A stretch of DNA of 64,000 nucleotides from a virus (Duplodnaviria; Caudoviricetes): positions 1-64,000 of the IMG/VR virus record IMGVR_UViG_3300016649_000097; one strand, written 5' to 3'. The notes under the pieces were generated by a model. That model did no database searches. It was not told the DNA's origin and worked only from the letters and a program-made list of their open reading frames with translations. The stretch's first letter is position 1. The number at the start of each line of letters is the position of its first letter. This document shows positions 1 to 64,000 of the stretch, in pieces. A program made the position numbers and the translations under genes.

Positions 1-355
1 CTATGGATTCAAAAGAGGTGGCAACTGTTGGAGTTACGCTGTTACTTGCTGCAGATTGAACTGCGCTCCAAGTTCCGGAGGCATTTGCTCCATATACTTT
101 AAATGTATAAGAAGTTCCTCCAGTTAATCCAGTAACAGTAATTGGTGAAGTTGCAGAAGAACCAGTGATTGAACCAGGAGTAGATATCGCAGTAAATGAC
201 GTAGCAGCACCGCCAGTTGCTGCTGCTGTAAACGGAACTGTTGCTTGTTCTGCACCAGCGGTTGCTGTACCAATGGTAGGCGCATCTACAACGTCTTCGA
301 TGGATGTGACTCCAAATTCGACGCTCTTAAGAGATACCCTGTTAGTGATAGTCAC
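1..355 (-). CDS. Fibronectin type III-containing virion/tail protein, 3' end outside window
   Basis: My translation from GTG at 355: VTITNRVS...APTIGTATAG...TVTGLTGGTSYTFKVYGAN...SNSVTP...FESI; FN3 pattern; frame open to window edge; not in ORF track. Confidence 0.75.
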   Translation of the reverse strand, partial: MTITNRVSLKSVEFGVTSIEDVVDAPTIGTATAGAEQATVPFTAAATGGAATSFTAISTPGSITGSSATSPITVTGLTGGTSYTFKVYGANASGTWSAVQSAASNSVTPTVATSFESI

Positions 356-378
356 TGGTAGAAGCCCCTAACTAACTA

Positions 379-708
379 CTAGGAAATTTCAGAGCCGAAT
401 AATGAGAACGATAGAGTTGCTGAAGATGCGTATACGCTAACGACATCTGTTGCTGCTAATGTAATTCCAATCGTTAGCACTGTAGAGTCAGACGCGGCTA
501 CTGTTGCACCATAGACAATGTAGTGCTGGGCTGATACGGCTGCTCCTGCTGGGCGCACTGCGATGCGGTATGTCGCTGCAGTTGCTGCTTGGTTACAGAT
601 TACTATGCTAGAGGCCACTGCTGAAGTTGCCGATGGAACGGTGTACAGGGTGGTTAGCGTTGTTGCTGCTGGGGCTGACTGCCCAAGTGTTTTATATGCT
701 GTTGGCAC
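379..708 (-). CDS. Small beta-rich virion protein
   Basis: ORF 379..747; likely start GTG at 708 after GAAGGAG; TAYKTLGQSAPAATT...LYTVP pattern of phage structural proteins. Confidence 0.75.
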   Translation of the reverse strand: MPTAYKTLGQSAPAATTLTTLYTVPSATSAVASSIVICNQAATAATYRIAVRPAGAAVSAQHYIVYGATVAASDSTVLTIGITLAATDVVSVYASSATLSFSLFGSEIS

Positions 709-781
709 TGCGGCTCCTTCGAAGAGAGATGGGACTAGGTTAGTCAATACTGGGTAAGAATGTGGGCTAAAGTGTAGCCCT

Positions 782-1783
782 ATGAATTTGGTGCATAAAT
801 CGGTATCTCAGGGCGGAAATTTAGCGCCTCTTATAGTACCCCACAACCTGCCAGATAACACTGGCATTATGAACCCATCTATCTTTATCGATGACGATGG
901 CGATATTCTGGTCAATGTCAGGTGCGTTAATTACACCCTCTATATTTCAGAAGAGGACGAAAGATTCTTTAGTCCTTGGGGGCCGCTTACCTATCTGCAT
1001 CCAGAGCGAGACCAGAGACTGGTCACATTTAACTATATGTGCCGCCTTGATAAAGACCTAAAACTCATTAACTCCACTCAGGTAGAAATGCTCAACCTAC
1101 ATACTCCCATTTGGGAGTTCCACGGACTAGAAGACGCCAGGGTTGTTCGATGGGAGGGCGACCTCTACATGATTGGGGTGCGACGTGATACCACAACCAA
1201 TGGTCAAGGTCGCATGGAGTACTCAAAGATTGAATTGGACAAAGAGAAGTGGACTGCCAAGGAGGTCTCACGCGTGCGCATGCCCGCGCCCGTGCACGAG
1301 GACACTTCATATTGTGAAAAGAACTGGATGCCAATCATTGATTTTCCATATCACTTTGTTAAGTGGACTATGCCTACAGAAGTCGTATTCTCTAATCCTG
1401 AAAAGCCAGAGACTTTCCAAGAGTTAACACGAGAGACTCCTACATCTCCTAAAGACCAGCGTGGTGGTTCTCACGTAATTCCTTGGGGCGATTACTATAT
1501 CTGCTTTACTCACGAGGTAGCGCTATGGCGCAACTATTTGAACCAAAAAGATTCGGTCTATAGACATCGCCTTGTTGTTTGGGATAAAGACTTCAACTTC
1601 AAAGGACTAAGTAAAGAGTTTGCATTTATGGATGTAAAGATTGAATTCTGTACAGGCGCTGCAGTCCGAGATAACAACCTACTTGTCAGTTTCTCAGTAG
1701 CAGACAATGCAGCCTTTATATTGGACATTCCTCGTCATGTTGTCAATGAAATGATTACGGAGGCGCTGTCGTATGTCGGTTAA
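782..1783 (+). CDS. Beta-propeller glycoside hydrolase-like protein (GH130/GH43-like fold)
   Basis: NPSI, GLEDARVV, CEKNWMP, RGGS, IEFCTG blade motifs. Confidence 0.6.
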   Translation: MNLVHKSVSQGGNLAPLIVPHNLPDNTGIMNPSIFIDDDGDILVNVRCVNYTLYISEEDERFFSPWGPLTYLHPERDQRLVTFNYMCRLDKDLKLINSTQVEMLNLHTPIWEFHGLEDARVVRWEGDLYMIGVRRDTTTNGQGRMEYSKIELDKEKWTAKEVSRVRMPAPVHEDTSYCEKNWMPIIDFPYHFVKWTMPTEVVFSNPEKPETFQELTRETPTSPKDQRGGSHVIPWGDYYICFTHEVALWRNYLNQKDSVYRHRLVVWDKDFNFKGLSKEFAFMDVKIEFCTGAAVRDNNLLVSFSVADNAAFILDIPRHVVNEMITEALSYVG

Positions 1784-2336
1784 AGACCTAGCAATTGACC
1801 TAGCGTCAGATACTAGAGACCCCAATAAAAACTTTGCATTAGCCGAAGAGTATGAACGGTTAAAACAGCACGCTTCTGCTGCTGGCTTCTTTCTAAGGGC
1901 AGCAGACTTAGGTTACAAGACCAATCCACTATTGACATACACGGCCCTGTTAAAGATGTCCCTCTGCTTTTCAAGACAGAACGACAGAACAGCAACAGTG
2001 CTGACTACGCTGCATAATGCAATTGCCTTTATGCCATCACGACCAGAGGCCTACTTTATATTGGCAAGATTTTATGAGCGCAATAGAGACTGGCATAAGG
2101 CGTATGCATTTGCTGAAATTGGTCTGCAGTTTGCCATGGTTGCAAATCATCTTCCTACACCAGGCTATGTTGAATACAACGGCGTCTACTGTTTAATGTT
2201 TGAAAAGGCCGTCACAAGTTGGTGGATTGGACGCAAAGAAGAGAGCCGTGCTCTTTTCCAGAACCTGCTAGATAACTATGAAATGTCACCTGAATATGTA
2301 TATGGATGCCTCAATAACATGAAGTTGTTTGCATAA
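1773..2336 (+). CDS. TPR-repeat protein
   Basis: Helical repeats, RPEAYFILARFYE, YYxLA-type pattern. Confidence 0.7.
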   Translation: MSVKDLAIDLASDTRDPNKNFALAEEYERLKQHASAAGFFLRAADLGYKTNPLLTYTALLKMSLCFSRQNDRTATVLTTLHNAIAFMPSRPEAYFILARFYERNRDWHKAYAFAEIGLQFAMVANHLPTPGYVEYNGVYCLMFEKAVTSWWIGRKEESRALFQNLLDNYEMSPEYVYGCLNNMKLFA

Positions 2337-2866
2337 TGTTTCCCAATTGGTTTAAGGATGTAGAAAAGTATTTCAGACACGTGCCCAAGGTGCCTCTTCG
2401 TGCTCTTCAAATAGGCACGTATACAGGAGATGCTACTGAGTGGCTGCTTAATAACCGTGAGATAGAAAGACTGCACGATGTTGACACCTGGCAGGGCAGT
2501 GAAGAGTCGGCCCACGATTCTTTGGACTTTTCTTCAGTAGAGGCCTACTACGATTCTAGGTTTAATGACTCACGAATTGTTAAGTTTAAGATGACCAGCG
2601 ATGAGTTCTTCATTGTCAATGAGATGAGTTATAACTTCATCTACATAGATGGCGACCATACCGCTTTACAGACTGCTCTTGATGGGCTCAATGCCTTTAA
2701 ATGGCTAGAAACAGGCGGTGTAATGGCTTTTGATGACTATCTATGGAATTACAACGGTAATCCCTTCTTAGAGCCTAAGAGAGGCGTAGATGCCTTTCTA
2801 GAGGTATGTAAGGGGCAGTATGTATTGATTGAGTCTGGCTATCAGGTCTGGATACAAAAACTATGA
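2336..2866 (+). CDS. Class I SAM-dependent methyltransferase (Methyltransf_24-like)
   Basis: LQIGTYTG motif I, DVDTW, FIYIDGDH, GGVMAFDDY. Confidence 0.85.
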   Translation: MFPNWFKDVEKYFRHVPKVPLRALQIGTYTGDATEWLLNNREIERLHDVDTWQGSEESAHDSLDFSSVEAYYDSRFNDSRIVKFKMTSDEFFIVNEMSYNFIYIDGDHTALQTALDGLNAFKWLETGGVMAFDDYLWNYNGNPFLEPKRGVDAFLEVCKGQYVLIESGYQVWIQKL

Positions 2867-3597
2867 ACGCCTGCTTTGAGGTCTTTCATACTGATACTGG
2901 AAATGAAGTAAGGAATGAAGTTTACAAGGGCATTTTAAAGCGCATGTCGTTCTTACCAAGACTTGGCTCTCCAACTATGTACCTGAATACTGCTGAAAAG
3001 GCAGAAGGCTTTATAAATGAAAATCCAGACTTCAAAGTAAACACCGTATATGACTATGCGCAGCCTGGTGAGACCTTTCCACCTAGTTCTGGAGTGGTAG
3101 GCGTATGGGCTAGTAACTGGTTGGCCTATAAGAACTTTTTAGAAACTGATAAAGATGTCTTGTTTATCTTTGAAGATGACATTGTAATCAGTGCAAACTT
3201 TGCGCCAATAACGCATTTCTACATGCAAGAACTGCCCCTTACTTGGGACTTCTTTTCTTTCTTTGTACCAGACGATTCGTTATTTGCATATAATGAAGAG
3301 CAGCACGACATACTTGAAGACCATGTCTGTAGGTCATACCAACAGTGGTCTTGTGCAGGTTATGCAGTCAGCAGACGTGGTGCAGAAAAGGCATTGAAAG
3401 ACGTAGCCACACGTGGAATAACAGCGCCAGTAGACTGGTATGTGTTTAACTTTAGGATGAAGCAGGAAGCAGACCAGATGAGGTTTGCAACCTACACTTT
3501 AAAGCCAAATGTATACAGGCCAATAAAGTTCTCATTAAAAGCAGCAGTAAACAGCCAAATACATAATGGCAGTACTGAGTTGCTACATACCACCTAG
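2863..3597 (+). CDS. Glycosyltransferase, family 25-like
   Basis: GVWASNWLAY, LFIFEDD, GYAVSRRGAEKAL, APVDW motifs typical of GT25. Confidence 0.7.
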   Translation: MNACFEVFHTDTGNEVRNEVYKGILKRMSFLPRLGSPTMYLNTAEKAEGFINENPDFKVNTVYDYAQPGETFPPSSGVVGVWASNWLAYKNFLETDKDVLFIFEDDIVISANFAPITHFYMQELPLTWDFFSFFVPDDSLFAYNEEQHDILEDHVCRSYQQWSCAGYAVSRRGAEKALKDVATRGITAPVDWYVFNFRMKQEADQMRFATYTLKPNVYRPIKFSLKAAVNSQIHNGSTELLHTT

Positions 3598-4818
3598 CAT
3601 CAAGATATCTGGGACTGTTCCAGTGGCTGCAGTACCTGTAGTTCCCTGCGTACCTTGAGAACCTGTAGTTCCTAAAGTTCCCTGTGTACCTTGGGTTCCT
3701 TGAGCACCAACAGTTCCTTGAGCACCTTGAGTTCCCTGTGCACCGTTAGAACCTACGAAACCTGCAGTACCTTGGGTTCCCTGTGTACCCTGCGTTCCCT
3801 GTGTACCTTGCGCACCGTTTGAACCAACAAAACCTGCAGAACCCTGTACACCCTGTGTTCCCTGTGCACCTACGTCACCAGTTCTAGCAAAAGTAAGAAG
3901 AACAGCGTCTTCATCAGTAAATGAACCATTACCTGATACATAACCAACGGCTACTTCAAAGTAGGTTGCGTTGTCAGTAAGGCTGCTGATTGTGTAGAGA
4001 GCGTATGTATTTGCGTCAGACTTCTTAGAGATTCTTACGTGACCCTTGATAGTGGATGTAGAATCATCAATCGTCTGTAGGTAAGGATGAATGTCTACAG
4101 AAGCAGCATTTATGTCATCAATTGCTAAAATGGTTGCTGAAGAAAGCGCAGCATTATTTAGGCGGATATATGTGTTGCCTGGGTCTGCCATTGTGTACAC
4201 GGCATCGTAGTTATACTCAAATGTAATACCGCCAAAGTTACCTTCTTTACCTTGGGCGCCTTGAGTTCCTAACGAACCTTGAGTGCCTTGTACGCCTTGC
4301 GTACCTTGAGTTCCTTGCGTGCCCTGGGTTCCTTGCGCACCAGTGTCTCCTAAAGTTCCCTGTACGCCCTGAGTGCCTTGAGTTCCTTGTGTTCCCTGAG
4401 TTCCTTGTGTTCCTTGCGAACCAGTAGCACCAGTAGAACCTAATGTTCCCTGAGTTCCCTGCGTACCTTGCGCTCCAGTATCTCCCAAAGTTCCTTGAGT
4501 ACCTTGCGTGCCCTGTACACCCTGAGTTCCTTGAGTGCCCTGGGTACCTTGAGTTCCCTGTGCGCCAGTTTCACCAATAATTCCCTGTACACCTTGAACA
4601 CCTTGTACTCCTTGCGTTCCTTGAACGCCTTGAGTTCCTTGAGTGCCTTGAATACCTTGTAATCCGCCATAAGCGAGCGAGTTCCAAGCAGTAGAGCCAT
4701 TACCAATCTTTAATTTCCCAGTATCGGTCTCAATACCAACTTCACCAGCAGCAAGTGTTGGATTGTTAGTACTCCAGTTTGTCGCTGTTCCACGACGTAA
4801 CTTGATTGTGACTGCCAT
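3583..4818 (-). CDS. Collagen-like fibre protein with N-terminal Mtd_N/hyaluronidase-type domain
   Basis: IKLRRGTATNW...LAAGEVGIETDTGKLKIGNG..WNSLAY head; long (G-X-Y)n of GTQ/GVQ; C-terminal PDILMLGGM. Confidence 0.85.
   Translation of the reverse strand: MAVTIKLRRGTATNWSTNNPTLAAGEVGIETDTGKLKIGNGSTAWNSLAYGGLQGIQGTQGTQGVQGTQGVQGVQGVQGIIGETGAQGTQGTQGTQGTQGVQGTQGTQGTLGDTGAQGTQGTQGTLGSTGATGSQGTQGTQGTQGTQGTQGVQGTLGDTGAQGTQGTQGTQGTQGVQGTQGSLGTQGAQGKEGNFGGITFEYNYDAVYTMADPGNTYIRLNNAALSSATILAIDDINAASVDIHPYLQTIDDSTSTIKGHVRISKKSDANTYALYTISSLTDNATYFEVAVGYVSGNGSFTDEDAVLLTFARTGDVGAQGTQGVQGSAGFVGSNGAQGTQGTQGTQGTQGTAGFVGSNGAQGTQGAQGTVGAQGTQGTQGTLGTTGSQGTQGTTGTAATGTVPDILMLGGM
3872..4250. repeat. Copy 1 of a ~126-codon globular module duplicated between the two collagen-like genes
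   Basis: GKEGNFGGITFEYNYDAVYTMADPGNTYIRLNN...LLTFARTGDVG. Confidence 0.9.
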
Positions 4819-5099
4819 TAGATTACTCCTCCGCCCTCATATGAACTTGTATAGGTATCGCTACCGCCTGCTTCATCGCCACCATCAGCAACAGCAGTAT
4901 AAGCATCACTGCCACTTGTTTCATCTCCACCTTCGATTATGTCATAAGAAGGTGTAGTAGCAATTTCTGTCCAAAGTACTCCGTCAAAAACATAAAGGTT
5001 ATGATTATCAGGATTAAAGTACAAGTCCCCAGCAAATTGACCTACTGGCTCCGTATTCGAAGCCAGTACGTTGAGAGGGACTAGTGCTCTTTTGCTCAT
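4818..5099 (-). CDS. Small acidic virion-associated protein
   Basis: 93-aa ORF tightly packed between fibre genes; GDLYF, DGG repeats. Confidence 0.7.
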   Translation of the reverse strand: MSKRALVPLNVLASNTEPVGQFAGDLYFNPDNHNLYVFDGVLWTEIATTPSYDIIEGGDETSGSDAYTAVADGGDEAGGSDTYTSSYEGGGVI

Positions 5100-5100
5100 G

Positions 5101-7806
5101 TTATGCCTGGACTACTACCTTGTATGTCTGTCCTGAAGTAGGAGCCACTGCAAAGACTACGTCGATGTTGTTGTTATCCACAACGTAGATATCGGTTACA
5201 ACTTCCTGTGGCATACCACCGCTGAAGGTGTCATACACAGTCACTTGAACATTCTGAGTGTTGAGAGCGTGATTAATCACGAACACAGTATCTGAGTAAG
5301 GGTTTGCTGGAGTGATTGTTGTAGCGTACTTGCGTACTACTACCGCTGTATCAATCGCTACATCGTTAGCATTTGCAATGATACCTGTTCCAGCACCAAC
5401 ATTGAATGTGGTTCCAGTAGAGGTAAGACCGTTACCTGCAGTGTAGGCACCTGCACCAGAGAACTGTGTGAAGGTTAGCGCTGTGGTATTAAGAGTAATT
5501 GATTGATTTGTGGCGAGTACGAATCCACAATCTGCGTTTGTTGTACCTTCTTCTACGAAGGTGAAGAGACCTGCGGTTACTTCTGCAGAAGCATTAGCGT
5601 CATCTGTACGCATCAACTCCCATGGAGTGCTGCCATCACCAGCGGTTGCTACAGAGTAGAGACCGTTGTACTTTTCGTTAGAACCAGACTCGTTCTTAAC
5701 AAGGACACGGTTACCTTGAGCAAGATTTACGCCGTCAATTACAAGGGCGCCATTTGCATTTGCAGTAAGAGTTCCGCCACCTGTATTTGAGTAGGTGTAG
5801 GCTGCAAGTGCTGCGGTTGTTGCTGCACGAACAGAGGCCTTGACATCAAGTCCCTGTGCTGTGGAATCCACGTACGCACGGGTAGCGATTGTCGTTGTAT
5901 CAACAGCGATTGTGAAGGTCTGTTGAGCACCGTTGTAGGTGGTCTGAATACCTGTTCCATCAACAACTACTGTGTCTAACGCATCATTTACGCGTTGTAC
6001 AGTGAAGTACTTGTTATTTGTGCCTTCTGGAACATCATCAGTATCAGCAATTGTTGCTGTGATGTCGCTAGTAAGAGCAATAGTACCTGTTGCATCTGGG
6101 AGACTGATTGTATTGTTATCACTAGGAGAGATTGCTTTGAGGGTCGTTGTGTATTGAGCACCTTCAAAACCAGCACCAGTTGTTGCAGTAAAGGCATCAA
6201 ATGAGACCTGGTCTCCAACCTTGGTTAATGCATAACCAGCGGTGATTGGGTCTGTAGTTCCGGTTGCACCTTGAGTACCTTGAGTTCCCTGGGCGCCTAG
6301 TGTTCCCTGTACTCCTTGAGTACCCTGAGCACCGACTGTGCCCTGTGAACCTTGCGCACCATCTAGACCTTGGATACCGTCAGTACCCTGAGTTCCTTGA
6401 GTTCCCTGTGAACCAACAGTTCCCTGTACACCTTGTGTACCTTGGGCTCCTTCAGTTCCTTGAGAACCTTCTGTACCTTGAGAACCGACTGTTCCTTGAG
6501 TTCCTTGGGCGCCTTCTGTACCTTGCGCACCTTCTGTACCCTGGGCTCCTTGAGTTCCTTCTGTACCTTGAACTCCTTGGGTTCCTTGAGTTCCTTGAAC
6601 GCCCTGTTGACCTTCAGTTCCCTGAGTTCCCTGTGTTCCCTGAGTACCTTGGGCTCCAAGAGTACCTTGTGTACCTTGAACGCCTTCAGTTCCTTGAACT
6701 CCTTGAGCACCTTCCGTACCTTGGGCTCCTTGAGCACCGACGTCACCAGTACGAGCAAATGTTAATAGAACATCATCTTCGTCTGTAAATGAGCCGCTAC
6801 CAGAAACATAAGCAATATCAATTTCAAAATATGTTGCGTTATCTGTTAGGCCGCTAATTGTATAAAGTGCAAATGTATTAGCGTCTGACTTTAACGAAAT
6901 CTTTACGTGACCCTTGATTGTTGATGTAGAGTCATCGATTGTTTGTAGATAAGGATGAATATCTACAGAGGCTGCGTTGATATCATCAATTGCAAGTTTT
7001 GTTGCTGAAGAATTTGATGAATTATTAAGGCGAATATAAGTATTGCCTGGGTCAGCCATCGTGTAGACAGCGTCATAGTTGTATTCGAAGGTGACACCAC
7101 CAAACGAACCTTCTTTACCTTGTACACCTTGCGTACCTTCGGCACCCTGTGCACCTTCAGTACCCTGTGTACCTTGTGCACCTAAAGTTCCTTGTGTGCC
7201 TTGTGCACCTTCGGTTCCTTGTACACCTTGCTGTCCTTCAGTTCCCTGAACTCCCTGTGTACCTTGAGTTCCCTGCACTCCTTGTTCACCTTCGGTGCCC
7301 TGTGTTCCCTGAGTACCTTGTGTACCTTGCGCTCCCTCTGCACCTTGTGCACCTTCTGCTCCCTGTGCACCCTCTGCGCCTTGCGCACCTTCAGTTCCTT
7401 GAGCACCAAGAGTTCCTTGGGTTCCTTGCGTACCTTGTGAACCTTCAGTTCCTTGTGTTCCATCAGTACCTTGAGTTCCTTGTGTGCCCTGAGTTCCCTG
7501 TGTGCCTTGCGTACCTTGGGTTCCATTAGCACCATCAAGACCTTGTGCACCAGCAGTGCCCTGCGTACCTTGGGTTCCTTGCGCACCATCAGTTCCTTGG
7601 GTTCCCTGTGTACCTTGGGTTCCTTGGGCTCCTTGACTTGTGTTTACCCATGCAGAACCATTCCAAACACGTAAATAGCCAAGTACAGTGTCAAAGTAGA
7701 TTTGACCAACTACTGGGCTTGATGGGGCAGTAGCCAGGTTTTGAATTCTGGCATTCTGTAATTCTAATTTAGTTAAATCAATAGGGGTTAAAAATTTACG
7801 GGCCAC
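5101..7806 (-). CDS. Large collagen-like fibre/tail protein
   Basis: 901 aa; two long G-T-Q/G-A-Q/G-T-E tracts; C-terminal ATRAYVDSTAQGLDVKASVR...RVLVKNE..NGLY..W tail-fibre-type domain. Confidence 0.85.
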   Translation of the reverse strand: MARKFLTPIDLTKLELQNARIQNLATAPSSPVVGQIYFDTVLGYLRVWNGSAWVNTSQGAQGTQGTQGTQGTDGAQGTQGTQGTAGAQGLDGANGTQGTQGTQGTQGTQGTQGTDGTQGTEGSQGTQGTQGTLGAQGTEGAQGAEGAQGAEGAQGAEGAQGTQGTQGTQGTEGEQGVQGTQGTQGVQGTEGQQGVQGTEGAQGTQGTLGAQGTQGTEGAQGAEGTQGVQGKEGSFGGVTFEYNYDAVYTMADPGNTYIRLNNSSNSSATKLAIDDINAASVDIHPYLQTIDDSTSTIKGHVKISLKSDANTFALYTISGLTDNATYFEIDIAYVSGSGSFTDEDDVLLTFARTGDVGAQGAQGTEGAQGVQGTEGVQGTQGTLGAQGTQGTQGTQGTEGQQGVQGTQGTQGVQGTEGTQGAQGTEGAQGTEGAQGTQGTVGSQGTEGSQGTEGAQGTQGVQGTVGSQGTQGTQGTDGIQGLDGAQGSQGTVGAQGTQGVQGTLGAQGTQGTQGATGTTDPITAGYALTKVGDQVSFDAFTATTGAGFEGAQYTTTLKAISPSDNNTISLPDATGTIALTSDITATIADTDDVPEGTNNKYFTVQRVNDALDTVVVDGTGIQTTYNGAQQTFTIAVDTTTIATRAYVDSTAQGLDVKASVRAATTAALAAYTYSNTGGGTLTANANGALVIDGVNLAQGNRVLVKNESGSNEKYNGLYSVATAGDGSTPWELMRTDDANASAEVTAGLFTFVEEGTTNADCGFVLATNQSITLNTTALTFTQFSGAGAYTAGNGLTSTGTTFNVGAGTGIIANANDVAIDTAVVVRKYATTITPANPYSDTVFVINHALNTQNVQVTVYDTFSGGMPQEVVTDIYVVDNNNIDVVFAVAPTSGQTYKVVVQA
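6740..7118. repeat. Copy 2 of the duplicated globular module
   Basis: GKEGSFGGVTFEYNYDAVYTMADPGNTYIRLNN...LLTFARTGDVG; same length as copy 1. Confidence 0.9.
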
Positions 7807-7816
7807 TCACATCTCC

Positions 7817-8137
7817 TTAAGATAGGTACGCTTTACCACTGAACGCTGCAGCAAATGTGAGAACGATTTGATTCCGATTAGTATAGGCAATTTCGCCCTC
7901 AACGATTGTACCACCTGAATCCACAACCGTGACATTAGGAAAGAAGTCAAGATTGTGAACAATTGTCCAGGTTGCACTGGCTGTTCCCTGCGTATGGGCG
8001 TACGCAAGGTCAGGGACTACTACTTCAGTAACCGTTCCTGGTGTTCCATAAGAGGCTGTTCCAGAAGGTGTAGTAATGCTAATGACGTCATTTACATAAG
8101 TTGTGGCATTAGAGCCTGGTCTTACATATTGACTCAT
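7817..8137 (-). CDS. Small virion protein
   Basis: HTQGTASATWTIVHNLDFFPNVTVVD..G.I.Y..N...LTF..AFSGKAYLS beta-sandwich pattern. Confidence 0.75.
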   Translation of the reverse strand: MSQYVRPGSNATTYVNDVISITTPSGTASYGTPGTVTEVVVPDLAYAHTQGTASATWTIVHNLDFFPNVTVVDSGGTIVEGEIAYTNRNQIVLTFAAAFSGKAYLS

Positions 8138-9198
8138 GGAATGGTCACCTCTTTAGTCACGAAGATTTTACCCGTAACGTACGTCTTTGTAACGCCGTTC
8201 TGGTCAACCATTTGAACATCGTAATAGCATGTCTTTGGAAGTATCCGGGTCTGTGCTTCTGAGAGGTCTAACTGTAAAGTACGAAGGCCTGCTCCATCAC
8301 CTGAACCAACGTCTGGTTTTGTTATTGTAAAAGAAGTTATTAGGGCAGAACTTCCTGGCAATTGTCTAATTTCAGAAGTTGGTGTGTAGTTATCTAATTC
8401 AAAATCAAACACTATGTTGAAGGTATAGTCATCGCCTTCGTAAATGTAAAGGTCTTGAACAATAGCCGTAACAGGAACGTCAACTCCACCATAAGTAGGA
8501 ATTGGTACATAGACACGAGTTGGAGTTGACCTGTCATCGACTTCCATCGGTTGATAGATGGGGACATAACGATTGGTAGTTTTAGAAATTCTGCGAAAAC
8601 TAAAGACGTCAATCTTGTACATACCAATACCAAGTTGATTGCAAAGTTCGCGGTATTGATTTTGACGTGCCTGAATCATCTGCATTAACTGCTGATAACG
8701 TTCAGACCTTGGAATAGTTACACCATCTGGTGCGAATACGTTGATATCAAAGGCTGCGTCATTTGCTAATGCGTGCAAGGCCAAGGTAGATGCGTATACA
8801 ACTACGGGGTACTCTTCAAGAGCAGGCATATTAGTCAATGAGACTGAGCGTCCGTACGCGTCCGTGTGATAAGCACTATGCTCAAGAAAAGCCGTGCTTA
8901 TGTATTGGTCTATTTCAGTATTGGTAAAGTATCTAAAGTAATTTCCAGCAACAACAATTATGTCTCCGTTAGATGGAGTTGTGTCAAATACTATGTACCC
9001 TGTGGCTTCTTCTACTTCGACGTCATCTGACACATTGACGTTATCTTGAATAATTGAGAGATTTAGACCATCTAAGGGTGAATAAGGAACTAGGAACCGG
9101 TTGGTAGTTCCATCGGCTGTAAACTGATACACGAAAGACTTGGGTATATCGCCAATCTCATACCTGAGACGACTTCCAAGGCTAGTTAAATTCGCCAC
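8134..9198 (-). CDS. Putative head-tail adaptor/virion protein
   Basis: 354 aa downstream of capsid gene; C-terminal YEGDDY...YYDVQM...YVTGKIFV Ig-like module. Confidence 0.55.
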   Translation of the reverse strand: MANLTSLGSRLRYEIGDIPKSFVYQFTADGTTNRFLVPYSPLDGLNLSIIQDNVNVSDDVEVEEATGYIVFDTTPSNGDIIVVAGNYFRYFTNTEIDQYISTAFLEHSAYHTDAYGRSVSLTNMPALEEYPVVVYASTLALHALANDAAFDINVFAPDGVTIPRSERYQQLMQMIQARQNQYRELCNQLGIGMYKIDVFSFRRISKTTNRYVPIYQPMEVDDRSTPTRVYVPIPTYGGVDVPVTAIVQDLYIYEGDDYTFNIVFDFELDNYTPTSEIRQLPGSSALITSFTITKPDVGSGDGAGLRTLQLDLSEAQTRILPKTCYYDVQMVDQNGVTKTYVTGKIFVTKEVTIP

Positions 9199-9256
9199 AC
9201 TACCTCCGAAAATAAGTTGTAGGTATTGTCCCTTGTAACCGGAGATTTAACAGCGC

Positions 9257-9310
9257 AAAAAAGGTCCGACCCCCAACTGGGAGGAGGGCGGGAACCAGTT
9301 GAGGGCGGAC
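9257..9310 (-). terminator. Probable intrinsic terminator after capsid block
   Basis: Stem gtccg.ccccaactgg / ccagttgagggcggac followed on the minus strand by a T run (a-run at 9257-9262). Confidence 0.6.
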
Positions 9311-9323
9311 TACTTGCGACGGC

Positions 9324-9707
9324 TTAGTTAGGCCGCCAAATGTACCCAAGTTGTTCTAAGTAATCAGCGATGTGCCGTGGAACACGGTACTTAGCACCTG
9401 ATTTAAATGAATAACTTTGAGGAGTTCCGTTAACCACACCGAATGTCATGTCATCAATATCGGTGATTGTTCGAATGACTACGTACTCATTCGACACTGA
9501 CACACCTACATCTTCGATTTCATCTAAGACGAGTGGGGTTTCTGGTTTCTTTGGGTCGAATATGTCGCGCTCTAGGCTCTCGGCCTCTAACTGATTAGCG
9601 ATTGAGATTTCTTCTTTACGCTTTTTTAACTCTGCAGCGTTCTTCTTTGCTGCTTTTTCGGCTGCAACTCCAGTTGCATCCAATGGACTTGTTGCTTTGT
9701 TTGCCAC
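9324..9707 (-). CDS. Hypothetical head-associated protein
   Basis: 127-aa ORF with GGAG RBS directly after major capsid gene. Confidence 0.75.
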   Translation of the reverse strand: MANKATSPLDATGVAAEKAAKKNAAELKKRKEEISIANQLEAESLERDIFDPKKPETPLVLDEIEDVGVSVSNEYVVIRTITDIDDMTFGVVNGTPQSYSFKSGAKYRVPRHIADYLEQLGYIWRPN

Positions 9708-9740
9708 GGTGTTTATTCTCCTAAACGTTTTAGTTGTTGT

Positions 9741-9775
9741 GTCTGGGGGCCAAAGAAGGAGTATGACCCCCAGAC
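9741..9775 (-). terminator. Stem-loop just after capsid stop codon (terminator or mRNA stabiliser)
   Basis: gtctggggg ... cccccagac perfect 9-bp inverted repeat. Confidence 0.5.
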
Positions 9776-9789
9776 GGTACTGCTAATTA

Positions 9790-10917
9790 CTAGTTGGTGT
9801 AGACCTTGACGATAGCCTGGTCTGTAATAACACCAAGACCCCAGATTGCGTACCAAGCAAGAGCGTGCTCACGACCGAAGTCGAGAACGCCACCATCGCG
9901 GAGTTCAACTGGGAGGGAGATTGCGTGACCAAATGCATTGTCACCAATCATGATGGACTCATAAACTTCAGCACCGTTACCAGTTGCAGAAGTCAAGTAA
10001 CCCTTTTCAGCAGTGAAATCTGCAGACTCTGGGTTACCGCCTGAACCTGGGCGGGTGTTAGCCTTGACAGGAACTTCAATCTGAGACGCAGGAACTCCTA
10101 CGTTTGAAGATGTTGTATAGCCAGCGTTTACAGCCAACTTACGAACCTGTGTTGTCTCAATGAATACTACGTCGTATAGACGTCCGATTTCACCGAGCAT
10201 GAAGTTTCCTGGAGCAGCGTACTTTGTTACCTCGATGAACTCTGGGTTCGAACGGATATCACGTGACTGCTTAGGATGTACGAACTGTACATATGTCTCA
10301 CCGAGACGTGGGATGTTCTTACCAGCAAGGGTAAGAGCAGCATCCTTAACAGCACCTGTAGTCAACTTATAGTTACCATCAAGGTCTGACCACTGTGTTG
10401 CAGCGGTACCTTCGTTGTACCAGTCATTGACACCCTGGAGTGCAGAACGGTCATAACCAAATACTGCAGAAGTTGCTGCAGAGAGTGTGTTACGTGCCTG
10501 TACATCGAGGTACTGTGCCATGTGGCGACCAAGAAGACGTGAAGCAGAAGCCATTACGTCATCGAAGGATGCATTGAGAAGAAGTTCAGAAACTGCTACT
10601 GCGTAGCCGTGTTCTGCAACTGTGATTGCAATCTGCTCTGCAGTAAGAGCGTTCGTTGTCATACGAACACCTTCTGTTAGAGGAGATGGGTCTACTGCGA
10701 AGTTCTTGTAACGAAGGAAGTTCACACGAAGACCAGGTGCTACACCTAGTTCAGTCTTCTTAACAGCGAACTGTTCGAAACGGAGGATTGGCATTGCCTG
10801 GAAGAGGATTTCCTTCGACCAGATTGTTTGAATTGCTTGATTGAGGCTCGTATTAGAACCAGAATAAGCGGTAGGGGCGCTGGCTAGTTGACCAGTACCT
10901 GTAATTGCACTTGCCAT
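9790..10917 (-). CDS. Major capsid protein (N4-gp56-like, HK97 fold)
   Basis: 375 aa after portal and scaffold; WSKEILFQA, GEIGRLYDVVFIET, DFGREHALAWYAIWG. Confidence 0.9.
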   Translation of the reverse strand: MASAITGTGQLASAPTAYSGSNTSLNQAIQTIWSKEILFQAMPILRFEQFAVKKTELGVAPGLRVNFLRYKNFAVDPSPLTEGVRMTTNALTAEQIAITVAEHGYAVAVSELLLNASFDDVMASASRLLGRHMAQYLDVQARNTLSAATSAVFGYDRSALQGVNDWYNEGTAATQWSDLDGNYKLTTGAVKDAALTLAGKNIPRLGETYVQFVHPKQSRDIRSNPEFIEVTKYAAPGNFMLGEIGRLYDVVFIETTQVRKLAVNAGYTTSSNVGVPASQIEVPVKANTRPGSGGNPESADFTAEKGYLTSATGNGAEVYESIMIGDNAFGHAISLPVELRDGGVLDFGREHALAWYAIWGLGVITDQAIVKVYTN

Positions 10918-10950
10918 TTAGGTCAAGTCCTTTCTAGATAGTTGTTTGGG

Positions 10951-11715
10951 TTAACCGAACAGTCCCTGACCACGATTGTTTGCTGCATTGCCAAGTAATT
11001 TGGCTCTTTGTTTCGCATAGTCTGCCAATGACATATCCCTGATTGAATCAGGAGTTAACGGTTGTGTGTCCGAATTGGTGTCGAGGGGTCCTGCGGCAGG
11101 CGCTGTGATGCGTGGTCCTGCCATTTGTGCTCTAGCAGACTGCATAGCCTGTTGAGCGGAATCGAGAATTCGAGCAGACTTATCTTTTAGAGTTGCGATG
11201 CTCTGCTCAATTGCATCCTGTGAATCGCCTTCAATCAAATCGATGAGTTCAGGAATGATGTTATCTCGTTCCTGTTCCAATCGAGCCTGACGGTAATTCA
11301 TCAACTCTTGGAATTTGCGCTCTTGGTCTAAGAGTGCAATAGCACGTTCTCTTTCAAGACGTTCATTCTCTAATTGAGCCTGAAATTCTTGCTCCTTCTT
11401 CTTGAGAAGGTCTTTGAAGGACAGTTCATTCTCTTCCTGTTCCTTCTTCAACTGTGCTGCACGGCTCTCCTCTTCAGCAATGCGTGCTTGACGCTCTGCT
11501 TCACGGGCTGCCGCTTCCTCACGTTCTCTTTTCAGAGATGCGAGTTCCTCTTTCATCTTTTCAAGTTGTGGATATAACTTTGCCTTTTCTTGCTCACGCG
11601 CCTTTGCAATATCATCGGCTGTGTAACCTGGCATTGTTTGCTCACCACTCGTTGTTATTTCAATTGGTGACAGATTTGCATCCGTCATTTCTACTGTGTT
11701 TTCCATAGTAGTCAC
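10951..11715 (-). CDS. Capsid scaffolding protein
   Basis: Coiled-coil E/K/Q-rich; C-terminal MSLADYAKQRAKLLG helix; position between portal and capsid. Confidence 0.8.
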   Translation of the reverse strand: MTTMENTVEMTDANLSPIEITTSGEQTMPGYTADDIAKAREQEKAKLYPQLEKMKEELASLKREREEAAAREAERQARIAEEESRAAQLKKEQEENELSFKDLLKKKEQEFQAQLENERLERERAIALLDQERKFQELMNYRQARLEQERDNIIPELIDLIEGDSQDAIEQSIATLKDKSARILDSAQQAMQSARAQMAGPRITAPAAGPLDTNSDTQPLTPDSIRDMSLADYAKQRAKLLGNAANNRGQGLFG

Positions 11716-11836
11716 TTATCTTTCTTGTGTCGTTGTCCGTATGCCTTGCGGCGTGTCCCTGGGTTATTATGAGATAATTGCAGTACATTTGTACGCACTT
11801 GTCTCGATATATTCCAAACTTTTTACAGTTGGAAAA

Positions 11837-13573
11837 TTACTCTCTATCTACAGCCCTTCTCTGTGGAATCTTTGTTCCATAGGCTTGTGTAACTAAGTCA
11901 TTTCTAATAGCCGCTTCAGCCTGGTCTTCCATCATCTTTGACTCTTGAACCATAGGGTCTTCAAGTTTCTCTGGAGTTGGAGCGCCTTCTACGCCATCTC
12001 CCATAACATCTCCGTCACCTAGTTGTTCTGGAGCCAAAGGAACAGCGCTTGCGCCATCTGGTCCAGGCATCATTCCGGTCATGTCTTGAATCTGCTTCTG
12101 AATCTGAACTCTAATCAATGACAAGGCACCATCTGCCTTAGCATCCTCTACAAGTTCACGACGAATCTCTTGAAGTTTCTCTTCTGGGAACTCTTCGCCA
12201 AGTGTACGAAGCGCTCCTTCCTTTGACTCAAGACCCATGCCTAGTTTGGTCTGGATTTCATTAAGAACAATCAACTTATCGAGAGGTAGTGGAGGTGGGA
12301 ACTGAACATAGTTCATATATGACAGTTGGTCATTAGGGTCAAGTCTGTCGAACTGTCCCTCTTTGATTGGGCCGTCTTCGTCTGGGTTATAGAGGAAGGT
12401 CTGAGGTTCCTTTAATGCAAGAGTTCTTAATGCAATCTCATTTATCTTCTCTAGACCCTTGCCATATTGAGCAACCTTCTGTGAATAACGGTTCATTAAT
12501 GGCTGATACTGAATAGAAAGAGCAACACCAGATGTATTTGAGATTGGCTGAACTTGTCCAAGCGCAGTTTCTGGTATGTTCATGATTTCGTGCATTGAAC
12601 GCTTTAATAAATCTAGATATTTGAGTGCGCCATCAATTCCCTGCGCACCACCTTCAAGGTTAAAGACCTGGGCGTCTTTGGGTAGACCACCCCAGACCTT
12701 CTTCGCACCTTTCTCAAGGTTAGAGGCTTTAGCACCGACGATAACTGTCACAGGAGAAGCGTGATAGTTGATGATGTCTGCAACGTCGGTGCTGATTTCG
12801 TTATATGCGCGGTTGATAGTGATGATGTCGTGTGCGTCCGAGAGACCCCACGGTGAACCTGAAACAGGAACATTAGGAATGTGAACTACTGGAACTATTC
12901 CAATAGGATTTGGGCGTGAATCTATGAGTTCATCATTGATGTACTCTTCAATAACGTCATCAGTCAAAATTTCAGTATAAGTAAAGACTTGACGGGTACC
13001 TTCTAAAGAAGTGCCCCAGAAACGATACTTCTGTTTAAATCTCAGTAATCGCGTTCTATCGTGTGGATGAAACTCAGGGAAACAGAAAGACGAGTTCATA
13101 GGAAGGATACGGACACGACCAGCGTGGAAAAGACCAGCAGAGTCTGTCCATGGCTCTTCATATGCAATCTTTACAAAGCAATCTCCTGTAATACCACCCT
13201 GCTGTCCCATCTCAAGTAGGACACGCATCTTGTCATTGTCTACTTCCCAGATACGCTCTAGTCTGTCTGGAACGATTGCTTCGGTAGACTTTGGAGAACG
13301 GAAGTGAACACCGCGACCAAATACGAATCTTGAAAGATAGTCATTAAAAGCGCGGTAATAGTTAACTGCAATCTGCATTTCGCCTTGCTCACGGCGATAG
13401 CCCCAGTGATGACCTAAATACATCGCCCAGTTAAGTGAATAACGGTTTAGACGAGGACCGTGAACCTCAAATTCTTCATCAGCAAGTTCTACAAGGCCAA
13501 GAGGTGAAATGGAGATAGTAAGGTCTGATGACGCCGCACGGTACGACGGTGGCGTGAAATCAAGAAATGCCAT
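11837..13573 (-). CDS. Portal protein (SPP1 gp6-like)
   Basis: 578 aa; NPIGIVPVVHIPN...WGLSD; position between terminase and scaffold. Confidence 0.85.
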   Translation of the reverse strand: MAFLDFTPPSYRAASSDLTISISPLGLVELADEEFEVHGPRLNRYSLNWAMYLGHHWGYRREQGEMQIAVNYYRAFNDYLSRFVFGRGVHFRSPKSTEAIVPDRLERIWEVDNDKMRVLLEMGQQGGITGDCFVKIAYEEPWTDSAGLFHAGRVRILPMNSSFCFPEFHPHDRTRLLRFKQKYRFWGTSLEGTRQVFTYTEILTDDVIEEYINDELIDSRPNPIGIVPVVHIPNVPVSGSPWGLSDAHDIITINRAYNEISTDVADIINYHASPVTVIVGAKASNLEKGAKKVWGGLPKDAQVFNLEGGAQGIDGALKYLDLLKRSMHEIMNIPETALGQVQPISNTSGVALSIQYQPLMNRYSQKVAQYGKGLEKINEIALRTLALKEPQTFLYNPDEDGPIKEGQFDRLDPNDQLSYMNYVQFPPPLPLDKLIVLNEIQTKLGMGLESKEGALRTLGEEFPEEKLQEIRRELVEDAKADGALSLIRVQIQKQIQDMTGMMPGPDGASAVPLAPEQLGDGDVMGDGVEGAPTPEKLEDPMVQESKMMEDQAEAAIRNDLVTQAYGTKIPQRRAVDRE

Positions 13574-13830
13574 TACTTCTTGCCTTTATCCTTTTCGGAT
13601 TTCTTATCTTCTTTTTTAGTACTGCGTTTTTTATCTTGAGCGTGTTGCTGTTTCTTCTGTGCCATCTTACGACGACGGTCTGCTTCAGTTGTTTCTACGT
13701 ACTGACCACCTGCTTGTTGATATTTCTTTGCAACCCAAGCACTAGCACCTGGATTAGGCCACTTTGAATATTTTGCTTTGGCCTGTGCGACAAACATCGC
13801 ATACAGTTTTGGATTAGCAGGTTTTCTCAC
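13573..13830 (-). CDS. Small basic phage protein
   Basis: NPKLYA...WVAKKYQQAGGQY; K-rich tail; GTG start. Confidence 0.7.
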   Translation of the reverse strand: MRKPANPKLYAMFVAQAKAKYSKWPNPGASAWVAKKYQQAGGQYVETTEADRRRKMAQKKQQHAQDKKRSTKKEDKKSEKDKGKK

Positions 13831-13900
13831 TTGACTCCTCCGAATACATCCTGTTCCCGCCCATACACTACCGTATGAGCGGGTTCAGGTTGTCAAATAA

Positions 13901-14314
13901 CTAGTCGTTTACGACAGTTGGATTGAGACGTTGTGCACGACCACCAGAACGTGCAACGGTCTCAATGACCTGTGCTGCACGGTCTGCCATGGTGCCATGT
14001 GCAAACTCACCAAGCATTGATGGTGCTTCAATCCAGGCAGCGGAACCTACGTGAGCACGCTCTGATAGCGTCTCAGCAGCAGGCTTCTGCCAAACTGGAG
14101 CATTACGATTTGGACGACCAGGAGCAACAGCAGAGCCCTGCTCCATACCAGTCTGGAAACCGCTTGGAATATCAGTATCAGTTGCGACACCTTCTTCGAA
14201 ACGGAGAGGACCACGACGCATAGCGTTATCTGCGCCCTTGCGTTCGTAGACCTGTGGTGCACGCTCTGGAAAGCGAGGTGCTGGCGAAATAGTCATAGGA
14301 GACTCCTTATTCAT
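13901..14314 (-). CDS. Hypothetical protein
   Basis: 137-aa ORF in head block; GPLRFEEGVATDTD. Confidence 0.7.
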   Translation of the reverse strand: MNKESPMTISPAPRFPERAPQVYERKGADNAMRRGPLRFEEGVATDTDIPSGFQTGMEQGSAVAPGRPNRNAPVWQKPAAETLSERAHVGSAAWIEAPSMLGEFAHGTMADRAAQVIETVARSGGRAQRLNPTVVND

Positions 14315-14369
14315 TTATGGAAGGCCATTCCAGGAAATAGTTTCCACCCTTTTGCGTAGTTTGTGTGGC

Positions 14370-15953
14370 TTAACCAAAGAAAGGATTACTTGAGGCCACG
14401 ACTTCCGGCATTACTAGGTCTTGAGTTAAAGAGCAGGCTATGGCTAGAGAATCCACAAAGTCATCGTGTGCGTAATTCTCTTCAGGGGCGGCTACAAGGA
14501 AGTTAGGTCCTTTGTATTGGACTTCTGCATCGGTCATTTGTTGATAGAACCTTTTCCATGTTCTTAGGCGCCGAGTTTTAGCGTGAGAAGGCCAGGAAAT
14601 CATCTTTCGTTGAATCAAGGCCTGCAGGTGCTTCCACCTCTTTGACTGTTCAGACGGACTGGATGTCAAGGACATAACCTCTGCTCTTGGTAATAGCAAC
14701 TTCAACCGTTGAGCAACAGCATCTCCTACACCATTAGCATCCACACCAACTGCGAGCACGTCGTAGTTCTCAAGGAAGTTAACAATTTGGTAGTACTGCT
14801 CTTCCCAATCATCTCCCTGCATTTCAAGCCAGTTAAGAATACGATGGTCAAAGTAACCAAACTCATCTGGTCTATCCCAGTCAACCCACACAACAGTGAC
14901 AACTGTGCTGTCAGTCTTACGTGCAGGGTCAATACCAACAACAACGGGAGTCTTGTGCCATGACTTAACTAGTTCTTGAGATGTGTCGCCAAGTTCATCC
15001 ATTATGGTTGAGGTAACAAACATTCCTCGTTCCAAAAGCCACTTGCAGTTATATGACATCTGAAATTCGTCTGAATCTTCACCAATACGAAGCATTTCTT
15101 TTCGTATGAACTTTTCATAGTTCGGGTTAAATTTAGAAACGTCTTTCCAGTCCCATTGGAAATGGTTCTGTCTGGCTCCTCTGCCCGTCTGTCGTCTGCG
15201 ATTTAGTTGAATAGAACGATAGAAGTTGTTTTTGCTTGTTGTAGGTGTACCGGTCTTAACTATCGTACCTGCATAGTATGCCAACATAGGAGAAATAGAT
15301 TTTGAAACAACGAAGTCATCAGCCTCTTGACACTCATCAATAATTACGAGATGAAAAGACTTAGATTCAATCTTTGCTCTAGGGTTTGCAGTCATCATTG
15401 TGATAGTAGAGCCTGACTTCTTTAATTTTATTTGACGAGTTACTCCGCCCACTCGTGCGGCTGTGTCATCGATTTCTGGGTCATCCATAATTTCAACAGC
15501 ACGTTCTGAACTTAATCGAGTAACAGTACGACCAAAAAGTGTTTCAGCCTGTGCTTCTGTTGGTGCGAACAATCCTACCCATATGCCATCTTTAAACTTG
15601 CCAAGCAAGTCTGGGTATAACTTTGCAAGACGAGGTAGAAGAATCATCATCGTAGCCACCGTGTCTGCCACAGTCTCTGATTTACCAGACTGACGAGAAG
15701 CAAGAGCAGTTATCTCTTCACCATCGTTAATTATTACGGATTCCATAATACGACGAGCAAGTGGCTTTTGATAAGGATGCAAGTCATGACCAACAAGTAC
15801 TTTGAGAAACTCAAGCATCTTGTCTACGAGTTTGTCTACAAATTGTTGAGATAGTTCATCTAACGGTTCGTCTATATCTTCTTCTACAGGCTGCTCTTCT
15901 TGAAGATAGAACTCCGGGTTTATCTCTTCAAACTTATCTTCTTCCATATGCAC
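14370..15953 (-). CDS. terL: Terminase large subunit
   Basis: Walker A ASRQSGKSE, Walker B VIIDECQ, TGTP, nuclease GIDPA and HDDFVDSLA. Confidence 0.93.
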   Translation of the reverse strand: MHMEEDKFEEINPEFYLQEEQPVEEDIDEPLDELSQQFVDKLVDKMLEFLKVLVGHDLHPYQKPLARRIMESVIINDGEEITALASRQSGKSETVADTVATMMILLPRLAKLYPDLLGKFKDGIWVGLFAPTEAQAETLFGRTVTRLSSERAVEIMDDPEIDDTAARVGGVTRQIKLKKSGSTITMMTANPRAKIESKSFHLVIIDECQEADDFVVSKSISPMLAYYAGTIVKTGTPTTSKNNFYRSIQLNRRRQTGRGARQNHFQWDWKDVSKFNPNYEKFIRKEMLRIGEDSDEFQMSYNCKWLLERGMFVTSTIMDELGDTSQELVKSWHKTPVVVGIDPARKTDSTVVTVVWVDWDRPDEFGYFDHRILNWLEMQGDDWEEQYYQIVNFLENYDVLAVGVDANGVGDAVAQRLKLLLPRAEVMSLTSSPSEQSKRWKHLQALIQRKMISWPSHAKTRRLRTWKRFYQQMTDAEVQYKGPNFLVAAPEENYAHDDFVDSLAIACSLTQDLVMPEVVASSNPFFG

Positions 15954-16027
15954 CCATTAAACAGCGTGACCCACCTTTTGGGTGGGTCAACGCTAGACCT
16001 AGAGAGAGGCGAAGCGAAGAAAGCATA

Positions 16028-16297
16028 TCATGAAACATGTCGTTTCTTTAATTCCTTTGCAATTGCGTGGAAGGCTTCAGCACCCATAAGAACTTCATCA
16101 AGGTCTGCAGCGCTATTTTGTTTCTGATAAATCGTTATGTGTTTGCCAATCAGGTACATCGAGTGCTCCATCCAGGCTATCAAGTCTGGGGTGGAAATCG
16201 AGGCTACCCTCTTCTCTATCCGAGTCTGGGGCTGGTGTCCATCCCGCTTCTTCCGTAAAATCTTCATAAGTAACATCCCGCCTTCCAAGTGCCGCAT
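16028..16297 (-). CDS. Hypothetical protein overlapping upstream ORF
   Basis: 89-aa helical ORF; start probably at MLLMKILRKK. Confidence 0.55.
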   Translation of the reverse strand: MRHLEGGMLLMKILRKKRDGHQPQTRIEKRVASISTPDLIAWMEHSMYLIGKHITIYQKQNSAADLDEVLMGAEAFHAIAKELKKRHVS

Positions 16298-16505
16298 TTA
16301 AAGCATCTACTTCTTCTTTTGCACCTGTCCATCTGCCAAGGACTAGGGCCTTATATTTGGGCAAGCGTACTATAAGGGGAGTGGCAGTTCTGTAAGGCTC
16401 CTCAATTTCCTGAGTCCAGCCTCTTACGACTACTTTTCCGTCCCATTCATAAGGAAAGTTAGTGACCTGTACGAATAGTGGTCCGATGTTGTGCGCCTTG
16501 GGCAT
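16113..16505 (-). CDS. Hypothetical protein
   Basis: 130 aa; start abuts stop of KTSC gene. Confidence 0.65.
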   Translation of the reverse strand: MPKAHNIGPLFVQVTNFPYEWDGKVVVRGWTQEIEEPYRTATPLIVRLPKYKALVLGRWTGAKEEVDALNAALGRRDVTYEDFTEEAGWTPAPDSDREEGSLDFHPRLDSLDGALDVPDWQTHNDLSETK

Positions 16506-17339
16506 TTAACTCTTTCTTGGTTTTTTGGGCTTTGCTGTCTTTGGTAGGTTCTTCTTTGCAAGACGGTCATACTGCTTTGCACTTCGTTGTAATTGCAAAG
16601 TTCTGGTGAGTTTGTATAAAGCCGTGCGTGCGTAGGAGGGAAGGCTATTAACATTGGCTGCGCCACGTGGCTTGTAATCTAGATATTTGTAAATATATTG
16701 CCCTTTTGAAACTCGGCGTTTAAAATCTTGCCATTCTCCAGTAGTGACCTCGTAGTAGTTGTAATAAGTTCCATCACGGAACACTACGGTTAACACCGAA
16801 CGGTTACGGTCATATCCAGCAGCAACTGTACGTGGACGTTCTGGATTAGTAGATGAAGTAGGAACTAGAGAAAGAGGAGCAGGAGCATCTGATTCTCCTT
16901 CTTGTGGTCCCTTTTGACCAGGAATTACAACTTCGCCAGTATCTAGGTCTTCATCATAAAACTTACGACCTGCTGAACGGTCTACAAAGTTACCCTGACC
17001 GTCTACGTAGTAAACATCTTCGCCTAAAGATGGAAATACGGCTTCACCAGCCTGATTTCTGTACGCTACTTCATCAGGACTCTGTGGATTGTAATAGCGC
17101 ATGGTGTCAGTAGCGCTTAATAAAGATATTGTTTCAAAAAATTCGCCAGTAGATGCTGCTGTAGGAAGTGCAGCAAATGGACTTTGGAATCCGCCCTCTG
17201 TTGATAGGGCTTTCATCATTCCTGATGTTTGTTTTGGGCCGAAACCGTAAGGTTTACCAATTGCCCCTAGCATTTCTTGAGCAGAGGGGAGGGCAGCAGG
17301 CTTTTTGCCCGATGCGCCTCCTCCTCTGATTCTTGCCAC
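16506..17339 (-). CDS. KTSC-domain protein
   Basis: AAGYDRNRSVLTVVFRDGTYYNYYEVTTGEWQDFKRRVSKGQY. Confidence 0.8.
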   Translation of the reverse strand: MARIRGGGASGKKPAALPSAQEMLGAIGKPYGFGPKQTSGMMKALSTEGGFQSPFAALPTAASTGEFFETISLLSATDTMRYYNPQSPDEVAYRNQAGEAVFPSLGEDVYYVDGQGNFVDRSAGRKFYDEDLDTGEVVIPGQKGPQEGESDAPAPLSLVPTSSTNPERPRTVAAGYDRNRSVLTVVFRDGTYYNYYEVTTGEWQDFKRRVSKGQYIYKYLDYKPRGAANVNSLPSYARTALYKLTRTLQLQRSAKQYDRLAKKNLPKTAKPKKPRKS

Positions 17340-17346
17340 TTCTAAA

Positions 17347-17982
17347 CTATGCCCAAGGAGTAATTGTTACTGCTTGACCAACTGCGATTGTTGCAGCACC
17401 TGCAGCAACGCTCTGTGTCTTAATGGTTCCTGACACAGCAACTACAGAACCCGAAAGTCCTGATGCGTTGTAAGAAGTTGTTGCAACTGTTGTAACATTA
17501 AATTGATTAGCGTTTGGAACAGTGTCGATTGTATATGTTCCATTGAAGTCTGCGCTAAGTCCTGAAAGAGTTACTTTGTGGCCTGCAGAATACCCGTGAG
17601 TTGATACAGCAACCTGAAGAACGGTAGTACCACTTGCTCGTACTAGTCCTGTAACTGTCTTTGAGGTATTTGTAGCGGCAGATGCTGTTGTAGGAACAAG
17701 ACCAGCGTCGTCCATTACATCTGTAGCAACTGATGTGGTATCACCAAGAACGCTTGGAACTACGACGTAACCTACGCCTGCCCCATCATCATTTGGTGTG
17801 TATAGCGGATAACCATTCCACTTTGCATAAGCAATAACGTGGTCATTCAGCGTTGCTGAAAGGTCACCCTGAACTGCTTCACTGCGCTCATCGTTTGGCT
17901 GCATTGGCATGTTGCCCCAAACTCTGTCAACGCAGACATTTCCTGCGGAATCTAATAGATTCCCATTCTCATTAACTGCCAT
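17347..17982 (-). CDS. Virion protein with interrupted PASTA-like domain
   Basis: VVVPSVLGDTTSVATDVMDDAGL ... GTIKTQSVAAGA...GQAVTITP flanking a THGYSAGHKVTLSGL...NGTYTI insert. Confidence 0.55.
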   Translation of the reverse strand: MAVNENGNLLDSAGNVCVDRVWGNMPMQPNDERSEAVQGDLSATLNDHVIAYAKWNGYPLYTPNDDGAGVGYVVVPSVLGDTTSVATDVMDDAGLVPTTASAATNTSKTVTGLVRASGTTVLQVAVSTHGYSAGHKVTLSGLSADFNGTYTIDTVPNANQFNVTTVATTSYNASGLSGSVVAVSGTIKTQSVAAGAATIAVGQAVTITPWA

Positions 17983-18218
17983 TATTCTTCTTCCTCACAT
18001 GTGTGGTTGTCTAATTCAGTCTCAAAAAGCACTTCTTCGCAGTCGCGACATTTGAAGAAGCGAACTTCGTCTAGTGCTGGATGTAAGGAATCCGAGTTGT
18101 TGTCGCCGTGTGCCATCTGAGGCCCTGCTAGGACTTCAGGCGGAAACGGTCCTCTTGGACTGTGTGAGGATGATGGTACAGCATGTCCTTGGACTGCGAA
18201 CTTACGAATTACCTTCAT
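17982..18218 (-). CDS. Small Zn-finger protein
   Basis: FKCRDCEE...HTCE. Confidence 0.6.
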   Translation of the reverse strand: MKVIRKFAVQGHAVPSSSHSPRGPFPPEVLAGPQMAHGDNNSDSLHPALDEVRFFKCRDCEEVLFETELDNHTCEEEE

Positions 18219-18453
18219 TATTTTCGGCCGCCTTCTTACGCTTCTTTGGTTTAGACGCTGGCTCTTCTGGTTCTGATACGACTTCTAGCGCTGCTTTGCG
18301 TTCTGCAGCAAATTCATCGGTCGTCTTTAGGTTGCCTGCACGCCTGCGGGCATCCAAGAAGCGAGGAAGGTGTTTACCGCAATAAAGAACTTCTGTTTCT
18401 GCCGTTATTTGATACACGAACAAAGCACCACTATCGCAGTTTGCACATTTCAT
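18202..18453 (-). CDS. Small Zn-binding protein
   Basis: CANC...YCGKHLP. Confidence 0.65.
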   Translation of the reverse strand: MKCANCDSGALFVYQITAETEVLYCGKHLPRFLDARRRAGNLKTTDEFAAERKAALEVVSEPEEPASKPKKRKKAAENNEGNS

Positions 18454-18635
18454 TATTTGGCCTTTTTAGTTGCTTTCTTTTTAGCAGGCGCTTTCTTTTT
18501 CGCAGGTGCTTTCTTCTTAGGAGTAAACGGAATGTCTGCCTTTTCAGTAGAGGCTAGTGCTTCCGCAATAAACTTATTTAGTGCTTCTCTGGAGTCTTTA
18601 AGTATTCCAAGTTTGATGAGTAGTTTCTTTAACAT
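18453..18635 (-). CDS. Small basic protein with KKAPAK histone-like tail
   Basis: KKKAPAKKKAPAKKKATKKAK. Confidence 0.7.
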   Translation of the reverse strand: MLKKLLIKLGILKDSREALNKFIAEALASTEKADIPFTPKKKAPAKKKAPAKKKATKKAK

Positions 18636-18935
18636 TTAGCAGTCCCATGCTCGTAGTGATTTGTTGATACGACTGTTAGGGTCTCTAGCAGTCTTAGAAG
18701 AGGTGTTCTTTCTCTTCATACCTTCCATCCTAGCGCAGAATGACTTACGACGTGCTGCTGACTTCTTGGACTTCTTGGCCTGCTCACGCTTTACTGGTGG
18801 CTTGAGGTCAGAGCCTGGGTTCGCACGCTCGTACGACTTACGACCCTTCTCGTTTAGTCCACCCTTTGGATTCTTGCCTTCGCTACGAGTCCAAGCAGCA
18901 GATTTGCTGTGCTTCTTTTTAGTTTTAGTTGACAT
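18636..18935 (-). CDS. DUF6321-like phage protein
   Basis: GKNPKGGLNEKGR...RRKSFCARM...RINKSLRAWDC. Confidence 0.8.
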   Translation of the reverse strand: MSTKTKKKHSKSAAWTRSEGKNPKGGLNEKGRKSYERANPGSDLKPPVKREQAKKSKKSAARRKSFCARMEGMKRKNTSSKTARDPNSRINKSLRAWDC

Positions 18936-19270
18936 TACCAGTTCACCCCGTGTGAGAATTGTTTGCTGTCCATGATTGGCGTTCCACCAGTCATAGGGCC
19001 GGGTGTAGAGAATAGTTCTCCTACACGGCTTCTGACTCGCTTACTTAAATGAGGATGGTCTTTAACTGACTCTAGTCGTCTGAAGTAGTCAACCGAACTA
19101 AGGCCAAACTTTTTTCCAATAGCCGAATCTCTGTCAGCGGTACTTTTAAATCTGCGAGCAGAGAATCTAATTAAGTCTCTATCTCTATCTGATAGAGGAC
19201 TGATTTGAGAAGCAACTCCTGCATCAAAGTCCTGATAAGAAGAGTCAGTTCTGTTTAATGATGCTGGCAT
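18935..19270 (-). CDS. DUF3263-like actinobacterial protein
   Basis: LSDRDRDLIRF...AIGKKFGLSSVDYFRRL..VKDHP resembles DUF3263 pattern. Confidence 0.5.
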   Translation of the reverse strand: MPASLNRTDSSYQDFDAGVASQISPLSDRDRDLIRFSARRFKSTADRDSAIGKKFGLSSVDYFRRLESVKDHPHLSKRVRSRVGELFSTPGPMTGGTPIMDSKQFSHGVNW

Positions 19271-19686
19271 TACATTCCGCCTGAAAACTCAACACGATGT
19301 GGGTTTCCTCTTGCAGCCTCCATAGACTCTGCAAAGTGTTGCAGACGACCCTTTAATTCTTGATACTCTGGATACGCTTCAAGTTTTTTAGTTTCAGGGT
19401 TAATTCGTACAGAAGGAACACCTTCAAGACTTTTAGGTTTTGGAGGAATGATTGGACCAAGCCATGCTTTGTGTCCTGCGCCCTTGTGAGAAGCAGGAGC
19501 CATTGCGCTTTCAAGATGAATGTTGACAATTCCACCGGCTTTTGCAGCAGTGTCTGCAGTTTCTTGTTCTTGCTGAGTACGAAGACCTTGTTCTTCTTCG
19601 TCTTTCTCATCCTTTTTCTTTGGTTTAGTTAACTTACTACCAGCCCAAAGGAAGGGGTTCCAGTCTTTAGCGGGGATATCAACCAT
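19270..19686 (-). CDS. Hypothetical protein
   Basis: 138-aa ORF translationally coupled to next gene. Confidence 0.65.
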   Translation of the reverse strand: MVDIPAKDWNPFLWAGSKLTKPKKKDEKDEEEQGLRTQQEQETADTAAKAGGIVNIHLESAMAPASHKGAGHKAWLGPIIPPKPKSLEGVPSVRINPETKKLEAYPEYQELKGRLQHFAESMEAARGNPHRVEFSGGM

Positions 19687-19715
19687 GTCCTAATCTTCCC
19701 TTAAATACAAAAACT

Positions 19716-20099
19716 TTATTTGGTATTCGCTTCTTCTTTTGCCAGATGGTTCTCAATCGTAATCAGCCTTTCGCCCATCTCAACGAAGGCTTCGAGCATA
19801 AGGTCAACCTTCTGCTCCATCTTTTCTTGCTTATAGAATAGTTTATTAACTACGTCTTTCGTAGACTTACCGCCGTTCTGACTCAACTCACCATCAAGTT
19901 TGTTTAGGCGTTCCATAACGCCCGGTACGGCGTCCCTACCAGGAGCCTCTTCTTCGCCCATCCAATCTCTACGGAAATGGTCGAACCAACCAAGAAATTC
20001 TTTTGTTTTCCTATAACCAGGCAAGAAGATGACGCCCAAAGCCGTCACTATTGATGCTGCAAGAATAACTGCAGCAGCGATTGCTTCGAGCGTCATCAT
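19716..20099 (-). CDS. Single-TM membrane protein (lysis-cassette type)
   Basis: N-terminal TM helix; LSQNGGKSTKD motif. Confidence 0.65.
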   Translation of the reverse strand: MMTLEAIAAAVILAASIVTALGVIFLPGYRKTKEFLGWFDHFRRDWMGEEEAPGRDAVPGVMERLNKLDGELSQNGGKSTKDVVNKLFYKQEKMEQKVDLMLEAFVEMGERLITIENHLAKEEANTK

Positions 20100-20106
20100 C
20101 TAGGCG

Positions 20107-20307
20107 TTACTTCTTTTTCTTTGCGCCGAACCCATATGAAGGGTCTTTTGGATTTAGTGCTTTTGCCAAAGGACCGAGGAGACCTGCAATAAACGCGTTT
20201 ACCAAGGTCTTAGGGTCGGTGATACCGCTCATGTATAGAGCAGCGACTGCAGCGGCTGCTGCACGTAGGTACGTGGCGGCTGCTGCTTCTAGTGCTTTCT
20301 TGTCCAT
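20107..20307 (-). CDS. Putative holin
   Basis: 66 aa, two hydrophobic helices, basic C-terminus GAKKKK. Confidence 0.65.
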   Translation of the reverse strand: MDKKALEAAAATYLRAAAAAVAALYMSGITDPKTLVNAFIAGLLGPLAKALNPKDPSYGFGAKKKK

Positions 20308-20349
20308 ATCTCTCCTAGTTGAGATGCCCTTCTCAAGGTCAATAATCCT

Positions 20350-20514
20350 CTAATCTTCCTTATTGCGCAACGGATACGTGACCATCCAAGCAACCAGAGT
20401 TCCGAGTGTTGCCCAACCAACTACGTCCTTTGCGCTTCCATCAAGCACAATCCAGGCAATAAACATACCTAGAAGAGTCCAAAGTTGGTCTGCCATATCT
20501 TTGAGGAACTTCAT
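20350..20514 (-). CDS. 54-aa two-TM membrane protein
   Basis: My translation MKFLKDMADQLWTLLGMFIAWIVLDGSAKDVVGWATLGTLVAWMVTYPLRNKED; ATGA overlap with upstream stop. Confidence 0.7.
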   Translation of the reverse strand: MKFLKDMADQLWTLLGMFIAWIVLDGSAKDVVGWATLGTLVAWMVTYPLRNKED

Positions 20515-22991
20515 TTACGTCGTCTCCTAACGGCTTTCATATCTCCAGTTGGCGCTCCGCCACCTGAAGAACTGCCCCCTCTTGAACTGCCTCCAGTCGT
20601 TGTTGATGCTGCAGCAACTGCCGCAGCGTTCATAGCAGCACCAGCAGCGACAACTGTTGCTACAACCATCTTTGTTGCTTCTTCACGTTCTTCTGGTGAC
20701 ATGTCTGCGCCGATATTGCTAAGGGCTGCTAACGCAGCGCCTGGGTCTGTAAATAATTCGCCAATTAGTTCTGTTGGATTAGCAAGCAATTCTAGCGAAG
20801 CAGCCACCTCTGCCGTGATGACAACTGCATTTCCATTTTCATCAGTGCGAACATCAACTGGAGTTTCAGGAGGCAGGTCTTCATATGTCAGACCTGCTTC
20901 TTTGATAGTCTCACTTGATACAGTCTCACCTGGCTTTAGGTCAGCAACAATGGCTGTAATTACAGCAGCCTTCTCTTCGGCTGTTAACTTGCCATCGGCA
21001 AGTGCATCTGAAATAACTGTTTGTGGTGTAGGCTCTGGCTTACTTGGTTTAACGATAGGAGTATCTTGTGTTTCTTCCGACTGATTATCTTGCTCTTGGT
21101 TGTCTGTTTCTGTCTCTTCTAATTCTTCAGGTTGGGGTTCGTCAGAAACCTCGTCAGTTTCGTCGTCTTCTTCAGGGGTTGTGGGCTGTGGCTCTTCTTC
21201 TGGCTGGGACGGTTCTTGCTCTGAGTTTGTAGAATCTTCTGGTGAGTCTGTTTGTGGATTATCGGAAGATTCAGGAGTGTCTTGAGGATTCTCTGAATCG
21301 TCTGGAGTGTCTTCGGGAGTGTCATCTTCTGGAGCATCCTCTGGAGCCTCTTCCGGATTTTCTGTTTCCTTTGGAGAAGTGTCTGAAGGATTCTCTTCAG
21401 CAGGTTTCTCAGGCTTTACAGGTTCGACAGGTTTCTCTGGTTGAGGTTGAGTCTCAGGTTGAGGTGTTGGAACCGTGGGTTCAGAAGGAGTAGATGGTGA
21501 AGAAGGTTGTGGTTGTGGTTGCGGTTCTGGTTGGGGCTGTGGTTGCGATGCTGGTGGCTGTGAAGGAGTTGGCTCAGGCGTTTGAGGAGTGGGAGATGGA
21601 GTGGTCGGAGCCGGAGGTTGAAGAGCAGTAACAGCCTCTGCTACTTTAACAGTTGCCGTATCTGCTAACGCATTTGCATTGGCAATAGCAGTAGCCGCTG
21701 TTGCTTGAGCAGCGGCAATAGTCTCACTTGAAACATTAGTCATTGGTTGTACAGGTTGACCCGCGGTCTCGCGCACGCCCGTGCGTGGGCCATTCCACAG
21801 ATTAGTTGAATTGCCAGATATCTTTCCAATGCCTGTCCATTCACCAGTTCCAGGATTAACGGTCATCTTCCAGTTAATGTTAGTAAGAGGACCGTTTGGG
21901 TCAGCAAACTTATGCAAAGTCCAATCAACTTCTAGAGTTGTTTCTGTAGTTTTTACAACGGTTGAAGCACCTGTACCAGCGTTCTGGTAATCACTGGCAA
22001 ATACAGAGATATTTGGAGTATTAGGGAAATCCCACCAGTTAAAGTCTCCGGTACCAAAAGTAATCGTTGCTTTAGAGGTCACATAGATTTGGCTGTTTGG
22101 TCCTTGACCGTTATACAACACATCGCCCATTTTGATATCAAATGGCGTTTCAATCTTTGTAGCAGCGTCATACATGGTGGGCAAAACTCTTGTTGTAACA
22201 GTAGGCGTATCTACGGGAGTTGGGGCTACGTATCCATCGGTTGTGTATACCTTGGTGTTTTGAGGAGCGCTAGACAATTCATTGGCTGTGGTCTGTGCAG
22301 CAGCAGCAGTAACGGTTGCAGATTCTGCTGCATTGATAGCGGTTTGGGCTGCTGTAATTTGAGGGGCAGCAGCGGTTTGTTGTGTGACAGTTGACGACTC
22401 AATTGCGGTATTTAGCGTTACAGTTGCTGACTCTATTTTTGCTTGTACGGAGGTGACCGTAGGTGTTTCAGTCATGGTGGGTGTGGGCGTGGACGTTGTA
22501 CTGCTTGGGGACGGGGATTGTTCTGGGCTGGATATGGGCGTCGGAGCCGTTGAAGCGGAAGGTGAAGGTTCTGCAGTTGGTGATACAGACGGACTCGGAG
22601 CAGAAGATGGAGAGGATTCTGCGGTTGGAGCAACAGTTACGGTCGCTCCGTCAGAAACAGTCGGAGTTGGAAGAGGAGTTGAAGTGGAAGCAGGCGAGGG
22701 TTCTTGCGTTGGAGTCGGACTTGGAGAGGGTTCAGTCGAAGTTGATGTGGAAGGAGTAGGAGATGCAACAGGTGCTGTGGTTTCTGTTGGGGTTGGGCTT
22801 GGGGTTGGCTCTGGACTGGGTGTTGGTGAAGGTGATGCTGCGTTCGATTGAGCGGAGGATTCTTGCGCTGGAGGTTCATCAGCGTAGGCAAGAGATATCG
22901 TTAAGAGAACGTAGATAAACGCTGCTCCTAGTAAAAAGTATATTCGATTAAAGAAACCAGATTGTGCTGCGGATGAACGCAGTAGTTTCAA
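20511..22991 (-). CDS. Large Pro/Thr/Ser-rich exported membrane-anchored protein
   Basis: N-terminal signal/TM, PT linkers, central globular domain (IETPFDIKMG...IYVTSKATITFG), acidic linker, C-terminal hydrophobic anchor. Confidence 0.8.
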   Translation of the reverse strand: MKLLRSSAAQSGFFNRIYFLLGAAFIYVLLTISLAYADEPPAQESSAQSNAASPSPTPSPEPTPSPTPTETTAPVASPTPSTSTSTEPSPSPTPTQEPSPASTSTPLPTPTVSDGATVTVAPTAESSPSSAPSPSVSPTAEPSPSASTAPTPISSPEQSPSPSSTTSTPTPTMTETPTVTSVQAKIESATVTLNTAIESSTVTQQTAAAPQITAAQTAINAAESATVTAAAAQTTANELSSAPQNTKVYTTDGYVAPTPVDTPTVTTRVLPTMYDAATKIETPFDIKMGDVLYNGQGPNSQIYVTSKATITFGTGDFNWWDFPNTPNISVFASDYQNAGTGASTVVKTTETTLEVDWTLHKFADPNGPLTNINWKMTVNPGTGEWTGIGKISGNSTNLWNGPRTGVRETAGQPVQPMTNVSSETIAAAQATAATAIANANALADTATVKVAEAVTALQPPAPTTPSPTPQTPEPTPSQPPASQPQPQPEPQPQPQPSSPSTPSEPTVPTPQPETQPQPEKPVEPVKPEKPAEENPSDTSPKETENPEEAPEDAPEDDTPEDTPDDSENPQDTPESSDNPQTDSPEDSTNSEQEPSQPEEEPQPTTPEEDDETDEVSDEPQPEELEETETDNQEQDNQSEETQDTPIVKPSKPEPTPQTVISDALADGKLTAEEKAAVITAIVADLKPGETVSSETIKEAGLTYEDLPPETPVDVRTDENGNAVVITAEVAASLELLANPTELIGELFTDPGAALAALSNIGADMSPEEREEATKMVVATVVAAGAAMNAAAVAAASTTTGGSSRGGSSSGGGAPTGDMKAVRRRRK

Positions 22992-23028
22992 GAAACCCCT
23001 CGGAAACTTGTACCCCTCAGAGGTTAGA

Positions 23029-23262
23029 TTATACTGGTTTCCAGTTTCTGCGCACTATCAACTTCGCTGCAGCAGGATTGTGTGAGTTAACAGATTCTCC
23101 TTGCACACCACGTCCACGATTGTTCCAAGATACAACACTTGGTTCTGCTTTTGATTTGTAACCAAGGTTTGCGTTGTAACCAAAGTGCTGTTTAATTCCA
23201 CGACGTTGATTAACCATAAGTGTTTTTCTATCTAGTTTAGGTGAACCAAAAAAATTTTCCAT
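23029..23262 (-). CDS. Hypothetical protein
   Basis: 77-aa ORF coupled to upstream stop. Confidence 0.55.
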   Translation of the reverse strand: MENFFGSPKLDRKTLMVNQRRGIKQHFGYNANLGYKSKAEPSVVSWNNRGRGVQGESVNSHNPAAAKLIVRRNWKPV

Positions 23263-23642
23263 TAGAGAACTGCACCTCCACCATTAAATGTTGTTCCACC
23301 AATTCCCATTCCATCAGCAGGTGTCGCCGTTCTTCCAGAATCTGAAATCGGTGCATTCTGTTCTTGATTAGGCATACCAGTTCCTGAACCCATTGCACCA
23401 ACCATATTTGGGTATAAACCAAACCAAAATCCTGCGCCTGTATAACCTGATTCTCTTTTTCTCTTGAAACGGCGACGTTTACTCTCTTCAACTGTTTCCA
23501 TATAGTCATTAAACTGAGAGGCAAGGTTATTCACACGAGGACCCACGCTATATCTGCCATAACTTCCTTTGATGCCACCAAACATCCCTTGACCAAGAAC
23601 GTATCTACTGTCTTCCATAGTTGAATACACCTTCTGGGTCAT
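23262..23642 (-). CDS. Hypothetical protein
   Basis: 126-aa ORF; start may be MEDSRY. Confidence 0.6.
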   Translation of the reverse strand: MTQKVYSTMEDSRYVLGQGMFGGIKGSYGRYSVGPRVNNLASQFNDYMETVEESKRRRFKRKRESGYTGAGFWFGLYPNMVGAMGSGTGMPNQEQNAPISDSGRTATPADGMGIGGTTFNGGGAVL

Positions 23643-23826
23643 AGACCTGTATTGACTTCAGTACAAGAGGAGTTGCAACTTGACGGGCATGATGACCACA
23701 GAAATACAACTCTCCAGTAACTAGTGTTGCACGAACCATTGCTGCTGCACCGCACTTATCGCACCTATCTAACGCAGTTAGAGGGGCTCTAGTGTCGGTA
23801 GTAGTCACTACAGTGGTCGCTTGCAC
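23605..23826 (-). CDS. Small Zn-binding protein of an actinobacterial family
   Basis: LTALDRCDKCGAAAMVR...GELYFCGHH. Confidence 0.7.
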   Translation of the reverse strand: MQATTVVTTTDTRAPLTALDRCDKCGAAAMVRATLVTGELYFCGHHARQVATPLVLKSIQVYDPEGVFNYGRQ

Positions 23827-24380
23827 TCGCTACATACTTTGGCTTGAGCAGGTGCTGCTGCAGCCTCAGTCTTTGCCGCTCCTTTAAACTTTGGACGACC
23901 AAAGCCAACGATAGATATCTGTACATTCTGTTTGTTCTTCTTGTAGGCGCGAAGTTTCTTAACAACTTCCCCACCATTGCGCTGTGATTTCTTTGGGTCG
24001 CCAGAAGTGTTACCTTCGATGCACCATACGGTGCCGTCTTCGTTATCCTTAATAACGATACCGACGTGAGAGATGCGCTCTACGCCATCGCCAGGAAAAT
24101 CAAAGTAAGCGATATCGCCAGGTTCTGGGTCACAAATCTGTGCGTCATACCAACGACCAGACTTCTTAAACGCTGCAGCGCCACCTGGTGTGTAGACAGT
24201 GTTTGGAACTTTTACTCCAGCCTTGTCTGCGCACCACATAACGAATGAACCGCACCATGGTTGGAAGTTGGCTTTTGTAAATGCGCCATACTTGGTCTCG
24301 TTGTCTTTTGGACCTTCGATGTAACCAATTTCTTCTTTGGCAATCTCAATTAACTTGGCTGCCGTTCCTAGTTCTGCCAT
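23808..24380 (-). CDS. CHAP-domain endolysin
   Basis: QPWCGSFVMW (catalytic Cys), SHVGIV (His), IEGNT; start MAELG at 24380. Confidence 0.9.
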   Translation of the reverse strand: MAELGTAAKLIEIAKEEIGYIEGPKDNETKYGAFTKANFQPWCGSFVMWCADKAGVKVPNTVYTPGGAAAFKKSGRWYDAQICDPEPGDIAYFDFPGDGVERISHVGIVIKDNEDGTVWCIEGNTSGDPKKSQRNGGEVVKKLRAYKKNKQNVQISIVGFGRPKFKGAAKTEAAAAPAQAKVCSECKRPL

Positions 24381-24796
24381 TAGTCTTTGTCCCATCCTTC
24401 GTCAATTTCTTGCTCATCAGGCATTTGACTGTTGTCTTTACCGGAGTTTAACTCACTTACTACTTCTTCAGGAGAAGATGCAACAGACTCTTCTGCAACT
24501 GGTGTAATTTCTGAAACAGGTGAAGAACCATTCTCCATTGCTTCTTTCATTTCTTGGGCGCCACTCTTACCGATGAGTAGACCAGCAAGAGTACCGGTAA
24601 TAAATGTAGCAACGCTGCCCAACACGTTAAAGAACATCTTGTCATTTTCAGATTGGGCATTCACTGGTTGAGTAACAAAGATAAGAGCGTAAAGAATTCC
24701 TAGTGTTGTTGATAGGAGAATGACTCCAAGCATAATTCCTAGTGCAAACTTTAATCGTGCATCTAGTTCTGCTGATGTATACCTTGTATTACTCAT
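24380..24796 (-). CDS. Two-TM membrane protein
   Basis: Start MSNTRY at 24796; two hydrophobic helices, acidic tail. Confidence 0.75.
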   Translation of the reverse strand: MSNTRYTSAELDARLKFALGIMLGVILLSTTLGILYALIFVTQPVNAQSENDKMFFNVLGSVATFITGTLAGLLIGKSGAQEMKEAMENGSSPVSEITPVAEESVASSPEEVVSELNSGKDNSQMPDEQEIDEGWDKD

Positions 24797-25010
24797 TTGT
24801 GGTTTCCTCTGTGTTGTCCGATGTTCCTGGCAATGTACCTGGTGCAACCAAGTCTTCTGGACATGCGCCAGCAACAGTGCATAATGGTGGTTTGCACTCC
24901 TCATTCTCCCAGTTCGCTGGGTCTTGGCAAGGATAACGGTAGTGACCATCGTATCCACAACCCGTTAGAAGGGCTGTAAGGGCCAAGAGGAGCGTAGTTA
25001 GTTTTAGCAC
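24789..25010 (-). CDS. Small lipoprotein
   Basis: Hydrophobic leader with lipobox LTGC, then four further Cys. Confidence 0.75.
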   Translation of the reverse strand: MLKLTTLLLALTALLTGCGYDGHYRYPCQDPANWENEECKPPLCTVAGACPEDLVAPGTLPGTSDNTEETTNE

Positions 25011-25022
25011 GAACTGATTTTA

Positions 25023-25286
25023 TCAGTCTTGCTGGATTCCGAGCCTTTCTAAGTACTTCTCTTTTTCTTGCATGAGGAACTCCTCAATGCGCTTATATTG
25101 CTCTTGAGCCTTATCTTCGGTTGCCTTGACCTGTTCTTCGGTCAAATCACCCATCCCATCCTTGAAAGTCTGAATGGCTAGGTCTAGTTCGGTTTTGGCA
25201 AGTGCGGCCCGAAGTTGTGCCCGCTCCCACCGTGCTTCTGCGTGTCGAATCTTCTTCCTCTTTCTTTTTTCTTGTTTCTTAGACAT
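25023..25286 (-). CDS. Coiled-coil hypothetical protein
   Basis: 87-aa ORF in operon. Confidence 0.65.
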   Translation of the reverse strand: MSKKQEKRKRKKIRHAEARWERAQLRAALAKTELDLAIQTFKDGMGDLTEEQVKATEDKAQEQYKRIEEFLMQEKEKYLERLGIQQD

Positions 25287-25785
25287 TTACCAACTCCGGT
25301 ATGGAGTCATTGAATTCGTGTAGAGGTATTCTCCAAGAACCTTCAGGGGCGTATATCCACTCATCTCTCTGCACATCTTCCATTCGAAGCCATCCATAAA
25401 CTTCTACCTGTGAGTAGTAGTCGCGGTCGAGTACGCGTGCGCCCACGAGAAGACGACCAGGTGTTATATCTTTTGGAAAGACTGGAATCTCATCACGGGT
25501 TCTAACGCTCTTGACTTCCACATTAGAGCCAACATCTGGAATGTGCTTTCTAAATGGATGTTCTTCATTTGGATAGAACGGAAATGTAAGTGGCATCTTA
25601 TAAAGTTTTGCAACAGCATATTCTGCAACGATAGTGCGAACGTTTGCTGATATCTCTGGTTCTAGTTTTGATTTATTATCGCCTGCATAGTTTGGTCTAT
25701 CAACACTGCCCCACTTCATCATCCATCGATTAAGAGCAATGTCTGCACAGGCTCTGACTTCTTCTTTGCTTAGGTTAACAATCAT
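25279..25785 (-). CDS. PD-(D/E)XK nuclease-like protein
   Basis: AEYAVAK...PDVGSNVEVKSVR. Confidence 0.55.
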   Translation of the reverse strand: MIVNLSKEEVRACADIALNRWMMKWGSVDRPNYAGDNKSKLEPEISANVRTIVAEYAVAKLYKMPLTFPFYPNEEHPFRKHIPDVGSNVEVKSVRTRDEIPVFPKDITPGRLLVGARVLDRDYYSQVEVYGWLRMEDVQRDEWIYAPEGSWRIPLHEFNDSIPELVNV

Positions 25786-25864
25786 GACTTGAGCCTAGCA
25801 GATTAAATGGGCAGTTTTTGCGTGCTCATACCCAGGAGCCTCTTATTAAATTGTGTGACGTAGG

Positions 25865-26359
25865 TTACTCGACTTTAATGGTCCGTGGTCTCTTATGTTC
25901 AGGAATTTCTCTTTCGAGTCGTACTGTAAGCACGCCATCCTTCATATTGGCAGATATGACCTTAACATCGTCAGCCAATGCAAAGTTCTGCTCAAAGTCA
26001 CGAGCGGCTATGCCCTTATGTACATAATCGGCTGAGTCTGTGTCTTTCTTACCTGTAATAGTAAGTTGGTTCTCTTTGTAAATGATATCGATGTCGTCTT
26101 TGGTAAACCCAGCAGCAGCAATCTCAATCAGGTAAGTCTCTTCGTCATCTACCTGAATGATGTTATATGGCGGGTATGTGGATTTACTTGCATTACGCAA
26201 CTCTTCAAGAAGTTGGAAGTGACGGTCAAACCCGACAGTCCAAGAGTTTAAAAAGGGTGATAGAACCGCAAATGGATTTACAGGTTTTTCTACAATTTTT
26301 CCGTAATCGTAGTCCGGGTATTTGTATTGTTTCTTTTTAGATACTTCATAGGGTGTCAT
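25865..26359 (-). CDS. hsp20: Small heat-shock protein (Hsp20)
   Basis: YPPYNII...YLIEIAAAGF...HKGIAARDFEQNFALAD...AxMKDGVLTV. Confidence 0.93.
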   Translation of the reverse strand: MTPYEVSKKKQYKYPDYDYGKIVEKPVNPFAVLSPFLNSWTVGFDRHFQLLEELRNASKSTYPPYNIIQVDDEETYLIEIAAAGFTKDDIDIIYKENQLTITGKKDTDSADYVHKGIAARDFEQNFALADDVKVISANMKDGVLTVRLEREIPEHKRPRTIKVE

Positions 26360-26447
26360 AATCTCTCCTTAGACGAGACTAGTTAATGGCTCCCAAATGG
26401 CAAGCCGTATATGTAACCCTACAAGATTGTGATTTATTTCACAAAAG

Positions 26448-26528
26448 TTAGTATGCCTGCTGTTGGAGCCAAGCAAGATAGTTCAGTATTGCAAAGATTA
26501 GAATAAAGATGCCTATCACAATCTTCAC
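26448..26528 (-). CDS. 26-aa single-TM peptide
   Basis: My translation VKIVIGIFILIFAILNYLAWLQQQAY; GTGA overlap with upstream stop. Confidence 0.5.
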   Translation of the reverse strand: MKIVIGIFILIFAILNYLAWLQQQAY

Positions 26529-27076
26529 TTCTTTAACTGACGCTCTATTTGAAACGGCCCAGAAGTATTAACGTCTATCTTCTCAGCAACAGCCATAGCC
26601 TTCTCTGGCTTCACACCAGCATATAAAGCCCCAAGAGCATATGGAGAGCCAGAGCCAACGCCATAGAAGCCAGCATCTGACATACAGACAGACATATCAT
26701 CGCCCACATCAAATAACTGACCATTGACTGCTATTAACAGGTTGAACCTTGACTCACCTGATTTGCCATCTTCTTTGCCCTCGTTGAAATCAAATCCGTT
26801 GTCTTCTAGACATTTACGAAGTGATGGCATCAACTTAGCGATAACGAAGTGATAAGTGTTCTTTCTATCTTTGGCAGTCATGGCAGGTGGGTTCCATAGA
26901 TGTTGAGCGATATCGCAAGGAGCAACTTCACCTGAACCTGCAACAAGGTATTCGCCTACCTTGCTAATCTTCTTCATTTCAGGATGCTTATATCTGCGCC
27001 CACCATCAAGTGTTACTTGATTGTCTGCCATCAACAAGCACGAATCGTCATACTGCACACCGATAATCGTGGTCAT
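26525..27076 (-). CDS. Ntn-hydrolase peptidase (HslV/proteasome beta-like)
   Basis: N-terminal MTTIIG, ADNQVT, KISK, AGSG, GVGSGSPYALGAL. Confidence 0.85.
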   Translation of the reverse strand: MTTIIGVQYDDSCLLMADNQVTLDGGRRYKHPEMKKISKVGEYLVAGSGEVAPCDIAQHLWNPPAMTAKDRKNTYHFVIAKLMPSLRKCLEDNGFDFNEGKEDGKSGESRFNLLIAVNGQLFDVGDDMSVCMSDAGFYGVGSGSPYALGALYAGVKPEKAMAVAEKIDVNTSGPFQIERQLKK

Positions 27077-27153
27077 TGGGTTCCCTTCGCCAGGACCCTA
27101 GGATACCAAATGGCCCCACAGGGCCCCCAGGCTAAAGGTATGCCCGATTTGCC

Positions 27154-27339
27154 CTAGATGCTCCACCAGCCACGTATTGTGCCGCCCTCAACTGGACACT
27201 TGTAGGCAAGGTGACGACCCTGCTCGTAGTACTCCTTGAACAGACGACTCGCCAACTCCCGGTCAGGCTCGTGCGTGTCGCGCCCGCACGCGGGGCAAAT
27301 CGCCGCCCCGACATATTCATAGACGTGTAGGCAGGTCAC
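27154..27339 (-). CDS. Small Cys-rich protein
   Basis: CLH...ICPACGRDTHEP; overlaps upstream stop. Confidence 0.6.
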   Translation of the reverse strand: MTCLHVYEYVGAAICPACGRDTHEPDRELASRLFKEYYEQGRHLAYKCPVEGGTIRGWWSI

Positions 27340-27884
27340 TCGAACTCCTTGAACAGATGTGGATGCAACTCTTCTGGTTGATAGTTCTCAGGGACAGGCC
27401 ATGGGTCGATGCTTCCCATGTGCTTTCTCTCTAACGTTAATGGCGCACCAATTCCTTGTTTCTTTCGCTCACCTGGACCCCACCCGCTTGCACCTGAGTA
27501 AACAAAGACTGGAACATGACTATGTCCCGCTAACTCTGCTGCAGCAAGACGATGATGTCCTTCTCCTAGATAACCCCATTGATGCTTTGTACTATGTTCT
27601 AGCATTAGCGGTTCTTTGATAACACCGCCGGATTTTAATTCTTGGGCGATTTCATTTATGCGCTTTTCACTATCTCCAGTGCTATGTTCGCCTTGTCTGT
27701 CGTATTCACGATACTTCTTCACCTCAGAGATAGGCAGCATGGCAGTAATGCTTCTGCTTCTATCTCCTGCAAGGTGACCAATACCACCAGATTTACGAAT
27801 CTGTGTGCCTTCAGGAATGGGCAGGCCTAACTTAGGGATGGTTGGTTGTTCCCATTGCTTTCCTAGATTATCTGAGGCGCTCAT
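27336..27884 (-). CDS. ParB/Srx-like domain protein with NLGKQW tag
   Basis: IAQELKSGGVIKEPLML...LGEGHHRLAAAELAG. Confidence 0.75.
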   Translation of the reverse strand: MSASDNLGKQWEQPTIPKLGLPIPEGTQIRKSGGIGHLAGDRSRSITAMLPISEVKKYREYDRQGEHSTGDSEKRINEIAQELKSGGVIKEPLMLEHSTKHQWGYLGEGHHRLAAAELAGHSHVPVFVYSGASGWGPGERKKQGIGAPLTLERKHMGSIDPWPVPENYQPEELHPHLFKEFE

Positions 27885-28288
27885 GCCTTAGTCCTTTTGG
27901 GCTTTTTAAACTTTCTAGTCTTGGTGCTGCCAAAGTCATCAGTGACTCGTGTTACTCCTGTTAAAGTTACCTCTGCGCCACTTTTTACTGGCAATTCTTC
28001 TTCTAAAGGATTGTAATCAATGGCGTGCTTTTCTCTAAAGGCTTTTTTATCTTGATATGAAGAAATTGGTACTTCTGCGTGGAGTATGTACTGTTTAGCG
28101 TTTCTTTTACTTAAGAACCGATTTTCTGGCGCCCCTGTAGAAAAAGCCTCTGCTACATCGTGAGCATGAGTCCAGTGAGTGCCCAAATTTTGCAAATCTA
28201 ATTTTTGACCTCTTGGAACATTGACGCCCCTATGAACTTCCCATGACAGTTCTGGCTGATGCCATTGACGGCCTAAGTTTCTGTTCAT
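27881..28288 (-). CDS. Putative ADP-ribosyltransferase-fold protein with NLGRQW tag
   Basis: Start ATG 28288; beta1 VHRG, beta2 THWT, VAEAF helix, E-x-E in LEEEL. Confidence 0.6.
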   Translation of the reverse strand: MNRNLGRQWHQPELSWEVHRGVNVPRGQKLDLQNLGTHWTHAHDVAEAFSTGAPENRFLSKRNAKQYILHAEVPISSYQDKKAFREKHAIDYNPLEEELPVKSGAEVTLTGVTRVTDDFGSTKTRKFKKPKRTKA

Positions 28289-28689
28289 GACATTGGACCC
28301 ATTGGAGAACGCTTTGGTAGAGCACCACCTACATTCTTTGCCCACTCTTCTCCTTCTGGTGTTCTGTGCTTAGAATGTTGGGGCGCCTTTATTCCAGTAT
28401 CGGTCGCTAACTTATGTGCCTTCTCCCATAGAGTAGTAGCGACACCAAGGCCTCGATAATCCTGATGTGTGCGAACCCAGTTGACCTCTCCTGTCTGTGG
28501 ATGCCATTGGAGAGTTCCTACTAGTTTTGGCTTTGCTTTACCTTCCTCCATGTGGGTGTCATTGGTAGCAATTGCTTGAATCTGGTGATAAGCAAAGAAG
28601 CCCTTCTTACTAGGCGCGGTATATTTAAATTGGACGTCAGATAAGTTACGTGGCTTATTGGGGTCAGATGGCTTTGGTGTCTTTTTCAT
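28285..28689 (-). CDS. GNAT acetyltransferase with NLSDVQF tag
   Basis: VRTHQDYRGLGVATTLW acetyl-CoA motif, SKHRTPEGEEWA. Confidence 0.8.
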   Translation of the reverse strand: MKKTPKPSDPNKPRNLSDVQFKYTAPSKKGFFAYHQIQAIATNDTHMEEGKAKPKLVGTLQWHPQTGEVNWVRTHQDYRGLGVATTLWEKAHKLATDTGIKAPQHSKHRTPEGEEWAKNVGGALPKRSPMGPMS

Positions 28690-29084
28690 CAGTGGTGGAA
28701 GTGCTCTCCGTCAAGAGTTGTGTGAGGCTCATCGGTATATTTGTTATGGTCATGATGATGTAGGGCGATTAATTCTTGATGAGTCATTTCTCTATCATCT
28801 CCGCCTTTAGGACGAACACCTGGGATATGGTCATCTTCATGACTGTTACGCCATTCGGCGTGTCTTCCCATCATGTGACCATTGTCGGATTTCAGGTGGT
28901 CCAATAGGTCTGCATGGTCATGGATGTCTACTGTTCTGGTTCTTTCGACTTCTGCGCCCATATGCTGTAAATCTCGCGCCTGCACGAAGGCCTTCATTCT
29001 CTCTACCTCTTCTGGAGAGAACTCAATATGAAAGTGATTAGTTCCTGCTGATTCGCATTTGGGGTCTTTGCAATTTTCTTCCAT
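28689..29084 (-). CDS. His-rich hypothetical protein
   Basis: HDHADLLDHL, HHHDH, HFHH. Confidence 0.7.
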   Translation of the reverse strand: MEENCKDPKCESAGTNHFHIEFSPEEVERMKAFVQARDLQHMGAEVERTRTVDIHDHADLLDHLKSDNGHMMGRHAEWRNSHEDDHIPGVRPKGGDDREMTHQELIALHHHDHNKYTDEPHTTLDGEHFHH

Positions 29085-29086
29085 GG

Positions 29087-29269
29087 TTATGCCTTTGTAC
29101 TAGAAGCAGTATTAGACGCCCCTGAAGGAGGCATCATCTGCATTGCGGTATTTACATATAACTTTTTGGGCATCTCTTTGCGGAAGTAGAATTGCTCCCC
29201 AGATAACGCCTTATGCATCAGTTCCTGATGGAACTTCTGTGTAGGGTTCTTTCGTACTACCGCAGCCAT
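29087..29269 (-). CDS. Hypothetical protein
   Basis: 60-aa ORF in operon. Confidence 0.55.
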   Translation of the reverse strand: MAAVVRKNPTQKFHQELMHKALSGEQFYFRKEMPKKLYVNTAMQMMPPSGASNTASSTKA

Positions 29270-29309
29270 AAGGACATTATGAGGCCGTTACTGAGAAAAT
29301 TTGGGCTGA

Positions 29310-29756
29310 TTAAGAAAACTGCTGAGGATTTAGGTTGTTGCTCTTCATTAGGCCCTCAAATCTTTCGCCCAACTCCTTGTCATGAGTCATAGTCTGTTGA
29401 CGATAATGGTCCAGTTCAGAACGAAGTTTTGGCATATGTCTAGAGAACGCCTTAGTAATGGGATGCTTTTCACCTAAGTTGTAATGTGCTACCTGATGAC
29501 CTGACGAAAGAGCGTCATAGACATGTCCCATGTGAGTTGAGGCTTCTGAGTAATTCCTCTCTTCATGTGCCTGATTAGCAAAGGTATGGTGCATGTTGGC
29601 TGCATCTAGATACTTTTTTAAATAGACTGAAGTAACTGCGGCATGAGTGCCTTGTGTAGGTTTGTTGTTTTCTAAAGAGTACTGAATACCACCGACCAAG
29701 GCTCCAAATCTCCAGTGAGCCTTGTCCTTATCCATAGGACCGCTAAGAGGATTCAT
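29310..29756 (-). CDS. His-rich helical protein ending in NLNPQQFS
   Basis: 148-aa ORF coupled to upstream stop. Confidence 0.7.
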   Translation of the reverse strand: MNPLSGPMDKDKAHWRFGALVGGIQYSLENNKPTQGTHAAVTSVYLKKYLDAANMHHTFANQAHEERNYSEASTHMGHVYDALSSGHQVAHYNLGEKHPITKAFSRHMPKLRSELDHYRQQTMTHDKELGERFEGLMKSNNLNPQQFS

Positions 29757-29933
29757 TTAATCCCCTTCGTAACCTCGATAAGAACCTTCATACTCATCAA
29801 ACTCACCCTTACGAGCATCTGGCTTGAATGGAGTTTTTAATGCCTCAGAAAGGTCTTCACCATAAGGCAAACGAGAAATTTCATCAGGATTGTGATAATC
29901 CTCGAATTGACGACCTAGGTTTCTTCTTGCCAT
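29757..29933 (-). CDS. 58-aa protein starting MARRNLGRQF
   Basis: My translation; not in ORF track; abuts next ATG. Confidence 0.7.
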   Translation of the reverse strand: MARRNLGRQFEDYHNPDEISRLPYGEDLSEALKTPFKPDARKGEFDEYEGSYRGYEGD

Positions 29934-29977
29934 TCCCCAAGGATATGGCTACTGCCTCAAAAATTTAGCGTGAAATC

Positions 29978-30115
29978 TTATTTCTTAGGGGAGGTACGAG
30001 GATATGGTTCGACTTTCGCCTTGATTGTTCCATCTTTTCTTAGGCGAACAATCCAACCATCTTTAATCTGGGTCTTATTAAAGCCTCTGTGGACTTTTAA
30101 CTTACCTGAACTCAT
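29978..30115 (-). CDS. 45-aa basic protein
   Basis: My translation MSSGKLKVHRGFNKTQIKDGWIVRLRKDGTIKAKVEPYPRTSPKK; overlaps upstream stop. Confidence 0.6.
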   Translation of the reverse strand: MSSGKLKVHRGFNKTQIKDGWIVRLRKDGTIKAKVEPYPRTSPKK

Positions 30116-30357
30116 TTTTGTCCCCTAACGAGATTGATACACGAATCAATTACTTTAAAGATGGTCTGCTCTACTTCATCAATGGGTGGAGGTGGAGGAT
30201 ACAGCCCCTCAAGTTCTTGGGCGATTAATACTCGCTCTTCTTGACGAGCCTTAGATAGGCGTTGGCAGTCAAAACAGGCTCCCTTGAAGGACTTACCCCT
30301 GTCGTCATTGGCGAATCTGCAAAACTTGTCGTGCTTCATAGCCGCGAAGACTAACAC
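30112..30357 (-). CDS. Hypothetical protein
   Basis: 81 aa; C-x-CFDC motif. Confidence 0.55.
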   Translation of the reverse strand: MLVFAAMKHDKFCRFANDDRGKSFKGACFDCQRLSKARQEERVLIAQELEGLYPPPPPIDEVEQTIFKVIDSCINLVRGQK

Positions 30358-30419
30358 ATTGGCGGCCTTCGGCTACTGCCTAGCCCCAAACCCTCCACCT
30401 ATGTCTTTCACCTGGCTGT

Positions 30420-31880
30420 TCTTCCGGCGATTCTCGCTTAATGGTGGGGGGGGTTATGTAATTTTTTATTTGATGACACTTACCACCTGACTACTAATCA
30501 GGTGGTAATTGTTCAACTCATGCTCAATTTATTTATTATTAAATAGTTTGGTGACAACTTTGGTGACAATAACTTTGGCTACTGTCTATTTAGCAACAAG
30601 GTTCGTGCGACCACTACCAAGTCATCAGACCACTTGGCTAGTTGTTATCAGGTAGTTAGCACCGGACTAGTTGTTATCACTTGCTACTCGCTTCGCGTTG
30701 CTATGTGAATCTATACAACTAACTAACTAACAATCTGTTATGTGTAGATAGTTACTATGACTAACTCAGTTATTCTTCTCAGTAATAGCCAAGTAACTCA
30801 CATAGCAATTCCTGGAATTAGCCACCTGAGATAAGTAGTTACTTATTCCGGTCTTCTCTTCAGGTGACGGGTAGTTAGTTAGTAACTTGGGATTCCGCCA
30901 GAGTAGTTACTTACTTGGATTCTCCTACCGGCTATTGCTATGCGTAGTTACTTATTCGACAGCGTGGCTATGTGATTATCTATCTATTACTAAAGTGTTT
31001 ATTTGTATTAGGTATTTCTATTATCTATTTATGTATCTATTACATTCTTTGTATTAGTCATTACTGAAAAGAAAAACTCTTTGGCGCGATTAGTTATGTG
31101 GGGGCGCACGCGTAAGGGCTAAGTAACTATTCGCAAGGGGGCGTGGTGCTTGGGGCGAGTTAGTTGAACTTTCAACCAAGTCACTTGGGGGCTAGGGGCT
31201 AGATATGCGTAAAACGCCTATAAACAGGCGTGTAGAACTCAGTTGGTCTTTATGGCATAATTGGCTCAGCGCACGCGCCAAGCGTGGGTCGGAAAAGAAG
31301 CACCAATCCGAGTGATTCCGATTCACTAGTAGGCAGAAGTGAAAAAGGCTAAACGCACTAGCACTAGCGGTGTATCTGTTAATAGAACTTCGGTTCGCGG
31401 TTGATAACCAAAACAGAGTGACGAAATAACTAGAAGCGTTTAATTAAATAGAGGCTAAGAAGAACGCGATTACTGTGTGAGTTCTACGAGTGAAATAAAA
31501 AAATACTTTGTTACTAGTAGTGATGATTCCTATTACTAACGGCTCGTATTAAAAACAAAGAGAGAACTTTGACTCACGCACATTCGGTGTAACTACCTAA
31601 CGATTATGAAAATAATTGTGAATAGCGTTTGGCTTAGAAGAGAGTTACGGAAAGTTGTGTAACTCAATTAGTCATTACTCATGGATTGCTAATAACAATT
31701 AGTGCCGACAGTAACCAATCTGTAATAAGAACAATGAAGGTAATGACTAAACGAGTTATTCATACTTAGTAATTCCGCTATGTGTTTAAGAACTTTATGT
31801 TCTTACTGTGATTGTCATTCATACCGATTCAGCGAATGAGATTGAATGACAATCGCGGTATCTACATAGGAAAGAGGAAA
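30420..31880. other. Long non-coding, repeat-rich divergent region
   Basis: No ORF of 60 aa or more; 11-bp inverted repeat 30480-30508; CTAGTTGTTATCA at 30638 and 30667; TAGTTACTTA three times plus one inverted copy. Confidence 0.8.
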
Positions 31881-31884
31881 CACA

Positions 31885-32058
31885 ATGGCAAACACATACA
31901 CAATCGGTGATTTATTCACCTCTACAAAGTCACAAGTGACAGGAATTATCGAAGAGATTATTCCGGTGCGTGATGACCTAGTGAAAGTTAGGTTGAATGT
32001 TGAAGGCGAAACTCGCTGGACTACATGGACACCTGATGTCGAGCCAATAACTGAATAA
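31885..32058 (+). CDS. 57-aa SH3-like small protein, first gene of plus-strand island
   Basis: My translation MANTYTIGDLFTSTKSQVTGIIEEIIP...VKVRLNVEGETRWTTW; GAGG RBS. Confidence 0.7.
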   Translation: MANTYTIGDLFTSTKSQVTGIIEEIIPVRDDLVKVRLNVEGETRWTTWTPDVEPITE

Positions 32059-32094
32059 CAACTAAATACCAATCAACTAATACAAGGAGAAATA

Positions 32095-32388
32095 ATGAAC
32101 CCTATGTTTGATTTCAGCGCAAAAGAAATCGGCATGATTCAGATGAGTATTAGCGCAATCGCGCAAACTACTCAGCACGCAATTAGTGAAGGCGCAACTC
32201 CACCTGACGGCTTCATGGAAACTATCGAATCGGTAGTACATAAACTCAACCTTGTTGTTGAGGCGCGTATCGAAAACGATAATCAGTTCGAGTCAATCGT
32301 TGAGGCGAAACTTCAAGATGTTGAAGAGGCACTAATGATTATTAGCCAAGACCCAACGATTGAAACAGAACAAATAATCTACGAATAA
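32095..32388 (+). CDS. Hypothetical helical protein
   Basis: AAGGAG RBS, 97 aa. Confidence 0.7.
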   Translation: MNPMFDFSAKEIGMIQMSISAIAQTTQHAISEGATPPDGFMETIESVVHKLNLVVEARIENDNQFESIVEAKLQDVEEALMIISQDPTIETEQIIYE

Positions 32389-32542
32389 CTTTCTGTCACT
32401 AACAGACACCGCTTGAAACGAGAACAGGTGCTAGCGAGATTCCACGACCTGCCTTCTCTGTTAGTGACAGATTCTTTTTAATACACAACTTAATAACAAC
32501 TTAATAATCCAAATACAAACAATCACCTAGAGAAAGAAAACA

Positions 32543-33907
32543 ATGACTACAACGCAATACGGCGTATTACTCGCCTCACAACCTGCTGATGTAACACTCA
32601 CACGACAAGTTGTTATCGCAAAGATAGATAACGAGATTGTCTGCTACTCACGCCTTACGAATGGCAAGCAAGGCAAACAGAACGCATGGGTAAAAGGCGC
32701 GTTCAAGTTTGATAGTGGCGAGCCACTAATCGGTGAGCCGGTTTCAATTCCGATAACACAGAATGATGTTGATGATTACAAAGAGAACGACATTCCAAGA
32801 GTTCTCATTCAGAAACTAATTCGTAAGCACTCTTTATCAGACCAATCACTAACTGATGAAGCGATTAGTGTCGCTGATTCAATATGGGAAGCGTTTGATA
32901 ATGACCCTGCTTCACTTGCTAAGTTCTTCGTTGATAATCGCGGTCAAAGAGTTACTAAGGGCTCTGTTGTATCGCACGATTCTGTTATTCAGATTCGTCA
33001 CGCAACTTCACAGGTCGCACAATCACTTGTTGATAGTGAAGAGCGTTCTCTGTATCTACCAAGTGTTACTGAGTTCTCTCATTACATTCAGCGAAAGTTT
33101 GCTGGTGATGTTGATGAATTAACTATGTATCAGTTCGCACTTGCTAACAAGATGAATGTTCTTCTTTACGGAGATGCCGGAACAGGTAAGACTTCATCTT
33201 CCATGTGGATTGCTTCATTACTTGGGCTTCCATACTTTGCGATTCCTTCTAACTCTGCTCTTGATTACACGCAGATTGTTGGCGGTTATGTTCCAAACGC
33301 TAACGGCTCGTTGTCATGGACAGACGGCGCGGTAACTCGCTTAGTTCGTAATGGTGGCGTTCTTCTTATCGGTGAAGTAAATACACTCGCTAAGAATGTT
33401 CAGCAGTTCCTAATGCCATTACTTGACTACCGCCGGTCAATTACAGTTATGGAGAATGGCAACGAAGTTATCAAGGCGCACGACAACTTGTTAATTATCG
33501 CTGACATGAATCCAAACTATCGTGGCACTCAATTACTCAACGAAGCATGGAAAGACCGCTTCGAGATTAAATTGAACTTCGGTTATGACCGCGCTATTGA
33601 GAAGAAGATTCTCAAATCAGAATCACTACTCGACCTTGCCTATGGCATGAGGTCGCGTTCTCGTGGTGCTGACAATCATTACTCCGGTGACAACAACACA
33701 ATCTTTGATACGCCGGTTTCAACTCGTATTCTCAAAACTTTCGAGAAGTTAGCAACGGAATTGTCATTCGATTTCGCTTGTGAAGTCTTTGCGAATAACT
33801 TTGATGAGAACGAGCGACCAGCAGTTAAGTTGTTGCTCGAATCAAATGCTTACAACCTTCAATCAGATTTAGGTTTGATTGAAACTACTTCTACAACTTC
33901 GGCTTAG
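32543..33907 (+). CDS. MoxR/CbbQ-type AAA+ ATPase
   Basis: GDAGTGKT, LLIGEVN, MNPNYRG, AWKDRF, STR. Confidence 0.9.
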   Translation: MTTTQYGVLLASQPADVTLTRQVVIAKIDNEIVCYSRLTNGKQGKQNAWVKGAFKFDSGEPLIGEPVSIPITQNDVDDYKENDIPRVLIQKLIRKHSLSDQSLTDEAISVADSIWEAFDNDPASLAKFFVDNRGQRVTKGSVVSHDSVIQIRHATSQVAQSLVDSEERSLYLPSVTEFSHYIQRKFAGDVDELTMYQFALANKMNVLLYGDAGTGKTSSSMWIASLLGLPYFAIPSNSALDYTQIVGGYVPNANGSLSWTDGAVTRLVRNGGVLLIGEVNTLAKNVQQFLMPLLDYRRSITVMENGNEVIKAHDNLLIIADMNPNYRGTQLLNEAWKDRFEIKLNFGYDRAIEKKILKSESLLDLAYGMRSRSRGADNHYSGDNNTIFDTPVSTRILKTFEKLATELSFDFACEVFANNFDENERPAVKLLLESNAYNLQSDLGLIETTSTTSA

Positions 33908-33917
33908 AAAGGTAATC

Positions 33918-35855
33918 ATGTCACTACCGGAACTAACAGAGTTCGCAAAGTTAGCGAATGACATTCTGTTGGAAGAAGAAGAGCGCAATCGCGCTCGTGT
34001 CGAGCGACTAACTCGATACTTCTCTCGCGTTAATTCCGCACTTACATTCCGCGAAATTAAAGTGAAGGTTGAATCTTCTACGATTGAAGCACCTGCTTGG
34101 TCGGGTGCTTCTGACATAACTCTCAACTCACGACTCATTAACGACTTTAATAATGGCGTTAATGTTGCGAATCTTCGTGGGCTTAACTTCCACGAGTTGT
34201 CGCACATTCTCTATACACCTAGACATGGTTCAGAGATTGTTACTTGGGTTAATGAGAACAAGTATCGCTTGGCGTTTAATGCGTTGGAAGACCAACGAAT
34301 CGAAACACTATTCACCGCACGATTCCCTTCCACTACGGATTGGTTCGTTGTAACTGTTCTGACTTACTTTGTTAATGACGAAAAACAATTCCAAACTTCT
34401 TATCCGTTGCTTCGTGGTCGTAAGTATCTGCCACTAGAAGTTCGTGAGAAGTCGCGTGAGTTGTTTCCATTCCAAGATAAGTTAGATGAAATCTGTGAAA
34501 TCGTTGATGAATACAGAACGCTGGTGTATCCACTCGACACAGAGCGTGGCAAAGTTCTTATTGAACGATTCCACAATCTAATTGGCTCGTTGCCTCAGCA
34601 TGGTGACGGCGGTAATGGTGACGGCGGTAATGGTGAATCCAAAGACGGAGAATCTTCTACTGTTGATTACAACGACCTAACTGATGAACAGAAACAACAG
34701 GTAAGGAACGCTAGACCTGCTGACGGCAGTAATGGCGCACCGACTACGACAATCCTTAACTGTCCATTCGGTCATGGTGACAGACCAACGGAAGGTATCG
34801 AGCCTTCGATACATTCACGACCACAGACACCGAAGAATCAGAAGCGTGATAGCGAACGCGCAAAGCAATTAGATAAAGCGATTCAAGATGAAGCGCAAAC
34901 TTCACAATCGCAATCTAAAGATTCGCAATCGCAATCACCTTCTCAACAAGGTGGTAACTCTGCCGGTAACACAGGTTCTCTTACTGAGATTCTGAAAACC
35001 GCGATAAGTGATGTTATGGATAAGGAAAGTGTCGCTAATGAAATCACCGAGATTATTCGCGTGATGAAAGGGCTACCTTCTCTTTCTAGTAACAATCTCA
35101 CAGAGCCCGACCTTGCTTCATACGCAAAAGCAATTCCTGATTCCAAGACACTTTCTACTTCCGTTTCATTCGCTCGTGAATTGGAACGATTGAAAGCAAA
35201 GTTCGACCCTGCTTGGGATAAGTATGAATCGCGTGGCAAACTAAACGCACAACGATTCGTTCGTGGTGATGATTTAGATACTGTCTTTGATACTTGGAAT
35301 GAAGGTCGAGAAGACGCTACTGAAATTGAGTGCGTAATCATTCTCGACAAGTCCGGTTCTATGGGCGGTAACAAAGCAACTCAGGCTTATCGCGCTATGT
35401 ATGCGATTAAGTATGCGCTCGACAAAATCGGTGCTAACTGTTCTGTTATCACTTTCAATCACGAAGCAGAAGTTCTTTATCGCGCAAGTGACAAAGCAAC
35501 TTCATTCATTCGTGATAGTGGTGCTGACGGCGGAACTAACGCCGAATACGCGGTGCGCTACGCAACTAAGTTGCTTGCTGAATCAGATAAGCCGGTCAAG
35601 TTGTTCTTCGCAATAACTGACGGCGAATGGTCTGATAGTGAGGCGTGTGACGGAGAGATTAAGAAACTATCTCGTGCCGGTGTTCTCACCGCGTTCGCTT
35701 ACATTCCTGAACACAACGAAGAGGTTGTATTGACTCACGAGAAAGCGCATTACGCAGATGTCGCTTCTGTGATTCGCAATCCATTCGATTTAGTTGGTAT
35801 GGCTCGCACAATCGTTCGTAACGCGATTACTCGCAGAGTTACTTCCAACGCTTAG
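33918..35855 (+). CDS. VWA-domain protein with N-terminal HExxH
   Basis: HELSH, NALEDQRIE; MIDAS DKSGSM, GGT, ITDGE; start ATG 33918. Confidence 0.88.
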   Translation: MSLPELTEFAKLANDILLEEEERNRARVERLTRYFSRVNSALTFREIKVKVESSTIEAPAWSGASDITLNSRLINDFNNGVNVANLRGLNFHELSHILYTPRHGSEIVTWVNENKYRLAFNALEDQRIETLFTARFPSTTDWFVVTVLTYFVNDEKQFQTSYPLLRGRKYLPLEVREKSRELFPFQDKLDEICEIVDEYRTLVYPLDTERGKVLIERFHNLIGSLPQHGDGGNGDGGNGESKDGESSTVDYNDLTDEQKQQVRNARPADGSNGAPTTTILNCPFGHGDRPTEGIEPSIHSRPQTPKNQKRDSERAKQLDKAIQDEAQTSQSQSKDSQSQSPSQQGGNSAGNTGSLTEILKTAISDVMDKESVANEITEIIRVMKGLPSLSSNNLTEPDLASYAKAIPDSKTLSTSVSFARELERLKAKFDPAWDKYESRGKLNAQRFVRGDDLDTVFDTWNEGREDATEIECVIILDKSGSMGGNKATQAYRAMYAIKYALDKIGANCSVITFNHEAEVLYRASDKATSFIRDSGADGGTNAEYAVRYATKLLAESDKPVKLFFAITDGEWSDSEACDGEIKKLSRAGVLTAFAYIPEHNEEVVLTHEKAHYADVASVIRNPFDLVGMARTIVRNAITRRVTSNA

Positions 35856-35955
35856 GTGTCACTCTCTAGGTGACAAGGTGTGGGGCGTATTCATTACGCC
35901 TCACACTTCCAATTACAAACAATCCAATTACAAACTAATCAGGAGAAATAAAAAG

Positions 35956-36570
35956 ATGAAGTTCAACGAACTACAAGTCGGTGTCGAATACGCGGTCATT
36001 CCTTCATGGCAGTATTCATCACGAGAAAAGAAAGACCCTAATCAAGTTAGAAGAAATGATGTTGAGAAAACAACTCTCGTTAATCTAACTAAATACGAAT
36101 ACAAGGTGTATCGCGCTGATAGAGCAGACCACCCTGAGTTCGTTCAAGCACCGCAAGGCTCGCGTTCTGTCGGTTATCTAGTGACCGCTAGTGACGGAAT
36201 GAACTCTCCGGTCTATTGGCTCGCACGACCACAAGACATTGTGGAACGCTGGTCAGTTCTCGAACCAATATGGCAAGAGAAGGAACGCCTAGAACAAGCA
36301 CGACAGGCAGAAGAGAAGAGAAAGCGTGAAGCAGAAGAAGCGCAACGCCAACTTATCTTGGAGAACCGCGCTCGCTTAGAGAAATCAACTCTTGAATCTC
36401 TACAAGCGATTCTCGGTGGTCGTGCTAATCCGCAAAATCTTTCATTCGATACTCGTAGTTCTCGTGACTCGAATGGCAATTACAAAGAAATAAATACTGT
36501 CCGATTCGATTTGGAATTGGCGCAAATACTTATTGAGAAGTGCCTAGAAGCAAAGGAGATAGTGGGCTAA
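35956..36570 (+). CDS. Hypothetical protein
   Basis: Start MKFNEL after AGGAG; coiled-coil middle. Confidence 0.75.
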   Translation: MKFNELQVGVEYAVIPSWQYSSREKKDPNQVRRNDVEKTTLVNLTKYEYKVYRADRADHPEFVQAPQGSRSVGYLVTASDGMNSPVYWLARPQDIVERWSVLEPIWQEKERLEQARQAEEKRKREAEEAQRQLILENRARLEKSTLESLQAILGGRANPQNLSFDTRSSRDSNGNYKEINTVRFDLELAQILIEKCLEAKEIVG

Positions 36571-37205
36571 TGACAACTGACACAAACGCACCGGAGATTG
36601 GGGCAACTCAATCTCCGGCTAATACAAAAGTTCGTAATGAGTCTTTCTATTTAGAGAGATTCAAAAGTTGCGTTGCTCGTTCTTACGCCGTTAATGGTCG
36701 AATCGTTGATACAGATTACTTCTGTGAAATCTACAAAGGATTCGCCATAGTTACATGGAAGCAAGAGTGGAATAATGTAAATAATGGAACGCGAATCAAG
36801 TTCAGTAACTATGTGTGGGAAGTCGGTGGTGTATTCGACCACCTAGAAAATCTTGGGTGGATTGCTCAGGGTTGTGTCGTTACCGGATACAACGCTGATA
36901 CCCAAGAGAAGGCATTGAAGAAGGCAAGGAAACGAGTTGATTTACTTGCCGAGATATATTCACACAAGAGCGAACTAATGGGTCTTTCTCAAATGTGGTT
37001 ACCGCGTGGTGTTACAACTGTAACTCCGGTCTATAACGCTTTGATTGGTGATGTTGTTGCCATTCGTGCCTTTGGTAGAGCGCGACTTGGAAAGATTGTG
37101 AAGTTAGTTGGTAGTCGCTTTGTTGTTGCTTACATGACTCCAAGTAACACGCACGACATTCATTACAAAACACTTCCCCTATCTCAAATCTATCCAAAGG
37201 ATTAG
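36570..37205 (+). CDS. Hypothetical protein with C-terminal SH3/KOW-like region
   Basis: TAATG coupling; IGDVVAIRAFGRARLGKIVKL. Confidence 0.7.
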   Translation: MTTDTNAPEIGATQSPANTKVRNESFYLERFKSCVARSYAVNGRIVDTDYFCEIYKGFAIVTWKQEWNNVNNGTRIKFSNYVWEVGGVFDHLENLGWIAQGCVVTGYNADTQEKALKKARKRVDLLAEIYSHKSELMGLSQMWLPRGVTTVTPVYNALIGDVVAIRAFGRARLGKIVKLVGSRFVVAYMTPSNTHDIHYKTLPLSQIYPKD

Positions 37206-37207
37206 AC

Positions 37208-37387
37208 ATGGCTACCAAACTAACTCGTAGAGGTTGGATTGTTCTAGTAATCATTCCGGCTATCTTCATTACAATCTTTGTTTCATGGGCTACTCGTGAT
37301 GTTTGCTATGTAGGTGACAAGCCTTATGCGAACGCTCTTGGTTATGGCTCATGTCAGAAATTACTTGAAGAGTTGGTGAATAAATGA
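37208..37387 (+). CDS. 59-aa membrane protein
   Basis: My translation MATKLTRRGWIVLVIIPAIFITIFVSW...C...C. Confidence 0.65.
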   Translation: MATKLTRRGWIVLVIIPAIFITIFVSWATRDVCYVGDKPYANALGYGSCQKLLEELVNK

Positions 37388-37479
37388 TTATTACAATCTT
37401 TGTATTAACAATCTTAGCGACTCTTATCGGGGTCGCTATTGGAACTTCGTTCGACATGATTGAAGGAGAACACGAATGA
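37384..37479 (+). CDS. 31-aa TM peptide
   Basis: My translation MIITIFVLTILATLIGVAIGTSFDMIEGEHE; ATGA overlaps at both ends. Confidence 0.55.
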   Translation: MIITIFVLTILATLIGVAIGTSFDMIEGEHE

Positions 37480-38030
37480 CTAAAACAAAAGTTTGTAGTC
37501 ATTGTAAAACTCGCAAGCCATTGACTTCATTCAATCGCAAGCGTTCTACTCGTGGCGAATTAGGTAACACACAACCCTATTGCCGACCATGCCAAAGCGA
37601 GCGACAGAAGACTTACTATCGAAAAGATACTAAGGCGCAATTACAAAGAATGTATAAGAATCGTAAGAGGCGTAAGAAAGAGATTCATTCTTATCTTGCG
37701 ACTTACTTCGCAAAGAACAGTTGCGTTGATTGTTCTAAAAAGAAACTTCGCGTTAAGAAATTACTTAAAGGCAAAGTTCCTACTTCGACAATCAACCAAG
37801 TAATTGCGACTATGGATTCTGACATTCGCAACCTAACCTTCGACCACCTTCACACAAGGGGCGAGAAGGAATACACAATCGCTGACATGATTCGTGACAT
37901 TCAACCATTACACAAGATTAAAAAAGAAATACAAAAGTGCGTAGTGCGTTGCCATAACTGTCACGACACAATAACTGTGAAGCGTGCTAAGAATTGGAGA
38001 TACCACGCCCACAAACAATTAACTAAATAA
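37476..38030 (+). CDS. HNH endonuclease
   Basis: CSHC...CRPC N-terminus; CVDC...FDHLH...CVVRCHNCH. Confidence 0.8.
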   Translation: MTKTKVCSHCKTRKPLTSFNRKRSTRGELGNTQPYCRPCQSERQKTYYRKDTKAQLQRMYKNRKRRKKEIHSYLATYFAKNSCVDCSKKKLRVKKLLKGKVPTSTINQVIATMDSDIRNLTFDHLHTRGEKEYTIADMIRDIQPLHKIKKEIQKCVVRCHNCHDTITVKRAKNWRYHAHKQLTK

Positions 38031-38037
38031 CAAACTT

Positions 38038-38185
38038 ATCTAGTGAAGGTCAAGGTTTATGACCTTTGTAGGTTTCTTCATTATTCCTACAAACTAATTC
38101 AAGACCAAGAGCAACCATGACCTTACAAGGGGCTTCAAGAACTCCTTTCGACCTTGTAAGTGAGTTGTATCTGCCTTCACTAGAT
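38038..38185 (+). ncRNA. Candidate multi-stem structured RNA
   Basis: 12-bp closing stem 38038-38049/38174-38185 enclosing 8-bp (38065-72/38086-93) and 9-bp (38122-30/38152-60) stems. Confidence 0.5.
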
Positions 38186-38209
38186 TCCAAAACAAAGAGA
38201 GGGAAATAA

Positions 38210-38887
38210 ATGCCAAATTATTGCTATAACAATCTTTACATTACTGTTGAAGACAATAAACAGTTAGACAAAATCATTCAAGGGATTACTAACAATTCAG
38301 AACAACTCTTTGACTTTAATCGAATCATTCCGATACCGGAAGAACTTGCTAATACCAGCGCACCGAACAGAACTAATCCAATTACATTAAGAGATAAATA
38401 TGGATTCTCTGATTGGTATGAATGGCGTTGCGCTAATTGGGGAACTAAGTGGAACGCTTCTGAAGTTGAATTGAATCTTGAAACACCTGAGCAGATTTAC
38501 ATTAAGTTCCAAACGGCATGGTCACCGCCTATTCCGGTAATTAAAAAGATTGCTGAGATGTTTCCATTCGCTTATCTAACTTTGGATTGGGAAGAGGAAA
38601 GCGGTTACTACGGCAGAACAGAGTTCGCTAAAGGCGTTATGACTTTCGACATGGAAGGTGAAATGGATTGCGCTTACCGGATTGAGAATTGGGGAGATTG
38701 TCACCCTGATTGTGAAAACTGTGGTGAGTGTGATTGTGAGATTTGTAATTGCCCGAATCGTTCTATACAAACAATTTGTAGTTCCTGTAATTCAGGAGAA
38801 CACGCAATATCAGAAGAAAGGAAAGAAAATGAGGAAAGTCAGACCGCTACGGAATCTGCCTTCATCACAACCGAAGAGAGCAACTAA
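38210..38887 (+). CDS. DUF1281/YubB-like ferredoxin-fold protein with Cys-rich tail
   Basis: MPNYCYN, FDFNRIIP, WYEWRCANWGTKWNA, FQTAWSPP. Confidence 0.8.
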   Translation: MPNYCYNNLYITVEDNKQLDKIIQGITNNSEQLFDFNRIIPIPEELANTSAPNRTNPITLRDKYGFSDWYEWRCANWGTKWNASEVELNLETPEQIYIKFQTAWSPPIPVIKKIAEMFPFAYLTLDWEEESGYYGRTEFAKGVMTFDMEGEMDCAYRIENWGDCHPDCENCGECDCEICNCPNRSIQTICSSCNSGEHAISEERKENEESQTATESAFITTEESN

Positions 38888-39167
38888 TAATCCTGTCTTC
38901 AATCTCAAAGTGCCGACACCGCGTGACATGGATAGAACTCCATGCCAAGAGAACGACCCTGAGATTTGGTTTCCAAGTGGCGAAACTTTGCCCGAAGATA
39001 CCGAGAAGATAAGAACGGCTAAGTCACTCTGTTCTATCTGCCATGAATCAAGTAAGTGTCTTTCATTCGCGGTAACGAACCGGATTCGTTATGGGATTTG
39101 GGGTGGCACTACGGAAGCAGAAAGATACAAACTTATTCGTAAAGCAGAACGGAATAAAAACAAATGA
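38829..39167 (+). CDS. whiB: WhiB-family transcription factor
   Basis: C...DPEIWFP...AKSLCSIC...CL..A...GIWGG. Confidence 0.9.
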   Translation: MRKVRPLRNLPSSQPKRATNNPVFNLKVPTPRDMDRTPCQENDPEIWFPSGETLPEDTEKIRTAKSLCSICHESSKCLSFAVTNRIRYGIWGGTTEAERYKLIRKAERNKNK

Positions 39168-39394
39168 AAACGAAAAACAAAAGTTGTGATGTTTGCTTTT
39201 CGTATGGTGTCCAAACAGTTGCCATTACAAGTGACAACTCCGGCACTAATACAAATGTTTGCTTTGTCTGCTTAGATGAATGGGAAAAACAAAATCCCAA
39301 TAATCGCTTATGCGAAATCTGTAATAAGAAACCGCCACGCACTTCTGAAAGTAAATACTGTCAGGAATGTCGTGATTGGTTTAAGAGAAGTTAG
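39164..39394 (+). CDS. Small Cys-rich protein
   Basis: Four CxxC pairs. Confidence 0.65.
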   Translation: MKTKNKSCDVCFSYGVQTVAITSDNSGTNTNVCFVCLDEWEKQNPNNRLCEICNKKPPRTSESKYCQECRDWFKRS

Positions 39395-39401
39395 GAGAAT
39401 C

Positions 39402-39845
39402 GTGGTTAATACATTCTTGCCCTATCCCGACTTTGTTAAGTCGGCTCAATCGCTGGATTACAAAAGACTTGGTAAGCAACGAGTAGAAGCGTGGCAAATA
39501 CTTCGTGCGCTTCGTGGCGAAACTAAAGGTTGGCGTAATCACCCTGCCACTAACTTGTGGCGTGGTCACGAGAAGTTACTTTGTGAATACGGAATTGCTA
39601 TCTGTGATGAATGGATTGCTCGTGGTTACAAAGACACTATGCGCGAAAGATTTATCGCGTTACATTCTTTGCTTCCTGATTGTGAAGTGCCTAGTTGGTT
39701 TGGAAGTGGCTTCTTCCACACTTCGCACATGAGTAATCTAAAACGCAAAGACCCGACTTACTATCAGTTTAATGTTGCTGACAATCTTCCTTATGTTTGG
39801 TTTAACAACGAAACAAAGGAACTTTATGTAAAGGAAACAAAGTGA
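39402..39845 (+). CDS. Pyrimidine-dimer DNA glycosylase-like (MSMEG_6728/T4 endoV family)
   Basis: TFLPYPDF...LDYKRLGKQRVEAWQIL...GWRNHPA..WRG; GTG start after GGAG. Confidence 0.85.
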   Translation: MVNTFLPYPDFVKSAQSLDYKRLGKQRVEAWQILRALRGETKGWRNHPATNLWRGHEKLLCEYGIAICDEWIARGYKDTMRERFIALHSLLPDCEVPSWFGSGFFHTSHMSNLKRKDPTYYQFNVADNLPYVWFNNETKELYVKETK

Positions 39846-40060
39846 GTGAATCAGAATGGCTAACGAACGACCAAGTAAGCGAGTTGTTAGGATTGAAGTA
39901 TTCAACTCTTTACACTTATCGAAAAAGAAACACCCTTCCCGAACCGGATACATATATCGGAAGAACTCCGGTGTGGAAAAGAAAAACAATAGAAGATTGG
40001 AAACTCAATCGAAAAGAAATTGAATTGGTTGATGAAACTGATTCAGTAACTAACACATAG
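39842..40060 (+). CDS. AlpA/Xis-like HTH protein (possible excisionase)
   Basis: WLTNDQVSELLGLKYSTLYTYR...LPEPD..IGRTPVW. Confidence 0.8.
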   Translation: MSESEWLTNDQVSELLGLKYSTLYTYRKRNTLPEPDTYIGRTPVWKRKTIEDWKLNRKEIELVDETDSVTNT

Positions 40061-40102
40061 CGGAATTGCGAACTCTCTTCTAAGTCACTTAGTCACTATG
40101 TG

Positions 40103-40136
40103 AGCCCTCATTCTCAATCGGGAATGGGGGCTTTTT
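40103..40136 (+). terminator. Intrinsic terminator
   Basis: agccctcattctc-aatc-gggaatgggggct then T run. Confidence 0.7.
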
Positions 40137-40150
40137 CATGCCCTCTAAGT

Positions 40151-40251
40151 TACTCATCAGTAGAGGGGGCTTCGATTTGCGCTACAAGTTACCGACCCCT
40201 ACCCTTCGGTAACTTACTCGTGAGTAACCTACTCATGAGTAGAGGGGGCTT
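40151..40251. promoter_or_regulatory. Operator/att-like repeats upstream of recombinase
   Basis: TACTCAT(C/G)AGTAGAGGGGGCTT at 40151 and 40230; palindromes TACTCATGAGTA and near-palindrome TACTCGTGAGTA. Confidence 0.6.
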
Positions 40252-40253
40252 TA

Positions 40254-41531
40254 GTGGCTTATGTGGTCAAGCGTGGCGCACGCTTTACAGGCTATTACCG
40301 GAAGGGTTCTAAACGGCTTTCTGCTGGCACATGGGGCTCTTATAGTGAGGCTCAGTATCACGCGCTACGGCTAGAGAATGGGGGCTCTGAGAGCCCTTCT
40401 AGGGCTAATTTGACCCTCTCTGAGTATGCCGATAAATGGCTTCTAGGGGCAGAATTAGCACCTATCACGAAGAAGGGGTATGAATCCCTTTGGAAGAGGT
40501 ATCTCGACCCTCAAATCGGCTATAAACGCGTTTCTGAGGTATCCACGCTCGAAGTCCGGCAACTCTTGGTCGAACTAAAGGCACAAAAGGTAGGAAACGC
40601 CACAATCGCCCAAATCAGGGCAATCTTGGGCTCTCTGTATAAATGGCTCATAGAGGCTCAAATCACCCAAACCAACCCAACTCAGGGCGTTCGGGTCAAA
40701 GTGGGCAAATCGGACATTACTCATGTGGTCGAGCCGGAAGACTTTAAGAAGATAGTTGGTCATCTCCCGTCAGAAGGTGCGAAGTTACTTGCCAAGTTCC
40801 TAGTCGCTTCAGGGGCTCGCTTTGGTGAAGCGATTGAGATTCGATTAAAAGATTTTGATTTCAATACAAAAGAAGTATTTATTCAGAGGCGAGCAAGTGA
40901 GTTAGGCAAGAAGCGTAACAACGGAGAAAGATTCCTGGTTGTAGAAGGCACTAAGTCCGGTTACAAGCGCGTAGTGGTGCTACCGGAAGCCCTAATACAA
41001 GAGATTCAGGCATTTGTCAGGGCTAATCGAATAGGAAAAGAAGAGTTAGTCTTTGAGAAAAGCAAAGTCATACCAAAAGATAAACTAAAGAGTTCTCGTG
41101 GCACACAAAAGTCTTCACGACCATTCGTGAAAGACGGAAAACTGTTCCAACATGGCACGCTCAGGGCTTACGCAAGTGGGTCTTGTAGGTGTGACGATTG
41201 CAGAGCGATAGTTCGAGAGTATCGAAGGTCGCAAAGAGCAAAGTCATACCAAAAGGGTGAGGTCATACTTGATGAACCGAGTCACCTGCCACGAGATACA
41301 TGGAGAACCATTTGGAACAAAGCAATAGCCAAGTCAGGAATGGGTTGGTATCCAAGAACTCACGACTTACGGCATGCGAACGCAACGCAGTTACTCAAAA
41401 ACGGCGTTGATGTCCATGAAGTAAAGGAGAGATTGGGTCATCAATCCATAAAAACTACCGAACGCTATTTACACCGCGTTCGACACCAGAAGTCAAAGGC
41501 AAGTGAAGTAGTCAATGACTTTCTGGGCTAG
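40254..41531 (+). CDS. int: Tyrosine recombinase/integrase with Zn-ribbon insertion
   Basis: SGARFGEA (R), HDLRH, LGH, TERY; inserted HGT...CRCDDC. Confidence 0.9.
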   Translation: MAYVVKRGARFTGYYRKGSKRLSAGTWGSYSEAQYHALRLENGGSESPSRANLTLSEYADKWLLGAELAPITKKGYESLWKRYLDPQIGYKRVSEVSTLEVRQLLVELKAQKVGNATIAQIRAILGSLYKWLIEAQITQTNPTQGVRVKVGKSDITHVVEPEDFKKIVGHLPSEGAKLLAKFLVASGARFGEAIEIRLKDFDFNTKEVFIQRRASELGKKRNNGERFLVVEGTKSGYKRVVVLPEALIQEIQAFVRANRIGKEELVFEKSKVIPKDKLKSSRGTQKSSRPFVKDGKLFQHGTLRAYASGSCRCDDCRAIVREYRRSQRAKSYQKGEVILDEPSHLPRDTWRTIWNKAIAKSGMGWYPRTHDLRHANATQLLKNGVDVHEVKERLGHQSIKTTERYLHRVRHQKSKASEVVNDFLG

Positions 41532-42157
41532 GAGAACTGATGAAACTAGAAACACAGAACCGACTAGTGGTGCTTGTCCTATCCACCGCCTTCATTTCGG
41601 GGGCATTTGGAATAGGTCGAGTAACTCCGGCATTTAGCCCAACTAAAGCCGAAGCACTAGCGATTGAGCAGGAGTCCAGCGACAAGTTGCTTACCAAGTT
41701 CGAGAACGCTCACAAGTTGAGCGACCAAGAACTAATAGCCTTACTGAAAGCAGTAGGGTTCGAAGGCAAAGCACTACGAGAAGCATGGGCAATCGCCAAG
41801 AAAGAATCAACAGGAAGACCGCTCGCCCATAACCCAAACGCCTCAACAGGCGACAACTCATACGGCTTGTTTCAGATAAACATGCTAGGAACTTTGGGAG
41901 AAGAGCGTCGTGAAAAGTTTGGATTGGAATTCAATGCCGAACTGCTAAATCCTGTGGTCAATGCTCAAGTTGCTTATCACATGAGCAACGGAGGCAAAGA
42001 TTGGAGTGCATGGAAGGGGATTACTCAGCGAACCAAAGAATGGATAGCGAAGTTCCCGGAGAGCAAGCCAAAGCCAAAGCAATAGCAAAAGGCAAAGGCA
42101 ACAAGTGAATAGCGAAAGCAATAGGTAAAGGCTTAGAAAGCAAAGTCATACCAAAAG
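41061..42157 (+). repeat. Three exact copies of AGCAAAGTCATACCAAAAG
   Basis: At 41061-41079, 41237-41255 and 42139-42157. Confidence 0.9.
41540..42085 (+). CDS. Exported lytic transglycosylase/lysozyme-like protein
   Basis: Signal peptide; AIAKKESTG, DNSYGLFQINM, LLNPVVNAQVA, WSAW. Confidence 0.85.
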   Translation: MKLETQNRLVVLVLSTAFISGAFGIGRVTPAFSPTKAEALAIEQESSDKLLTKFENAHKLSDQELIALLKAVGFEGKALREAWAIAKKESTGRPLAHNPNASTGDNSYGLFQINMLGTLGEERREKFGLEFNAELLNPVVNAQVAYHMSNGGKDWSAWKGITQRTKEWIAKFPESKPKPKQ

Positions 42158-42171
42158 CAATAGCAAAAGAG

Positions 42172-42203
42172 AAAGCCCCCTAATTTGAGTTAGGGGGTTT
42201 TTT
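42172..42203 (+). terminator. Intrinsic terminator closing the plus-strand island
   Basis: aaagccccctaa-tttgag-ttagggggtttttt. Confidence 0.8.
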
Positions 42204-42230
42204 CTACTATCGTTTATTTAGGAGGGTCAT

Positions 42231-42473
42231 ATGACACACGAAGAATTGTTAGAAAAGATACGAGTATTTTTAGTTGCCACAGAACTTCAATCTATGGATG
42301 AGAACTTTGAAGGCACTAAAATGCTAAAAGCCCTTCATTCGGTAGTGGAGTTACATAAGCCTTGTGATTGTGATGAGGCGCATTGCGATTACTGTACTGA
42401 CCTTGGCAATTTGTTTTCTAATCAGTCTTACCCTTGTCCAACTATTAAGGCTATTGAGAAGGAATTGATGTAA
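42231..42473 (+). CDS. Hypothetical protein
   Basis: GGAGG RBS; ELHKP...C..C...YPCPT. Confidence 0.7.
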   Translation: MTHEELLEKIRVFLVATELQSMDENFEGTKMLKALHSVVELHKPCDCDEAHCDYCTDLGNLFSNQSYPCPTIKAIEKELM

Positions 42474-42894
42474 CGCAAGTACAAGTTACACAGTGCTGAC
42501 GATTCCAAGCACGCTGAGTATTTAGAGAGGGGGTAACGGCTTCAAGATGTTCAGGATTAACACAAAGTTTTTTATTACAGAGATGGTCAATGACATGACC
42601 TTCGGGAATCTCTCCCTTAACAAGCAGATAAACAACTCTATGAGCGACAGTTGCTTTGCCCTTCCACTTAATGCTTCCATAGCCAGATTTATGAATAGAA
42701 CCTGTCCAGATATGGCAACCAGACTCATCAACAGAATGTCTAATAAGTGGATTCATAGCAATAGGGCCAGGTGGTCTGCCATTGGTAACGCAGGAGACGC
42801 ACCTAGCCCTACGACCATCAGATTTAACTCTAGGGTCTTTGTAAAACTCTTCAATAGGCTTATCTTGCTTACACTGACGGCACAATCTATTCAT
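42451..42894 (-). CDS. HNH homing-type endonuclease
   Basis: GCHIWTG...GYG...AHRVVY...IDHLCNKKLCVNPEHL. Confidence 0.88.
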   Translation of the reverse strand: MNRLCRQCKQDKPIEEFYKDPRVKSDGRRARCVSCVTNGRPPGPIAMNPLIRHSVDESGCHIWTGSIHKSGYGSIKWKGKATVAHRVVYLLVKGEIPEGHVIDHLCNKKLCVNPEHLEAVTPSLNTQRAWNRQHCVTCTCVTSIPSQ

Positions 42895-42915
42895 ACCGTC
42901 AGTGTATCGCAAGTA

Positions 42916-44958
42916 TCAGTTGTGCGAGGCTGAAGTGTTCTCCTTAATGAACTTCACTTCGCATGCGTCTGTAACGCAATAACTTTCTCCAGCAGCGTCT
43001 GCTGCCATTCCAGCATAGACTCCACTGAAGTCAATAGGAAAGAGATTCATTGTGGCTTCTAAGTAATCTTCTTCATCTACCTGCGTGTACGGCATCTGTG
43101 GATAGACGTGGTTACCACTTGGCAAAAAGGATACGGTCTTTAACTGACCGTCATACATATGCAAAGCCGTACCAATAGCCGAAGCCTCAGTCTCAGGGTC
43201 AAAACTGATAGTCACACTTACAGAGTTATCTGACCAGTATCTCTGTGCAGTAGCAGCAAGAGCCATCTTCTCGTAAATACTTACATCCTTCTCAGAACGT
43301 ATAGCGTTTGCCTTTACAGGAAAGAAGACAACAGAAGTCGTATCAGGAGATTCATTTGCGGGCTCAACTTTATATTGCGCCATTCTAAATAACGGAAGCA
43401 TTGGGTCATTGTTTGCGAAACGAATTGCACGCAAGAAGTATTGACCACCTACAGACCAGTGAACTCCGGGAGATTCTCCTGCAAGAATGGAGACTGTTCC
43501 ACTTGGCTTTACAGTTGTAGTCTTGATTGACTCACGGATACCTAACCATTCAGAGTATGTCTTGTCATATCCCTGGATGACTTGATAGCCAGCGTCCATC
43601 CACTCACGCAATACAGGCAAACCCTTTGTATCTGCAAAGTTTGCAACGCCAGATATAGAAGTTCCAATGCGCCTATTTCTTTGCATTATGGCGTTGGTCT
43701 CTTCCCAGTGAGTAGGTAGAAGTGTTACAGTCTTTGCATAGAGGTATGCAAACTTTAGAGTGCGCTTGAAGTCTTCTAAATCTTCGTGGCGATTTAAGTA
43801 AGTCTCAACCAGCGTGCAGCACTCGAATGACTCAAGACTCTGTTCAGCACAGGGGTTGTAGCCAGCCACACGCCAATCCTTGTTATTGATTGGGTCAGCA
43901 AGACGACCATACTTGCGAGACACATCCATCCAGATGACTCCGGGCTCACCATTACGAGCGATGCCATCAATGATTGGGGTTAAGTCTTGACCTACCGATA
44001 CCTCAACCGAGTTGTTGGACATCCAGCCATGAGCCATACGCTCAGGGTGCTTTTCATAGTTCTTAAGATTGAGGAACTCTTCATCATCAAGTCGACCCAT
44101 AAGTAACTCAGCAGAGCGACGCACATTGCCAGAGACAACACAGACACCAATCATGTTGCCAATGTCAGCGATATCTCTGCGAGTTAACTTCTGACCAGCA
44201 CGACCCTCAAACAACTCAACAATAAGTGAGTGGAGTTTTACTAACGGCTCTGGACCTGCTGCGGTTCCACCAAAGGTCTTAATTGGCTCTCCTGCTACAC
44301 GAATCTTTGCGTAGTCAAATACTGGAAGTTTGGAATCTGGTCGTAGGTATGCATTGATAAGGGTCGCTACTGACTCAACCCAACCCTCTCTTGTATCTGG
44401 AATCTCATAAAAGTCTCCCTGCTGTGGGGCATAGATTGTGAAGTCTTTGTCTGCGCCCTTGTCATCAAAGCCGACACCAACGCCCAGCATTGATGCTTCC
44501 ATTAAGAAAGCGAACGGCTTTGCTGGGTCTGTCTTTGTCATTGAACCAGTTGATACGAATGCACAGTTCTGTAGGGCTGCCGAGTTCCTTTGTACATTTA
44601 CAAGAGGCGTACCCATTACCCATAGCCCACGTCCGGGTGGTGTCCACTTCAAATTGAAGAGTCGGTCAAAGGCCTCCTTTGCTGAGGCTGCTGCCTTGGC
44701 GTCAGACCATGGCAAGCGTTGACTCTTGGCGTGGTCCTTCTGTAATGAGTACATGCCATTGATTACGCGTTCGCATACATCAACCCATGTCTCTTTACGA
44801 CCATCTTCCTTTATACGTGAATAGGTACGGAGAAAAGTAATCTCTCCTACCGAGTTCCCTCCAGCATCTCTGTATCCAAACGGAGCCTTCTTGTCTTTGT
44901 ACTGAGCGAGAAAGTCTTCAGCCAACTTAAAAGAAAAGTAATTCATTTCCCCTACCAT
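42916..44958 (-). CDS. nrdJ: Class II (adenosylcobalamin-dependent) monomeric ribonucleotide reductase
   Basis: TPPGRGLW, NCAF, GNVRRSAE, NPCAEQSL, CCTL, TTVKPSGTVS, C-terminal CVTDAC. Confidence 0.93.
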   Translation of the reverse strand: MVGEMNYFSFKLAEDFLAQYKDKKAPFGYRDAGGNSVGEITFLRTYSRIKEDGRKETWVDVCERVINGMYSLQKDHAKSQRLPWSDAKAAASAKEAFDRLFNLKWTPPGRGLWVMGTPLVNVQRNSAALQNCAFVSTGSMTKTDPAKPFAFLMEASMLGVGVGFDDKGADKDFTIYAPQQGDFYEIPDTREGWVESVATLINAYLRPDSKLPVFDYAKIRVAGEPIKTFGGTAAGPEPLVKLHSLIVELFEGRAGQKLTRRDIADIGNMIGVCVVSGNVRRSAELLMGRLDDEEFLNLKNYEKHPERMAHGWMSNNSVEVSVGQDLTPIIDGIARNGEPGVIWMDVSRKYGRLADPINNKDWRVAGYNPCAEQSLESFECCTLVETYLNRHEDLEDFKRTLKFAYLYAKTVTLLPTHWEETNAIMQRNRRIGTSISGVANFADTKGLPVLREWMDAGYQVIQGYDKTYSEWLGIRESIKTTTVKPSGTVSILAGESPGVHWSVGGQYFLRAIRFANNDPMLPLFRMAQYKVEPANESPDTTSVVFFPVKANAIRSEKDVSIYEKMALAATAQRYWSDNSVSVTISFDPETEASAIGTALHMYDGQLKTVSFLPSGNHVYPQMPYTQVDEEDYLEATMNLFPIDFSGVYAGMAADAAGESYCVTDACEVKFIKENTSASHN

Positions 44959-45105
44959 TTCATAAGATTGTCAAATACCCCTATAAGGGAGGCATATTGT
45001 GATGGGGCGAAACCTATCACGCACTTGTTAATTTAATTTAATACTTTTGCAATCTGTACAGGGTGAACCCTGATTCAGGCCCTGATAATTGCTGTTATCA
45101 GGTAA

Positions 45106-46608
45106 CTACTCTTCTATTGACTCCGATATAATCTTTGTAACGGTGTCCTCTTTGAGGGTCTCAGGTAACTCTCTCAGTGCTTGAGCACGGTCTCCAAAGA
45201 TGGCTGAGAGCACTCCACCAGCGCTCTGTCTCTGAGCAGTAATCTGTATAAACTCTTTATTAGATTCCATTTCCTTGACCTGATTGACTAACTTAAATAG
45301 CCGGTCAATCTCCTGTGAGACGTTAGGGTCTGCGTATCCACCGTTCATTTCCTCAGCGAAACGCATGAACGCTACACGCTGCCCCTGCATCTCAATTATG
45401 GCTGTGAGCAGGGCTTTTAATTGTTCTTTGGTCTTTACTTCGACAGGAAGATTGAATGCACAAGCATTATCAGGCTTAAAGGCAGGGCAATTAGCAGCGA
45501 CAAAGCAAGTATTGCACTGACGAATTGAACCGCTCTGCGTTTGAATGACGGGTACGTCTTTGAGGACATCTCTTCCATTCTCATCCGTTTCTACTACAGT
45601 CTTCGTATTAAACCCGAAAACAGGAAGATTTCGCATCTCTTCAGGGTCTCGTGGAACCACTCCACTACGCTCCACTTTCCGCCCTTCTACTCCACTGTTA
45701 TCAGAAGGTACCCCCATCAATTCCATCAAACCAGACATAAGGGGTGTTTCACTATTATCAGATACTTCGGACTCTTTGCCGCCCTCGATAATGTGTAAAT
45801 CGGGTCTTTTCTTATCCATTGACTTCTCCAGTTGTAGGTATGACCACACGGCAACCCTAGTGGCTTCAAGGGTACTATCTTTGACAAACTCTGAATAGTC
45901 CAGTCCTGCGCTTTCAACAATGGCCTTGTAACGAGGTCTGGCTTGGTCTTTCATCTTCTTTGGATATCTAACTAACTTGGTGCCATCCCAGACGATTGTC
46001 TCGCCTCTTCTCATGGGCGAAAGCCATGACAATGTGCTGGCTGTAGCAAATGGTATCTGTCTTAGGTTGTCTGGCTTGGCACATCCAAGAGCGTGATAGC
46101 GGGCTCCATATTGCCTCTCGTAGGCTCTGGTTATACCTGCCAGATTAGTTACCGATTCAATCTCTTCATTAGGTATTGCAACATTTTGGAATTGCTCAGA
46201 AAGGTCTTTAAGGTTCTTTATCCCATACTCTTGATGCCAGATGACCCATAGTTTAGGGTCGTTACTAAAGAAAGAACGTTGTTGCTCCACCCATTGTTGG
46301 CCCAAAACTTGTGAATCAAACTCTTGAAAGGCTGCGGCTCTATCGGCGTTGTTAACTAGAAACTCTTGATAGTCGGCGGCTAGGTCTAGTAACTCTTGTT
46401 TGGACAGACCGGCCTTGTCCGCTTGTGATGCACCTGACTCAATGTAAACATTTGCAATGTCTTCAAAATGTTCAGATATAAGCCAAATCTTTGTTTTAGG
46501 CAGTCCCCTTTTTCTAAGACCCCAATAGTTGAGACCCATGTTAGTAACTTGAACGCCCTCCAAAAGGGTGCGGTTACTTCCTACCTCTGTTCCTGAGAAT
46601 ATGAGCAT
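45106..46608 (-). CDS. TGT/DpdA-like TIM-barrel protein with C-terminal Cys4 domain, apparently degenerate
   Basis: YIESGA, YQEFL, WVIWH, YHALG, STLSWLSPMRRG parallel to TGT-like motifs; CNTC...C...C. Confidence 0.5.
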   Translation of the reverse strand: MLIFSGTEVGSNRTLLEGVQVTNMGLNYWGLRKRGLPKTKIWLISEHFEDIANVYIESGASQADKAGLSKQELLDLAADYQEFLVNNADRAAAFQEFDSQVLGQQWVEQQRSFFSNDPKLWVIWHQEYGIKNLKDLSEQFQNVAIPNEEIESVTNLAGITRAYERQYGARYHALGCAKPDNLRQIPFATASTLSWLSPMRRGETIVWDGTKLVRYPKKMKDQARPRYKAIVESAGLDYSEFVKDSTLEATRVAVWSYLQLEKSMDKKRPDLHIIEGGKESEVSDNSETPLMSGLMELMGVPSDNSGVEGRKVERSGVVPRDPEEMRNLPVFGFNTKTVVETDENGRDVLKDVPVIQTQSGSIRQCNTCFVAANCPAFKPDNACAFNLPVEVKTKEQLKALLTAIIEMQGQRVAFMRFAEEMNGGYADPNVSQEIDRLFKLVNQVKEMESNKEFIQITAQRQSAGGVLSAIFGDRAQALRELPETLKEDTVTKIISESIEE

Positions 46609-47093
46609 CAGTCATCCCAAAGGTCTGCGTCTTTTGGCTGTGCTGCAAGTTTAGATTTAGCAATGTTAACGTTTGTAATGGCTGCTTCTATATCAGACCA
46701 TTTGCGTACCTTGCTTGGCGCATCGGGACGGTTCTCTATCGGCAAGTAACTTGGGTTACTGACCAGTAACGTAGCAATTCCTTGTTCCATAACCCATGCA
46801 CACATAGACGGGTCTGAGTCAACATATAGTTCTACAGGCGCTTTTTTACGACTCAATGTGAACTGCCGTTTCTTTAACTCTTCACCAGCCAATTCAACAG
46901 AGTTATCGAGCAGGTCATCATAGCCAATGATGCCAAGAGAGTTAAGCCAGTGCTTTGCATCTGCTGACTCGCTCTTTGTAATAAGAGCAACACGGTGAAA
47001 GTTGTTTAATGCGTAATAGACCAGTACTCCCGTTCGGTTTGGTTCTCCAGATTCCGCCCTAAGTACCCCGTCTAATGAAAGGATTATATTCAA
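46608..47093 (-). CDS. HAD-superfamily protein lacking first Asp
   Basis: IILSLDGVLR, LYVDSDP. Confidence 0.6.
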   Translation of the reverse strand: MNIILSLDGVLRAESGEPNRTGVLVYYALNNFHRVALITKSESADAKHWLNSLGIIGYDDLLDNSVELAGEELKKRQFTLSRKKAPVELYVDSDPSMCAWVMEQGIATLLVSNPSYLPIENRPDAPSKVRKWSDIEAAITNVNIAKSKLAAQPKDADLWDD

Positions 47094-47094
47094 A

Positions 47095-48024
47095 TTACTC
47101 CCTTACTCTATAAGTCGCTGCTCTACGAATAAGTGTCTGTGTATCAGGTAACTCTACTCCATAAGTCTCTTCTGCTTGACGACCCTCATACTCTTTCAAG
47201 TAGTCGTGCATCTTACGAAGCGCGGTAACAGTTCCATACTTCTTACCGGCTTGCCAACGATAGTTATAAAAGTCATCATAACCCTTACCAAATTCACCAA
47301 ATGCAAGTTTGCGAGAACGATGTATGTCCTCAAATAGCATTGCACCATGCTGTAGTGCCTGTTGAACTTTAAATTCTGCATTGCGACGTGCTGCATCATT
47401 AGGTGCAGCCTGTATCTCAGTTAAAGCACGTGAGTATCTTGTAACTATATCTACAGCCATAGTACGGTCCTGTTGCACAGCCTTGTCCCATGCAGGATTG
47501 CTTGGTGCAGAAGACCTACGTGGAAACACGGTCCATTCATTATGCTTTAAATCATATGCTGCATATGGATGTATAGTTCTAATATCAGTAGCACCGGGGT
47601 TCACGTAGAAAGTAACTTCAAAGCCACTCCAGTTTGCTGTCTCTGGATGTAGAAGTTCTCTAAAGTCTTCATTGAGCATCTTGCTAATCTCAACATCAGA
47701 TAGACCTACATACTCTGGATGTGCTTTGCGGAATTGAATGTAGTCAACGCCAATGAGAACATCTAAGTCACGTGGGTCTGGATGCGCTGCCCATTGGTAA
47801 GAAATAGCAGAGCCTGCAATCCATGCGTGTGCCCAAAGGTCTGGGTGTCGGTATTGCTCATTCAAGAATCCGAACAGAAGTTGCAGAATGCCGTTACGCA
47901 CCCAGCCCTTGAGATTAGTACCAGAGAATAGATGCGGGTCTAACTCTTCTTCAGGTTGTGAGAAGTAGGATGTGGCGGAGCGTTGAATCTCCACTGGTCC
48001 TAGCGCATCATCTTGACTGGTCAT
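47095..48024 (-). CDS. Pol-beta superfamily nucleotidyltransferase
   Basis: AGSAISYQW...RDLDVLI, EVTFYV. Confidence 0.75.
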   Translation of the reverse strand: MTSQDDALGPVEIQRSATSYFSQPEEELDPHLFSGTNLKGWVRNGILQLLFGFLNEQYRHPDLWAHAWIAGSAISYQWAAHPDPRDLDVLIGVDYIQFRKAHPEYVGLSDVEISKMLNEDFRELLHPETANWSGFEVTFYVNPGATDIRTIHPYAAYDLKHNEWTVFPRRSSAPSNPAWDKAVQQDRTMAVDIVTRYSRALTEIQAAPNDAARRNAEFKVQQALQHGAMLFEDIHRSRKLAFGEFGKGYDDFYNYRWQAGKKYGTVTALRKMHDYLKEYEGRQAEETYGVELPDTQTLIRRAATYRVRE

Positions 48025-48043
48025 AAGCCAAGTCTATGGCTGT

Positions 48044-48388
48044 TTAGGACTTAGGTGTATCTATGCCCCTATCGGACAGAGCAGACATCAGTCTTTCCCG
48101 TAATTCTTTAGCGGAATCTTGGGGGCGCAAATTCTCAATTACAGTTCTTGCTACCCTATCAGCGAGAATCTGCGAGTCGATATCGTGGGCTATATCCTTA
48201 CAAGTTGTATAGATGTCGAAAGAGTTTGCTTTACGAAGGACTGTGTCACTAGGTTCAGCGACCTGTGTGTTCACACTGCCATCTGTCCCCACGATTACAG
48301 TGTAGGCAAACTCAATCTTCTTTTCTTCTGGTCTGCCTAAGTCTTCCCAAGCCTTTTCTTTCTCGATTGGGTCAATCACTGGTTCCAT
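48044..48388 (-). CDS. Hypothetical protein
   Basis: 114-aa coupled ORF. Confidence 0.7.
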   Translation of the reverse strand: MEPVIDPIEKEKAWEDLGRPEEKKIEFAYTVIVGTDGSVNTQVAEPSDTVLRKANSFDIYTTCKDIAHDIDSQILADRVARTVIENLRPQDSAKELRERLMSALSDRGIDTPKS

Positions 48389-48939
48389 TAAATCATTCCC
48401 ATCAGTTTCTGTTTACGTTCTGCCACCTTTATCGCTACTGGACAAAAATCACATAGGTAAGTCTTTACTCCAGGGGCGTTTTCATAACTCTCTAGCCCCT
48501 CTTTACGACGCTCTTTAATTGTGTTGGGAACAAGCATCTTGTCAGAGTGATGCCAATCGCTACATCCGTCTTTAGGACTGTTATGCGCTTTATAGCATTT
48601 CATTGCTTCTTCCATAAAGGTAGAGCGAGTGTCATAAAAGGTATCGTCAATCTCTGCAAGGCCCTTTGAACCACCCTGCTTTATCTGACGGATTGCATCT
48701 CTGCGAGTTTCTGGGTCACGCCATGCCTTGACTGGAATATCAACAAACAGGTTTCCCTTATGAGGTTCGCCTGATTCAAACACGTGGCGCTCACAGGCAA
48801 CAGCGAGGAGATAGTCTTGGTCTGCAGGACCTTCAAATGGAGGAAGTTCTTCTAAAGAATCACATACCCAGCAATGTAAAAGACGAAAGGTCTCTTTCTT
48901 TTCAACTGGCTTTGACCCAATTAGTGGGACGTTACTCAT
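48388..48939 (-). CDS. Cys/His-rich hypothetical protein
   Basis: HCWVC, C..H, C...H, C..W, CDFCP. Confidence 0.75.
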   Translation of the reverse strand: MSNVPLIGSKPVEKKETFRLLHCWVCDSLEELPPFEGPADQDYLLAVACERHVFESGEPHKGNLFVDIPVKAWRDPETRRDAIRQIKQGGSKGLAEIDDTFYDTRSTFMEEAMKCYKAHNSPKDGCSDWHHSDKMLVPNTIKERRKEGLESYENAPGVKTYLCDFCPVAIKVAERKQKLMGMI

Positions 48940-48947
48940 TGTGCTCC

Positions 48948-49130
48948 TTATGCTGCAACAGTTATTTTACGATGACCTTGGTCATGTCCCAATCTATCAG
49001 TTCTTTTGAGGGAATATCCACAGCAGGATTTCCCTTTCTTTTTATTAACTTTTGGATTCTTTTTCATAGCCTTCCCATTACGGCGTGCGTCGTTACGACC
49101 ACCGCCTCCCTTTCCGCCTTTCTTAGCCAC
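48948..49130 (-). CDS. Small basic protein
   Basis: 60 aa, K/G-rich. Confidence 0.55.
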   Translation of the reverse strand: MAKKGGKGGGGRNDARRNGKAMKKNPKVNKKKGKSCCGYSLKRTDRLGHDQGHRKITVAA

Positions 49131-49402
49131 TAATCTTGTGGATTAATCCAAGCATCAAGACGATGCCCCTCAACAATAGCATGTGCTGGGGCGTGCTTTT
49201 GTCCGCGCCAAGTAATGCCTTCTGGAAGTTTAATCTTTGCGTCGTGTTTACCACGATTTACGGCAGAAATAGCACGCTTAGATGGGCCAAGCATAGAGGA
49301 CGGAACTGGTGGATACAGGTTACTACGAAGATGAGCGAGAAGACCTAAATCTTTGTTCTTGCCCTTCATTGAAGCGTATTCTTCAGCGTGCATACTTCCC
49401 AT
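49130..49402 (-). CDS. Hypothetical protein
   Basis: LLAHLRSNLYPPVP...IKLPEGITWRG...HRLDAW. Confidence 0.7.
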   Translation of the reverse strand: MGSMHAEEYASMKGKNKDLGLLAHLRSNLYPPVPSSMLGPSKRAISAVNRGKHDAKIKLPEGITWRGQKHAPAHAIVEGHRLDAWINPQD

Positions 49403-49404
49403 AG

Positions 49405-49731
49405 TTACTCACCTCTCGCATTATCGTGCGCATCAACAAAGTGCGCATTGATTGAACGTCTAATAGTGTTTTGAAGTCTAGAGGTAGTACTGCTGTATTT
49501 GACCTCTGGAACAACCCAACCCTTTTCTCCAAACCAAGCAACAGGAGTCTGGTAAGACTTCACTACATAAGAAGGTTTGTGTGAGCGCATTTCATCTGCA
49601 ATGTGCGATGGAAGCATGCCGGTTCCATGACCTACATCTTCAATGCCACCACCACGGCTGCTAGGACCCACGAAAGGCTCTCTTGCTGTTACGGCCTCTC
49701 CTACATTTCTATGTGTGACTCTTCTAGCCAT
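49405..49731 (-). CDS. Hypothetical protein
   Basis: YVVKSYQTPVAWF...YSSTTSRLQN. Confidence 0.7.
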   Translation of the reverse strand: MARRVTHRNVGEAVTAREPFVGPSSRGGGIEDVGHGTGMLPSHIADEMRSHKPSYVVKSYQTPVAWFGEKGWVVPEVKYSSTTSRLQNTIRRSINAHFVDAHDNARGE

Positions 49732-49733
49732 GA

Positions 49734-49937
49734 TTACTCACCTCTACGTCTTGGATTATTAGCACGGTCTGGAACAGAATTTGGATTGCCCTTTATGTTT
49801 CCGTAACTTACGGGAATTCCAATTCCTCTTGACAAATAATCCATTGCCTTTTGTGATTTTAATGGAACTTTTTTACCAGAATATCTTGGATTTTGATATC
49901 TAGAAGTTGGGTCTTCAAACTCTTCAATCTTAGCCAT
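49734..49937 (-). CDS. Small disordered protein
   Basis: 67-aa coupled ORF. Confidence 0.6.
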   Translation of the reverse strand: MAKIEEFEDPTSRYQNPRYSGKKVPLKSQKAMDYLSRGIGIPVSYGNIKGNPNSVPDRANNPRRRGE

Positions 49938-50140
49938 TATTTACCTGGATTCACTTTGTTTGGATATTCAGAAGTAATGAAGCCATATCCATAAAATGGA
50001 TGTAGTGACTGACGGTTAGCCTCAGTTGCAGAAGTATTCATTGCGTTTTCTTCTGTATCAGGGCGAACTTTACGGTACTTGCCGTCTGTCGCTCCATCAT
50101 TGAGAGACTTGTTCATTGAGCGTGATGAGTTGACTGCCAT
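49937..50140 (-). CDS. Small hypothetical protein
   Basis: MAVNSSRSMNKSL...YRKVRPD. Confidence 0.65.
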   Translation of the reverse strand: MAVNSSRSMNKSLNDGATDGKYRKVRPDTEENAMNTSATEANRQSLHPFYGYGFITSEYPNKVNPGK

Positions 50141-50142
50141 GT

Positions 50143-50499
50143 TTAACTACCCATCTTTCTAAATTTTGCTTGTCTTCTTGCATCTTGTGCTTCTCTTTTT
50201 GCCTTGTATTTTGCTACACCTGCTTCATACCTAGCATTTGCTCTTTTTTCATAATCTTCAGCCCAAGCAACTTTCTTTTGAGCACGTGCTTCTGCTTTTG
50301 AACCTTTAACAACAGTCTTTTTTGGTCTAAATCCTAAAGAGGCTTCTCCAAGTAACACGGTTCCAACTCTAGAAATATTCTCTACTTCAGTTGTTTCTTT
50401 CTTAGGAGCGGCTTTAATACCGCCTGCCTTTGCAACAGCCTCTACTGCAGGGTTTTTAAATTTAGGTGCTGATTTACGACGGTCATTCCATCCAATCAT
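50143..50499 (-). CDS. Basic hypothetical protein
   Basis: 118 aa, K/A-rich. Confidence 0.65.
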   Translation of the reverse strand: MIGWNDRRKSAPKFKNPAVEAVAKAGGIKAAPKKETTEVENISRVGTVLLGEASLGFRPKKTVVKGSKAEARAQKKVAWAEDYEKRANARYEAGVAKYKAKREAQDARRQAKFRKMGS

Positions 50500-50699
50500 T
50501 GCATTAATTCCTTTGCTCTTTTATGGCGCTTCTCTGTCACACACCCAGTGCAGTGCCCTTGGTTCGTTAGAAATTCTACAGGGTTAATTACCATCCCACA
50601 GGTCGGACATGAGGAAGAACCGTGGTAAAGGGTAAGGTTATCTGCAACCTTTTTAGCCTGTAATTCCATAGTTAAGGCGCCATCGCCATCGTCAGCCAT
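50496..50699 (-). CDS. Small Zn-ribbon protein
   Basis: CPTCG...CTGC. Confidence 0.7.
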   Translation of the reverse strand: MADDGDGALTMELQAKKVADNLTLYHGSSSCPTCGMVINPVEFLTNQGHCTGCVTEKRHKRAKELMQ

Positions 50700-50895
50700 T
50701 ATTCATCTCCCTACGCATTCTGGATTCAAATAGTACTTTTGAAAGAAGGTTAGCCCCTGGACTAGTCGCCTTATACATAGGAAAGTATCCCTCAAATTGA
50801 GAAACGGGTACGGCTGAAGCACGCATTACTGCGCCATGTTGTTCTGCTTTTGACATTCCTCCTTCAGACAGGAAGTCAGAGGATTCATCTGCCAT
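50692..50895 (-). CDS. Small hypothetical protein
   Basis: 67-aa coupled ORF. Confidence 0.6.
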   Translation of the reverse strand: MADESSDFLSEGGMSKAEQHGAVMRASAVPVSQFEGYFPMYKATSPGANLLSKVLFESRMRREMNNG

Positions 50896-50900
50896 TGGTA

Positions 50901-51260
50901 CTACTCACTTCCTAACGTGTTTCTAGAAGCACCAGTGTATCCCGCAGGGCTTCCTGAGTACCAGGAAATGCGTGGCTCTACATAGGTCCTATCAACTGTA
51001 ACAACATCATCTATGCCTGGAACATCTCGGTTATATCCATACCGCTCAGGGAATAGCCGTATCTGAGGTAATGGAGGACGAACCATTGCTGAGATTTCTG
51101 CTCCAGGAATAGTTGCAACCATAAGTGCTTGGGATGTTAGGCGCTCCATATTTGATGACCAGGGTCCGTTGTATTGCCAACGCTTTGCTACTTGGTCAGG
51201 TTGAACAGGTGCACGCCATGGCTTTGTGTAGTCGTAAACACCATCATATTTTTGTGTCAT
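50901..51260 (-). CDS. Hypothetical protein
   Basis: 119 aa, P/W-rich. Confidence 0.7.
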   Translation of the reverse strand: MTQKYDGVYDYTKPWRAPVQPDQVAKRWQYNGPWSSNMERLTSQALMVATIPGAEISAMVRPPLPQIRLFPERYGYNRDVPGIDDVVTVDRTYVEPRISWYSGSPAGYTGASRNTLGSE

Positions 51261-51910
51261 AACGACCCCCTATGCGCTACCCAAGAAACTGCTTGTGCTT
51301 TATTTGGAATATCTACGCCCAAATTTTCTGCAGCATGCTTATAAGCCTGTACAAAGTGTTGGTAACGACCATATGCACTTAATCCAATATCAGGAGACAT
51401 TTTTCCTCCACCACCACGTGGTGTGCTCTTTCTTCCTGTGCCAACAAAAGGATGCCCCATAGCGATATCGTATGCATGACGGTCAATTGTTACTGGTTCT
51501 TTGTTACTTGGGTCATGTATGTTTTCAAAAAAGTTAGTTACTTTATGTCCACCCAACACATCACGGGGGTCTTGACCAGCCATAATTTTTTGTGCTTTTT
51601 CTACATTTTGTGGAATAAGAGCGCTACGAACTGTCCCTGTTTTGCGCATTTCATGAGCCTCTGCAACATTTCTGTTCCAGTCACTTAAAGGAGATAGTGC
51701 AGCAATTATTCCTGCGCCTTTTTTAACATCTCCTCCACCAACCTTCTTAGCCTCTTCATGAGCGCGTTCATACCAAGAAGAGCCACCTTTTAGTAGTTCA
51801 GGACTGGCTTCTTTGTATTTATTCATTATGTTCTGTATATGCACATGAAATTGGGCTTGAGCAAGGTTTGCATCCCATCTTCCATGTTCATTTACACCAA
51901 AAAACTTCAT
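51257..51910 (-). CDS. Helical HhH-glycosylase-like phage protein (DUF7178-like) with NLAQAQF tag
   Basis: WYERAH, AGIIAALSP..W..N, KVTNF, VTIDRHA, AQAVSW. Confidence 0.6.
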   Translation of the reverse strand: MKFFGVNEHGRWDANLAQAQFHVHIQNIMNKYKEASPELLKGGSSWYERAHEEAKKVGGGDVKKGAGIIAALSPLSDWNRNVAEAHEMRKTGTVRSALIPQNVEKAQKIMAGQDPRDVLGGHKVTNFFENIHDPSNKEPVTIDRHAYDIAMGHPFVGTGRKSTPRGGGGKMSPDIGLSAYGRYQHFVQAYKHAAENLGVDIPNKAQAVSWVAHRGSL

Positions 51911-52443
51911 TATCGCCACGCTGGTTTCAAATAAGCCAACATATTTTGGCGACGAACATCAATTTCACCTGGCGCTGTAGAAACAAGATTTGATTTACCA
52001 TCATTTACCAGATGTGGAGCAGGAGTTAACTGTGTTTGTGGAGCAAATCGAGTTGAACGATAGAGTGTTGCTCCGCTACTAGTATCAACCTTTGCCATCA
52101 TCTGACGACGAATACCCATATCTGGATTGAACTCTTCAGGCCAGTAGTACATAGAAGGCTCAATACGCTCGCCTTTATGAACACCACGTTGATACGCCTT
52201 TTGATTTACGCGACTCTTTACTGAGTCAAGAAGCCTGTCATCACGACGAGAACGTATGGTTCCAAGATAGCCATCAGGATATTCTGCAGAAGGAACACGA
52301 CCAACACCAATGCGTAACGCATCCATGGTGTCGTGTGCAACAGGAGTTCCGGCACCACCTTGGTTGTTATAGCCATAGAAGCCACCAGCACCTAACGATT
52401 GCCAATTCTGATTGGCTGAAAAATTATTAGAACCTGTAGGCAT
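51910..52443 (-). CDS. Hypothetical protein
   Basis: 177 aa; EYPDGYLGTIRSRR. Confidence 0.7.
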   Translation of the reverse strand: MPTGSNNFSANQNWQSLGAGGFYGYNNQGGAGTPVAHDTMDALRIGVGRVPSAEYPDGYLGTIRSRRDDRLLDSVKSRVNQKAYQRGVHKGERIEPSMYYWPEEFNPDMGIRRQMMAKVDTSSGATLYRSTRFAPQTQLTPAPHLVNDGKSNLVSTAPGEIDVRRQNMLAYLKPAWR

Positions 52444-53054
52444 TAGCGTTTTCTCCTGTTCTTAGAGATAGTTGCTAATACCTCGTTTAATGTAACTGGC
52501 ACAGTCCTTCCAGTTTTGTTTCTACGAGTTGCACCACGATTTACATGGGCTAAATCAACACGGTCATTCTTTTTTGGTTTAGGAGCCAGTCTTTCATACT
52601 CACTTGTTGTGTGAGAAGTTTGACGCCATCTCCAGTCTGGATTTACACCAGGAACATCTCTGTCAAAGTAAACATTTCCACCTTCAGGATGAAGGTAGTC
52701 AACACCGTGTTCTTCTTGTCCTTTACCTAAATCCCAGCCAGCGATTTGTCTATTACCAGTTCCAGCAGTACGGGCTTCTCCAAGAGTTTCATATTTACGA
52801 CTCTTATCTTGGAATATTACTCCGCCCTGTTTCCAACCACCATGTGCCTCTGGTTCTTCAGCAGATGGCTCGTGCTTTTCAAAATACTCTTTTGCCTGTT
52901 CTGGAGTCAAGGGAGGAGCGCTTCTTTCTTGGGCGCCTTCTTCAGAAACCATAACCCCAGGTCCTTCAACTTTTTCTTTACCACGAAATGTACGGGAAGC
53001 ACCACCAACGTTAGGGTCGTTTACTAAGTCTGCAAATTCAGAATGGCTAATCAT
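52443..53054 (-). CDS. Hypothetical protein
   Basis: GVMVS...GGW...DKS...EA...G..NRQIAGWDL. Confidence 0.7.
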   Translation of the reverse strand: MISHSEFADLVNDPNVGGASRTFRGKEKVEGPGVMVSEEGAQERSAPPLTPEQAKEYFEKHEPSAEEPEAHGGWKQGGVIFQDKSRKYETLGEARTAGTGNRQIAGWDLGKGQEEHGVDYLHPEGGNVYFDRDVPGVNPDWRWRQTSHTTSEYERLAPKPKKNDRVDLAHVNRGATRRNKTGRTVPVTLNEVLATISKNRRKR

Positions 53055-53262
53055 TTACTTCACCAAATCCTGTCAGTGCAACGTTGCCATACTCATCTGT
53101 GTCATACACAAGGGATACCTCTGCTGGTATCTCATCGTCTGTTTCTAGTGTTAGAACTGCCTTATCCCCATCTACTACGATGTCCTGTACTACAAAAGAT
53201 TGAGGTAGGTCTAACATAAATTCTAAAGTTTTTAAATCTACGTGTGCCTTTACTGTACTCAT
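53047..53262 (-). CDS. Small acidic protein
   Basis: 71-aa coupled ORF. Confidence 0.6.
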   Translation of the reverse strand: MSTVKAHVDLKTLEFMLDLPQSFVVQDIVVDGDKAVLTLETDDEIPAEVSLVYDTDEYGNVALTGFGEVND

Positions 53263-53990
53263 GATTTGAACCCTTTTAGCATTTTATCGTGCGCCATTTT
53301 TGCTTCTTGTGTTGCTTTATGAAACTCTGCACGACGACCAATGGGAGTAATAAGTCCTGAAGACTTTAGCACTGCAACCTTTTGTTCAGGGAATTCGCCC
53401 TTGCGGTCACCGTAATTCAAAAGACTGTTTTGACCACGAGTCTCCGTAGCCATAGCAGGACGAGCCATTGGACTAAACATTGCATAGTGACTGCGGAAGG
53501 CTGCCTCTTCACCATGCGGGTCAAATCCACGACCAGTTGCAGCGTGACCAAAGAAATCATGAACTGCACGGAACATATCGTTCTCGTCATGTGAAAAATA
53601 TGGATGACCGCCTGTGGACGCTGTTGAAAACACTTTAAATCTTCCTTGACCAGCATCTTGCATCATATGTGCGGCTTTTGCATATGGGTCATCTTTTGTA
53701 ACTGAAACGTCAACGCCAAGACCACCCTTTGAACGAGGACGAGTCATATAATCATATTGACGTTTTGTTTCTTCTGCCATTGCCTTGTAATGAGGTACGG
53801 CTTTAGGGTCAAACGAAGGGGCTTCTTGGTATTCACGAGCAATCTTTTGTGCTTGAGGAATATTTACAACGACATTATCAAAACGATTAGGACGCACAAG
53901 TCCCATGTCTTTTGCGTAGCGTGCCGCTCCTTCTGCCGCTAAAGGTACAGCGACATTCCTCCCAACACTGAACTCTTCATTTCTTGCCAT
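53259..53990 (-). CDS. Putative zincin-like metallopeptidase
   Basis: NDMFRAVHDFFGH...GEE; start ATG 53990. Confidence 0.6.
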   Translation of the reverse strand: MARNEEFSVGRNVAVPLAAEGAARYAKDMGLVRPNRFDNVVVNIPQAQKIAREYQEAPSFDPKAVPHYKAMAEETKRQYDYMTRPRSKGGLGVDVSVTKDDPYAKAAHMMQDAGQGRFKVFSTASTGGHPYFSHDENDMFRAVHDFFGHAATGRGFDPHGEEAAFRSHYAMFSPMARPAMATETRGQNSLLNYGDRKGEFPEQKVAVLKSSGLITPIGRRAEFHKATQEAKMAHDKMLKGFKS

Positions 53991-53997
53991 TGCATCC

Positions 53998-54237
53998 TTA
54001 TTGTTTATCAGAGCGTGGAATTGAAGGAGCCGAAGAAGAACCGTCATCAAAACTGTAGACAGAACCAGCGCTACGTCTTGAATATGGAAGAGGTGCTCCT
54101 CTTCCCATTTCACGGGTCTGCCAAGCAGTGCGTTGCTCGTATGTTCCACGAGTAGACGCACCTAATGACATTGGTGCTGGATAACTTGCGGGTCTACGCT
54201 CGTCGTCGTCACCAAATTCAACTGCTGAACGTGGCAC
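53998..54237 (-). CDS. Small disordered protein
   Basis: 79-aa ORF. Confidence 0.6.
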   Translation of the reverse strand: MPRSAVEFGDDDERRPASYPAPMSLGASTRGTYEQRTAWQTREMGRGAPLPYSRRSAGSVYSFDDGSSSAPSIPRSDKQ

Positions 54238-54239
54238 TA

Positions 54240-54701
54240 CTACTCCCTTGAGTCAGACATCCCGTAATTAAAATCAGGTGCTTGCTTTCCTGATACGGAG
54301 CGAACTGTCTTTGCATTTGCAAGAGTTGCAGAAGCCTCAACAGAATGAACTCCTGGGAACTTTGCACCAACAACATATCGAGCACCTAAACGCTCGGACT
54401 GTGATGCAGAACCTGCAGGAATGTTTTTGCGGTTAGCCTTATTTGGAACTATTGGGTCTGCTGCCTGCTTGTTTCCTTTTGGCATCAACTTACCCTTTAG
54501 TGGCTTTGCACTTACATTTGTTACACCTGAGTAGTCCATGCCTACATAACGGCGTGGGCTTGCTGAATGAGCAGCAGAAGCAAGAACTTCTTCTGGTGTG
54601 TCAATATTTCTGTTTTTCATGTTACCTACCGATTCAAAGTGATTGGATGGAGCACCCATGCGTCGACGCATTGCGTGGTCCATATCTGCCCAATTTGCCA
54701 T
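54240..54701 (-). CDS. Disordered hypothetical protein
   Basis: 153-aa ORF with GGGAG RBS. Confidence 0.65.
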   Translation of the reverse strand: MANWADMDHAMRRRMGAPSNHFESVGNMKNRNIDTPEEVLASAAHSASPRRYVGMDYSGVTNVSAKPLKGKLMPKGNKQAADPIVPNKANRKNIPAGSASQSERLGARYVVGAKFPGVHSVEASATLANAKTVRSVSGKQAPDFNYGMSDSRE

Positions 54702-54739
54702 AGAGAGACTCCCTTGTTCAGTACAAGGATACGACTGTT

Positions 54740-55027
54740 TTAGTTGGCTGTAATGGCGAATACGATGGCGGAAATCTCGCCATCCCTGCTCTCAATCGTG
54801 GTAAACCCTGGCTTACAAGTCAGGTCCATGCCACGAGGAGCGACATAGCCACGAGAGATAGCGATTGCCTTTACTGCCTGATTTACGGCTCCAGCACCTA
54901 CAGCACGAATTTTTACCTCGTGCTTTTCATAGATAGCGTGAGCAATTGCAGATGCAACGCTTTGTGGATTGGATGATGCGCTTACTCTTAGAAATGCTTC
55001 TTCAGTAGAGGTTACTTCTGTAGACAC
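54740..55027 (-). CDS. spoVS: SpoVS-family (Alba-like fold) protein
   Basis: LRVSASSNPQSVASAIA...IRAVGAGAVNQAVKAIAISRGYVAP.G.DL...PGF. Confidence 0.9.
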   Translation of the reverse strand: MSTEVTSTEEAFLRVSASSNPQSVASAIAHAIYEKHEVKIRAVGAGAVNQAVKAIAISRGYVAPRGMDLTCKPGFTTIESRDGEISAIVFAITAN

Positions 55028-55082
55028 GATTATTAGTCCTTTGGTTCCGATGTAGTGCCACTCCTAGGGCAAAATGGTAGGA

Positions 55083-55661
55083 CTAATCTCGTCGTTGGTC
55101 TCGGTATTTACTATCCTGCATTTGCATAACTACAGATTCCTCTACCTTGTCGGTAAAGATATCGGCAGCCAGCCTTGCTAGAGCGTAAGAATCGGCAGCG
55201 TTATCATCGTTAAACTCGACTCCCCATCTCTTGTACATCTGTAGGAGCATCTCCTGCTTCTTGGCATTTCCCTTACCTGCTGCGTATTTCTTTAGGGTCA
55301 TAGGAGGAACCATTACTGGAAATTTAGTATCGTCATCAAAGTAGTCATAGATGGTCAGTTTTACTAGGGCCGATAGTTCTCCAAGAACCAAGGCAGAGTG
55401 ACTAGCAAGAACCGTACCTTCCATTGCAATCTTTTGTATTGGATGATTTTCTGAGATGTAATCAAAATGGTCAAACAAGAACTGTCGAATATCGACAAGA
55501 CGTTCTACTCCAAAATATGGAGACTTGTACACCCAAGTCATGTACTGCTTAGGGTCAGACACAGCCAATGCTGTAAACGCAAAACCAGTTAATGACTGGT
55601 CTATCCCTATAGCAACTAATAAGTCTTTTTCTAAGCCTGCATCAATCGACTTGGTTGGCAC
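55083..55661 (-). CDS. RuvC-like Holliday junction resolvase
   Basis: IGIDQSLTG, IAMEG, LGEL, GNAKK, DNAADSYAL. Confidence 0.85.
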   Translation of the reverse strand: MPTKSIDAGLEKDLLVAIGIDQSLTGFAFTALAVSDPKQYMTWVYKSPYFGVERLVDIRQFLFDHFDYISENHPIQKIAMEGTVLASHSALVLGELSALVKLTIYDYFDDDTKFPVMVPPMTLKKYAAGKGNAKKQEMLLQMYKRWGVEFNDDNAADSYALARLAADIFTDKVEESVVMQMQDSKYRDQRRD

Positions 55662-55926
55662 GGCGTTCTCTTTCAGTAATGACCATGTCTACAGTTCCAA
55701 GATACCCAGCGCCGTCTACCAAGTTATCCCTCTTGTGCTTGTAAACTTCTCGTGCAATCTTGACCCATGCCATGGCAAGGCCTACTTGCTCTTCAGTAAT
55801 CTCTATTCCAAAGATTACTTCCCAACCCTTCTTTATCCTTTTAAAGTTATCAAGAGGATGGTCGTATGAAGAATTTCTCTCATTGTTTATGAGTTGATGT
55901 GCTTCTGGCAAAATCGGTTCACTCAT
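55642..55926 (-). CDS. MazG-like/DUF6378-type nucleotide pyrophosphohydrolase-fold protein
   Basis: RNSSYDHPLDNFKRI...W...VKIAR...DNLVDGAGY. Confidence 0.7.
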   Translation of the reverse strand: MSEPILPEAHQLINNERNSSYDHPLDNFKRIKKGWEVIFGIEITEEQVGLAMAWVKIAREVYKHKRDNLVDGAGYLGTVDMVITERERRANQVD

Positions 55927-56798
55927 GGAATAAACACATACCTTCCTGTTAGCCATTGGTTAGATGTAGTTGTTGTTGCAATACTTGCATAAGTCTCGTT
56001 AATAGTTGACTTTAGATTCTTCATCCACCATCCGGCAAACGCTGCAGTTGCATTTGAAGTTCCTACTGCAAACTGACGTGAACCATTCATTGCCGTGTGA
56101 AAGAACCGACCATTTGTATAGAAGTCTGTTGATGCATTTCCGTTGCTATACAGAGCAATAGTTGGTGTTGCGTTCTTGTCCCAAGCCTCTCCACCTCGTA
56201 ATGCTGGATTGTCGGTTGCTCCTACAGAAATAACATCATCGATACAAGAAGGAACAGCAATATTAGTTCTGTTCTTCTCATTACCTGTAGAGGCTATTAC
56301 TGCTACTTCTTGTTGTTTCAGAGAAGAGATTGCTCCTGTTAGTTCAGGCGTTGCTCTACAAGGGGCGTTTACTCTTCCTTGCGAAATGCTTACAGCCTTG
56401 ATGTTTAGGCGCGATGAATTATCAACTACCCAACGAAGTGCAGTTGTCACATCATCTATGGTGTATCCGCCAGCACGACCATTAGCGCTTAATCCTAAAA
56501 TGCGGATAAGCACGACCTTGGCATCTGGATTTACAGATGTAAGAATCGAGAGCATCGTTGTGCCATGAGCAAATGCTGGTAGTGCATTGGCAGGAACTGA
56601 TGCTGCTCCAGCGCTCTCCTGGAATCTTTGACCATTTGGACACGCTGCATTAGAAACGATACAAACTTCTGCTACAACATTGTTTGGAAACAATGATGCA
56701 TTAAAGCCAACATCGATTATGGCAACTGTTGGTGTGTTTGCTTGGGCTGGAAACGAAACTCCAACCAATAGTAAAACAAGTGCTAATAACTTTCTCAT
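55923..56798 (-). CDS. Exported S8 subtilase
   Basis: Signal peptide; IIDVG (D), HGTTM (H), ASTGN, GTSNA (S). Confidence 0.9.
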   Translation of the reverse strand: MRKLLALVLLLVGVSFPAQANTPTVAIIDVGFNASLFPNNVVAEVCIVSNAACPNGQRFQESAGAASVPANALPAFAHGTTMLSILTSVNPDAKVVLIRILGLSANGRAGGYTIDDVTTALRWVVDNSSRLNIKAVSISQGRVNAPCRATPELTGAISSLKQQEVAVIASTGNEKNRTNIAVPSCIDDVISVGATDNPALRGGEAWDKNATPTIALYSNGNASTDFYTNGRFFHTAMNGSRQFAVGTSNATAAFAGWWMKNLKSTINETYASIATTTTSNQWLTGRYVFIP

Positions 56799-57253
56799 AC
56801 GTATTCCCTCCTCGGCCCTCCAGCCGTTCTACGAGTTATTTCTCTAGATACTAGAGTGATATCTCTCTCCTGATTGGAGAGCATCATCTCTACCATCTTC
56901 CTGTAAGCATGCTTTTCTTCTAAAGCATCCTCCAACTTTACTACATCATCATCAATGGCAATCTGAGCCCTGATTAAGGTGACTTTGTCTCCTTTTGTTG
57001 CAGACCCCAACTTTTCTACCATCAATTTATTTACTTTAAAATCCAATGCTCTTTGTGCGGCACGTTCTGCAATCTGAGCCTGAGCCAGTTGAGATGCTGT
57101 GTAATCAGCCCATCCAGTTAGTATTGTAAACATTTCAGCCAACTGCTCACCACTAAGGTCAGTAATGTCAGGAGGAAGAGTTACAAGGTCATAGGAAGGT
57201 TTGGGGATGTTCATCCCCTTCTCAACTAGGGTATCAAGTCGCATTGTTTGCAC
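56795..57253 (-). CDS. Helical hypothetical protein
   Basis: 152 aa; LVSREITRR C-terminus. Confidence 0.7.
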   Translation of the reverse strand: MQTMRLDTLVEKGMNIPKPSYDLVTLPPDITDLSGEQLAEMFTILTGWADYTASQLAQAQIAERAAQRALDFKVNKLMVEKLGSATKGDKVTLIRAQIAIDDDVVKLEDALEEKHAYRKMVEMMLSNQERDITLVSREITRRTAGGPRREYV

Positions 57254-58056
57254 CCGTCCTCTGATACATTGCAGACCGGCATCTTATCAGCCTCTACTGC
57301 ATCTACAACTTTCTTGGCTGCATTAAAAATTCTTTCCACTATTTCAAAGTTTGCTTTTACTGTGAACTCACGATAATCCTGGTCTGCCTTGAGTTCATAA
57401 ATAAAAACTATTTCTTTTGGCGCATCTTCACCAAACATACGGCGGGCTAGTTCTAAGTACATTTGTCCCTGTAGAAGGTGACTGCGGAAAGGTCTGCGTA
57501 TGTTTTTCCATGCCTTTGTTACATCTCCACCTGCATCGTAGAGAAGGTCTGGAGATTCAAATCTTAAAGTTCCAGCGCCAATTGATTTAATTTCAATTAG
57601 GCAATCTTCTCCAAGGCCCTTAATCCAACCATCAGCATGACCATGAATACGAAGCGACTCGTCCTTTAGTGGAACTTCTAGGTATTCGTCTTCTGCGTCT
57701 ACCTCAGAGGAGATGTTCCACCCCTTCCCTACTGGTCCATGCCACATACCGTAGAGAACGCCCATCTCTTTGAATCTGTTCTGCCATTTTGCGTGTATGG
57801 CATGACCTTCGTCAAAAATGTTCTGCAGTCTAAGACTTGGCTTTTCTTTCTTAGGTTCTCCACCTTTCAGCAAATAAAAAGAATACCTATGGCACCAATC
57901 TGCCTTAATAATCTCAGATGGATGAAGAACATCCGTTCTACGATTACTAGGAGGTTTGAGCAACAGGTGTCTTTCTACATCACCTAGAAGTCTAGTTTCA
58001 GTCTTCTTGGCATCCAAGAACTTCTTGAGGTCTTTCGACGCTTGAACTGGCATCAC
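57226..58056 (-). CDS. Cas4/RecB-family exonuclease
   Basis: LHPSE...C, GHAIH, GHADG, IEIKS, QGQMY, C...C..C. Confidence 0.85.
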   Translation of the reverse strand: MMPVQASKDLKKFLDAKKTETRLLGDVERHLLLKPPSNRRTDVLHPSEIIKADWCHRYSFYLLKGGEPKKEKPSLRLQNIFDEGHAIHAKWQNRFKEMGVLYGMWHGPVGKGWNISSEVDAEDEYLEVPLKDESLRIHGHADGWIKGLGEDCLIEIKSIGAGTLRFESPDLLYDAGGDVTKAWKNIRRPFRSHLLQGQMYLELARRMFGEDAPKEIVFIYELKADQDYREFTVKANFEIVERIFNAAKKVVDAVEADKMPVCNVSEDGCKQCDLIP

Positions 58057-58373
58057 ACTTCCTTACTAAAGATGAATTCTTCTAGGGTTATTTTTTTCTT
58101 TTTGTATTTCTTTTGCCACTTTCTTACGAGGGCGTTCCTCTCGCGATGAGAAAGACCTCCCCATATTCCATGTGGTTCGTCTCTTGATACTGCGTCCCAT
58201 AGACATTCTTTTCTGACAGGACAATGGTTCTTTCCAGTCTCACCAAAACAGAATGTTTTTGCTTTCGCAGCAATAATCTTGTATTGCTCTTTGTCTCTAG
58301 GTGGGTAGAAGAGGTCGGTGTCTTCTCCGGAACATCGCGCTTGGTATCTCCAAGCGTAGTCTGGTTCTTCCAT
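58053..58373 (-). CDS. whiB: Second WhiB-family transcription factor
   Basis: WRYQARC...DLFYP...AKTFC...CPVRKECL...GIWGG. Confidence 0.9.
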   Translation of the reverse strand: MEEPDYAWRYQARCSGEDTDLFYPPRDKEQYKIIAAKAKTFCFGETGKNHCPVRKECLWDAVSRDEPHGIWGGLSHRERNALVRKWQKKYKKKKITLEEFIFSKEV

Positions 58374-58376
58374 GTG

Positions 58377-58721
58377 TTAGGCATCCTTTGTTTTCTCCCT
58401 CATCTCAATGAAGTCATCCTCAAGAAGAATGACGTAATCTTCCCCATCGAGATGAATACCAACTACTGGCATTCGTCCTTCAAGGATTGCCTCTCTTACT
58501 GTTTTCTTTAATACTTCGGACTTTACGGTGAACTGTTTTTTACCAGTCCACTTATGCTCAATCAGTAGGTCGGCTGACCGAACATCGCCCTTTCTAGACC
58601 AAAGAGCCCCAGATGCAGCATTGCGTTTCCCACCAATTTTTTTGGCAAGACGCTTTTCGTGCTTCTGAGACTCCTTTTGCCCTTTACTCCTCAAGTTGTA
58701 TTTTGCCTTCCTCGTATCCAC
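58377..58721 (-). CDS. PD-(D/E)XK resolvase-like (Hjc-type) nuclease
   Basis: HEKRLAK...ASGA...KGDVR...LIEHK. Confidence 0.75.
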   Translation of the reverse strand: MDTRKAKYNLRSKGQKESQKHEKRLAKKIGGKRNAASGALWSRKGDVRSADLLIEHKWTGKKQFTVKSEVLKKTVREAILEGRMPVVGIHLDGEDYVILLEDDFIEMREKTKDA

Positions 58722-58929
58722 GAAGCAACTTGGGAACTACATAGAACAGAGTTTCTCTCCAGAAGCATCTGTTGCAACCACAGAATGGCTCTCCTGATAT
58801 GGTCTCTGTTATTTCTTCGTCATCACCCATTGGATAGATGGCTTCAAATAACATATCTGTGTAAGCCTCTACACCACGCTCTAAATCTTCAGCCCATTGT
58901 TGGTCAATGATTTCAAATCCGTTACTCAT
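58684..58929 (-). CDS. Hypothetical protein
   Basis: Start MSNGFE; GEPFCGCNRCFWRE. Confidence 0.65.
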   Translation of the reverse strand: MSNGFEIIDQQWAEDLERGVEAYTDMLFEAIYPMGDDEEITETISGEPFCGCNRCFWRETLFYVVPKLLRGYEEGKIQLEE

Positions 58930-59968
58930 CATCACCCACCACAATGGCATCGGTTGACTCAAGGACAGCCTTTTCAAGTTCTTCCTTGAGGTCAATCTCG
59001 CTACGGAGGCTATCAATGACTGGTTCAATTCCCTGCCATTTTCTTTCTCCATAGTAATACCACCCGCCCTTTCTATCTATTAATCCTTTGACGACTGCAA
59101 GAGACGCAATCTCTTTAGCGAAATCATATTCTCCAGGAAGGCAAGGGCCGCCTTCTGAGAAGTAAAAGTCAAAGTATGCAACTCTCTGTGGGGGCGCCGT
59201 CTTATTCTTGAGAGTACGGACTTTGATTCTCTGCCCAATTCTGATTTTATTGTTACCTGAACCAAGTTCAATCCATTCATCTCTACGGATTTCACATCGA
59301 GTGAAAAATGCATAGTTCTTTCCTTCACCTCCAGGAGTGGTGCGAGGGTCTCCATGCATCACGCCAATCTTCATGCGGTACTGGTTAATCACAATGCCCA
59401 AGACAGGGCGTTCTGCTTCAACAAGACTTCTCTTCATTGCAGTACCTACAACTCTGAAGAACTTGTTAGTTAATAAGGCGCCTTTACCTACAGTCGCCTC
59501 ATCCATTGTCTTTTCCAACTCAGGAGAAGGTGATAGTGCTGGAAGAGAGTCGATAACAATTGCGTCTACAGCCTTAGATTCAGCAAATGCTATAACTGCA
59601 TCATATGCTTCTTCCATAACGCTGGTTTCAACAACAATAACGCGAGACGTGTCTACTCCACACATTTCTGCATAATCTGGAACCCATTGTTCTGCTGCGA
59701 CCCATACTGTTGTGAAGTCTGGATTTTTTACTTGGTTTGCAGCAATTGCTTTAAGAGCAACGGCAGTCTTTCCGTGTGATGGCTCTCCAATTAACTCATT
59801 CCATTGGTTGCCAGGGAAGCCGCCACCAAGTACATAGTCAAGTGTTGTAGAACCACTAGTAAACCTTGGAACAAGGTCAGAACGAATATCTGAGGCAAAG
59901 ACAACAACTCCATCGCCAAACTTCTTATTTAATTGAGCGACAATCTTTTTTGCTTCATCAGTTATCAT
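58922..59968 (-). CDS. recA: RecA-like recombinase
   Basis: SGSTTLD...GGG.P, GEPSHGKT, IVIDSL, INQYR, TTPGG. Confidence 0.93.
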   Translation of the reverse strand: MITDEAKKIVAQLNKKFGDGVVVFASDIRSDLVPRFTSGSTTLDYVLGGGFPGNQWNELIGEPSHGKTAVALKAIAANQVKNPDFTTVWVAAEQWVPDYAEMCGVDTSRVIVVETSVMEEAYDAVIAFAESKAVDAIVIDSLPALSPSPELEKTMDEATVGKGALLTNKFFRVVGTAMKRSLVEAERPVLGIVINQYRMKIGVMHGDPRTTPGGEGKNYAFFTRCEIRRDEWIELGSGNNKIRIGQRIKVRTLKNKTAPPQRVAYFDFYFSEGGPCLPGEYDFAKEIASLAVVKGLIDRKGGWYYYGERKWQGIEPVIDSLRSEIDLKEELEKAVLESTDAIVVGDDE

Positions 59969-60339
59969 CCATCAATCCTTCCAATTATTTGTTGTGGGTT
60001 AAAGTTATTTGTTGAGTCATTTCCTCTTGCGGATTTTGTAGAGCCTTCCACTTTTGCACCTGTAAGAGACCCATATCTACTTCCTGATTGCTCTAGTGGA
60101 TACCCACAGTCATAACAACGCAACTTTGCACCAGCAACACTCATATAGTTATTAGAGTTACAATTTGGACAAGATTGATTTTGTAAAGCGCTTTGGGCTT
60201 TAGAAACATTTGGATTTGCAACTGGAGGTGTGTACGGAGTCATTGGCTGTTGTGACGGTGGCATTGGAATATCTGCAGGACGTGGCTGTTGTGCTGGTTG
60301 TTGTCCTAATTTATTAGCCCACCAATTTGCGTTACTCAT
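59965..60339 (-). CDS. Zn-ribbon protein
   Basis: CPNCNS...RCYDCGYP; start MSNANWW. Confidence 0.75.
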   Translation of the reverse strand: MSNANWWANKLGQQPAQQPRPADIPMPPSQQPMTPYTPPVANPNVSKAQSALQNQSCPNCNSNNYMSVAGAKLRCYDCGYPLEQSGSRYGSLTGAKVEGSTKSARGNDSTNNFNPQQIIGRIDG

Positions 60340-62342
60340 TCTTTTGCCTCTCCCCATCTATCAACAATTTTTGCTTCAGCAATAAGCGGAACTGTAATCT
60401 CTGGAAGACGTATGCCTTCCATTGACTCGCGGATTGCTTCTGCCACATCCTCCGCTAAATCTTCACGGGCAACGGTAACCAACTCGTCGTGCACGGTCAA
60501 AATGACATTTGCTCCAGGCTCATCGACAAAGCAGGAGTGGGCCCTAACAATCGCTAACTTCATAATGTCGGCTGCGGAACCCTGAATAACTGTGTTAAAA
60601 GCCTGACGTTCCGCCCTAGACTTAAGGCCTTGGTCTCGGCTTTTTAGGTCAGGGATATACCTACGCCTTCCAAACAAGGTAGACACATAAGGCGTTGGTG
60701 TATGGGCAGAAGCCATGCGTATGACTCGTGCTTTGTATTTTGAAATGTCATTAAATTGTTTTGTAAAGCGCTCCAATAAATCTCTTGCATCTTTGACTGT
60801 ACAGCCGATACTTTGAGCAATCTTTTCTGGTCCAACTCCATAAGACATCGCTAGAACTAGGACTTTTCCTGCCTTGCGGTCTACTCCCATTGTGTTACCG
60901 ATAGTGGTGTAGATATCTCCGCCTTCTAGATAGTTCTTCATCATAATCGGGTCACCTGAGAAGGCTGCAATGATGCGTGGCTCAATCTGGCTGTAGTCCG
61001 CAACAACTAGTTTATGTCCAGGTGGTGCAATAAAAAGGTCACGAATTAACTTGCCGTAATCTCCACCACTTGGAATGTTCTGTAGGTTTGGGTCGCTACT
61101 GGAGAAACGCCCTGTCTCTGCTCCGTGTGGTTTGAAGTTTGTGTGTACTTTGCCGTTTATTAGGAGCGATTTCTTCTCGCTTACTTTTGTTTTGCCCATA
61201 ACGGTGTGAGTAACCTCCCCACCAAGATAGGGCATTACATAAGTTGTCATTAACTTATTCAAATCTTGATAATCAAGAATTGCGTCTACCAACTCATCCT
61301 TACTACGGTAGAACTCCAGAGCATCAGATGAAACTGAGTAGTGATGTATACCTAACTTCATAGGATTGGTTGAGGCAACTTCTTGACCCTTGGCTGTCAG
61401 CGCTACCTTAATTCTTAGATTTGGCTTGATACCTCGACCTCCCTCTTCTTTAGGAGAAAAGAGCAACTTCTGTTTCTCTTGTACCGAATTCATTGAAAAA
61501 GGCTTCCCTACAAGTTTCCAGGCCCTTGCTTTGGCATCATCGATATCCTTTTCAAGACGTTTCTTTAGATTAGTTAACTCAACAACGTCTATGTTTGCCC
61601 CAGTAAGTTCCATGTCACATAAGGCTGCAATAATGTCCATTTCAAGATTCCACACACGATTAAGGTCGCCATCTAATTTGGGCGACATTACTTTGTAAAG
61701 TTTGTAGGTAACATCAGCATCTAGTCCTGAGTACTTTGCTACATCACTAAAGGCGTGTATCTCTACCTGTGCTCCTACGCCCTTTTCTACAGTTATTCCT
61801 AACTCTCTCTTTGCACAATCAGCAAGACCTAGATATCCACGATGCATGTTATTAGTAATGAAGCCAGCCATCATCGTGTCAAAGAAAGGCTTTTTAGGAA
61901 CAACACCACGGTAATACTTTGCAATTGACTTTAAATCAAACTTTATATTGTGACCAATCTTTAGTTGGTCGCTAAAGAACAAAGGCTTTAAAGCCTTGAA
62001 CACATCACCGGGCAACAACTGAACTGGAGCAGGACCAAAGACTGGTTTCCACTTTGCTTGGTTCTTCGAGTAATCGGTGTCTTTCAGTTCTTTGCCAGCC
62101 GCTAATTTGCGCTGACCACTAAGCAGTAACTCTTTATCCCAATGCAAGAACTCGCCATTTGGGTGACCCATAGGTATTACATCTACGCGGTCTTCTGTTG
62201 CAAGAGAAATCCATAAGACATCGTTGACTACAGGTTGGATTCTATTTTCACCAACTGTTTCAACATCGAAAGCAAATGCATCTACATTTTTGTAGTGCGC
62301 AACTAACTCATCTAGTTGTTCTTGTGTTGTAATGATATTCAT
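60336..62342 (-). CDS. polA: Family A DNA polymerase with 3'-5' exonuclease
   Basis: FDVET, GHNIKFD, TGRFSSSDPNLQNIP, ADYSQIEPR, QGSAAD, VHDEL. Confidence 0.95.
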   Translation of the reverse strand: MNIITTQEQLDELVAHYKNVDAFAFDVETVGENRIQPVVNDVLWISLATEDRVDVIPMGHPNGEFLHWDKELLLSGQRKLAAGKELKDTDYSKNQAKWKPVFGPAPVQLLPGDVFKALKPLFFSDQLKIGHNIKFDLKSIAKYYRGVVPKKPFFDTMMAGFITNNMHRGYLGLADCAKRELGITVEKGVGAQVEIHAFSDVAKYSGLDADVTYKLYKVMSPKLDGDLNRVWNLEMDIIAALCDMELTGANIDVVELTNLKKRLEKDIDDAKARAWKLVGKPFSMNSVQEKQKLLFSPKEEGGRGIKPNLRIKVALTAKGQEVASTNPMKLGIHHYSVSSDALEFYRSKDELVDAILDYQDLNKLMTTYVMPYLGGEVTHTVMGKTKVSEKKSLLINGKVHTNFKPHGAETGRFSSSDPNLQNIPSGGDYGKLIRDLFIAPPGHKLVVADYSQIEPRIIAAFSGDPIMMKNYLEGGDIYTTIGNTMGVDRKAGKVLVLAMSYGVGPEKIAQSIGCTVKDARDLLERFTKQFNDISKYKARVIRMASAHTPTPYVSTLFGRRRYIPDLKSRDQGLKSRAERQAFNTVIQGSAADIMKLAIVRAHSCFVDEPGANVILTVHDELVTVAREDLAEDVAEAIRESMEGIRLPEITVPLIAEAKIVDRWGEAKE

Positions 62343-62359
62343 AAAACCCCTCTAATTAG

Positions 62360-62399
62360 AGTAAGAGAGCCCGAAATGGAGGAAACGGGCTCTCCTACT
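62360..62399 (-). terminator. Stem-loop between putative SSB and polA
   Basis: agtaagagagcccg / cgggctctcctact. Confidence 0.55.
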
Positions 62400-62410
62400 T
62401 GTGGAACGTC

Positions 62411-63058
62411 TTAAGCGACTGAGCGAGCAACTTCTAGTAGTTCAGAGCGAGGGGTCTCTCGAATTACTTCTGCTGTATATGGTTCAGCGGCTGCTACTAA
62501 CTCATTAACCGTATCAGGGTTAAGTTTCCACTCCTCGGCAAGGTCACGACCACGGACGAAGTTGAGGGTGTACTGCGTCGTTGGGCCTGTGCCTAGTCGA
62601 GAAATCTCCCAGAACTCTTTTGAAAGAGGTCCTTTGCGCTCGTCATCATGAGCCTTCTTGATTTGACGAGCCAGCGATGGTGGAGCGGTAAGGATTTGTA
62701 ATCCTTCTGTCTCACCACTTAGTACGTAGACATTAAATGCGAACTTACCGCGAGGCTTATCGCCAAGGATTTCGCAAAGTGGGCAACCCTCACCCATGCA
62801 TACGAAAGACTTCTTACCCTTTGGGCGTTCAATCCAGTGCTGTTCGTAGGTTGCAAATGGTTGGTCCTCAAGGAACTTAACCAATTGTGGTTCTTCAGAG
62901 AACCTGAAATCGGTTGGAAACTCGGAGTTATCCGACTTTAGTAGTGCATCAACGGCATCCCAGCCCTGTTGCACAGTTGTTCCAACCTTTGGTGTTGCTG
63001 TTTCGCTATCTTCATCGAGATATGAATCAGCGTTTACTGCTGGTTTTGTAATTGGCAT
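62411..63058 (-). CDS. Putative single-stranded DNA-binding protein
   Basis: VKFLED, QHWI, C..CPLC, FAFNV; adjacent to polA. Confidence 0.6.
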   Translation of the reverse strand: MPITKPAVNADSYLDEDSETATPKVGTTVQQGWDAVDALLKSDNSEFPTDFRFSEEPQLVKFLEDQPFATYEQHWIERPKGKKSFVCMGEGCPLCEILGDKPRGKFAFNVYVLSGETEGLQILTAPPSLARQIKKAHDDERKGPLSKEFWEISRLGTGPTTQYTLNFVRGRDLAEEWKLNPDTVNELVAAAEPYTAEVIRETPRSELLEVARSVA

Positions 63059-63113
63059 ATCTTTCTTTCTTGGTCGTGAGGCACTGAGTAGTTCGCATCT
63101 CGGTACGGGTTTA

Positions 63114-63593
63114 CTACTTCTGGCTCTCTATGGATGTGAGTTCCTTCCAGCGCTTTACTAAAGCCTCTGTAAGGTCTTCGTGTTGGTTCCATTCTACACG
63201 AGCGGAACCTAGAAGGTTTCGTTTTGAAAACTCGTCAACTGCAGCCTCTATAAGAGCGCGGGTATAAACCCGATTTCCTCCAGTTTTCTTACCTTGTAAG
63301 GTCTTAGACCGAAGTCGATACGGGGCACGTGGGATATAGCCCTTACGTTCCCATAGACGAACAGTGACAATGGTCTTTTCCAATGCTTGTGCTAATGCAC
63401 CGATTGTGTAGACCTCAGTTTCCTTTCCACCTAATGTTTTAATGATTGGATTTTCATCCCAACCATTAGTCTCACCGCTTTTACGGCGAGAAACCTTTGG
63501 GTCTGGTTCACGACGTTTTTTCTTTGAACCAGGAGCATATTCGAGGTTTTTGAAAGCCTCGATAATTTCGTCTTCTCCTCTTAGACCAGGCAT
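63114..63593 (-). CDS. MerR-like HTH DNA-binding protein
   Basis: YTIGALAQAL.K...TVRLWERKGYIP...R.Y. Confidence 0.75.
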   Translation of the reverse strand: MPGLRGEDEIIEAFKNLEYAPGSKKKRREPDPKVSRRKSGETNGWDENPIIKTLGGKETEVYTIGALAQALEKTIVTVRLWERKGYIPRAPYRLRSKTLQGKKTGGNRVYTRALIEAAVDEFSKRNLLGSARVEWNQHEDLTEALVKRWKELTSIESQK

Positions 63594-63594
63594 G

Positions 63595-64000
63595 TTAGTC
63601 CTTCTTCATCACCAATGCCCAGACGACTGTCTGTGGATACATCTCATCAATCTCTTCTTCTGTTAGTTCATCGCTGTACAACGCAGCCATTAGTGCGTCT
63701 TCATCAATAATTTCTACAGTCTTTATAAGTTTGTCACGAAGACCCTTCTCATCAATTATGTCGAAAGCAACATCTTCGTCAATCTTTCTTGTTACACGGC
63801 GTTGCTTCATCATAGATTTAACGCCTTCAATTTCTTCAGGTAACTCAAAAATTATATTTCCTTTGTCATCTGTTTCTCCGCTCTCCTCAATCTTGGAGAA
63901 CAAATCTTCACGCAACTCTTTCATTTGCTCTTGAAAATACTCAACTTGTTTTTTATAAAAGACATACTGTTGTGCTTGTGACAAAGTATTGTCCTTGTCA
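63595..64000 (-). CDS. Coiled-coil protein, 5' end outside window
   Basis: Frame open to window edge (DKDNTLSQAQQY...). Confidence 0.7.
   Translation of the reverse strand, partial: DKDNTLSQAQQYVFYKKQVEYFQEQMKELREDLFSKIEESGETDDKGNIIFELPEEIEGVKSMMKQRRVTRKIDEDVAFDIIDEKGLRDKLIKTVEIIDEDALMAALYSDELTEEEIDEMYPQTVVWALVMKKD

What the first reader, a model, noticed from the sequence alone, without database searches (positions are those of the whole stretch)
27336..29933. Enzyme cargo proteins sharing an NL-x(2-3)-Q-[FW] peptide tag: candidate capsid-targeting/ejection signal
Seen: five of seven consecutive, otherwise unrelated ORFs carry one short motif at a terminus: DNLGKQW (ParB-like, N-term), RNLGRQW (ART-like, N-term), RNLSDVQF (GNAT, N-term), RNLGRQF (58-aa protein, N-term) and NNLNPQQFS (extreme C-term of 29310-29756). 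It recurs 22 kb away as ANLAQAQF near the N-terminus of the glycosylase-like protein at 51257-51910. Known: ParB, ART and GNAT are typical domains of phage polyvalent proteins delivered with incoming DNA, and T4 internal proteins and Alt are loaded into heads by a short N-terminal capsid targeting sequence. Inference: this phage splits a polyvalent arsenal into stand-alone proteins and addresses them to the procapsid (or to a protease) with a shared peptide zip code.
Basis: partly seen in the sequence, partly recalled or inferred. Interest (0 to 1): 0.82.

Follow-up and report, generated by a model that had tools for sequence, protein, structure and literature searches.

The report
Shared N-terminal tag on phage effectors
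A very abundant group of freshwater actinobacterial phages starts dozens of otherwise unrelated small proteins (ADP-ribosyltransferases, acetyltransferases, ParB-like nucleases, mini-proteins) with the same 8-12-residue peptide, which looks like an undescribed address label; what reads it, the capsid or something else, is untested.

Summary
In the window, five of seven consecutive genes carry NL-x(2-3)-Q-[FW] at a terminus, and a sixth has a degenerate copy. Shuffles expect 0.43 hits per proteome; 7 are seen. Across 147 related IMG/VR loci I found 234 distinct proteins in 45 unrelated body families. All start with M-[SA]-A-[QES]-D-N-L-[SG]-x(1-2)-Q-[FW], or the short form MSNLSxxQF, 1-6 codons after ATG. 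A reversed-sequence control gave none.

Synonymous codons vary freely, so selection acts on the peptide. In an AlphaFold2 model of the ART-like protein the tag is an unstructured extension outside the fold. The tagged genes form hypervariable cassette arrays. The ART fold, GNAT and ParB/Srx-like assignments hold.

Function is not shown. The nearest precedent is the T4 capsid-targeting sequence on internal proteins and Alt. Against it: no head protease or cleavage motif was found, phages with homologous head genes lack the tag, and the array sits at an early-looking operon head.

My odds are capsid loading about 0.3, host-hub docking 0.2, protease or degron handle 0.15, another phage partner 0.15, and no docking role 0.1. 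This scan has noted analogous shared tags in other phages, but not this motif.

The parts
29757..29933 (-). 58-aa acidic protein, MARRNLGRQF...; tag core NLGRQF at 29904-29921
   Evidence: no homologue found in related loci; no Pfam or PHROG match
29310..29756 (-). 148-aa protein of unknown family ending ...NNLNPQQFS; the only C-terminal copy (29316-29336)
   Evidence: the C-terminal copy is kept in one diverged homologue, L104
29087..29269 (-). Mini-protein family (38-43 aa in relatives: tag + MPKExYVNVAMQMxPPSxASNTASSTKA). Here the tag is degenerate (ALSGEQF) after the internal Met at 29218
   Evidence: family of 11-12 distinct members with canonical tags
28689..29084 (-). 131-aa His-rich protein without the tag, inside the array
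   Evidence: homologues in relatives are also untagged
28285..28689 (-). GNAT acetyltransferase. Tag core NLSDVQF at 28627-28647, preceded by a 13-residue basic/Pro-rich stretch that is kept in all homologues
   Evidence: Pfam Acetyltransf_1 26.3 bits against a cut-off of 20.7; homologues
27881..28288 (-). 135-aa ART-fold protein, MNRNLGRQW...; tag core at 28262-28279. Start ATG overlaps the GNAT stop (ATGA)
   Evidence: Alignment A1 has R20 invariant and E96, E98 conserved in at least 90% of rows. AF2 mean pLDDT 86.9 with residues 1-10 at 57 and no secondary structure. VIA-align Z 7.0-5.0 to TreX, TreTu, pertussis S1, cholera A1 and PARPs
27336..27884 (-). 182-aa ParB/Srx-like protein, MSASDNLGKQW...; tag core at 27852-27869
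   Evidence: Pfam ParB_N 17.8 bits, below the 26.3 cut-off. PHROG ParB-like E 3.5e-5. GHHR motif read from the sequence
27154..27339 (-). 61-aa untagged Cys/His zinc-ribbon-like protein closing the array. Found inside tagged arrays of 19 related loci
27112..27125 (-). Terminator-like hairpin between the array and the HslV-like gene
   Evidence: consensus match only
26525..27076 (-). HslV/proteasome-like peptidase starting MTTIIGV; candidate reader or processor of the tag (not shown)
   Evidence: Pfam Proteasome 25.6 bits against a cut-off of 22.4. phrog_1040 E 2.9e-28. Conserved next to tagged arrays
23262..23642 (-). Conserved core protein (basic then Gly/aromatic-rich) with NNLASQF at 23511-23528. 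In many relatives an ATG lies 2-3 codons before the motif
   Evidence: family of 30 distinct members
51257..51919 (-). DUF7178 protein with ANLAQAQF at 51848-51868; membership of the tag set is uncertain
   Evidence: Kept in G001. In the high-GC relative G006 a separate tagged 60-aa ORF lies just upstream of the homologue

Best explanation
**What is shown.** The motif is a portable N-terminal address peptide, about 8-12 residues long. Its consensus is M-[SA]-A-[QES]-D-N-L-[SG]-x(1-2)-Q-[FW]. It sits as a flexible extension in front of many unrelated small proteins of one phage lineage.

The tagged genes form a hypervariable cassette array of small effector-type proteins: R-S-E-type and Arr-like ADP-ribosyltransferases, GNATs, ParB/Srx-like nucleases, and basic or acidic mini-proteins.

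**What is inferred.** One common partner reads the tag through the Leu and Phe/Trp anchors and the invariant Asn and Gln. My preferred reading is that the partner lies in the assembling head, so that the arsenal is loaded into the capsid and delivered with the DNA, as T4 does with its internal proteins and Alt through the capsid-targeting sequence.

The existence, modularity and peptide-level selection of the tag are shown. That a common partner exists is inferred, at about 0.8. That the partner is the procapsid is inferred by analogy only. The confidence given below is for that specific step.
For: **Tag reality and position**
-. There are 234 distinct proteins in 45 body families. In 224 of the 234 the Asn lies 1-6 residues after the Met.

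**Selection on the peptide**
- Synonymous codon diversity at the conserved positions.

**Outside the folds**
- AF2 model of the ART-like protein: residues 1-10 have pLDDT 57 and no secondary structure, and fold matches begin at residues 9-16.
- The Pfam Arr-ms profile begins right after the tag.

**Hypervariable arrays**
- Flanking genes are 60-97% identical while cassette content differs.

**T4 precedent**
- Alt is a packaged ART, and ART, GNAT and DdrB-ParB are the domains predicted to be packaged (PMC5512222).

**Position in the genome**
- The array is co-oriented with the lysis and head genes downstream.
- One tagged family is a core gene beside the endolysin.
- In diverged relatives tagged genes sit in structural modules (L044, L045).
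- A C-terminal copy is kept in one homologue, as expected of a position-tolerant docking peptide.
Against: - No virion data exist.
- No canonical prohead protease was found in the head module, and no conserved residue follows the tag, so there is no cleavage motif.
- Streptomyces phage BRock has 52-62% identical terminase, portal and capsid. Five complete high-GC relatives (105-110 kb) were picked by a terminase about 75% identical to that of tag-bearing contig L045. None of these has the tag.
- The array sits at the head of the leftward gene block, beside the divergent control region, and is followed by a terminator-like hairpin. This looks like an early operon.
- Two tagged genes travel with an HNH gene as an insertion in a GC-58% phage, and are absent from that phage's 95%-identical relatives. 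This fits a self-contained module whose reader need not be phage-specific.
Confidence: 0.3

Rival explanations
1. Host-hub docking motif. The tag is a short linear motif that binds one conserved host protein (for example RNA polymerase, ribosome, a Clp or AAA+ adaptor domain, or the replisome). It brings early takeover effectors to their site of action.
For: - The array lies at the start of an operon next to the divergent control region, with a terminator-like hairpin behind it.
- Effector-type domains (ART, GNAT, nuclease) are typical of early takeover genes (T4 ModA/ModB; PMC5512222).
- Tagged genes move as self-contained cassettes into a different, GC-58% phage, and keep a consensus tag after adopting that GC content.
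- Relatives with homologous head genes lack the tag.
Against: - In IMG/VR the long form of the tag was found only in this myovirus family, not in unrelated phages.
- It was not found above chance in 185,579 bacterial species genomes.
- It does not match the clamp-binding motif as I recall it (own knowledge).
- No host protein was tested.
Confidence: 0.2
2. Protease handle. The tag is the recognition or cleavage site (P1 = Phe/Trp/Leu) or a degron for the phage's HslV/proteasome-like peptidase. This would give timed activation or removal of toxic effectors.
For: - The HslV-like gene lies immediately downstream here, and within a few kb of the arrays in most related loci.
- It is present in all three complete or near-complete tag-bearing genomes and absent from tag-less BRock.
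- It has the N-terminal Thr (MTTIIGV).
- The tag ends in an aromatic or large hydrophobic residue, the preferred P1 of chymotrypsin-like Ntn peptidases (own knowledge).
Against: - HslV-like genes of other phages (DSL-LC01 at 33% identity, ct2KA10 at 42%) have no such tags nearby.
- In most relatives an endolysin gene and a 168-aa gene separate the arrays from the peptidase.
- No unfoldase partner was identified.
Confidence: 0.15
3. Another phage-encoded reader. The tag docks onto a small chaperone, immunity or adaptor protein encoded in the same module. Candidates are the untagged zinc-ribbon-like protein 27154-27339 and the neighbouring MoxR AAA+ / zincin-vWA pair, whose vWA metal site could bind the acidic residue before NL.
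For: - The zinc-ribbon-like protein occurs inside tagged arrays in 19 related loci. A similar small Cys protein sits between the two tagged genes of L045.
- The MoxR/vWA operon flanks the array in relatives and is absent from BRock.
Against: This rests on neighbourhood only. No binding test was possible, and no zinc-ribbon match was found in the remaining tagged loci, many of which are short fragments.
Confidence: 0.15
4. No docking role. The shared start is a by-product of cassette evolution (all cassettes descend from one 5' module used as a recombination joint), or it serves expression or stability (an efficient translation start, or protection of the N-terminus).
For: - Arrays are tightly packed, often with ATGA-type overlaps.
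- Cassettes are shuffled between close relatives.
Against: - Nucleotide identity is not conserved, while the amino acids Asn, Leu, Gln and Phe/Trp are near invariant across 45 families.
- The motif tolerates one-residue spacing variants, and one C-terminal copy is kept.
- The GNAT family keeps it 14 residues from the start.
Confidence: 0.1

Closest known systems
Capsid targeting sequence (CTS) of phage T4 internal proteins IPI, IPII, IPIII and Alt
   Same: A roughly 10-residue N-terminal peptide is the only thing shared by a diverse, fast-evolving set of small proteins, which includes an ADP-ribosyltransferase (PMC3012670; PMC5512222).
   Different: There is no sequence likeness to MKTYQEFIAE (as I recall it). 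No gp21-type head protease and no L/I-x-E-type cleavage site were found. Packaging is unproven. There are up to 9 tagged genes per locus and 45 body families. One copy is C-terminal.
Encapsulin cargo-loading peptides and microcompartment encapsulation peptides
   Same: Short terminal peptides on unrelated enzymes address them to the inside of a protein shell, which for encapsulins has an HK97 fold. They can work from either terminus (own knowledge).
   Different: The motif is different (no GSL-type consensus). The shell here would be a DNA-filled phage capsid of the N4 gp56 family. No binding has been shown.
Polyvalent proteins of phages and conjugative elements (Iyer, Burroughs, Anand, de Souza, Aravind 2017; PMC5512222)
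   Same: The same effector domain repertoire: ART, GNAT and ParB/Srx-like DNase.
   Different: Those are fusions of 2-15 domains in one polypeptide, often with MuF or a peptidase. Here each domain is a separate small protein with a common tag.
Shared N-terminal tags reported by this scan in other uncultured phages (e1-370441, e1-5340821, e1-5336059, e1-5344466)
   Same: The same architecture: one short leader on many unrelated phage proteins, with the T4 CTS as nearest precedent.
   Different: The sequence, phage lineage and host phylum are different. Those are AI notes that I did not test.

Membership tests
T4-type capsid targeting sequence system | Short N-terminal peptide shared by otherwise unrelated proteins | tested here: met
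   234 proteins in 45 body families; the tag lies 1-6 residues after Met
T4-type capsid targeting sequence system | Tagged genes form a variable set that differs between close relatives | tested here: met
   Flanking genes are 60-97% identical while cassette content differs
T4-type capsid targeting sequence system | Tag removed by the prohead protease at a consensus site | tested here: not met
   No conserved residue follows Phe/Trp. No canonical head protease was detected between the terminase and capsid genes. Whether the HslV-like peptidase plays this role is unknown
T4-type capsid targeting sequence system | Tagged proteins present in virions; tag sufficient for packaging | not testable with these tools
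   Uncultured phage; no proteome available
Encapsulin-type cargo-loading peptide | Peptide binds the inner face of the HK97-fold shell protein | not testable with these tools
   No usable binding test here. The one complex job gave no verdict (see Tried and rejected)
Polyvalent proteins | Two or more effector domains fused in one polypeptide | tested here: not met
   Tagged proteins have a median length of 109 aa and hold a single domain
ADP-ribosyltransferase fold, R-S-E clade (27881-28288) | ART fold with conserved Arg and Glu-x-Glu | tested here: met
   R20 is invariant; E96 and E98 are conserved in at least 90% of 23 sequences. In VIA-align, 48 of the 50 rows listed are ART-fold proteins, Z 7.0-4.4, about 77-110 aligned residues at rmsd 3.1-4.6. 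Z under 8 is modest. The Ser motif is not clear
GNAT acetyltransferase (28285-28689) | Pfam Acetyltransf_1 above the gathering score | tested here: met
   26.3 bits against a cut-off of 20.7
ParB/Srx superfamily (27336-27884) | ParB N-terminal domain profile match and the GxxR-type motif | tested here: inconclusive
   Pfam ParB_N 17.8 bits, below the 26.3 cut-off. PHROG ParB-like E 3.5e-5. EGHHRLAAA is present
HslV/proteasome Ntn peptidase (26525-27076) | Profile match and N-terminal Thr nucleophile after Met | tested here: met
   Pfam Proteasome 25.6 bits against a cut-off of 22.4. phrog_1040 E 2.9e-28. M1 T2 T3 are invariant in 15 sequences

The most novel reading that the evidence does not exclude
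These abundant freshwater actinophages use an undescribed, protease-independent cargo-loading code. A DNLSxxQF-type peptide, working from either terminus, would dock interchangeable effector cassettes to the inside of an N4-gp56-type HK97 capsid, so that a strain-specific arsenal of ADP-ribosyltransferases, acetyltransferases and nucleases is injected with the DNA. This would be an encapsulin-like loading principle in a tailed phage.
Probability: 0.18. Interest if true: 0.8.

Novelty: new variant of a known kind. Interest (0 to 1): 0.62.

Why it matters
- **Marker for an effector repertoire.** The tag flags, by sequence alone, a large and fast-changing set of effector candidates in one of the most abundant freshwater phage lineages. 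The capsid protein alone has more than 4,000 variants in public data. The likely hosts are uncultured or hard-to-culture actinobacteria.
- **If it is a loading signal.** It would be a second, unrelated example of the T4 capsid-targeting principle, without a cleavage step, and a ready handle for packaging foreign proteins.
- **If it binds a host hub or a protease.** It would point to a single vulnerable node that many phage effectors use.
- **Testability.** Either way a short synthetic peptide makes the question directly testable.

Tried and rejected
- **Complex prediction.** Capsid protein (76-row alignment), scaffold, HslV-like peptidase and the 58-aa tagged protein were folded together. The result was no verdict (ipSAE 0.00 in two runs, and the partner's own fold was uncertain). 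This counts neither for nor against any binding.
- **DNA search of the region against GenBank phages.** No match.
- **Close relatives through the ParB-like protein.** None found. Anchoring on the HslV-like gene worked instead.
- **The scaffold's own N-terminal NLSPIEI.** It is not conserved in relatives, so I take it as coincidence.
- **Bacterial look-alike.** Two copies of a 159-aa protein starting MSAQDNLSKAQF occur in one actinobacterial MAG. They belong to a chromosomal family whose usual start is MIAQDNINRAHF. The six genome hits are no more than I would expect by chance for this pattern (my estimate), so this is probably coincidence.
- **Two-way linkage with HslV.** The profile search returned only the same lineage, at 60% identity or more. 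More distant HslV-like genes in cultured or other phages have no tags.
- **Elimination of candidate readers with a complete high-GC tag-bearing genome.** None was available. Five complete high-GC relatives have no tag at all.
- **Promoter and terminator consensus scans, and inspection of intergenic regions for a shared late promoter.** Nothing usable for timing.
- **ESM Atlas for the conserved tagged core protein.** No hit.
- **Foldseek alone on the ART-like model.** No match at E <= 0.001. The ART assignment rests on VIA-align and the motifs.
- **RNA-library contigs.** Parts of the array without cover say nothing, and depth cannot rank genes.
- **N-x-S glycosylation sequon and Ser-Pro phosphorylation readings.** Rejected, because Gly replaces Ser in many tags.
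Full report
**Setting**

The window is the first 64 kb of an 86.6-kb IMG/VR virus record. It is a myovirus: sheath, baseplate and tape-measure genes lie beyond the window. It has an N4-gp56-family capsid protein, a portal and a large terminase. A WhiB-like gene lies at 58053-58373. The nearest cultured relatives by capsid protein are Streptomyces phages of the BRock group, at 60-62% identity. GenBank phages hold no DNA match to the region.

**The observation**

All the quoted peptides are present. The ART-like gene starts at the ATG at 28288, which overlaps the GNAT stop codon (ATGA), so its product begins MNRNLGRQW.

Of the seven consecutive genes in 27336-29933, four carry the motif within 4-15 residues of the start, and one carries it at the extreme C-terminus. 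A sixth (29087-29269) has a degenerate ALSGEQF after an internal Met. Its homologues in relatives are 38-43-aa proteins with a canonical tag.

Five hits lie in the first 25 residues, against 0.05 expected.

**Relatives**

Anchoring on the neighbouring HslV-like gene gave 14 related loci, whose upstream genes are full of the same start: MSASDNLGRQF, MSNLSNQQF, MSAQDNLSKAQW, MINLNQKQF and so on. A back-translated pattern found 45 IMG/VR stretches, nearly all from the same lineage.

The pooled figures over 147 loci (1.64 Mb) are as follows.
- 430 motif hits lie in open frames, 325 of them with an ATG 1-6 codons upstream. The same scan of the reversed sequences gave 4 and 0.
- There are 234 distinct tagged proteins, with a median length of 109 aa.
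- They fall into 45 body families by BLAST of the part behind the tag.
- There are up to 9 tagged genes per locus.

The consensus is M-[SA]-A-[QES]-D-N-L-[SG]-x(1-2)-Q-[FW], with a short form MSNLSxxQF. Nothing is conserved after the aromatic residue. At the conserved positions the codons are synonymously diverse: Leu uses five codons and Ser uses both TCN and AGY. Selection therefore acts on the peptide, not on a DNA or RNA element.

**What the tagged proteins are**

- **GNAT.** It passes Pfam's cut-off.
- **The largest family.** These are roughly 100-aa proteins with [FY]HG[ST] directly after the tag, and weak Arr-ms (rifampin ART) matches whose profile starts right behind the tag.
- **The family of the window's ART-like protein.**
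  - It has an invariant Arg and a Glu-x-Glu conserved in at least 90% of sequences.
  - It folds with mean pLDDT 86.9.
  - By VIA-align it matches almost only ART-fold proteins: TreX, TreTu, pertussis S1, cholera A1, PARPs and ParT, at Z 7.0-4.4.
  - In that model residues 1-10, the tag, are unstructured (pLDDT 57), and the fold matches begin at residues 9-16.
- **The ParB-like protein.** It has the GHHR motif and sub-threshold ParB matches.
- **Other families.** These are tiny or low-complexity proteins. One of them (23262-23642) is a conserved core gene beside the endolysin.

ART, GNAT and DdrB-like ParB are the classic domains of polyvalent proteins predicted to enter with the DNA (PMC5512222).

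**Anatomy of the locus**

- The array begins next to the large divergent non-coding region (30358-32094).
- Its genes are packed, several of them overlapping by a few bases.
- It ends with an untagged zinc-ribbon-like gene (27154-27339), which recurs inside arrays of 19 related loci.
- A terminator-like hairpin follows.
- Then come the HslV-like peptidase, an Hsp20, lysis genes and the head genes, all on the same strand.
- Relatives with 60-97% identical flanking genes carry different cassette sets.

**Distribution beyond the lineage**

- BRock shares the head and replication modules but lacks the whole 17.3-42.5-kb block: the array, the HslV-like gene and MoxR/vWA. It has no tag.
- Three higher-GC relatives (58-60% GC) carry one or two tagged genes.
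- In L045 two tagged genes sit with a small Cys protein and an HNH gene between the terminase and portal genes. Their GC content equals the background. The insertion is missing from 95%-identical relatives.
- Five complete high-GC relatives have no tag.
- The tag is not found above chance in 185,579 bacterial species genomes. One look-alike bacterial family is probably coincidental.

**Mechanism**

The data show a modular, position-specific, peptide-level element outside the folded domains. That is what a docking or address peptide looks like, and I put about 0.8 on the claim that one common partner reads it. Who reads it is open.

For capsid loading, the only documented phage precedent for this architecture is the T4 capsid-targeting sequence (PMC3012670). 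Also in favour are the effector repertoire, the co-orientation with late genes, the tagged genes inside structural modules of distant relatives, and the C-terminal copy kept in one homologue.

Against capsid loading:
- No head protease or cleavage motif was found.
- Phages with homologous head genes lack the tag.
- The array has an early-looking position.
- Cassettes move between phages.

These points favour either a host hub or another module-encoded reader. The HslV-like peptidase is a fair candidate through conserved neighbourhood and the aromatic last residue of the tag. However, HslV-like genes in other phages have no tags.

My odds are capsid loading 0.3, host hub 0.2, protease handle 0.15, other phage partner 0.15, no docking role 0.1, and the remaining 0.1 on something I have not thought of.

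**Expression**

Contigs from three riverine RNA libraries of three studies cover 29234-29911 at 99% identity or more, that is, the 148-aa gene and the 58-aa tagged gene. These libraries can contain DNA, so this is only a hint that the head of the array is transcribed in nature.

**Novelty**

No Pfam or PHROG family covers the tag, and the literature searches I ran turned up no description of it. The principle is known from T4, and this scan has noted analogous tags in other phages. I therefore class it as a new variant of a known kind.

Noticed in passing
window 29947-29956, 30371-30380, 30577-30586 (minus strand): GGCAGTAGCC occurs twice exactly and once with one mismatch, 13-14 nt upstream of the starts of the 58-aa tagged gene and the 81-aa first gene of the leftward operon. 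There are 8 matches with up to 1 mismatch in the window, against 2.5 expected. It may be an operator or a translation signal.
   Followed up: partly
window 20511-22991 (minus strand): 826-aa protein with an N-terminal signal-like segment, very long Pro/Thr/Ser- and Glu/Asp/Pro-rich low-complexity tracts, and a C-terminal hydrophobic anchor ending RRRRK. It has no PHROG match and is conserved in relatives.
   Followed up: no
window 27881-28288 and alignment A1: The ART-like family ends in a conserved tail, R-x-R-x-Y-[KN]-P-P-R-x-M-x-A. It is modelled as the last beta-strand with high confidence. An untagged 227-aa protein of genome G002 (48066-48749) has the same tail.
   Followed up: partly
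L045:8773-10097: A cassette of two tagged genes, a 45-aa Cys protein and an HNH endonuclease-like gene is inserted on the opposite strand between the terminase and portal genes of a GC-58% phage. It is absent from 95%-identical relatives, which suggests a mobile, homing-type insertion.
   Followed up: partly
L086:5665-6144 and L088:3055-3534: An actinobacterial MAG has two copies of a 159-aa chromosomal protein starting MSAQDNLS[RK]AQF. The family (36 hits, no Pfam match) usually starts MIAQDNINRAHFKVYAA. It looks like the phage tag but is probably coincidental.
   Followed up: partly
window 25279-25785 (minus strand): A 168-aa protein conserved next to the arrays in 30 loci has a PD...EVK pattern reminiscent of PD-(D/E)xK nucleases. 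It has no Pfam or PHROG match.
   Followed up: no
relatives, e.g. L073:4776-5300 and 6330-6572; G002 28991-29443: A second short motif, Q-[LP]-P-M-[FY]-M-T-G-x-E-I, follows the tag in several ParB-like-family members. It also occurs in untagged proteins that start MMKRPPKD.
   Followed up: no
window 29234-29911; also 25959-26325 and 33682-35933: Contigs of four metatranscriptome libraries hold near-identical pieces of these stretches: the head of the tagged array in three riverine runs, and Hsp20 and the vWA gene in a freshwater run. DNA carry-over cannot be excluded.
   Followed up: partly
window 16506-17339 (minus strand): A 277-aa protein between the terminase gene and the lineage-specific block carries a KTSC domain (Pfam E 5.5e-12). 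This part is shared with BRock.
   Followed up: no

Follow-up and report, generated by a model that had tools for sequence, protein, structure and literature searches.

An 11.9-kb operon purged of short restriction-type motifs, a possible early-exposed segment in a family of uncultured tailed phages

The stretch of DNA analysed here (the window, 64,000 nucleotides) comprises positions 1 to 64,000 of the IMG/VR virus record IMGVR_UViG_3300016649_000097, an 86.6-kb linear record that is about 89% complete and carries no end repeat. It holds an 11.9-kb plus-strand operon, all of whose genes are read from a divergent junction at 30.4 kb toward an intrinsic terminator (42168–42205) that is bidirectional and has a 17-bp stem. 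The original description of it as the only long plus-strand block is approximately correct; no other is as long, and the next one spans 782–3597. At the junction lies a leader without a long open reading frame (30358–31884, plus strand). It is 70–85% conserved at the nucleotide level in relatives, and the conserved stretch reaches about 32300, through two small acidic genes. Repeated boxes were found in the leader, GTAGTTACTTATTC being present three times and GGCTACTGYCTA at 30371 and 30577. No Rfam family was detected between 29.5 and 43.5 kb.

All the genes described below are on the plus strand. The first encodes a conserved 57-aa protein (pI 4.4; 31885–32058) and the second a 97-aa protein (pI 4.1; 32095–32388) with 18 D+E against 4 K+R. 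Neither gave a family or fold match, and look-ups in the protein atlas returned nothing for the second, which by inference is a candidate early anti-defence protein. These are followed by a MoxR/CobS-like AAA+ ATPase (AAA_5; 32543–33907) and its partner, a CobT-like von Willebrand A domain protein (33879–35855). Two conserved proteins come next. The first, of 204 aa (35956–36570), was found in 55 relatives and has a small beta-barrel at its N-terminus, followed by a 58-residue helix and, at its C-terminus, a beta-hairpin domain; the second, of 221 aa (36540–37205), has a weak Tudor/SH3-like barrel match. Both gave confident models (pLDDT 92 and 84), for which structure searches returned no more than weak matches to Tudor/PWWP/SH3-like barrels, with Foldseek E values no better than 0.005 and VIA Z scores of at most 6. 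An HNH/endonuclease VII-like protein (37476–38030) precedes an acidic 225-aa protein (pI 4.3; 38210–38887) with a DUF1281_C (Api92/YubB-like) ferredoxin-like domain. In the atlas the latter groups with viral DUF1281_C (YubB-like) clusters, a lead only, and DUF1281 is not mentioned in the polyvalent-protein paper. The next open reading frame (38658–39167) encodes a WhiB-type regulator whose true start is probably downstream of 38887, because the WhiB domain spans residues 92–159. Finally, the operon encodes a DenV-like pyrimidine-dimer DNA glycosylase (39276–39845), an excisionase-like HTH DNA-binding protein (39842–40060), a tyrosine integrase (40254–41531) and a protein that resembles lytic transglycosylases (SLT_3) and has a hydrophobic N-terminus (41540–42085). 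Pfam and PHROG scans of the operon revealed no recognisable anti-restriction gene of the ArdA, Ocr or KlcA type. Three 39-bp tandem repeats (42065–42175, plus strand) and a 21-mer repeated at 41059, 41235 and 42137 may be arm sites of the integrase.

The operon coincides with a desert of short motifs. Between 30412 and 42295, a set of 20 short motifs occurs six times in total (at 30811, 32236, 33173, 40934, 41199 and 42007), against about 35–45 occurrences per kb in the flanks on both sides, so that 20 motif classes stand at zero or near zero. The edges are sharp (30411 and about 42296) and coincide with the divergent junction and with the terminator that ends both operon and desert, and the desert is slightly leaky from the integrase gene (40254) onward. 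The original prediction had placed the island correctly, and the depletion is stronger than it described, its limits of about 30.45–41.19 kb being slightly narrower than the true ones (30412 to about 42295). It had also noted that TGCA, GGCC and ACGT are missing from the island, that GTAC and CCWGG occur there once each and that CCGG looks over-represented. The counts between 30450 and 41150 bear this out for TGCA, GGCC and ACGT (no site, against 320, 67 and 131 in the window), for GTAC (a single site at 32236, of 192 in the window) and for CCGG (32 sites, against 37 across the other 53 kb); CCWGG is depleted as well, with two sites (30811 and 40934) rather than the one at 30811. The gaps free of TGCA (30318–41199), GGCC (30364–42765) and ACGT (28648–43106) are about ten times any other site-free gap. 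Further purged motifs include GCNGC, GGNCC, GTNNAC, GGNNCC, CCNNGG, ACTGG, CCATC, GGATG, GTCTC and CAGTG, among others. Matches to sigma-70-like promoters and the words ATAT and TATA are also scarce in the desert.

These counts fall far below expectation. A second-order Markov model predicts 27 TGCA, 17 GGCC, 27 ACGT and 32 GTAC in the island. Synonymous codons were shuffled 500 times under a null that left both the protein sequences and the codon usage of the island intact, giving 24, 11, 26 and 22, respectively. For nearly all motifs, including these four, none of the 500 shuffles was as low as the observed count, and the depletion therefore exceeds codon bias. In an unbiased count of words of 4–5 bases, gapped or ungapped, 19 non-redundant motifs had no occurrence in the island, against two or three in each of seven control windows of equal size; 11 5-mers are unexpectedly missing from the island and none from windows that do not overlap it. 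The island also differs from its flanks in its GC and CpG contents and in the codons it uses, with NCG and CGR codons up two- to fourfold, and the codon shift is what motif avoidance alone would produce. The excess of CGCG and TCGA fits such codon displacement, because it is NCG and CGR codons that rise. CCGG is twofold above the shuffle null.

Asymmetric purged motifs are missing from the desert in both orientations, and its non-coding DNA, including the leader, is purged on both strands just as the genes are. Selection must therefore act on double-stranded DNA. The counts show that selection by many different host Type II enzymes has removed their targets of 4–6 bp, and has done so in this segment alone, whether the DNA is coding or not and on either strand.

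The desert is a property of a whole phage family. More than 40 IMG/VR relatives carry the island, with orthologous genes conserved and a desert of 10.5–14.1 kb over the same syntenic operon. The purged motif set differs by lineage: one relative (L169) keeps TGCA and GTAC, GANTC is purged in two others (L151 and L162) and CATG in another (L146). The L169 orthologues contain 34 TGCA/GTAC sites, none of which is present here; at 19 of them the amino acids are unchanged. Megablast found no near-identical DNA among GenBank phages. A portal search of prokaryote genomes matched nothing but phage contigs that had been assigned to unrelated MAGs, and so neither a prophage nor a host could be called.

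GATC and AGCT behave differently from the other motifs. They are absent from the entire record, island included, with expectations of about 230–240 in the flanks under the Markov model and about 277 under a zero-order model, and no further avoided word was found in the flanks. Genome-wide avoidance of restriction sites is known in phages (Rusinov et al. 2018, PMC6286503). The loss of GATC and AGCT resembles it, as does the nature of the avoided words, which are short Type II-like targets; here, however, most of the avoidance is limited to one operon. Statistics computed over whole genomes dilute or miss such strong selection on part of a genome.

Comparison with cultured phages suggests where this operon might lie in the physical genome. 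The replication arm is collinear with that of Streptomyces phage Alone3, and the island stands where Alone3 has its right-terminal, reverse-oriented block. The 30.4-kb junction corresponds to the physical ends of Alone3, which bear a 197-bp repeat; the terminal repeat of phage BRock is 221 bp (PMC7453282). The portal and large terminase of the present phage are 56% and 54% identical to those of these two phages, which are thus distant relatives; at their right end they also have some 10 kb of CpG-rich sequence in reverse orientation. Unlike the present phage, they are lytic, have about 52% GC and many tRNA genes, and show no purge, and their terminal block has almost no genes in common with this operon. 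Synteny with fixed-end Alone3 and BRock suggests that the operon is placed at a genome end and reads inward. Assembled contigs (as distinct from reads) of the source sample continue through the junction, and long contigs of relatives do not begin at it. Contig starts of relatives gather from −140 to +350 around the start of the desert, at no single base, and contig ends gather at both desert borders, which fits strain variability as well as a terminus. Contig ends also gather just past RNR; neither this cluster nor that of the contig starts was counted as evidence of a terminus.

The original prediction offered two explanations, anti-restriction selection on a segment that enters first, or a separately acquired int/xis element. 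The first is partly supported and remains the best explanation, strengthened indirectly by the family-wide, lineage-specific purge, the exact fit to one operon and the terminal position suggested by synteny; the second is rejected below. By analogy with the first-step-transfer DNA of T5 or the class I DNA of T7, we propose, with a probability of roughly 0.55, that the desert is the leading, early-exposed segment of the genome. The phage genome would have fixed ends, with the operon at the end that enters first. The operon would lie naked in the cytoplasm and have to be transcribed before phage functions secure the remaining genome. Other DNA would enter later, in stages (as in the first-step transfer of T5 or the transcription-coupled entry of T7), or would by then be shielded. 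GATC and AGCT could be the targets of enzymes that the later protection fails to stop. Within the operon, the candidates for a protecting factor comprise the two small acidic proteins encoded first, the DUF1281_C protein, which is also acidic, and the MoxR–VWA pair.

The alternative that survives best, though we consider it unlikely, is that the whole genome enters together and only the operon is unprotected, so that the desert would mark unshielded DNA and not the order of entry. The flanks would be covered by something that comes in together with the DNA, either region-wise base modification or co-injected DNA-coating proteins, whereas the early operon could not be covered, because host RNA polymerase must read it. 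The desert does equal exactly one transcription unit. Moreover, protection of the flanks must be near complete and broad, because hundreds of sites for these enzymes persist there, 458 TGCA among them. On the other hand, modification at the level of the nucleotide pool could not spare one segment, and we know of no case of region-limited DNA modification. A six-frame Pfam search of the record gave no signal for TGT, C5, N4/N6 or D12 methylases, leaving this alternative without a methyltransferase or TGT/DpdA family candidate; a 500-aa 'DpdA-like' protein had no Pfam or PDB sequence match.

It is improbable that the purge comes from something other than restriction enzymes, such as toxins that cleave the early transcript, avoidance of spurious promoters or site-specific nucleases of the phage itself. 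The match of the desert to one transcript unit and its scarcity of sigma-70-like matches, ATAT and TATA would suit such causes. The purged words, however, are mostly palindromes or match known targets of Type II/IIS enzymes, and selection at the RNA level would not remove asymmetric words in both orientations. A phage nuclease would force avoidance throughout the genome (maybe that of GATC and AGCT), not in one operon. Least probable of all is a foreign origin of the island, as an integrative int/xis element or a recently acquired module whose words reflect a past life in another host. The integrase and excisionase-like genes, the GC, CpG and codon usage unlike the flanks and the contig breaks at both borders would favour this. 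Against it stand the syntenic and non-patchy presence of the orthologues across more than 40 relatives, a purge vocabulary that varies among lineages with the same genes, the synonymous removal of sites in situ, the absence of GATC and AGCT from island and flanks alike and the lack of any direct repeat of at least 11 bp common to the two borders, that is, of att repeats.

For the preferred reading, exposure of a leading segment, phage T5 provides the closest parallel. T5-like phages are restricted only via sites in the DNA transferred first, while the remaining genome is site-rich yet safe in vivo (PMC10644984). As in T5 and BF23, the segment amounts to about 8–13% of the genome and carries early takeover genes. 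Its size is also similar (about 10 kb in T5 and 11.9 kb here), and restriction targets missing from it are common elsewhere in the genome of the present phage. The T5 segment lies within a 10.2-kb terminal repeat and carries the A1/A2 genes together with a signal that halts injection. By contrast, the nearest cultured relatives here have repeats of 197–221 bp, a T5-type 10-kb repeat is not indicated, and the operon also holds lysogeny genes; its distal border is occupied by the terminator and the tandem repeats. No island gene product matched T5 positions 1–50000, which hold A1, A2 and dmp, by tblastn, and the Pfam and PHROG scans gave the same picture. The same missing-word test applied to the first segment of T5 found no missing 4- or 5-mers.

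The leading regions of T7-like phages are comparable in layout. In T7, the genes of this region run inward from the entering end to a terminator, and the first products are small acidic proteins that counter restriction. The genes here all lie on one strand up to a terminator, with the junction as the putative entering end, and the first two gene products are acidic, with no Ocr homologue identified among them. Murciaviruses are restricted only via motifs in their leading region (PMC12455610). These and other T7-like phages are podoviruses and confront Type I systems, for which only one or a few motifs matter, whereas here a family of 90–100 kb tailed actinophages has had about 20 Type II-like words erased. 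A paper on plasmid restriction (PMC10359461) does not discuss leading regions.

More tentatively, and at somewhat less than even odds, this abundant, uncultured family of freshwater actinobacterial phages could deliver its genome in stages, with a conserved 12-kb leading operon that has to survive naked and encodes a broad-spectrum immunity of the following 75–90 kb to at least 20 Type II specificities. If so, the list of erased words in each lineage would be a read-out, from sequence alone, of the restriction repertoires of host populations, and the polarity of entry and the early region would be readable from metagenomes in the same way. Streamlined freshwater Actinobacteria are often said to have few defence systems; the purge implies that their phages face strong Type II restriction of many kinds. 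Finally, the operon provides a defined, conserved gene set (the MoxR–VWA pair, the two conserved proteins of 204 and 221 aa, the small acidic proteins and the DUF1281_C protein) in which to search for broad post-entry protection of a kind that T5 also has.

TGCA, GGCC and ACGT, which the original prediction described as missing from 30450-41150, are indeed absent there by counting (0 each), and the single GTAC at 32236 was confirmed. CCWGG was thought to occur once; the site at 30811 is real, and a second at 40934 had been overlooked. The window holds 320 TGCA, 67 GGCC, 131 ACGT, 192 GTAC and 81 CCWGG sites in total, and the gaps free of TGCA (30318-41199), GGCC (30364-42765) and ACGT (28648-43106) are about 10 times longer than any other gap within it. 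A second-order Markov model predicts 17-32 copies per word inside the island, against zero or near-zero observed. Codon bias was controlled for by shuffling synonymous codons in the island genes, keeping the proteins and the island codon usage. None of the 500 shuffles was as low as the observed counts, with 2 TGCA and 0 ACGT found in the genes against 24±4 and 26±4, respectively.

The purge covers many more motifs than these five. Known Type II and IIS targets were scored in the desert (plus-strand block 30412-42295), with expectations taken from flank density. No copy was found of GTNNAC (48 expected), GCNGC (42), ACTGG (31), CCATC (31), GGNNCC (23), CCNNGG (21), GTCTC (20), CTRYAG (19), GGNCC (18), CAGTG (16) or RGCGCY (11), and GCATC (32 expected) and GGATG (21) occur once each. 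An unbiased count took in every 4- and 5-base word, with or without an internal gap, and considered those expected 8 or more times within the island; 19 non-redundant motifs were missing from the island, against 2-3 in each of seven same-size control windows (AGCT and GATC, plus no more than one chance match). Similarly, 11 5-mers are unexpectedly missing from the island, against 0 in every 12-kb window not overlapping it. Neither orientation of the asymmetric purged words is present, and the purge of the genes extends to the non-coding leader, so selection must be on double-stranded DNA.

With 20 purged motifs combined, 30412-42295 contains six sites, against 35-45 sites per kb on either side. 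The left edge is a divergent junction just past the last minus-strand gene, and the right edge comes after a bidirectional terminator (42168-42205, 17-bp stem). Bounded in this way, the desert is a single transcription unit.

The replication arm is collinear with that of Streptomyces phage Alone3. The operon sits where Alone3 has, at its right terminus, a roughly 10-kb block in reverse orientation, and the junction at 30.4 kb corresponds to the Alone3 physical ends, which bear a 197-bp terminal repeat. Streptomyces phage BRock has a 221-bp terminal repeat and sharp coverage margins (PMC7453282). By synteny with Alone3, the desert would be a terminal segment, its genes reading inward from the genome end. 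Contigs run across the 30.4-kb junction; contig ends concentrate at both desert borders, for which between-strain variability accounts as well as a genome terminus would. These distant cultured relatives are unpurged, unlike this operon, and the Alone3 block (105.7-115.9 kb) is purged of no word; CGCG and GCGC are enriched 3-5 fold in it relative to the remainder of the Alone3 genome, and an ArdA-like gene lies directly upstream.

T5-like phages withstand Type I and II systems except where the DNA transferred first carries sites (PMC10644984). Murciaviruses are restricted only via leading-region motifs, and the authors argue for sub-genomic-scale selection by restriction in fixed-end phages (PMC12455610). 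The original prediction was likewise of a segment that enters first and must survive host restriction. T5 first-transferred DNA, unlike the desert, has not lost 4- or 5-mers to any similar extent, and no island protein matched the first 50 kb of T5, which holds the first-step-transfer genes. Since the flanks carry 458 TGCA sites, their protection must be almost complete. That something entering together with the DNA shields them, leaving the operon as the sole bare part, seems to us unlikely; searches of the record turned up neither a methyltransferase nor a TGT-type enzyme. A three-gene group at 45106-48024, labelled NTase/HAD/DpdA-like, is conserved throughout the family and also in Alone3, at 28-36% identity; it gave neither a TGT signal in Pfam nor a sequence match in the PDB. 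Two collagen-repeat proteins are encoded at 3583-7806, one of which, having an Mtd-like N-terminal domain, is probably a tail fibre.

GATC and AGCT have 0 copies each in the 86.6-kb record, where about 230-280 of each are expected. Apart from these, the flanks have no avoided word, and none of the remaining 5- and 6-mers shows strong depletion there. NCG and CGR codons are 2-4 fold up in the desert, and this displaced codon choice explains the excess of CpG words. The suspected CCGG excess also held: the coding sequences contain 26 copies, twice the 13.2±2.8 of the synonymous-shuffle null, and displaced codon choice does not account for this remainder as it does for the other CpG words. CCGG is missing everywhere in close relatives. 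GANTC is mildly enriched in 30412-42295 and ATAT/TATA depleted; sigma-70-like promoter matches are strongly under-represented across 29800-43200 (4 found, 24±4.7 after shuffling).

Relatives number in the hundreds in IMG/VR, and the operon was compared among the contigs covering it. It is syntenic in all of these, with deserts of 10.5-14.1 kb and equally sharp edges. GCNGC, GGNCC, CCWGG, GGATG and mostly GGCC are purged in nearly all relatives, and ACGT, TGCA, GTAC, CATG, GANTC, GTNNAC, ACTGG and GTCTC in some lineages only; GATC, AGCT, CCGG and CGCG range between lineages from genome-wide absence to abundance. Avoidance is entirely lacking in two relatives' contigs with different operon content (L130 and L131). 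The island orthologues of another relative, L169, contain 34 TGCA/GTAC sites; none of these is present here, with amino acids unchanged at 19 of them. The syntenic deserts, differing vocabularies and in-place site loss thus exclude a one-off import, such as the int/xis element from another host proposed earlier, and no att-like repeat common to both desert borders was found.

The operon comprises a leader of about 1.5 kb with no long ORF, two small acidic genes (57 aa, pI 4.4; 97 aa, pI 4.1), a MoxR-type AAA+ ATPase followed by its VWA partner, two conserved proteins without assigned function, an HNH-like protein, an acidic DUF1281_C protein, WhiB, a DenV-like glycosylase, an excisionase-like HTH protein, a tyrosine integrase and, last, an SLT-like protein. 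Predicted folds of the two conserved proteins gave weak barrel matches and nothing stronger, and no known anti-restriction family was found in the operon. The leader (30367-32300) retains 70-85% nucleotide identity in relatives whose neighbouring genes are unalignable as DNA; it had no Rfam match. The motif GGCTACTGYCTA lies at the junction here (30371 and 30577) and likewise in 12 relatives. Some relatives (L189:3346-3421, L202:1606-1681) have a tRNA-Gly(GCC) gene 65-140 bp outside the start of the desert, encoded on the opposite strand; no tRNA was called in the matching stretch here, which overlaps a doubtful 81-aa ORF (30112-30357). The 21-mer AAAGCAAAGTCATACCAAAAG is found three times, at 41059, at 42137 and, with one mismatch, at 41235, two copies being within the integrase gene, and three 39-bp tandem repeats directly precede the terminator (41059-42175 region); both may be integrase arm sites (attP).

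WhiB, together with a portal and terminase 54-56% identical to those of BRock and Alone3, marks this as an actinobacterial phage. The sequencing runs in which it occurs are all metagenomes from freshwater, estuary or aquaculture samples. That restriction selects on part of a phage genome was already known in principle; new are the scale, at about twenty motif classes, the fit of the purge to exactly one operon, lysogeny genes included, the vocabularies that differ by lineage within a large family of uncultured phages, and the host group.
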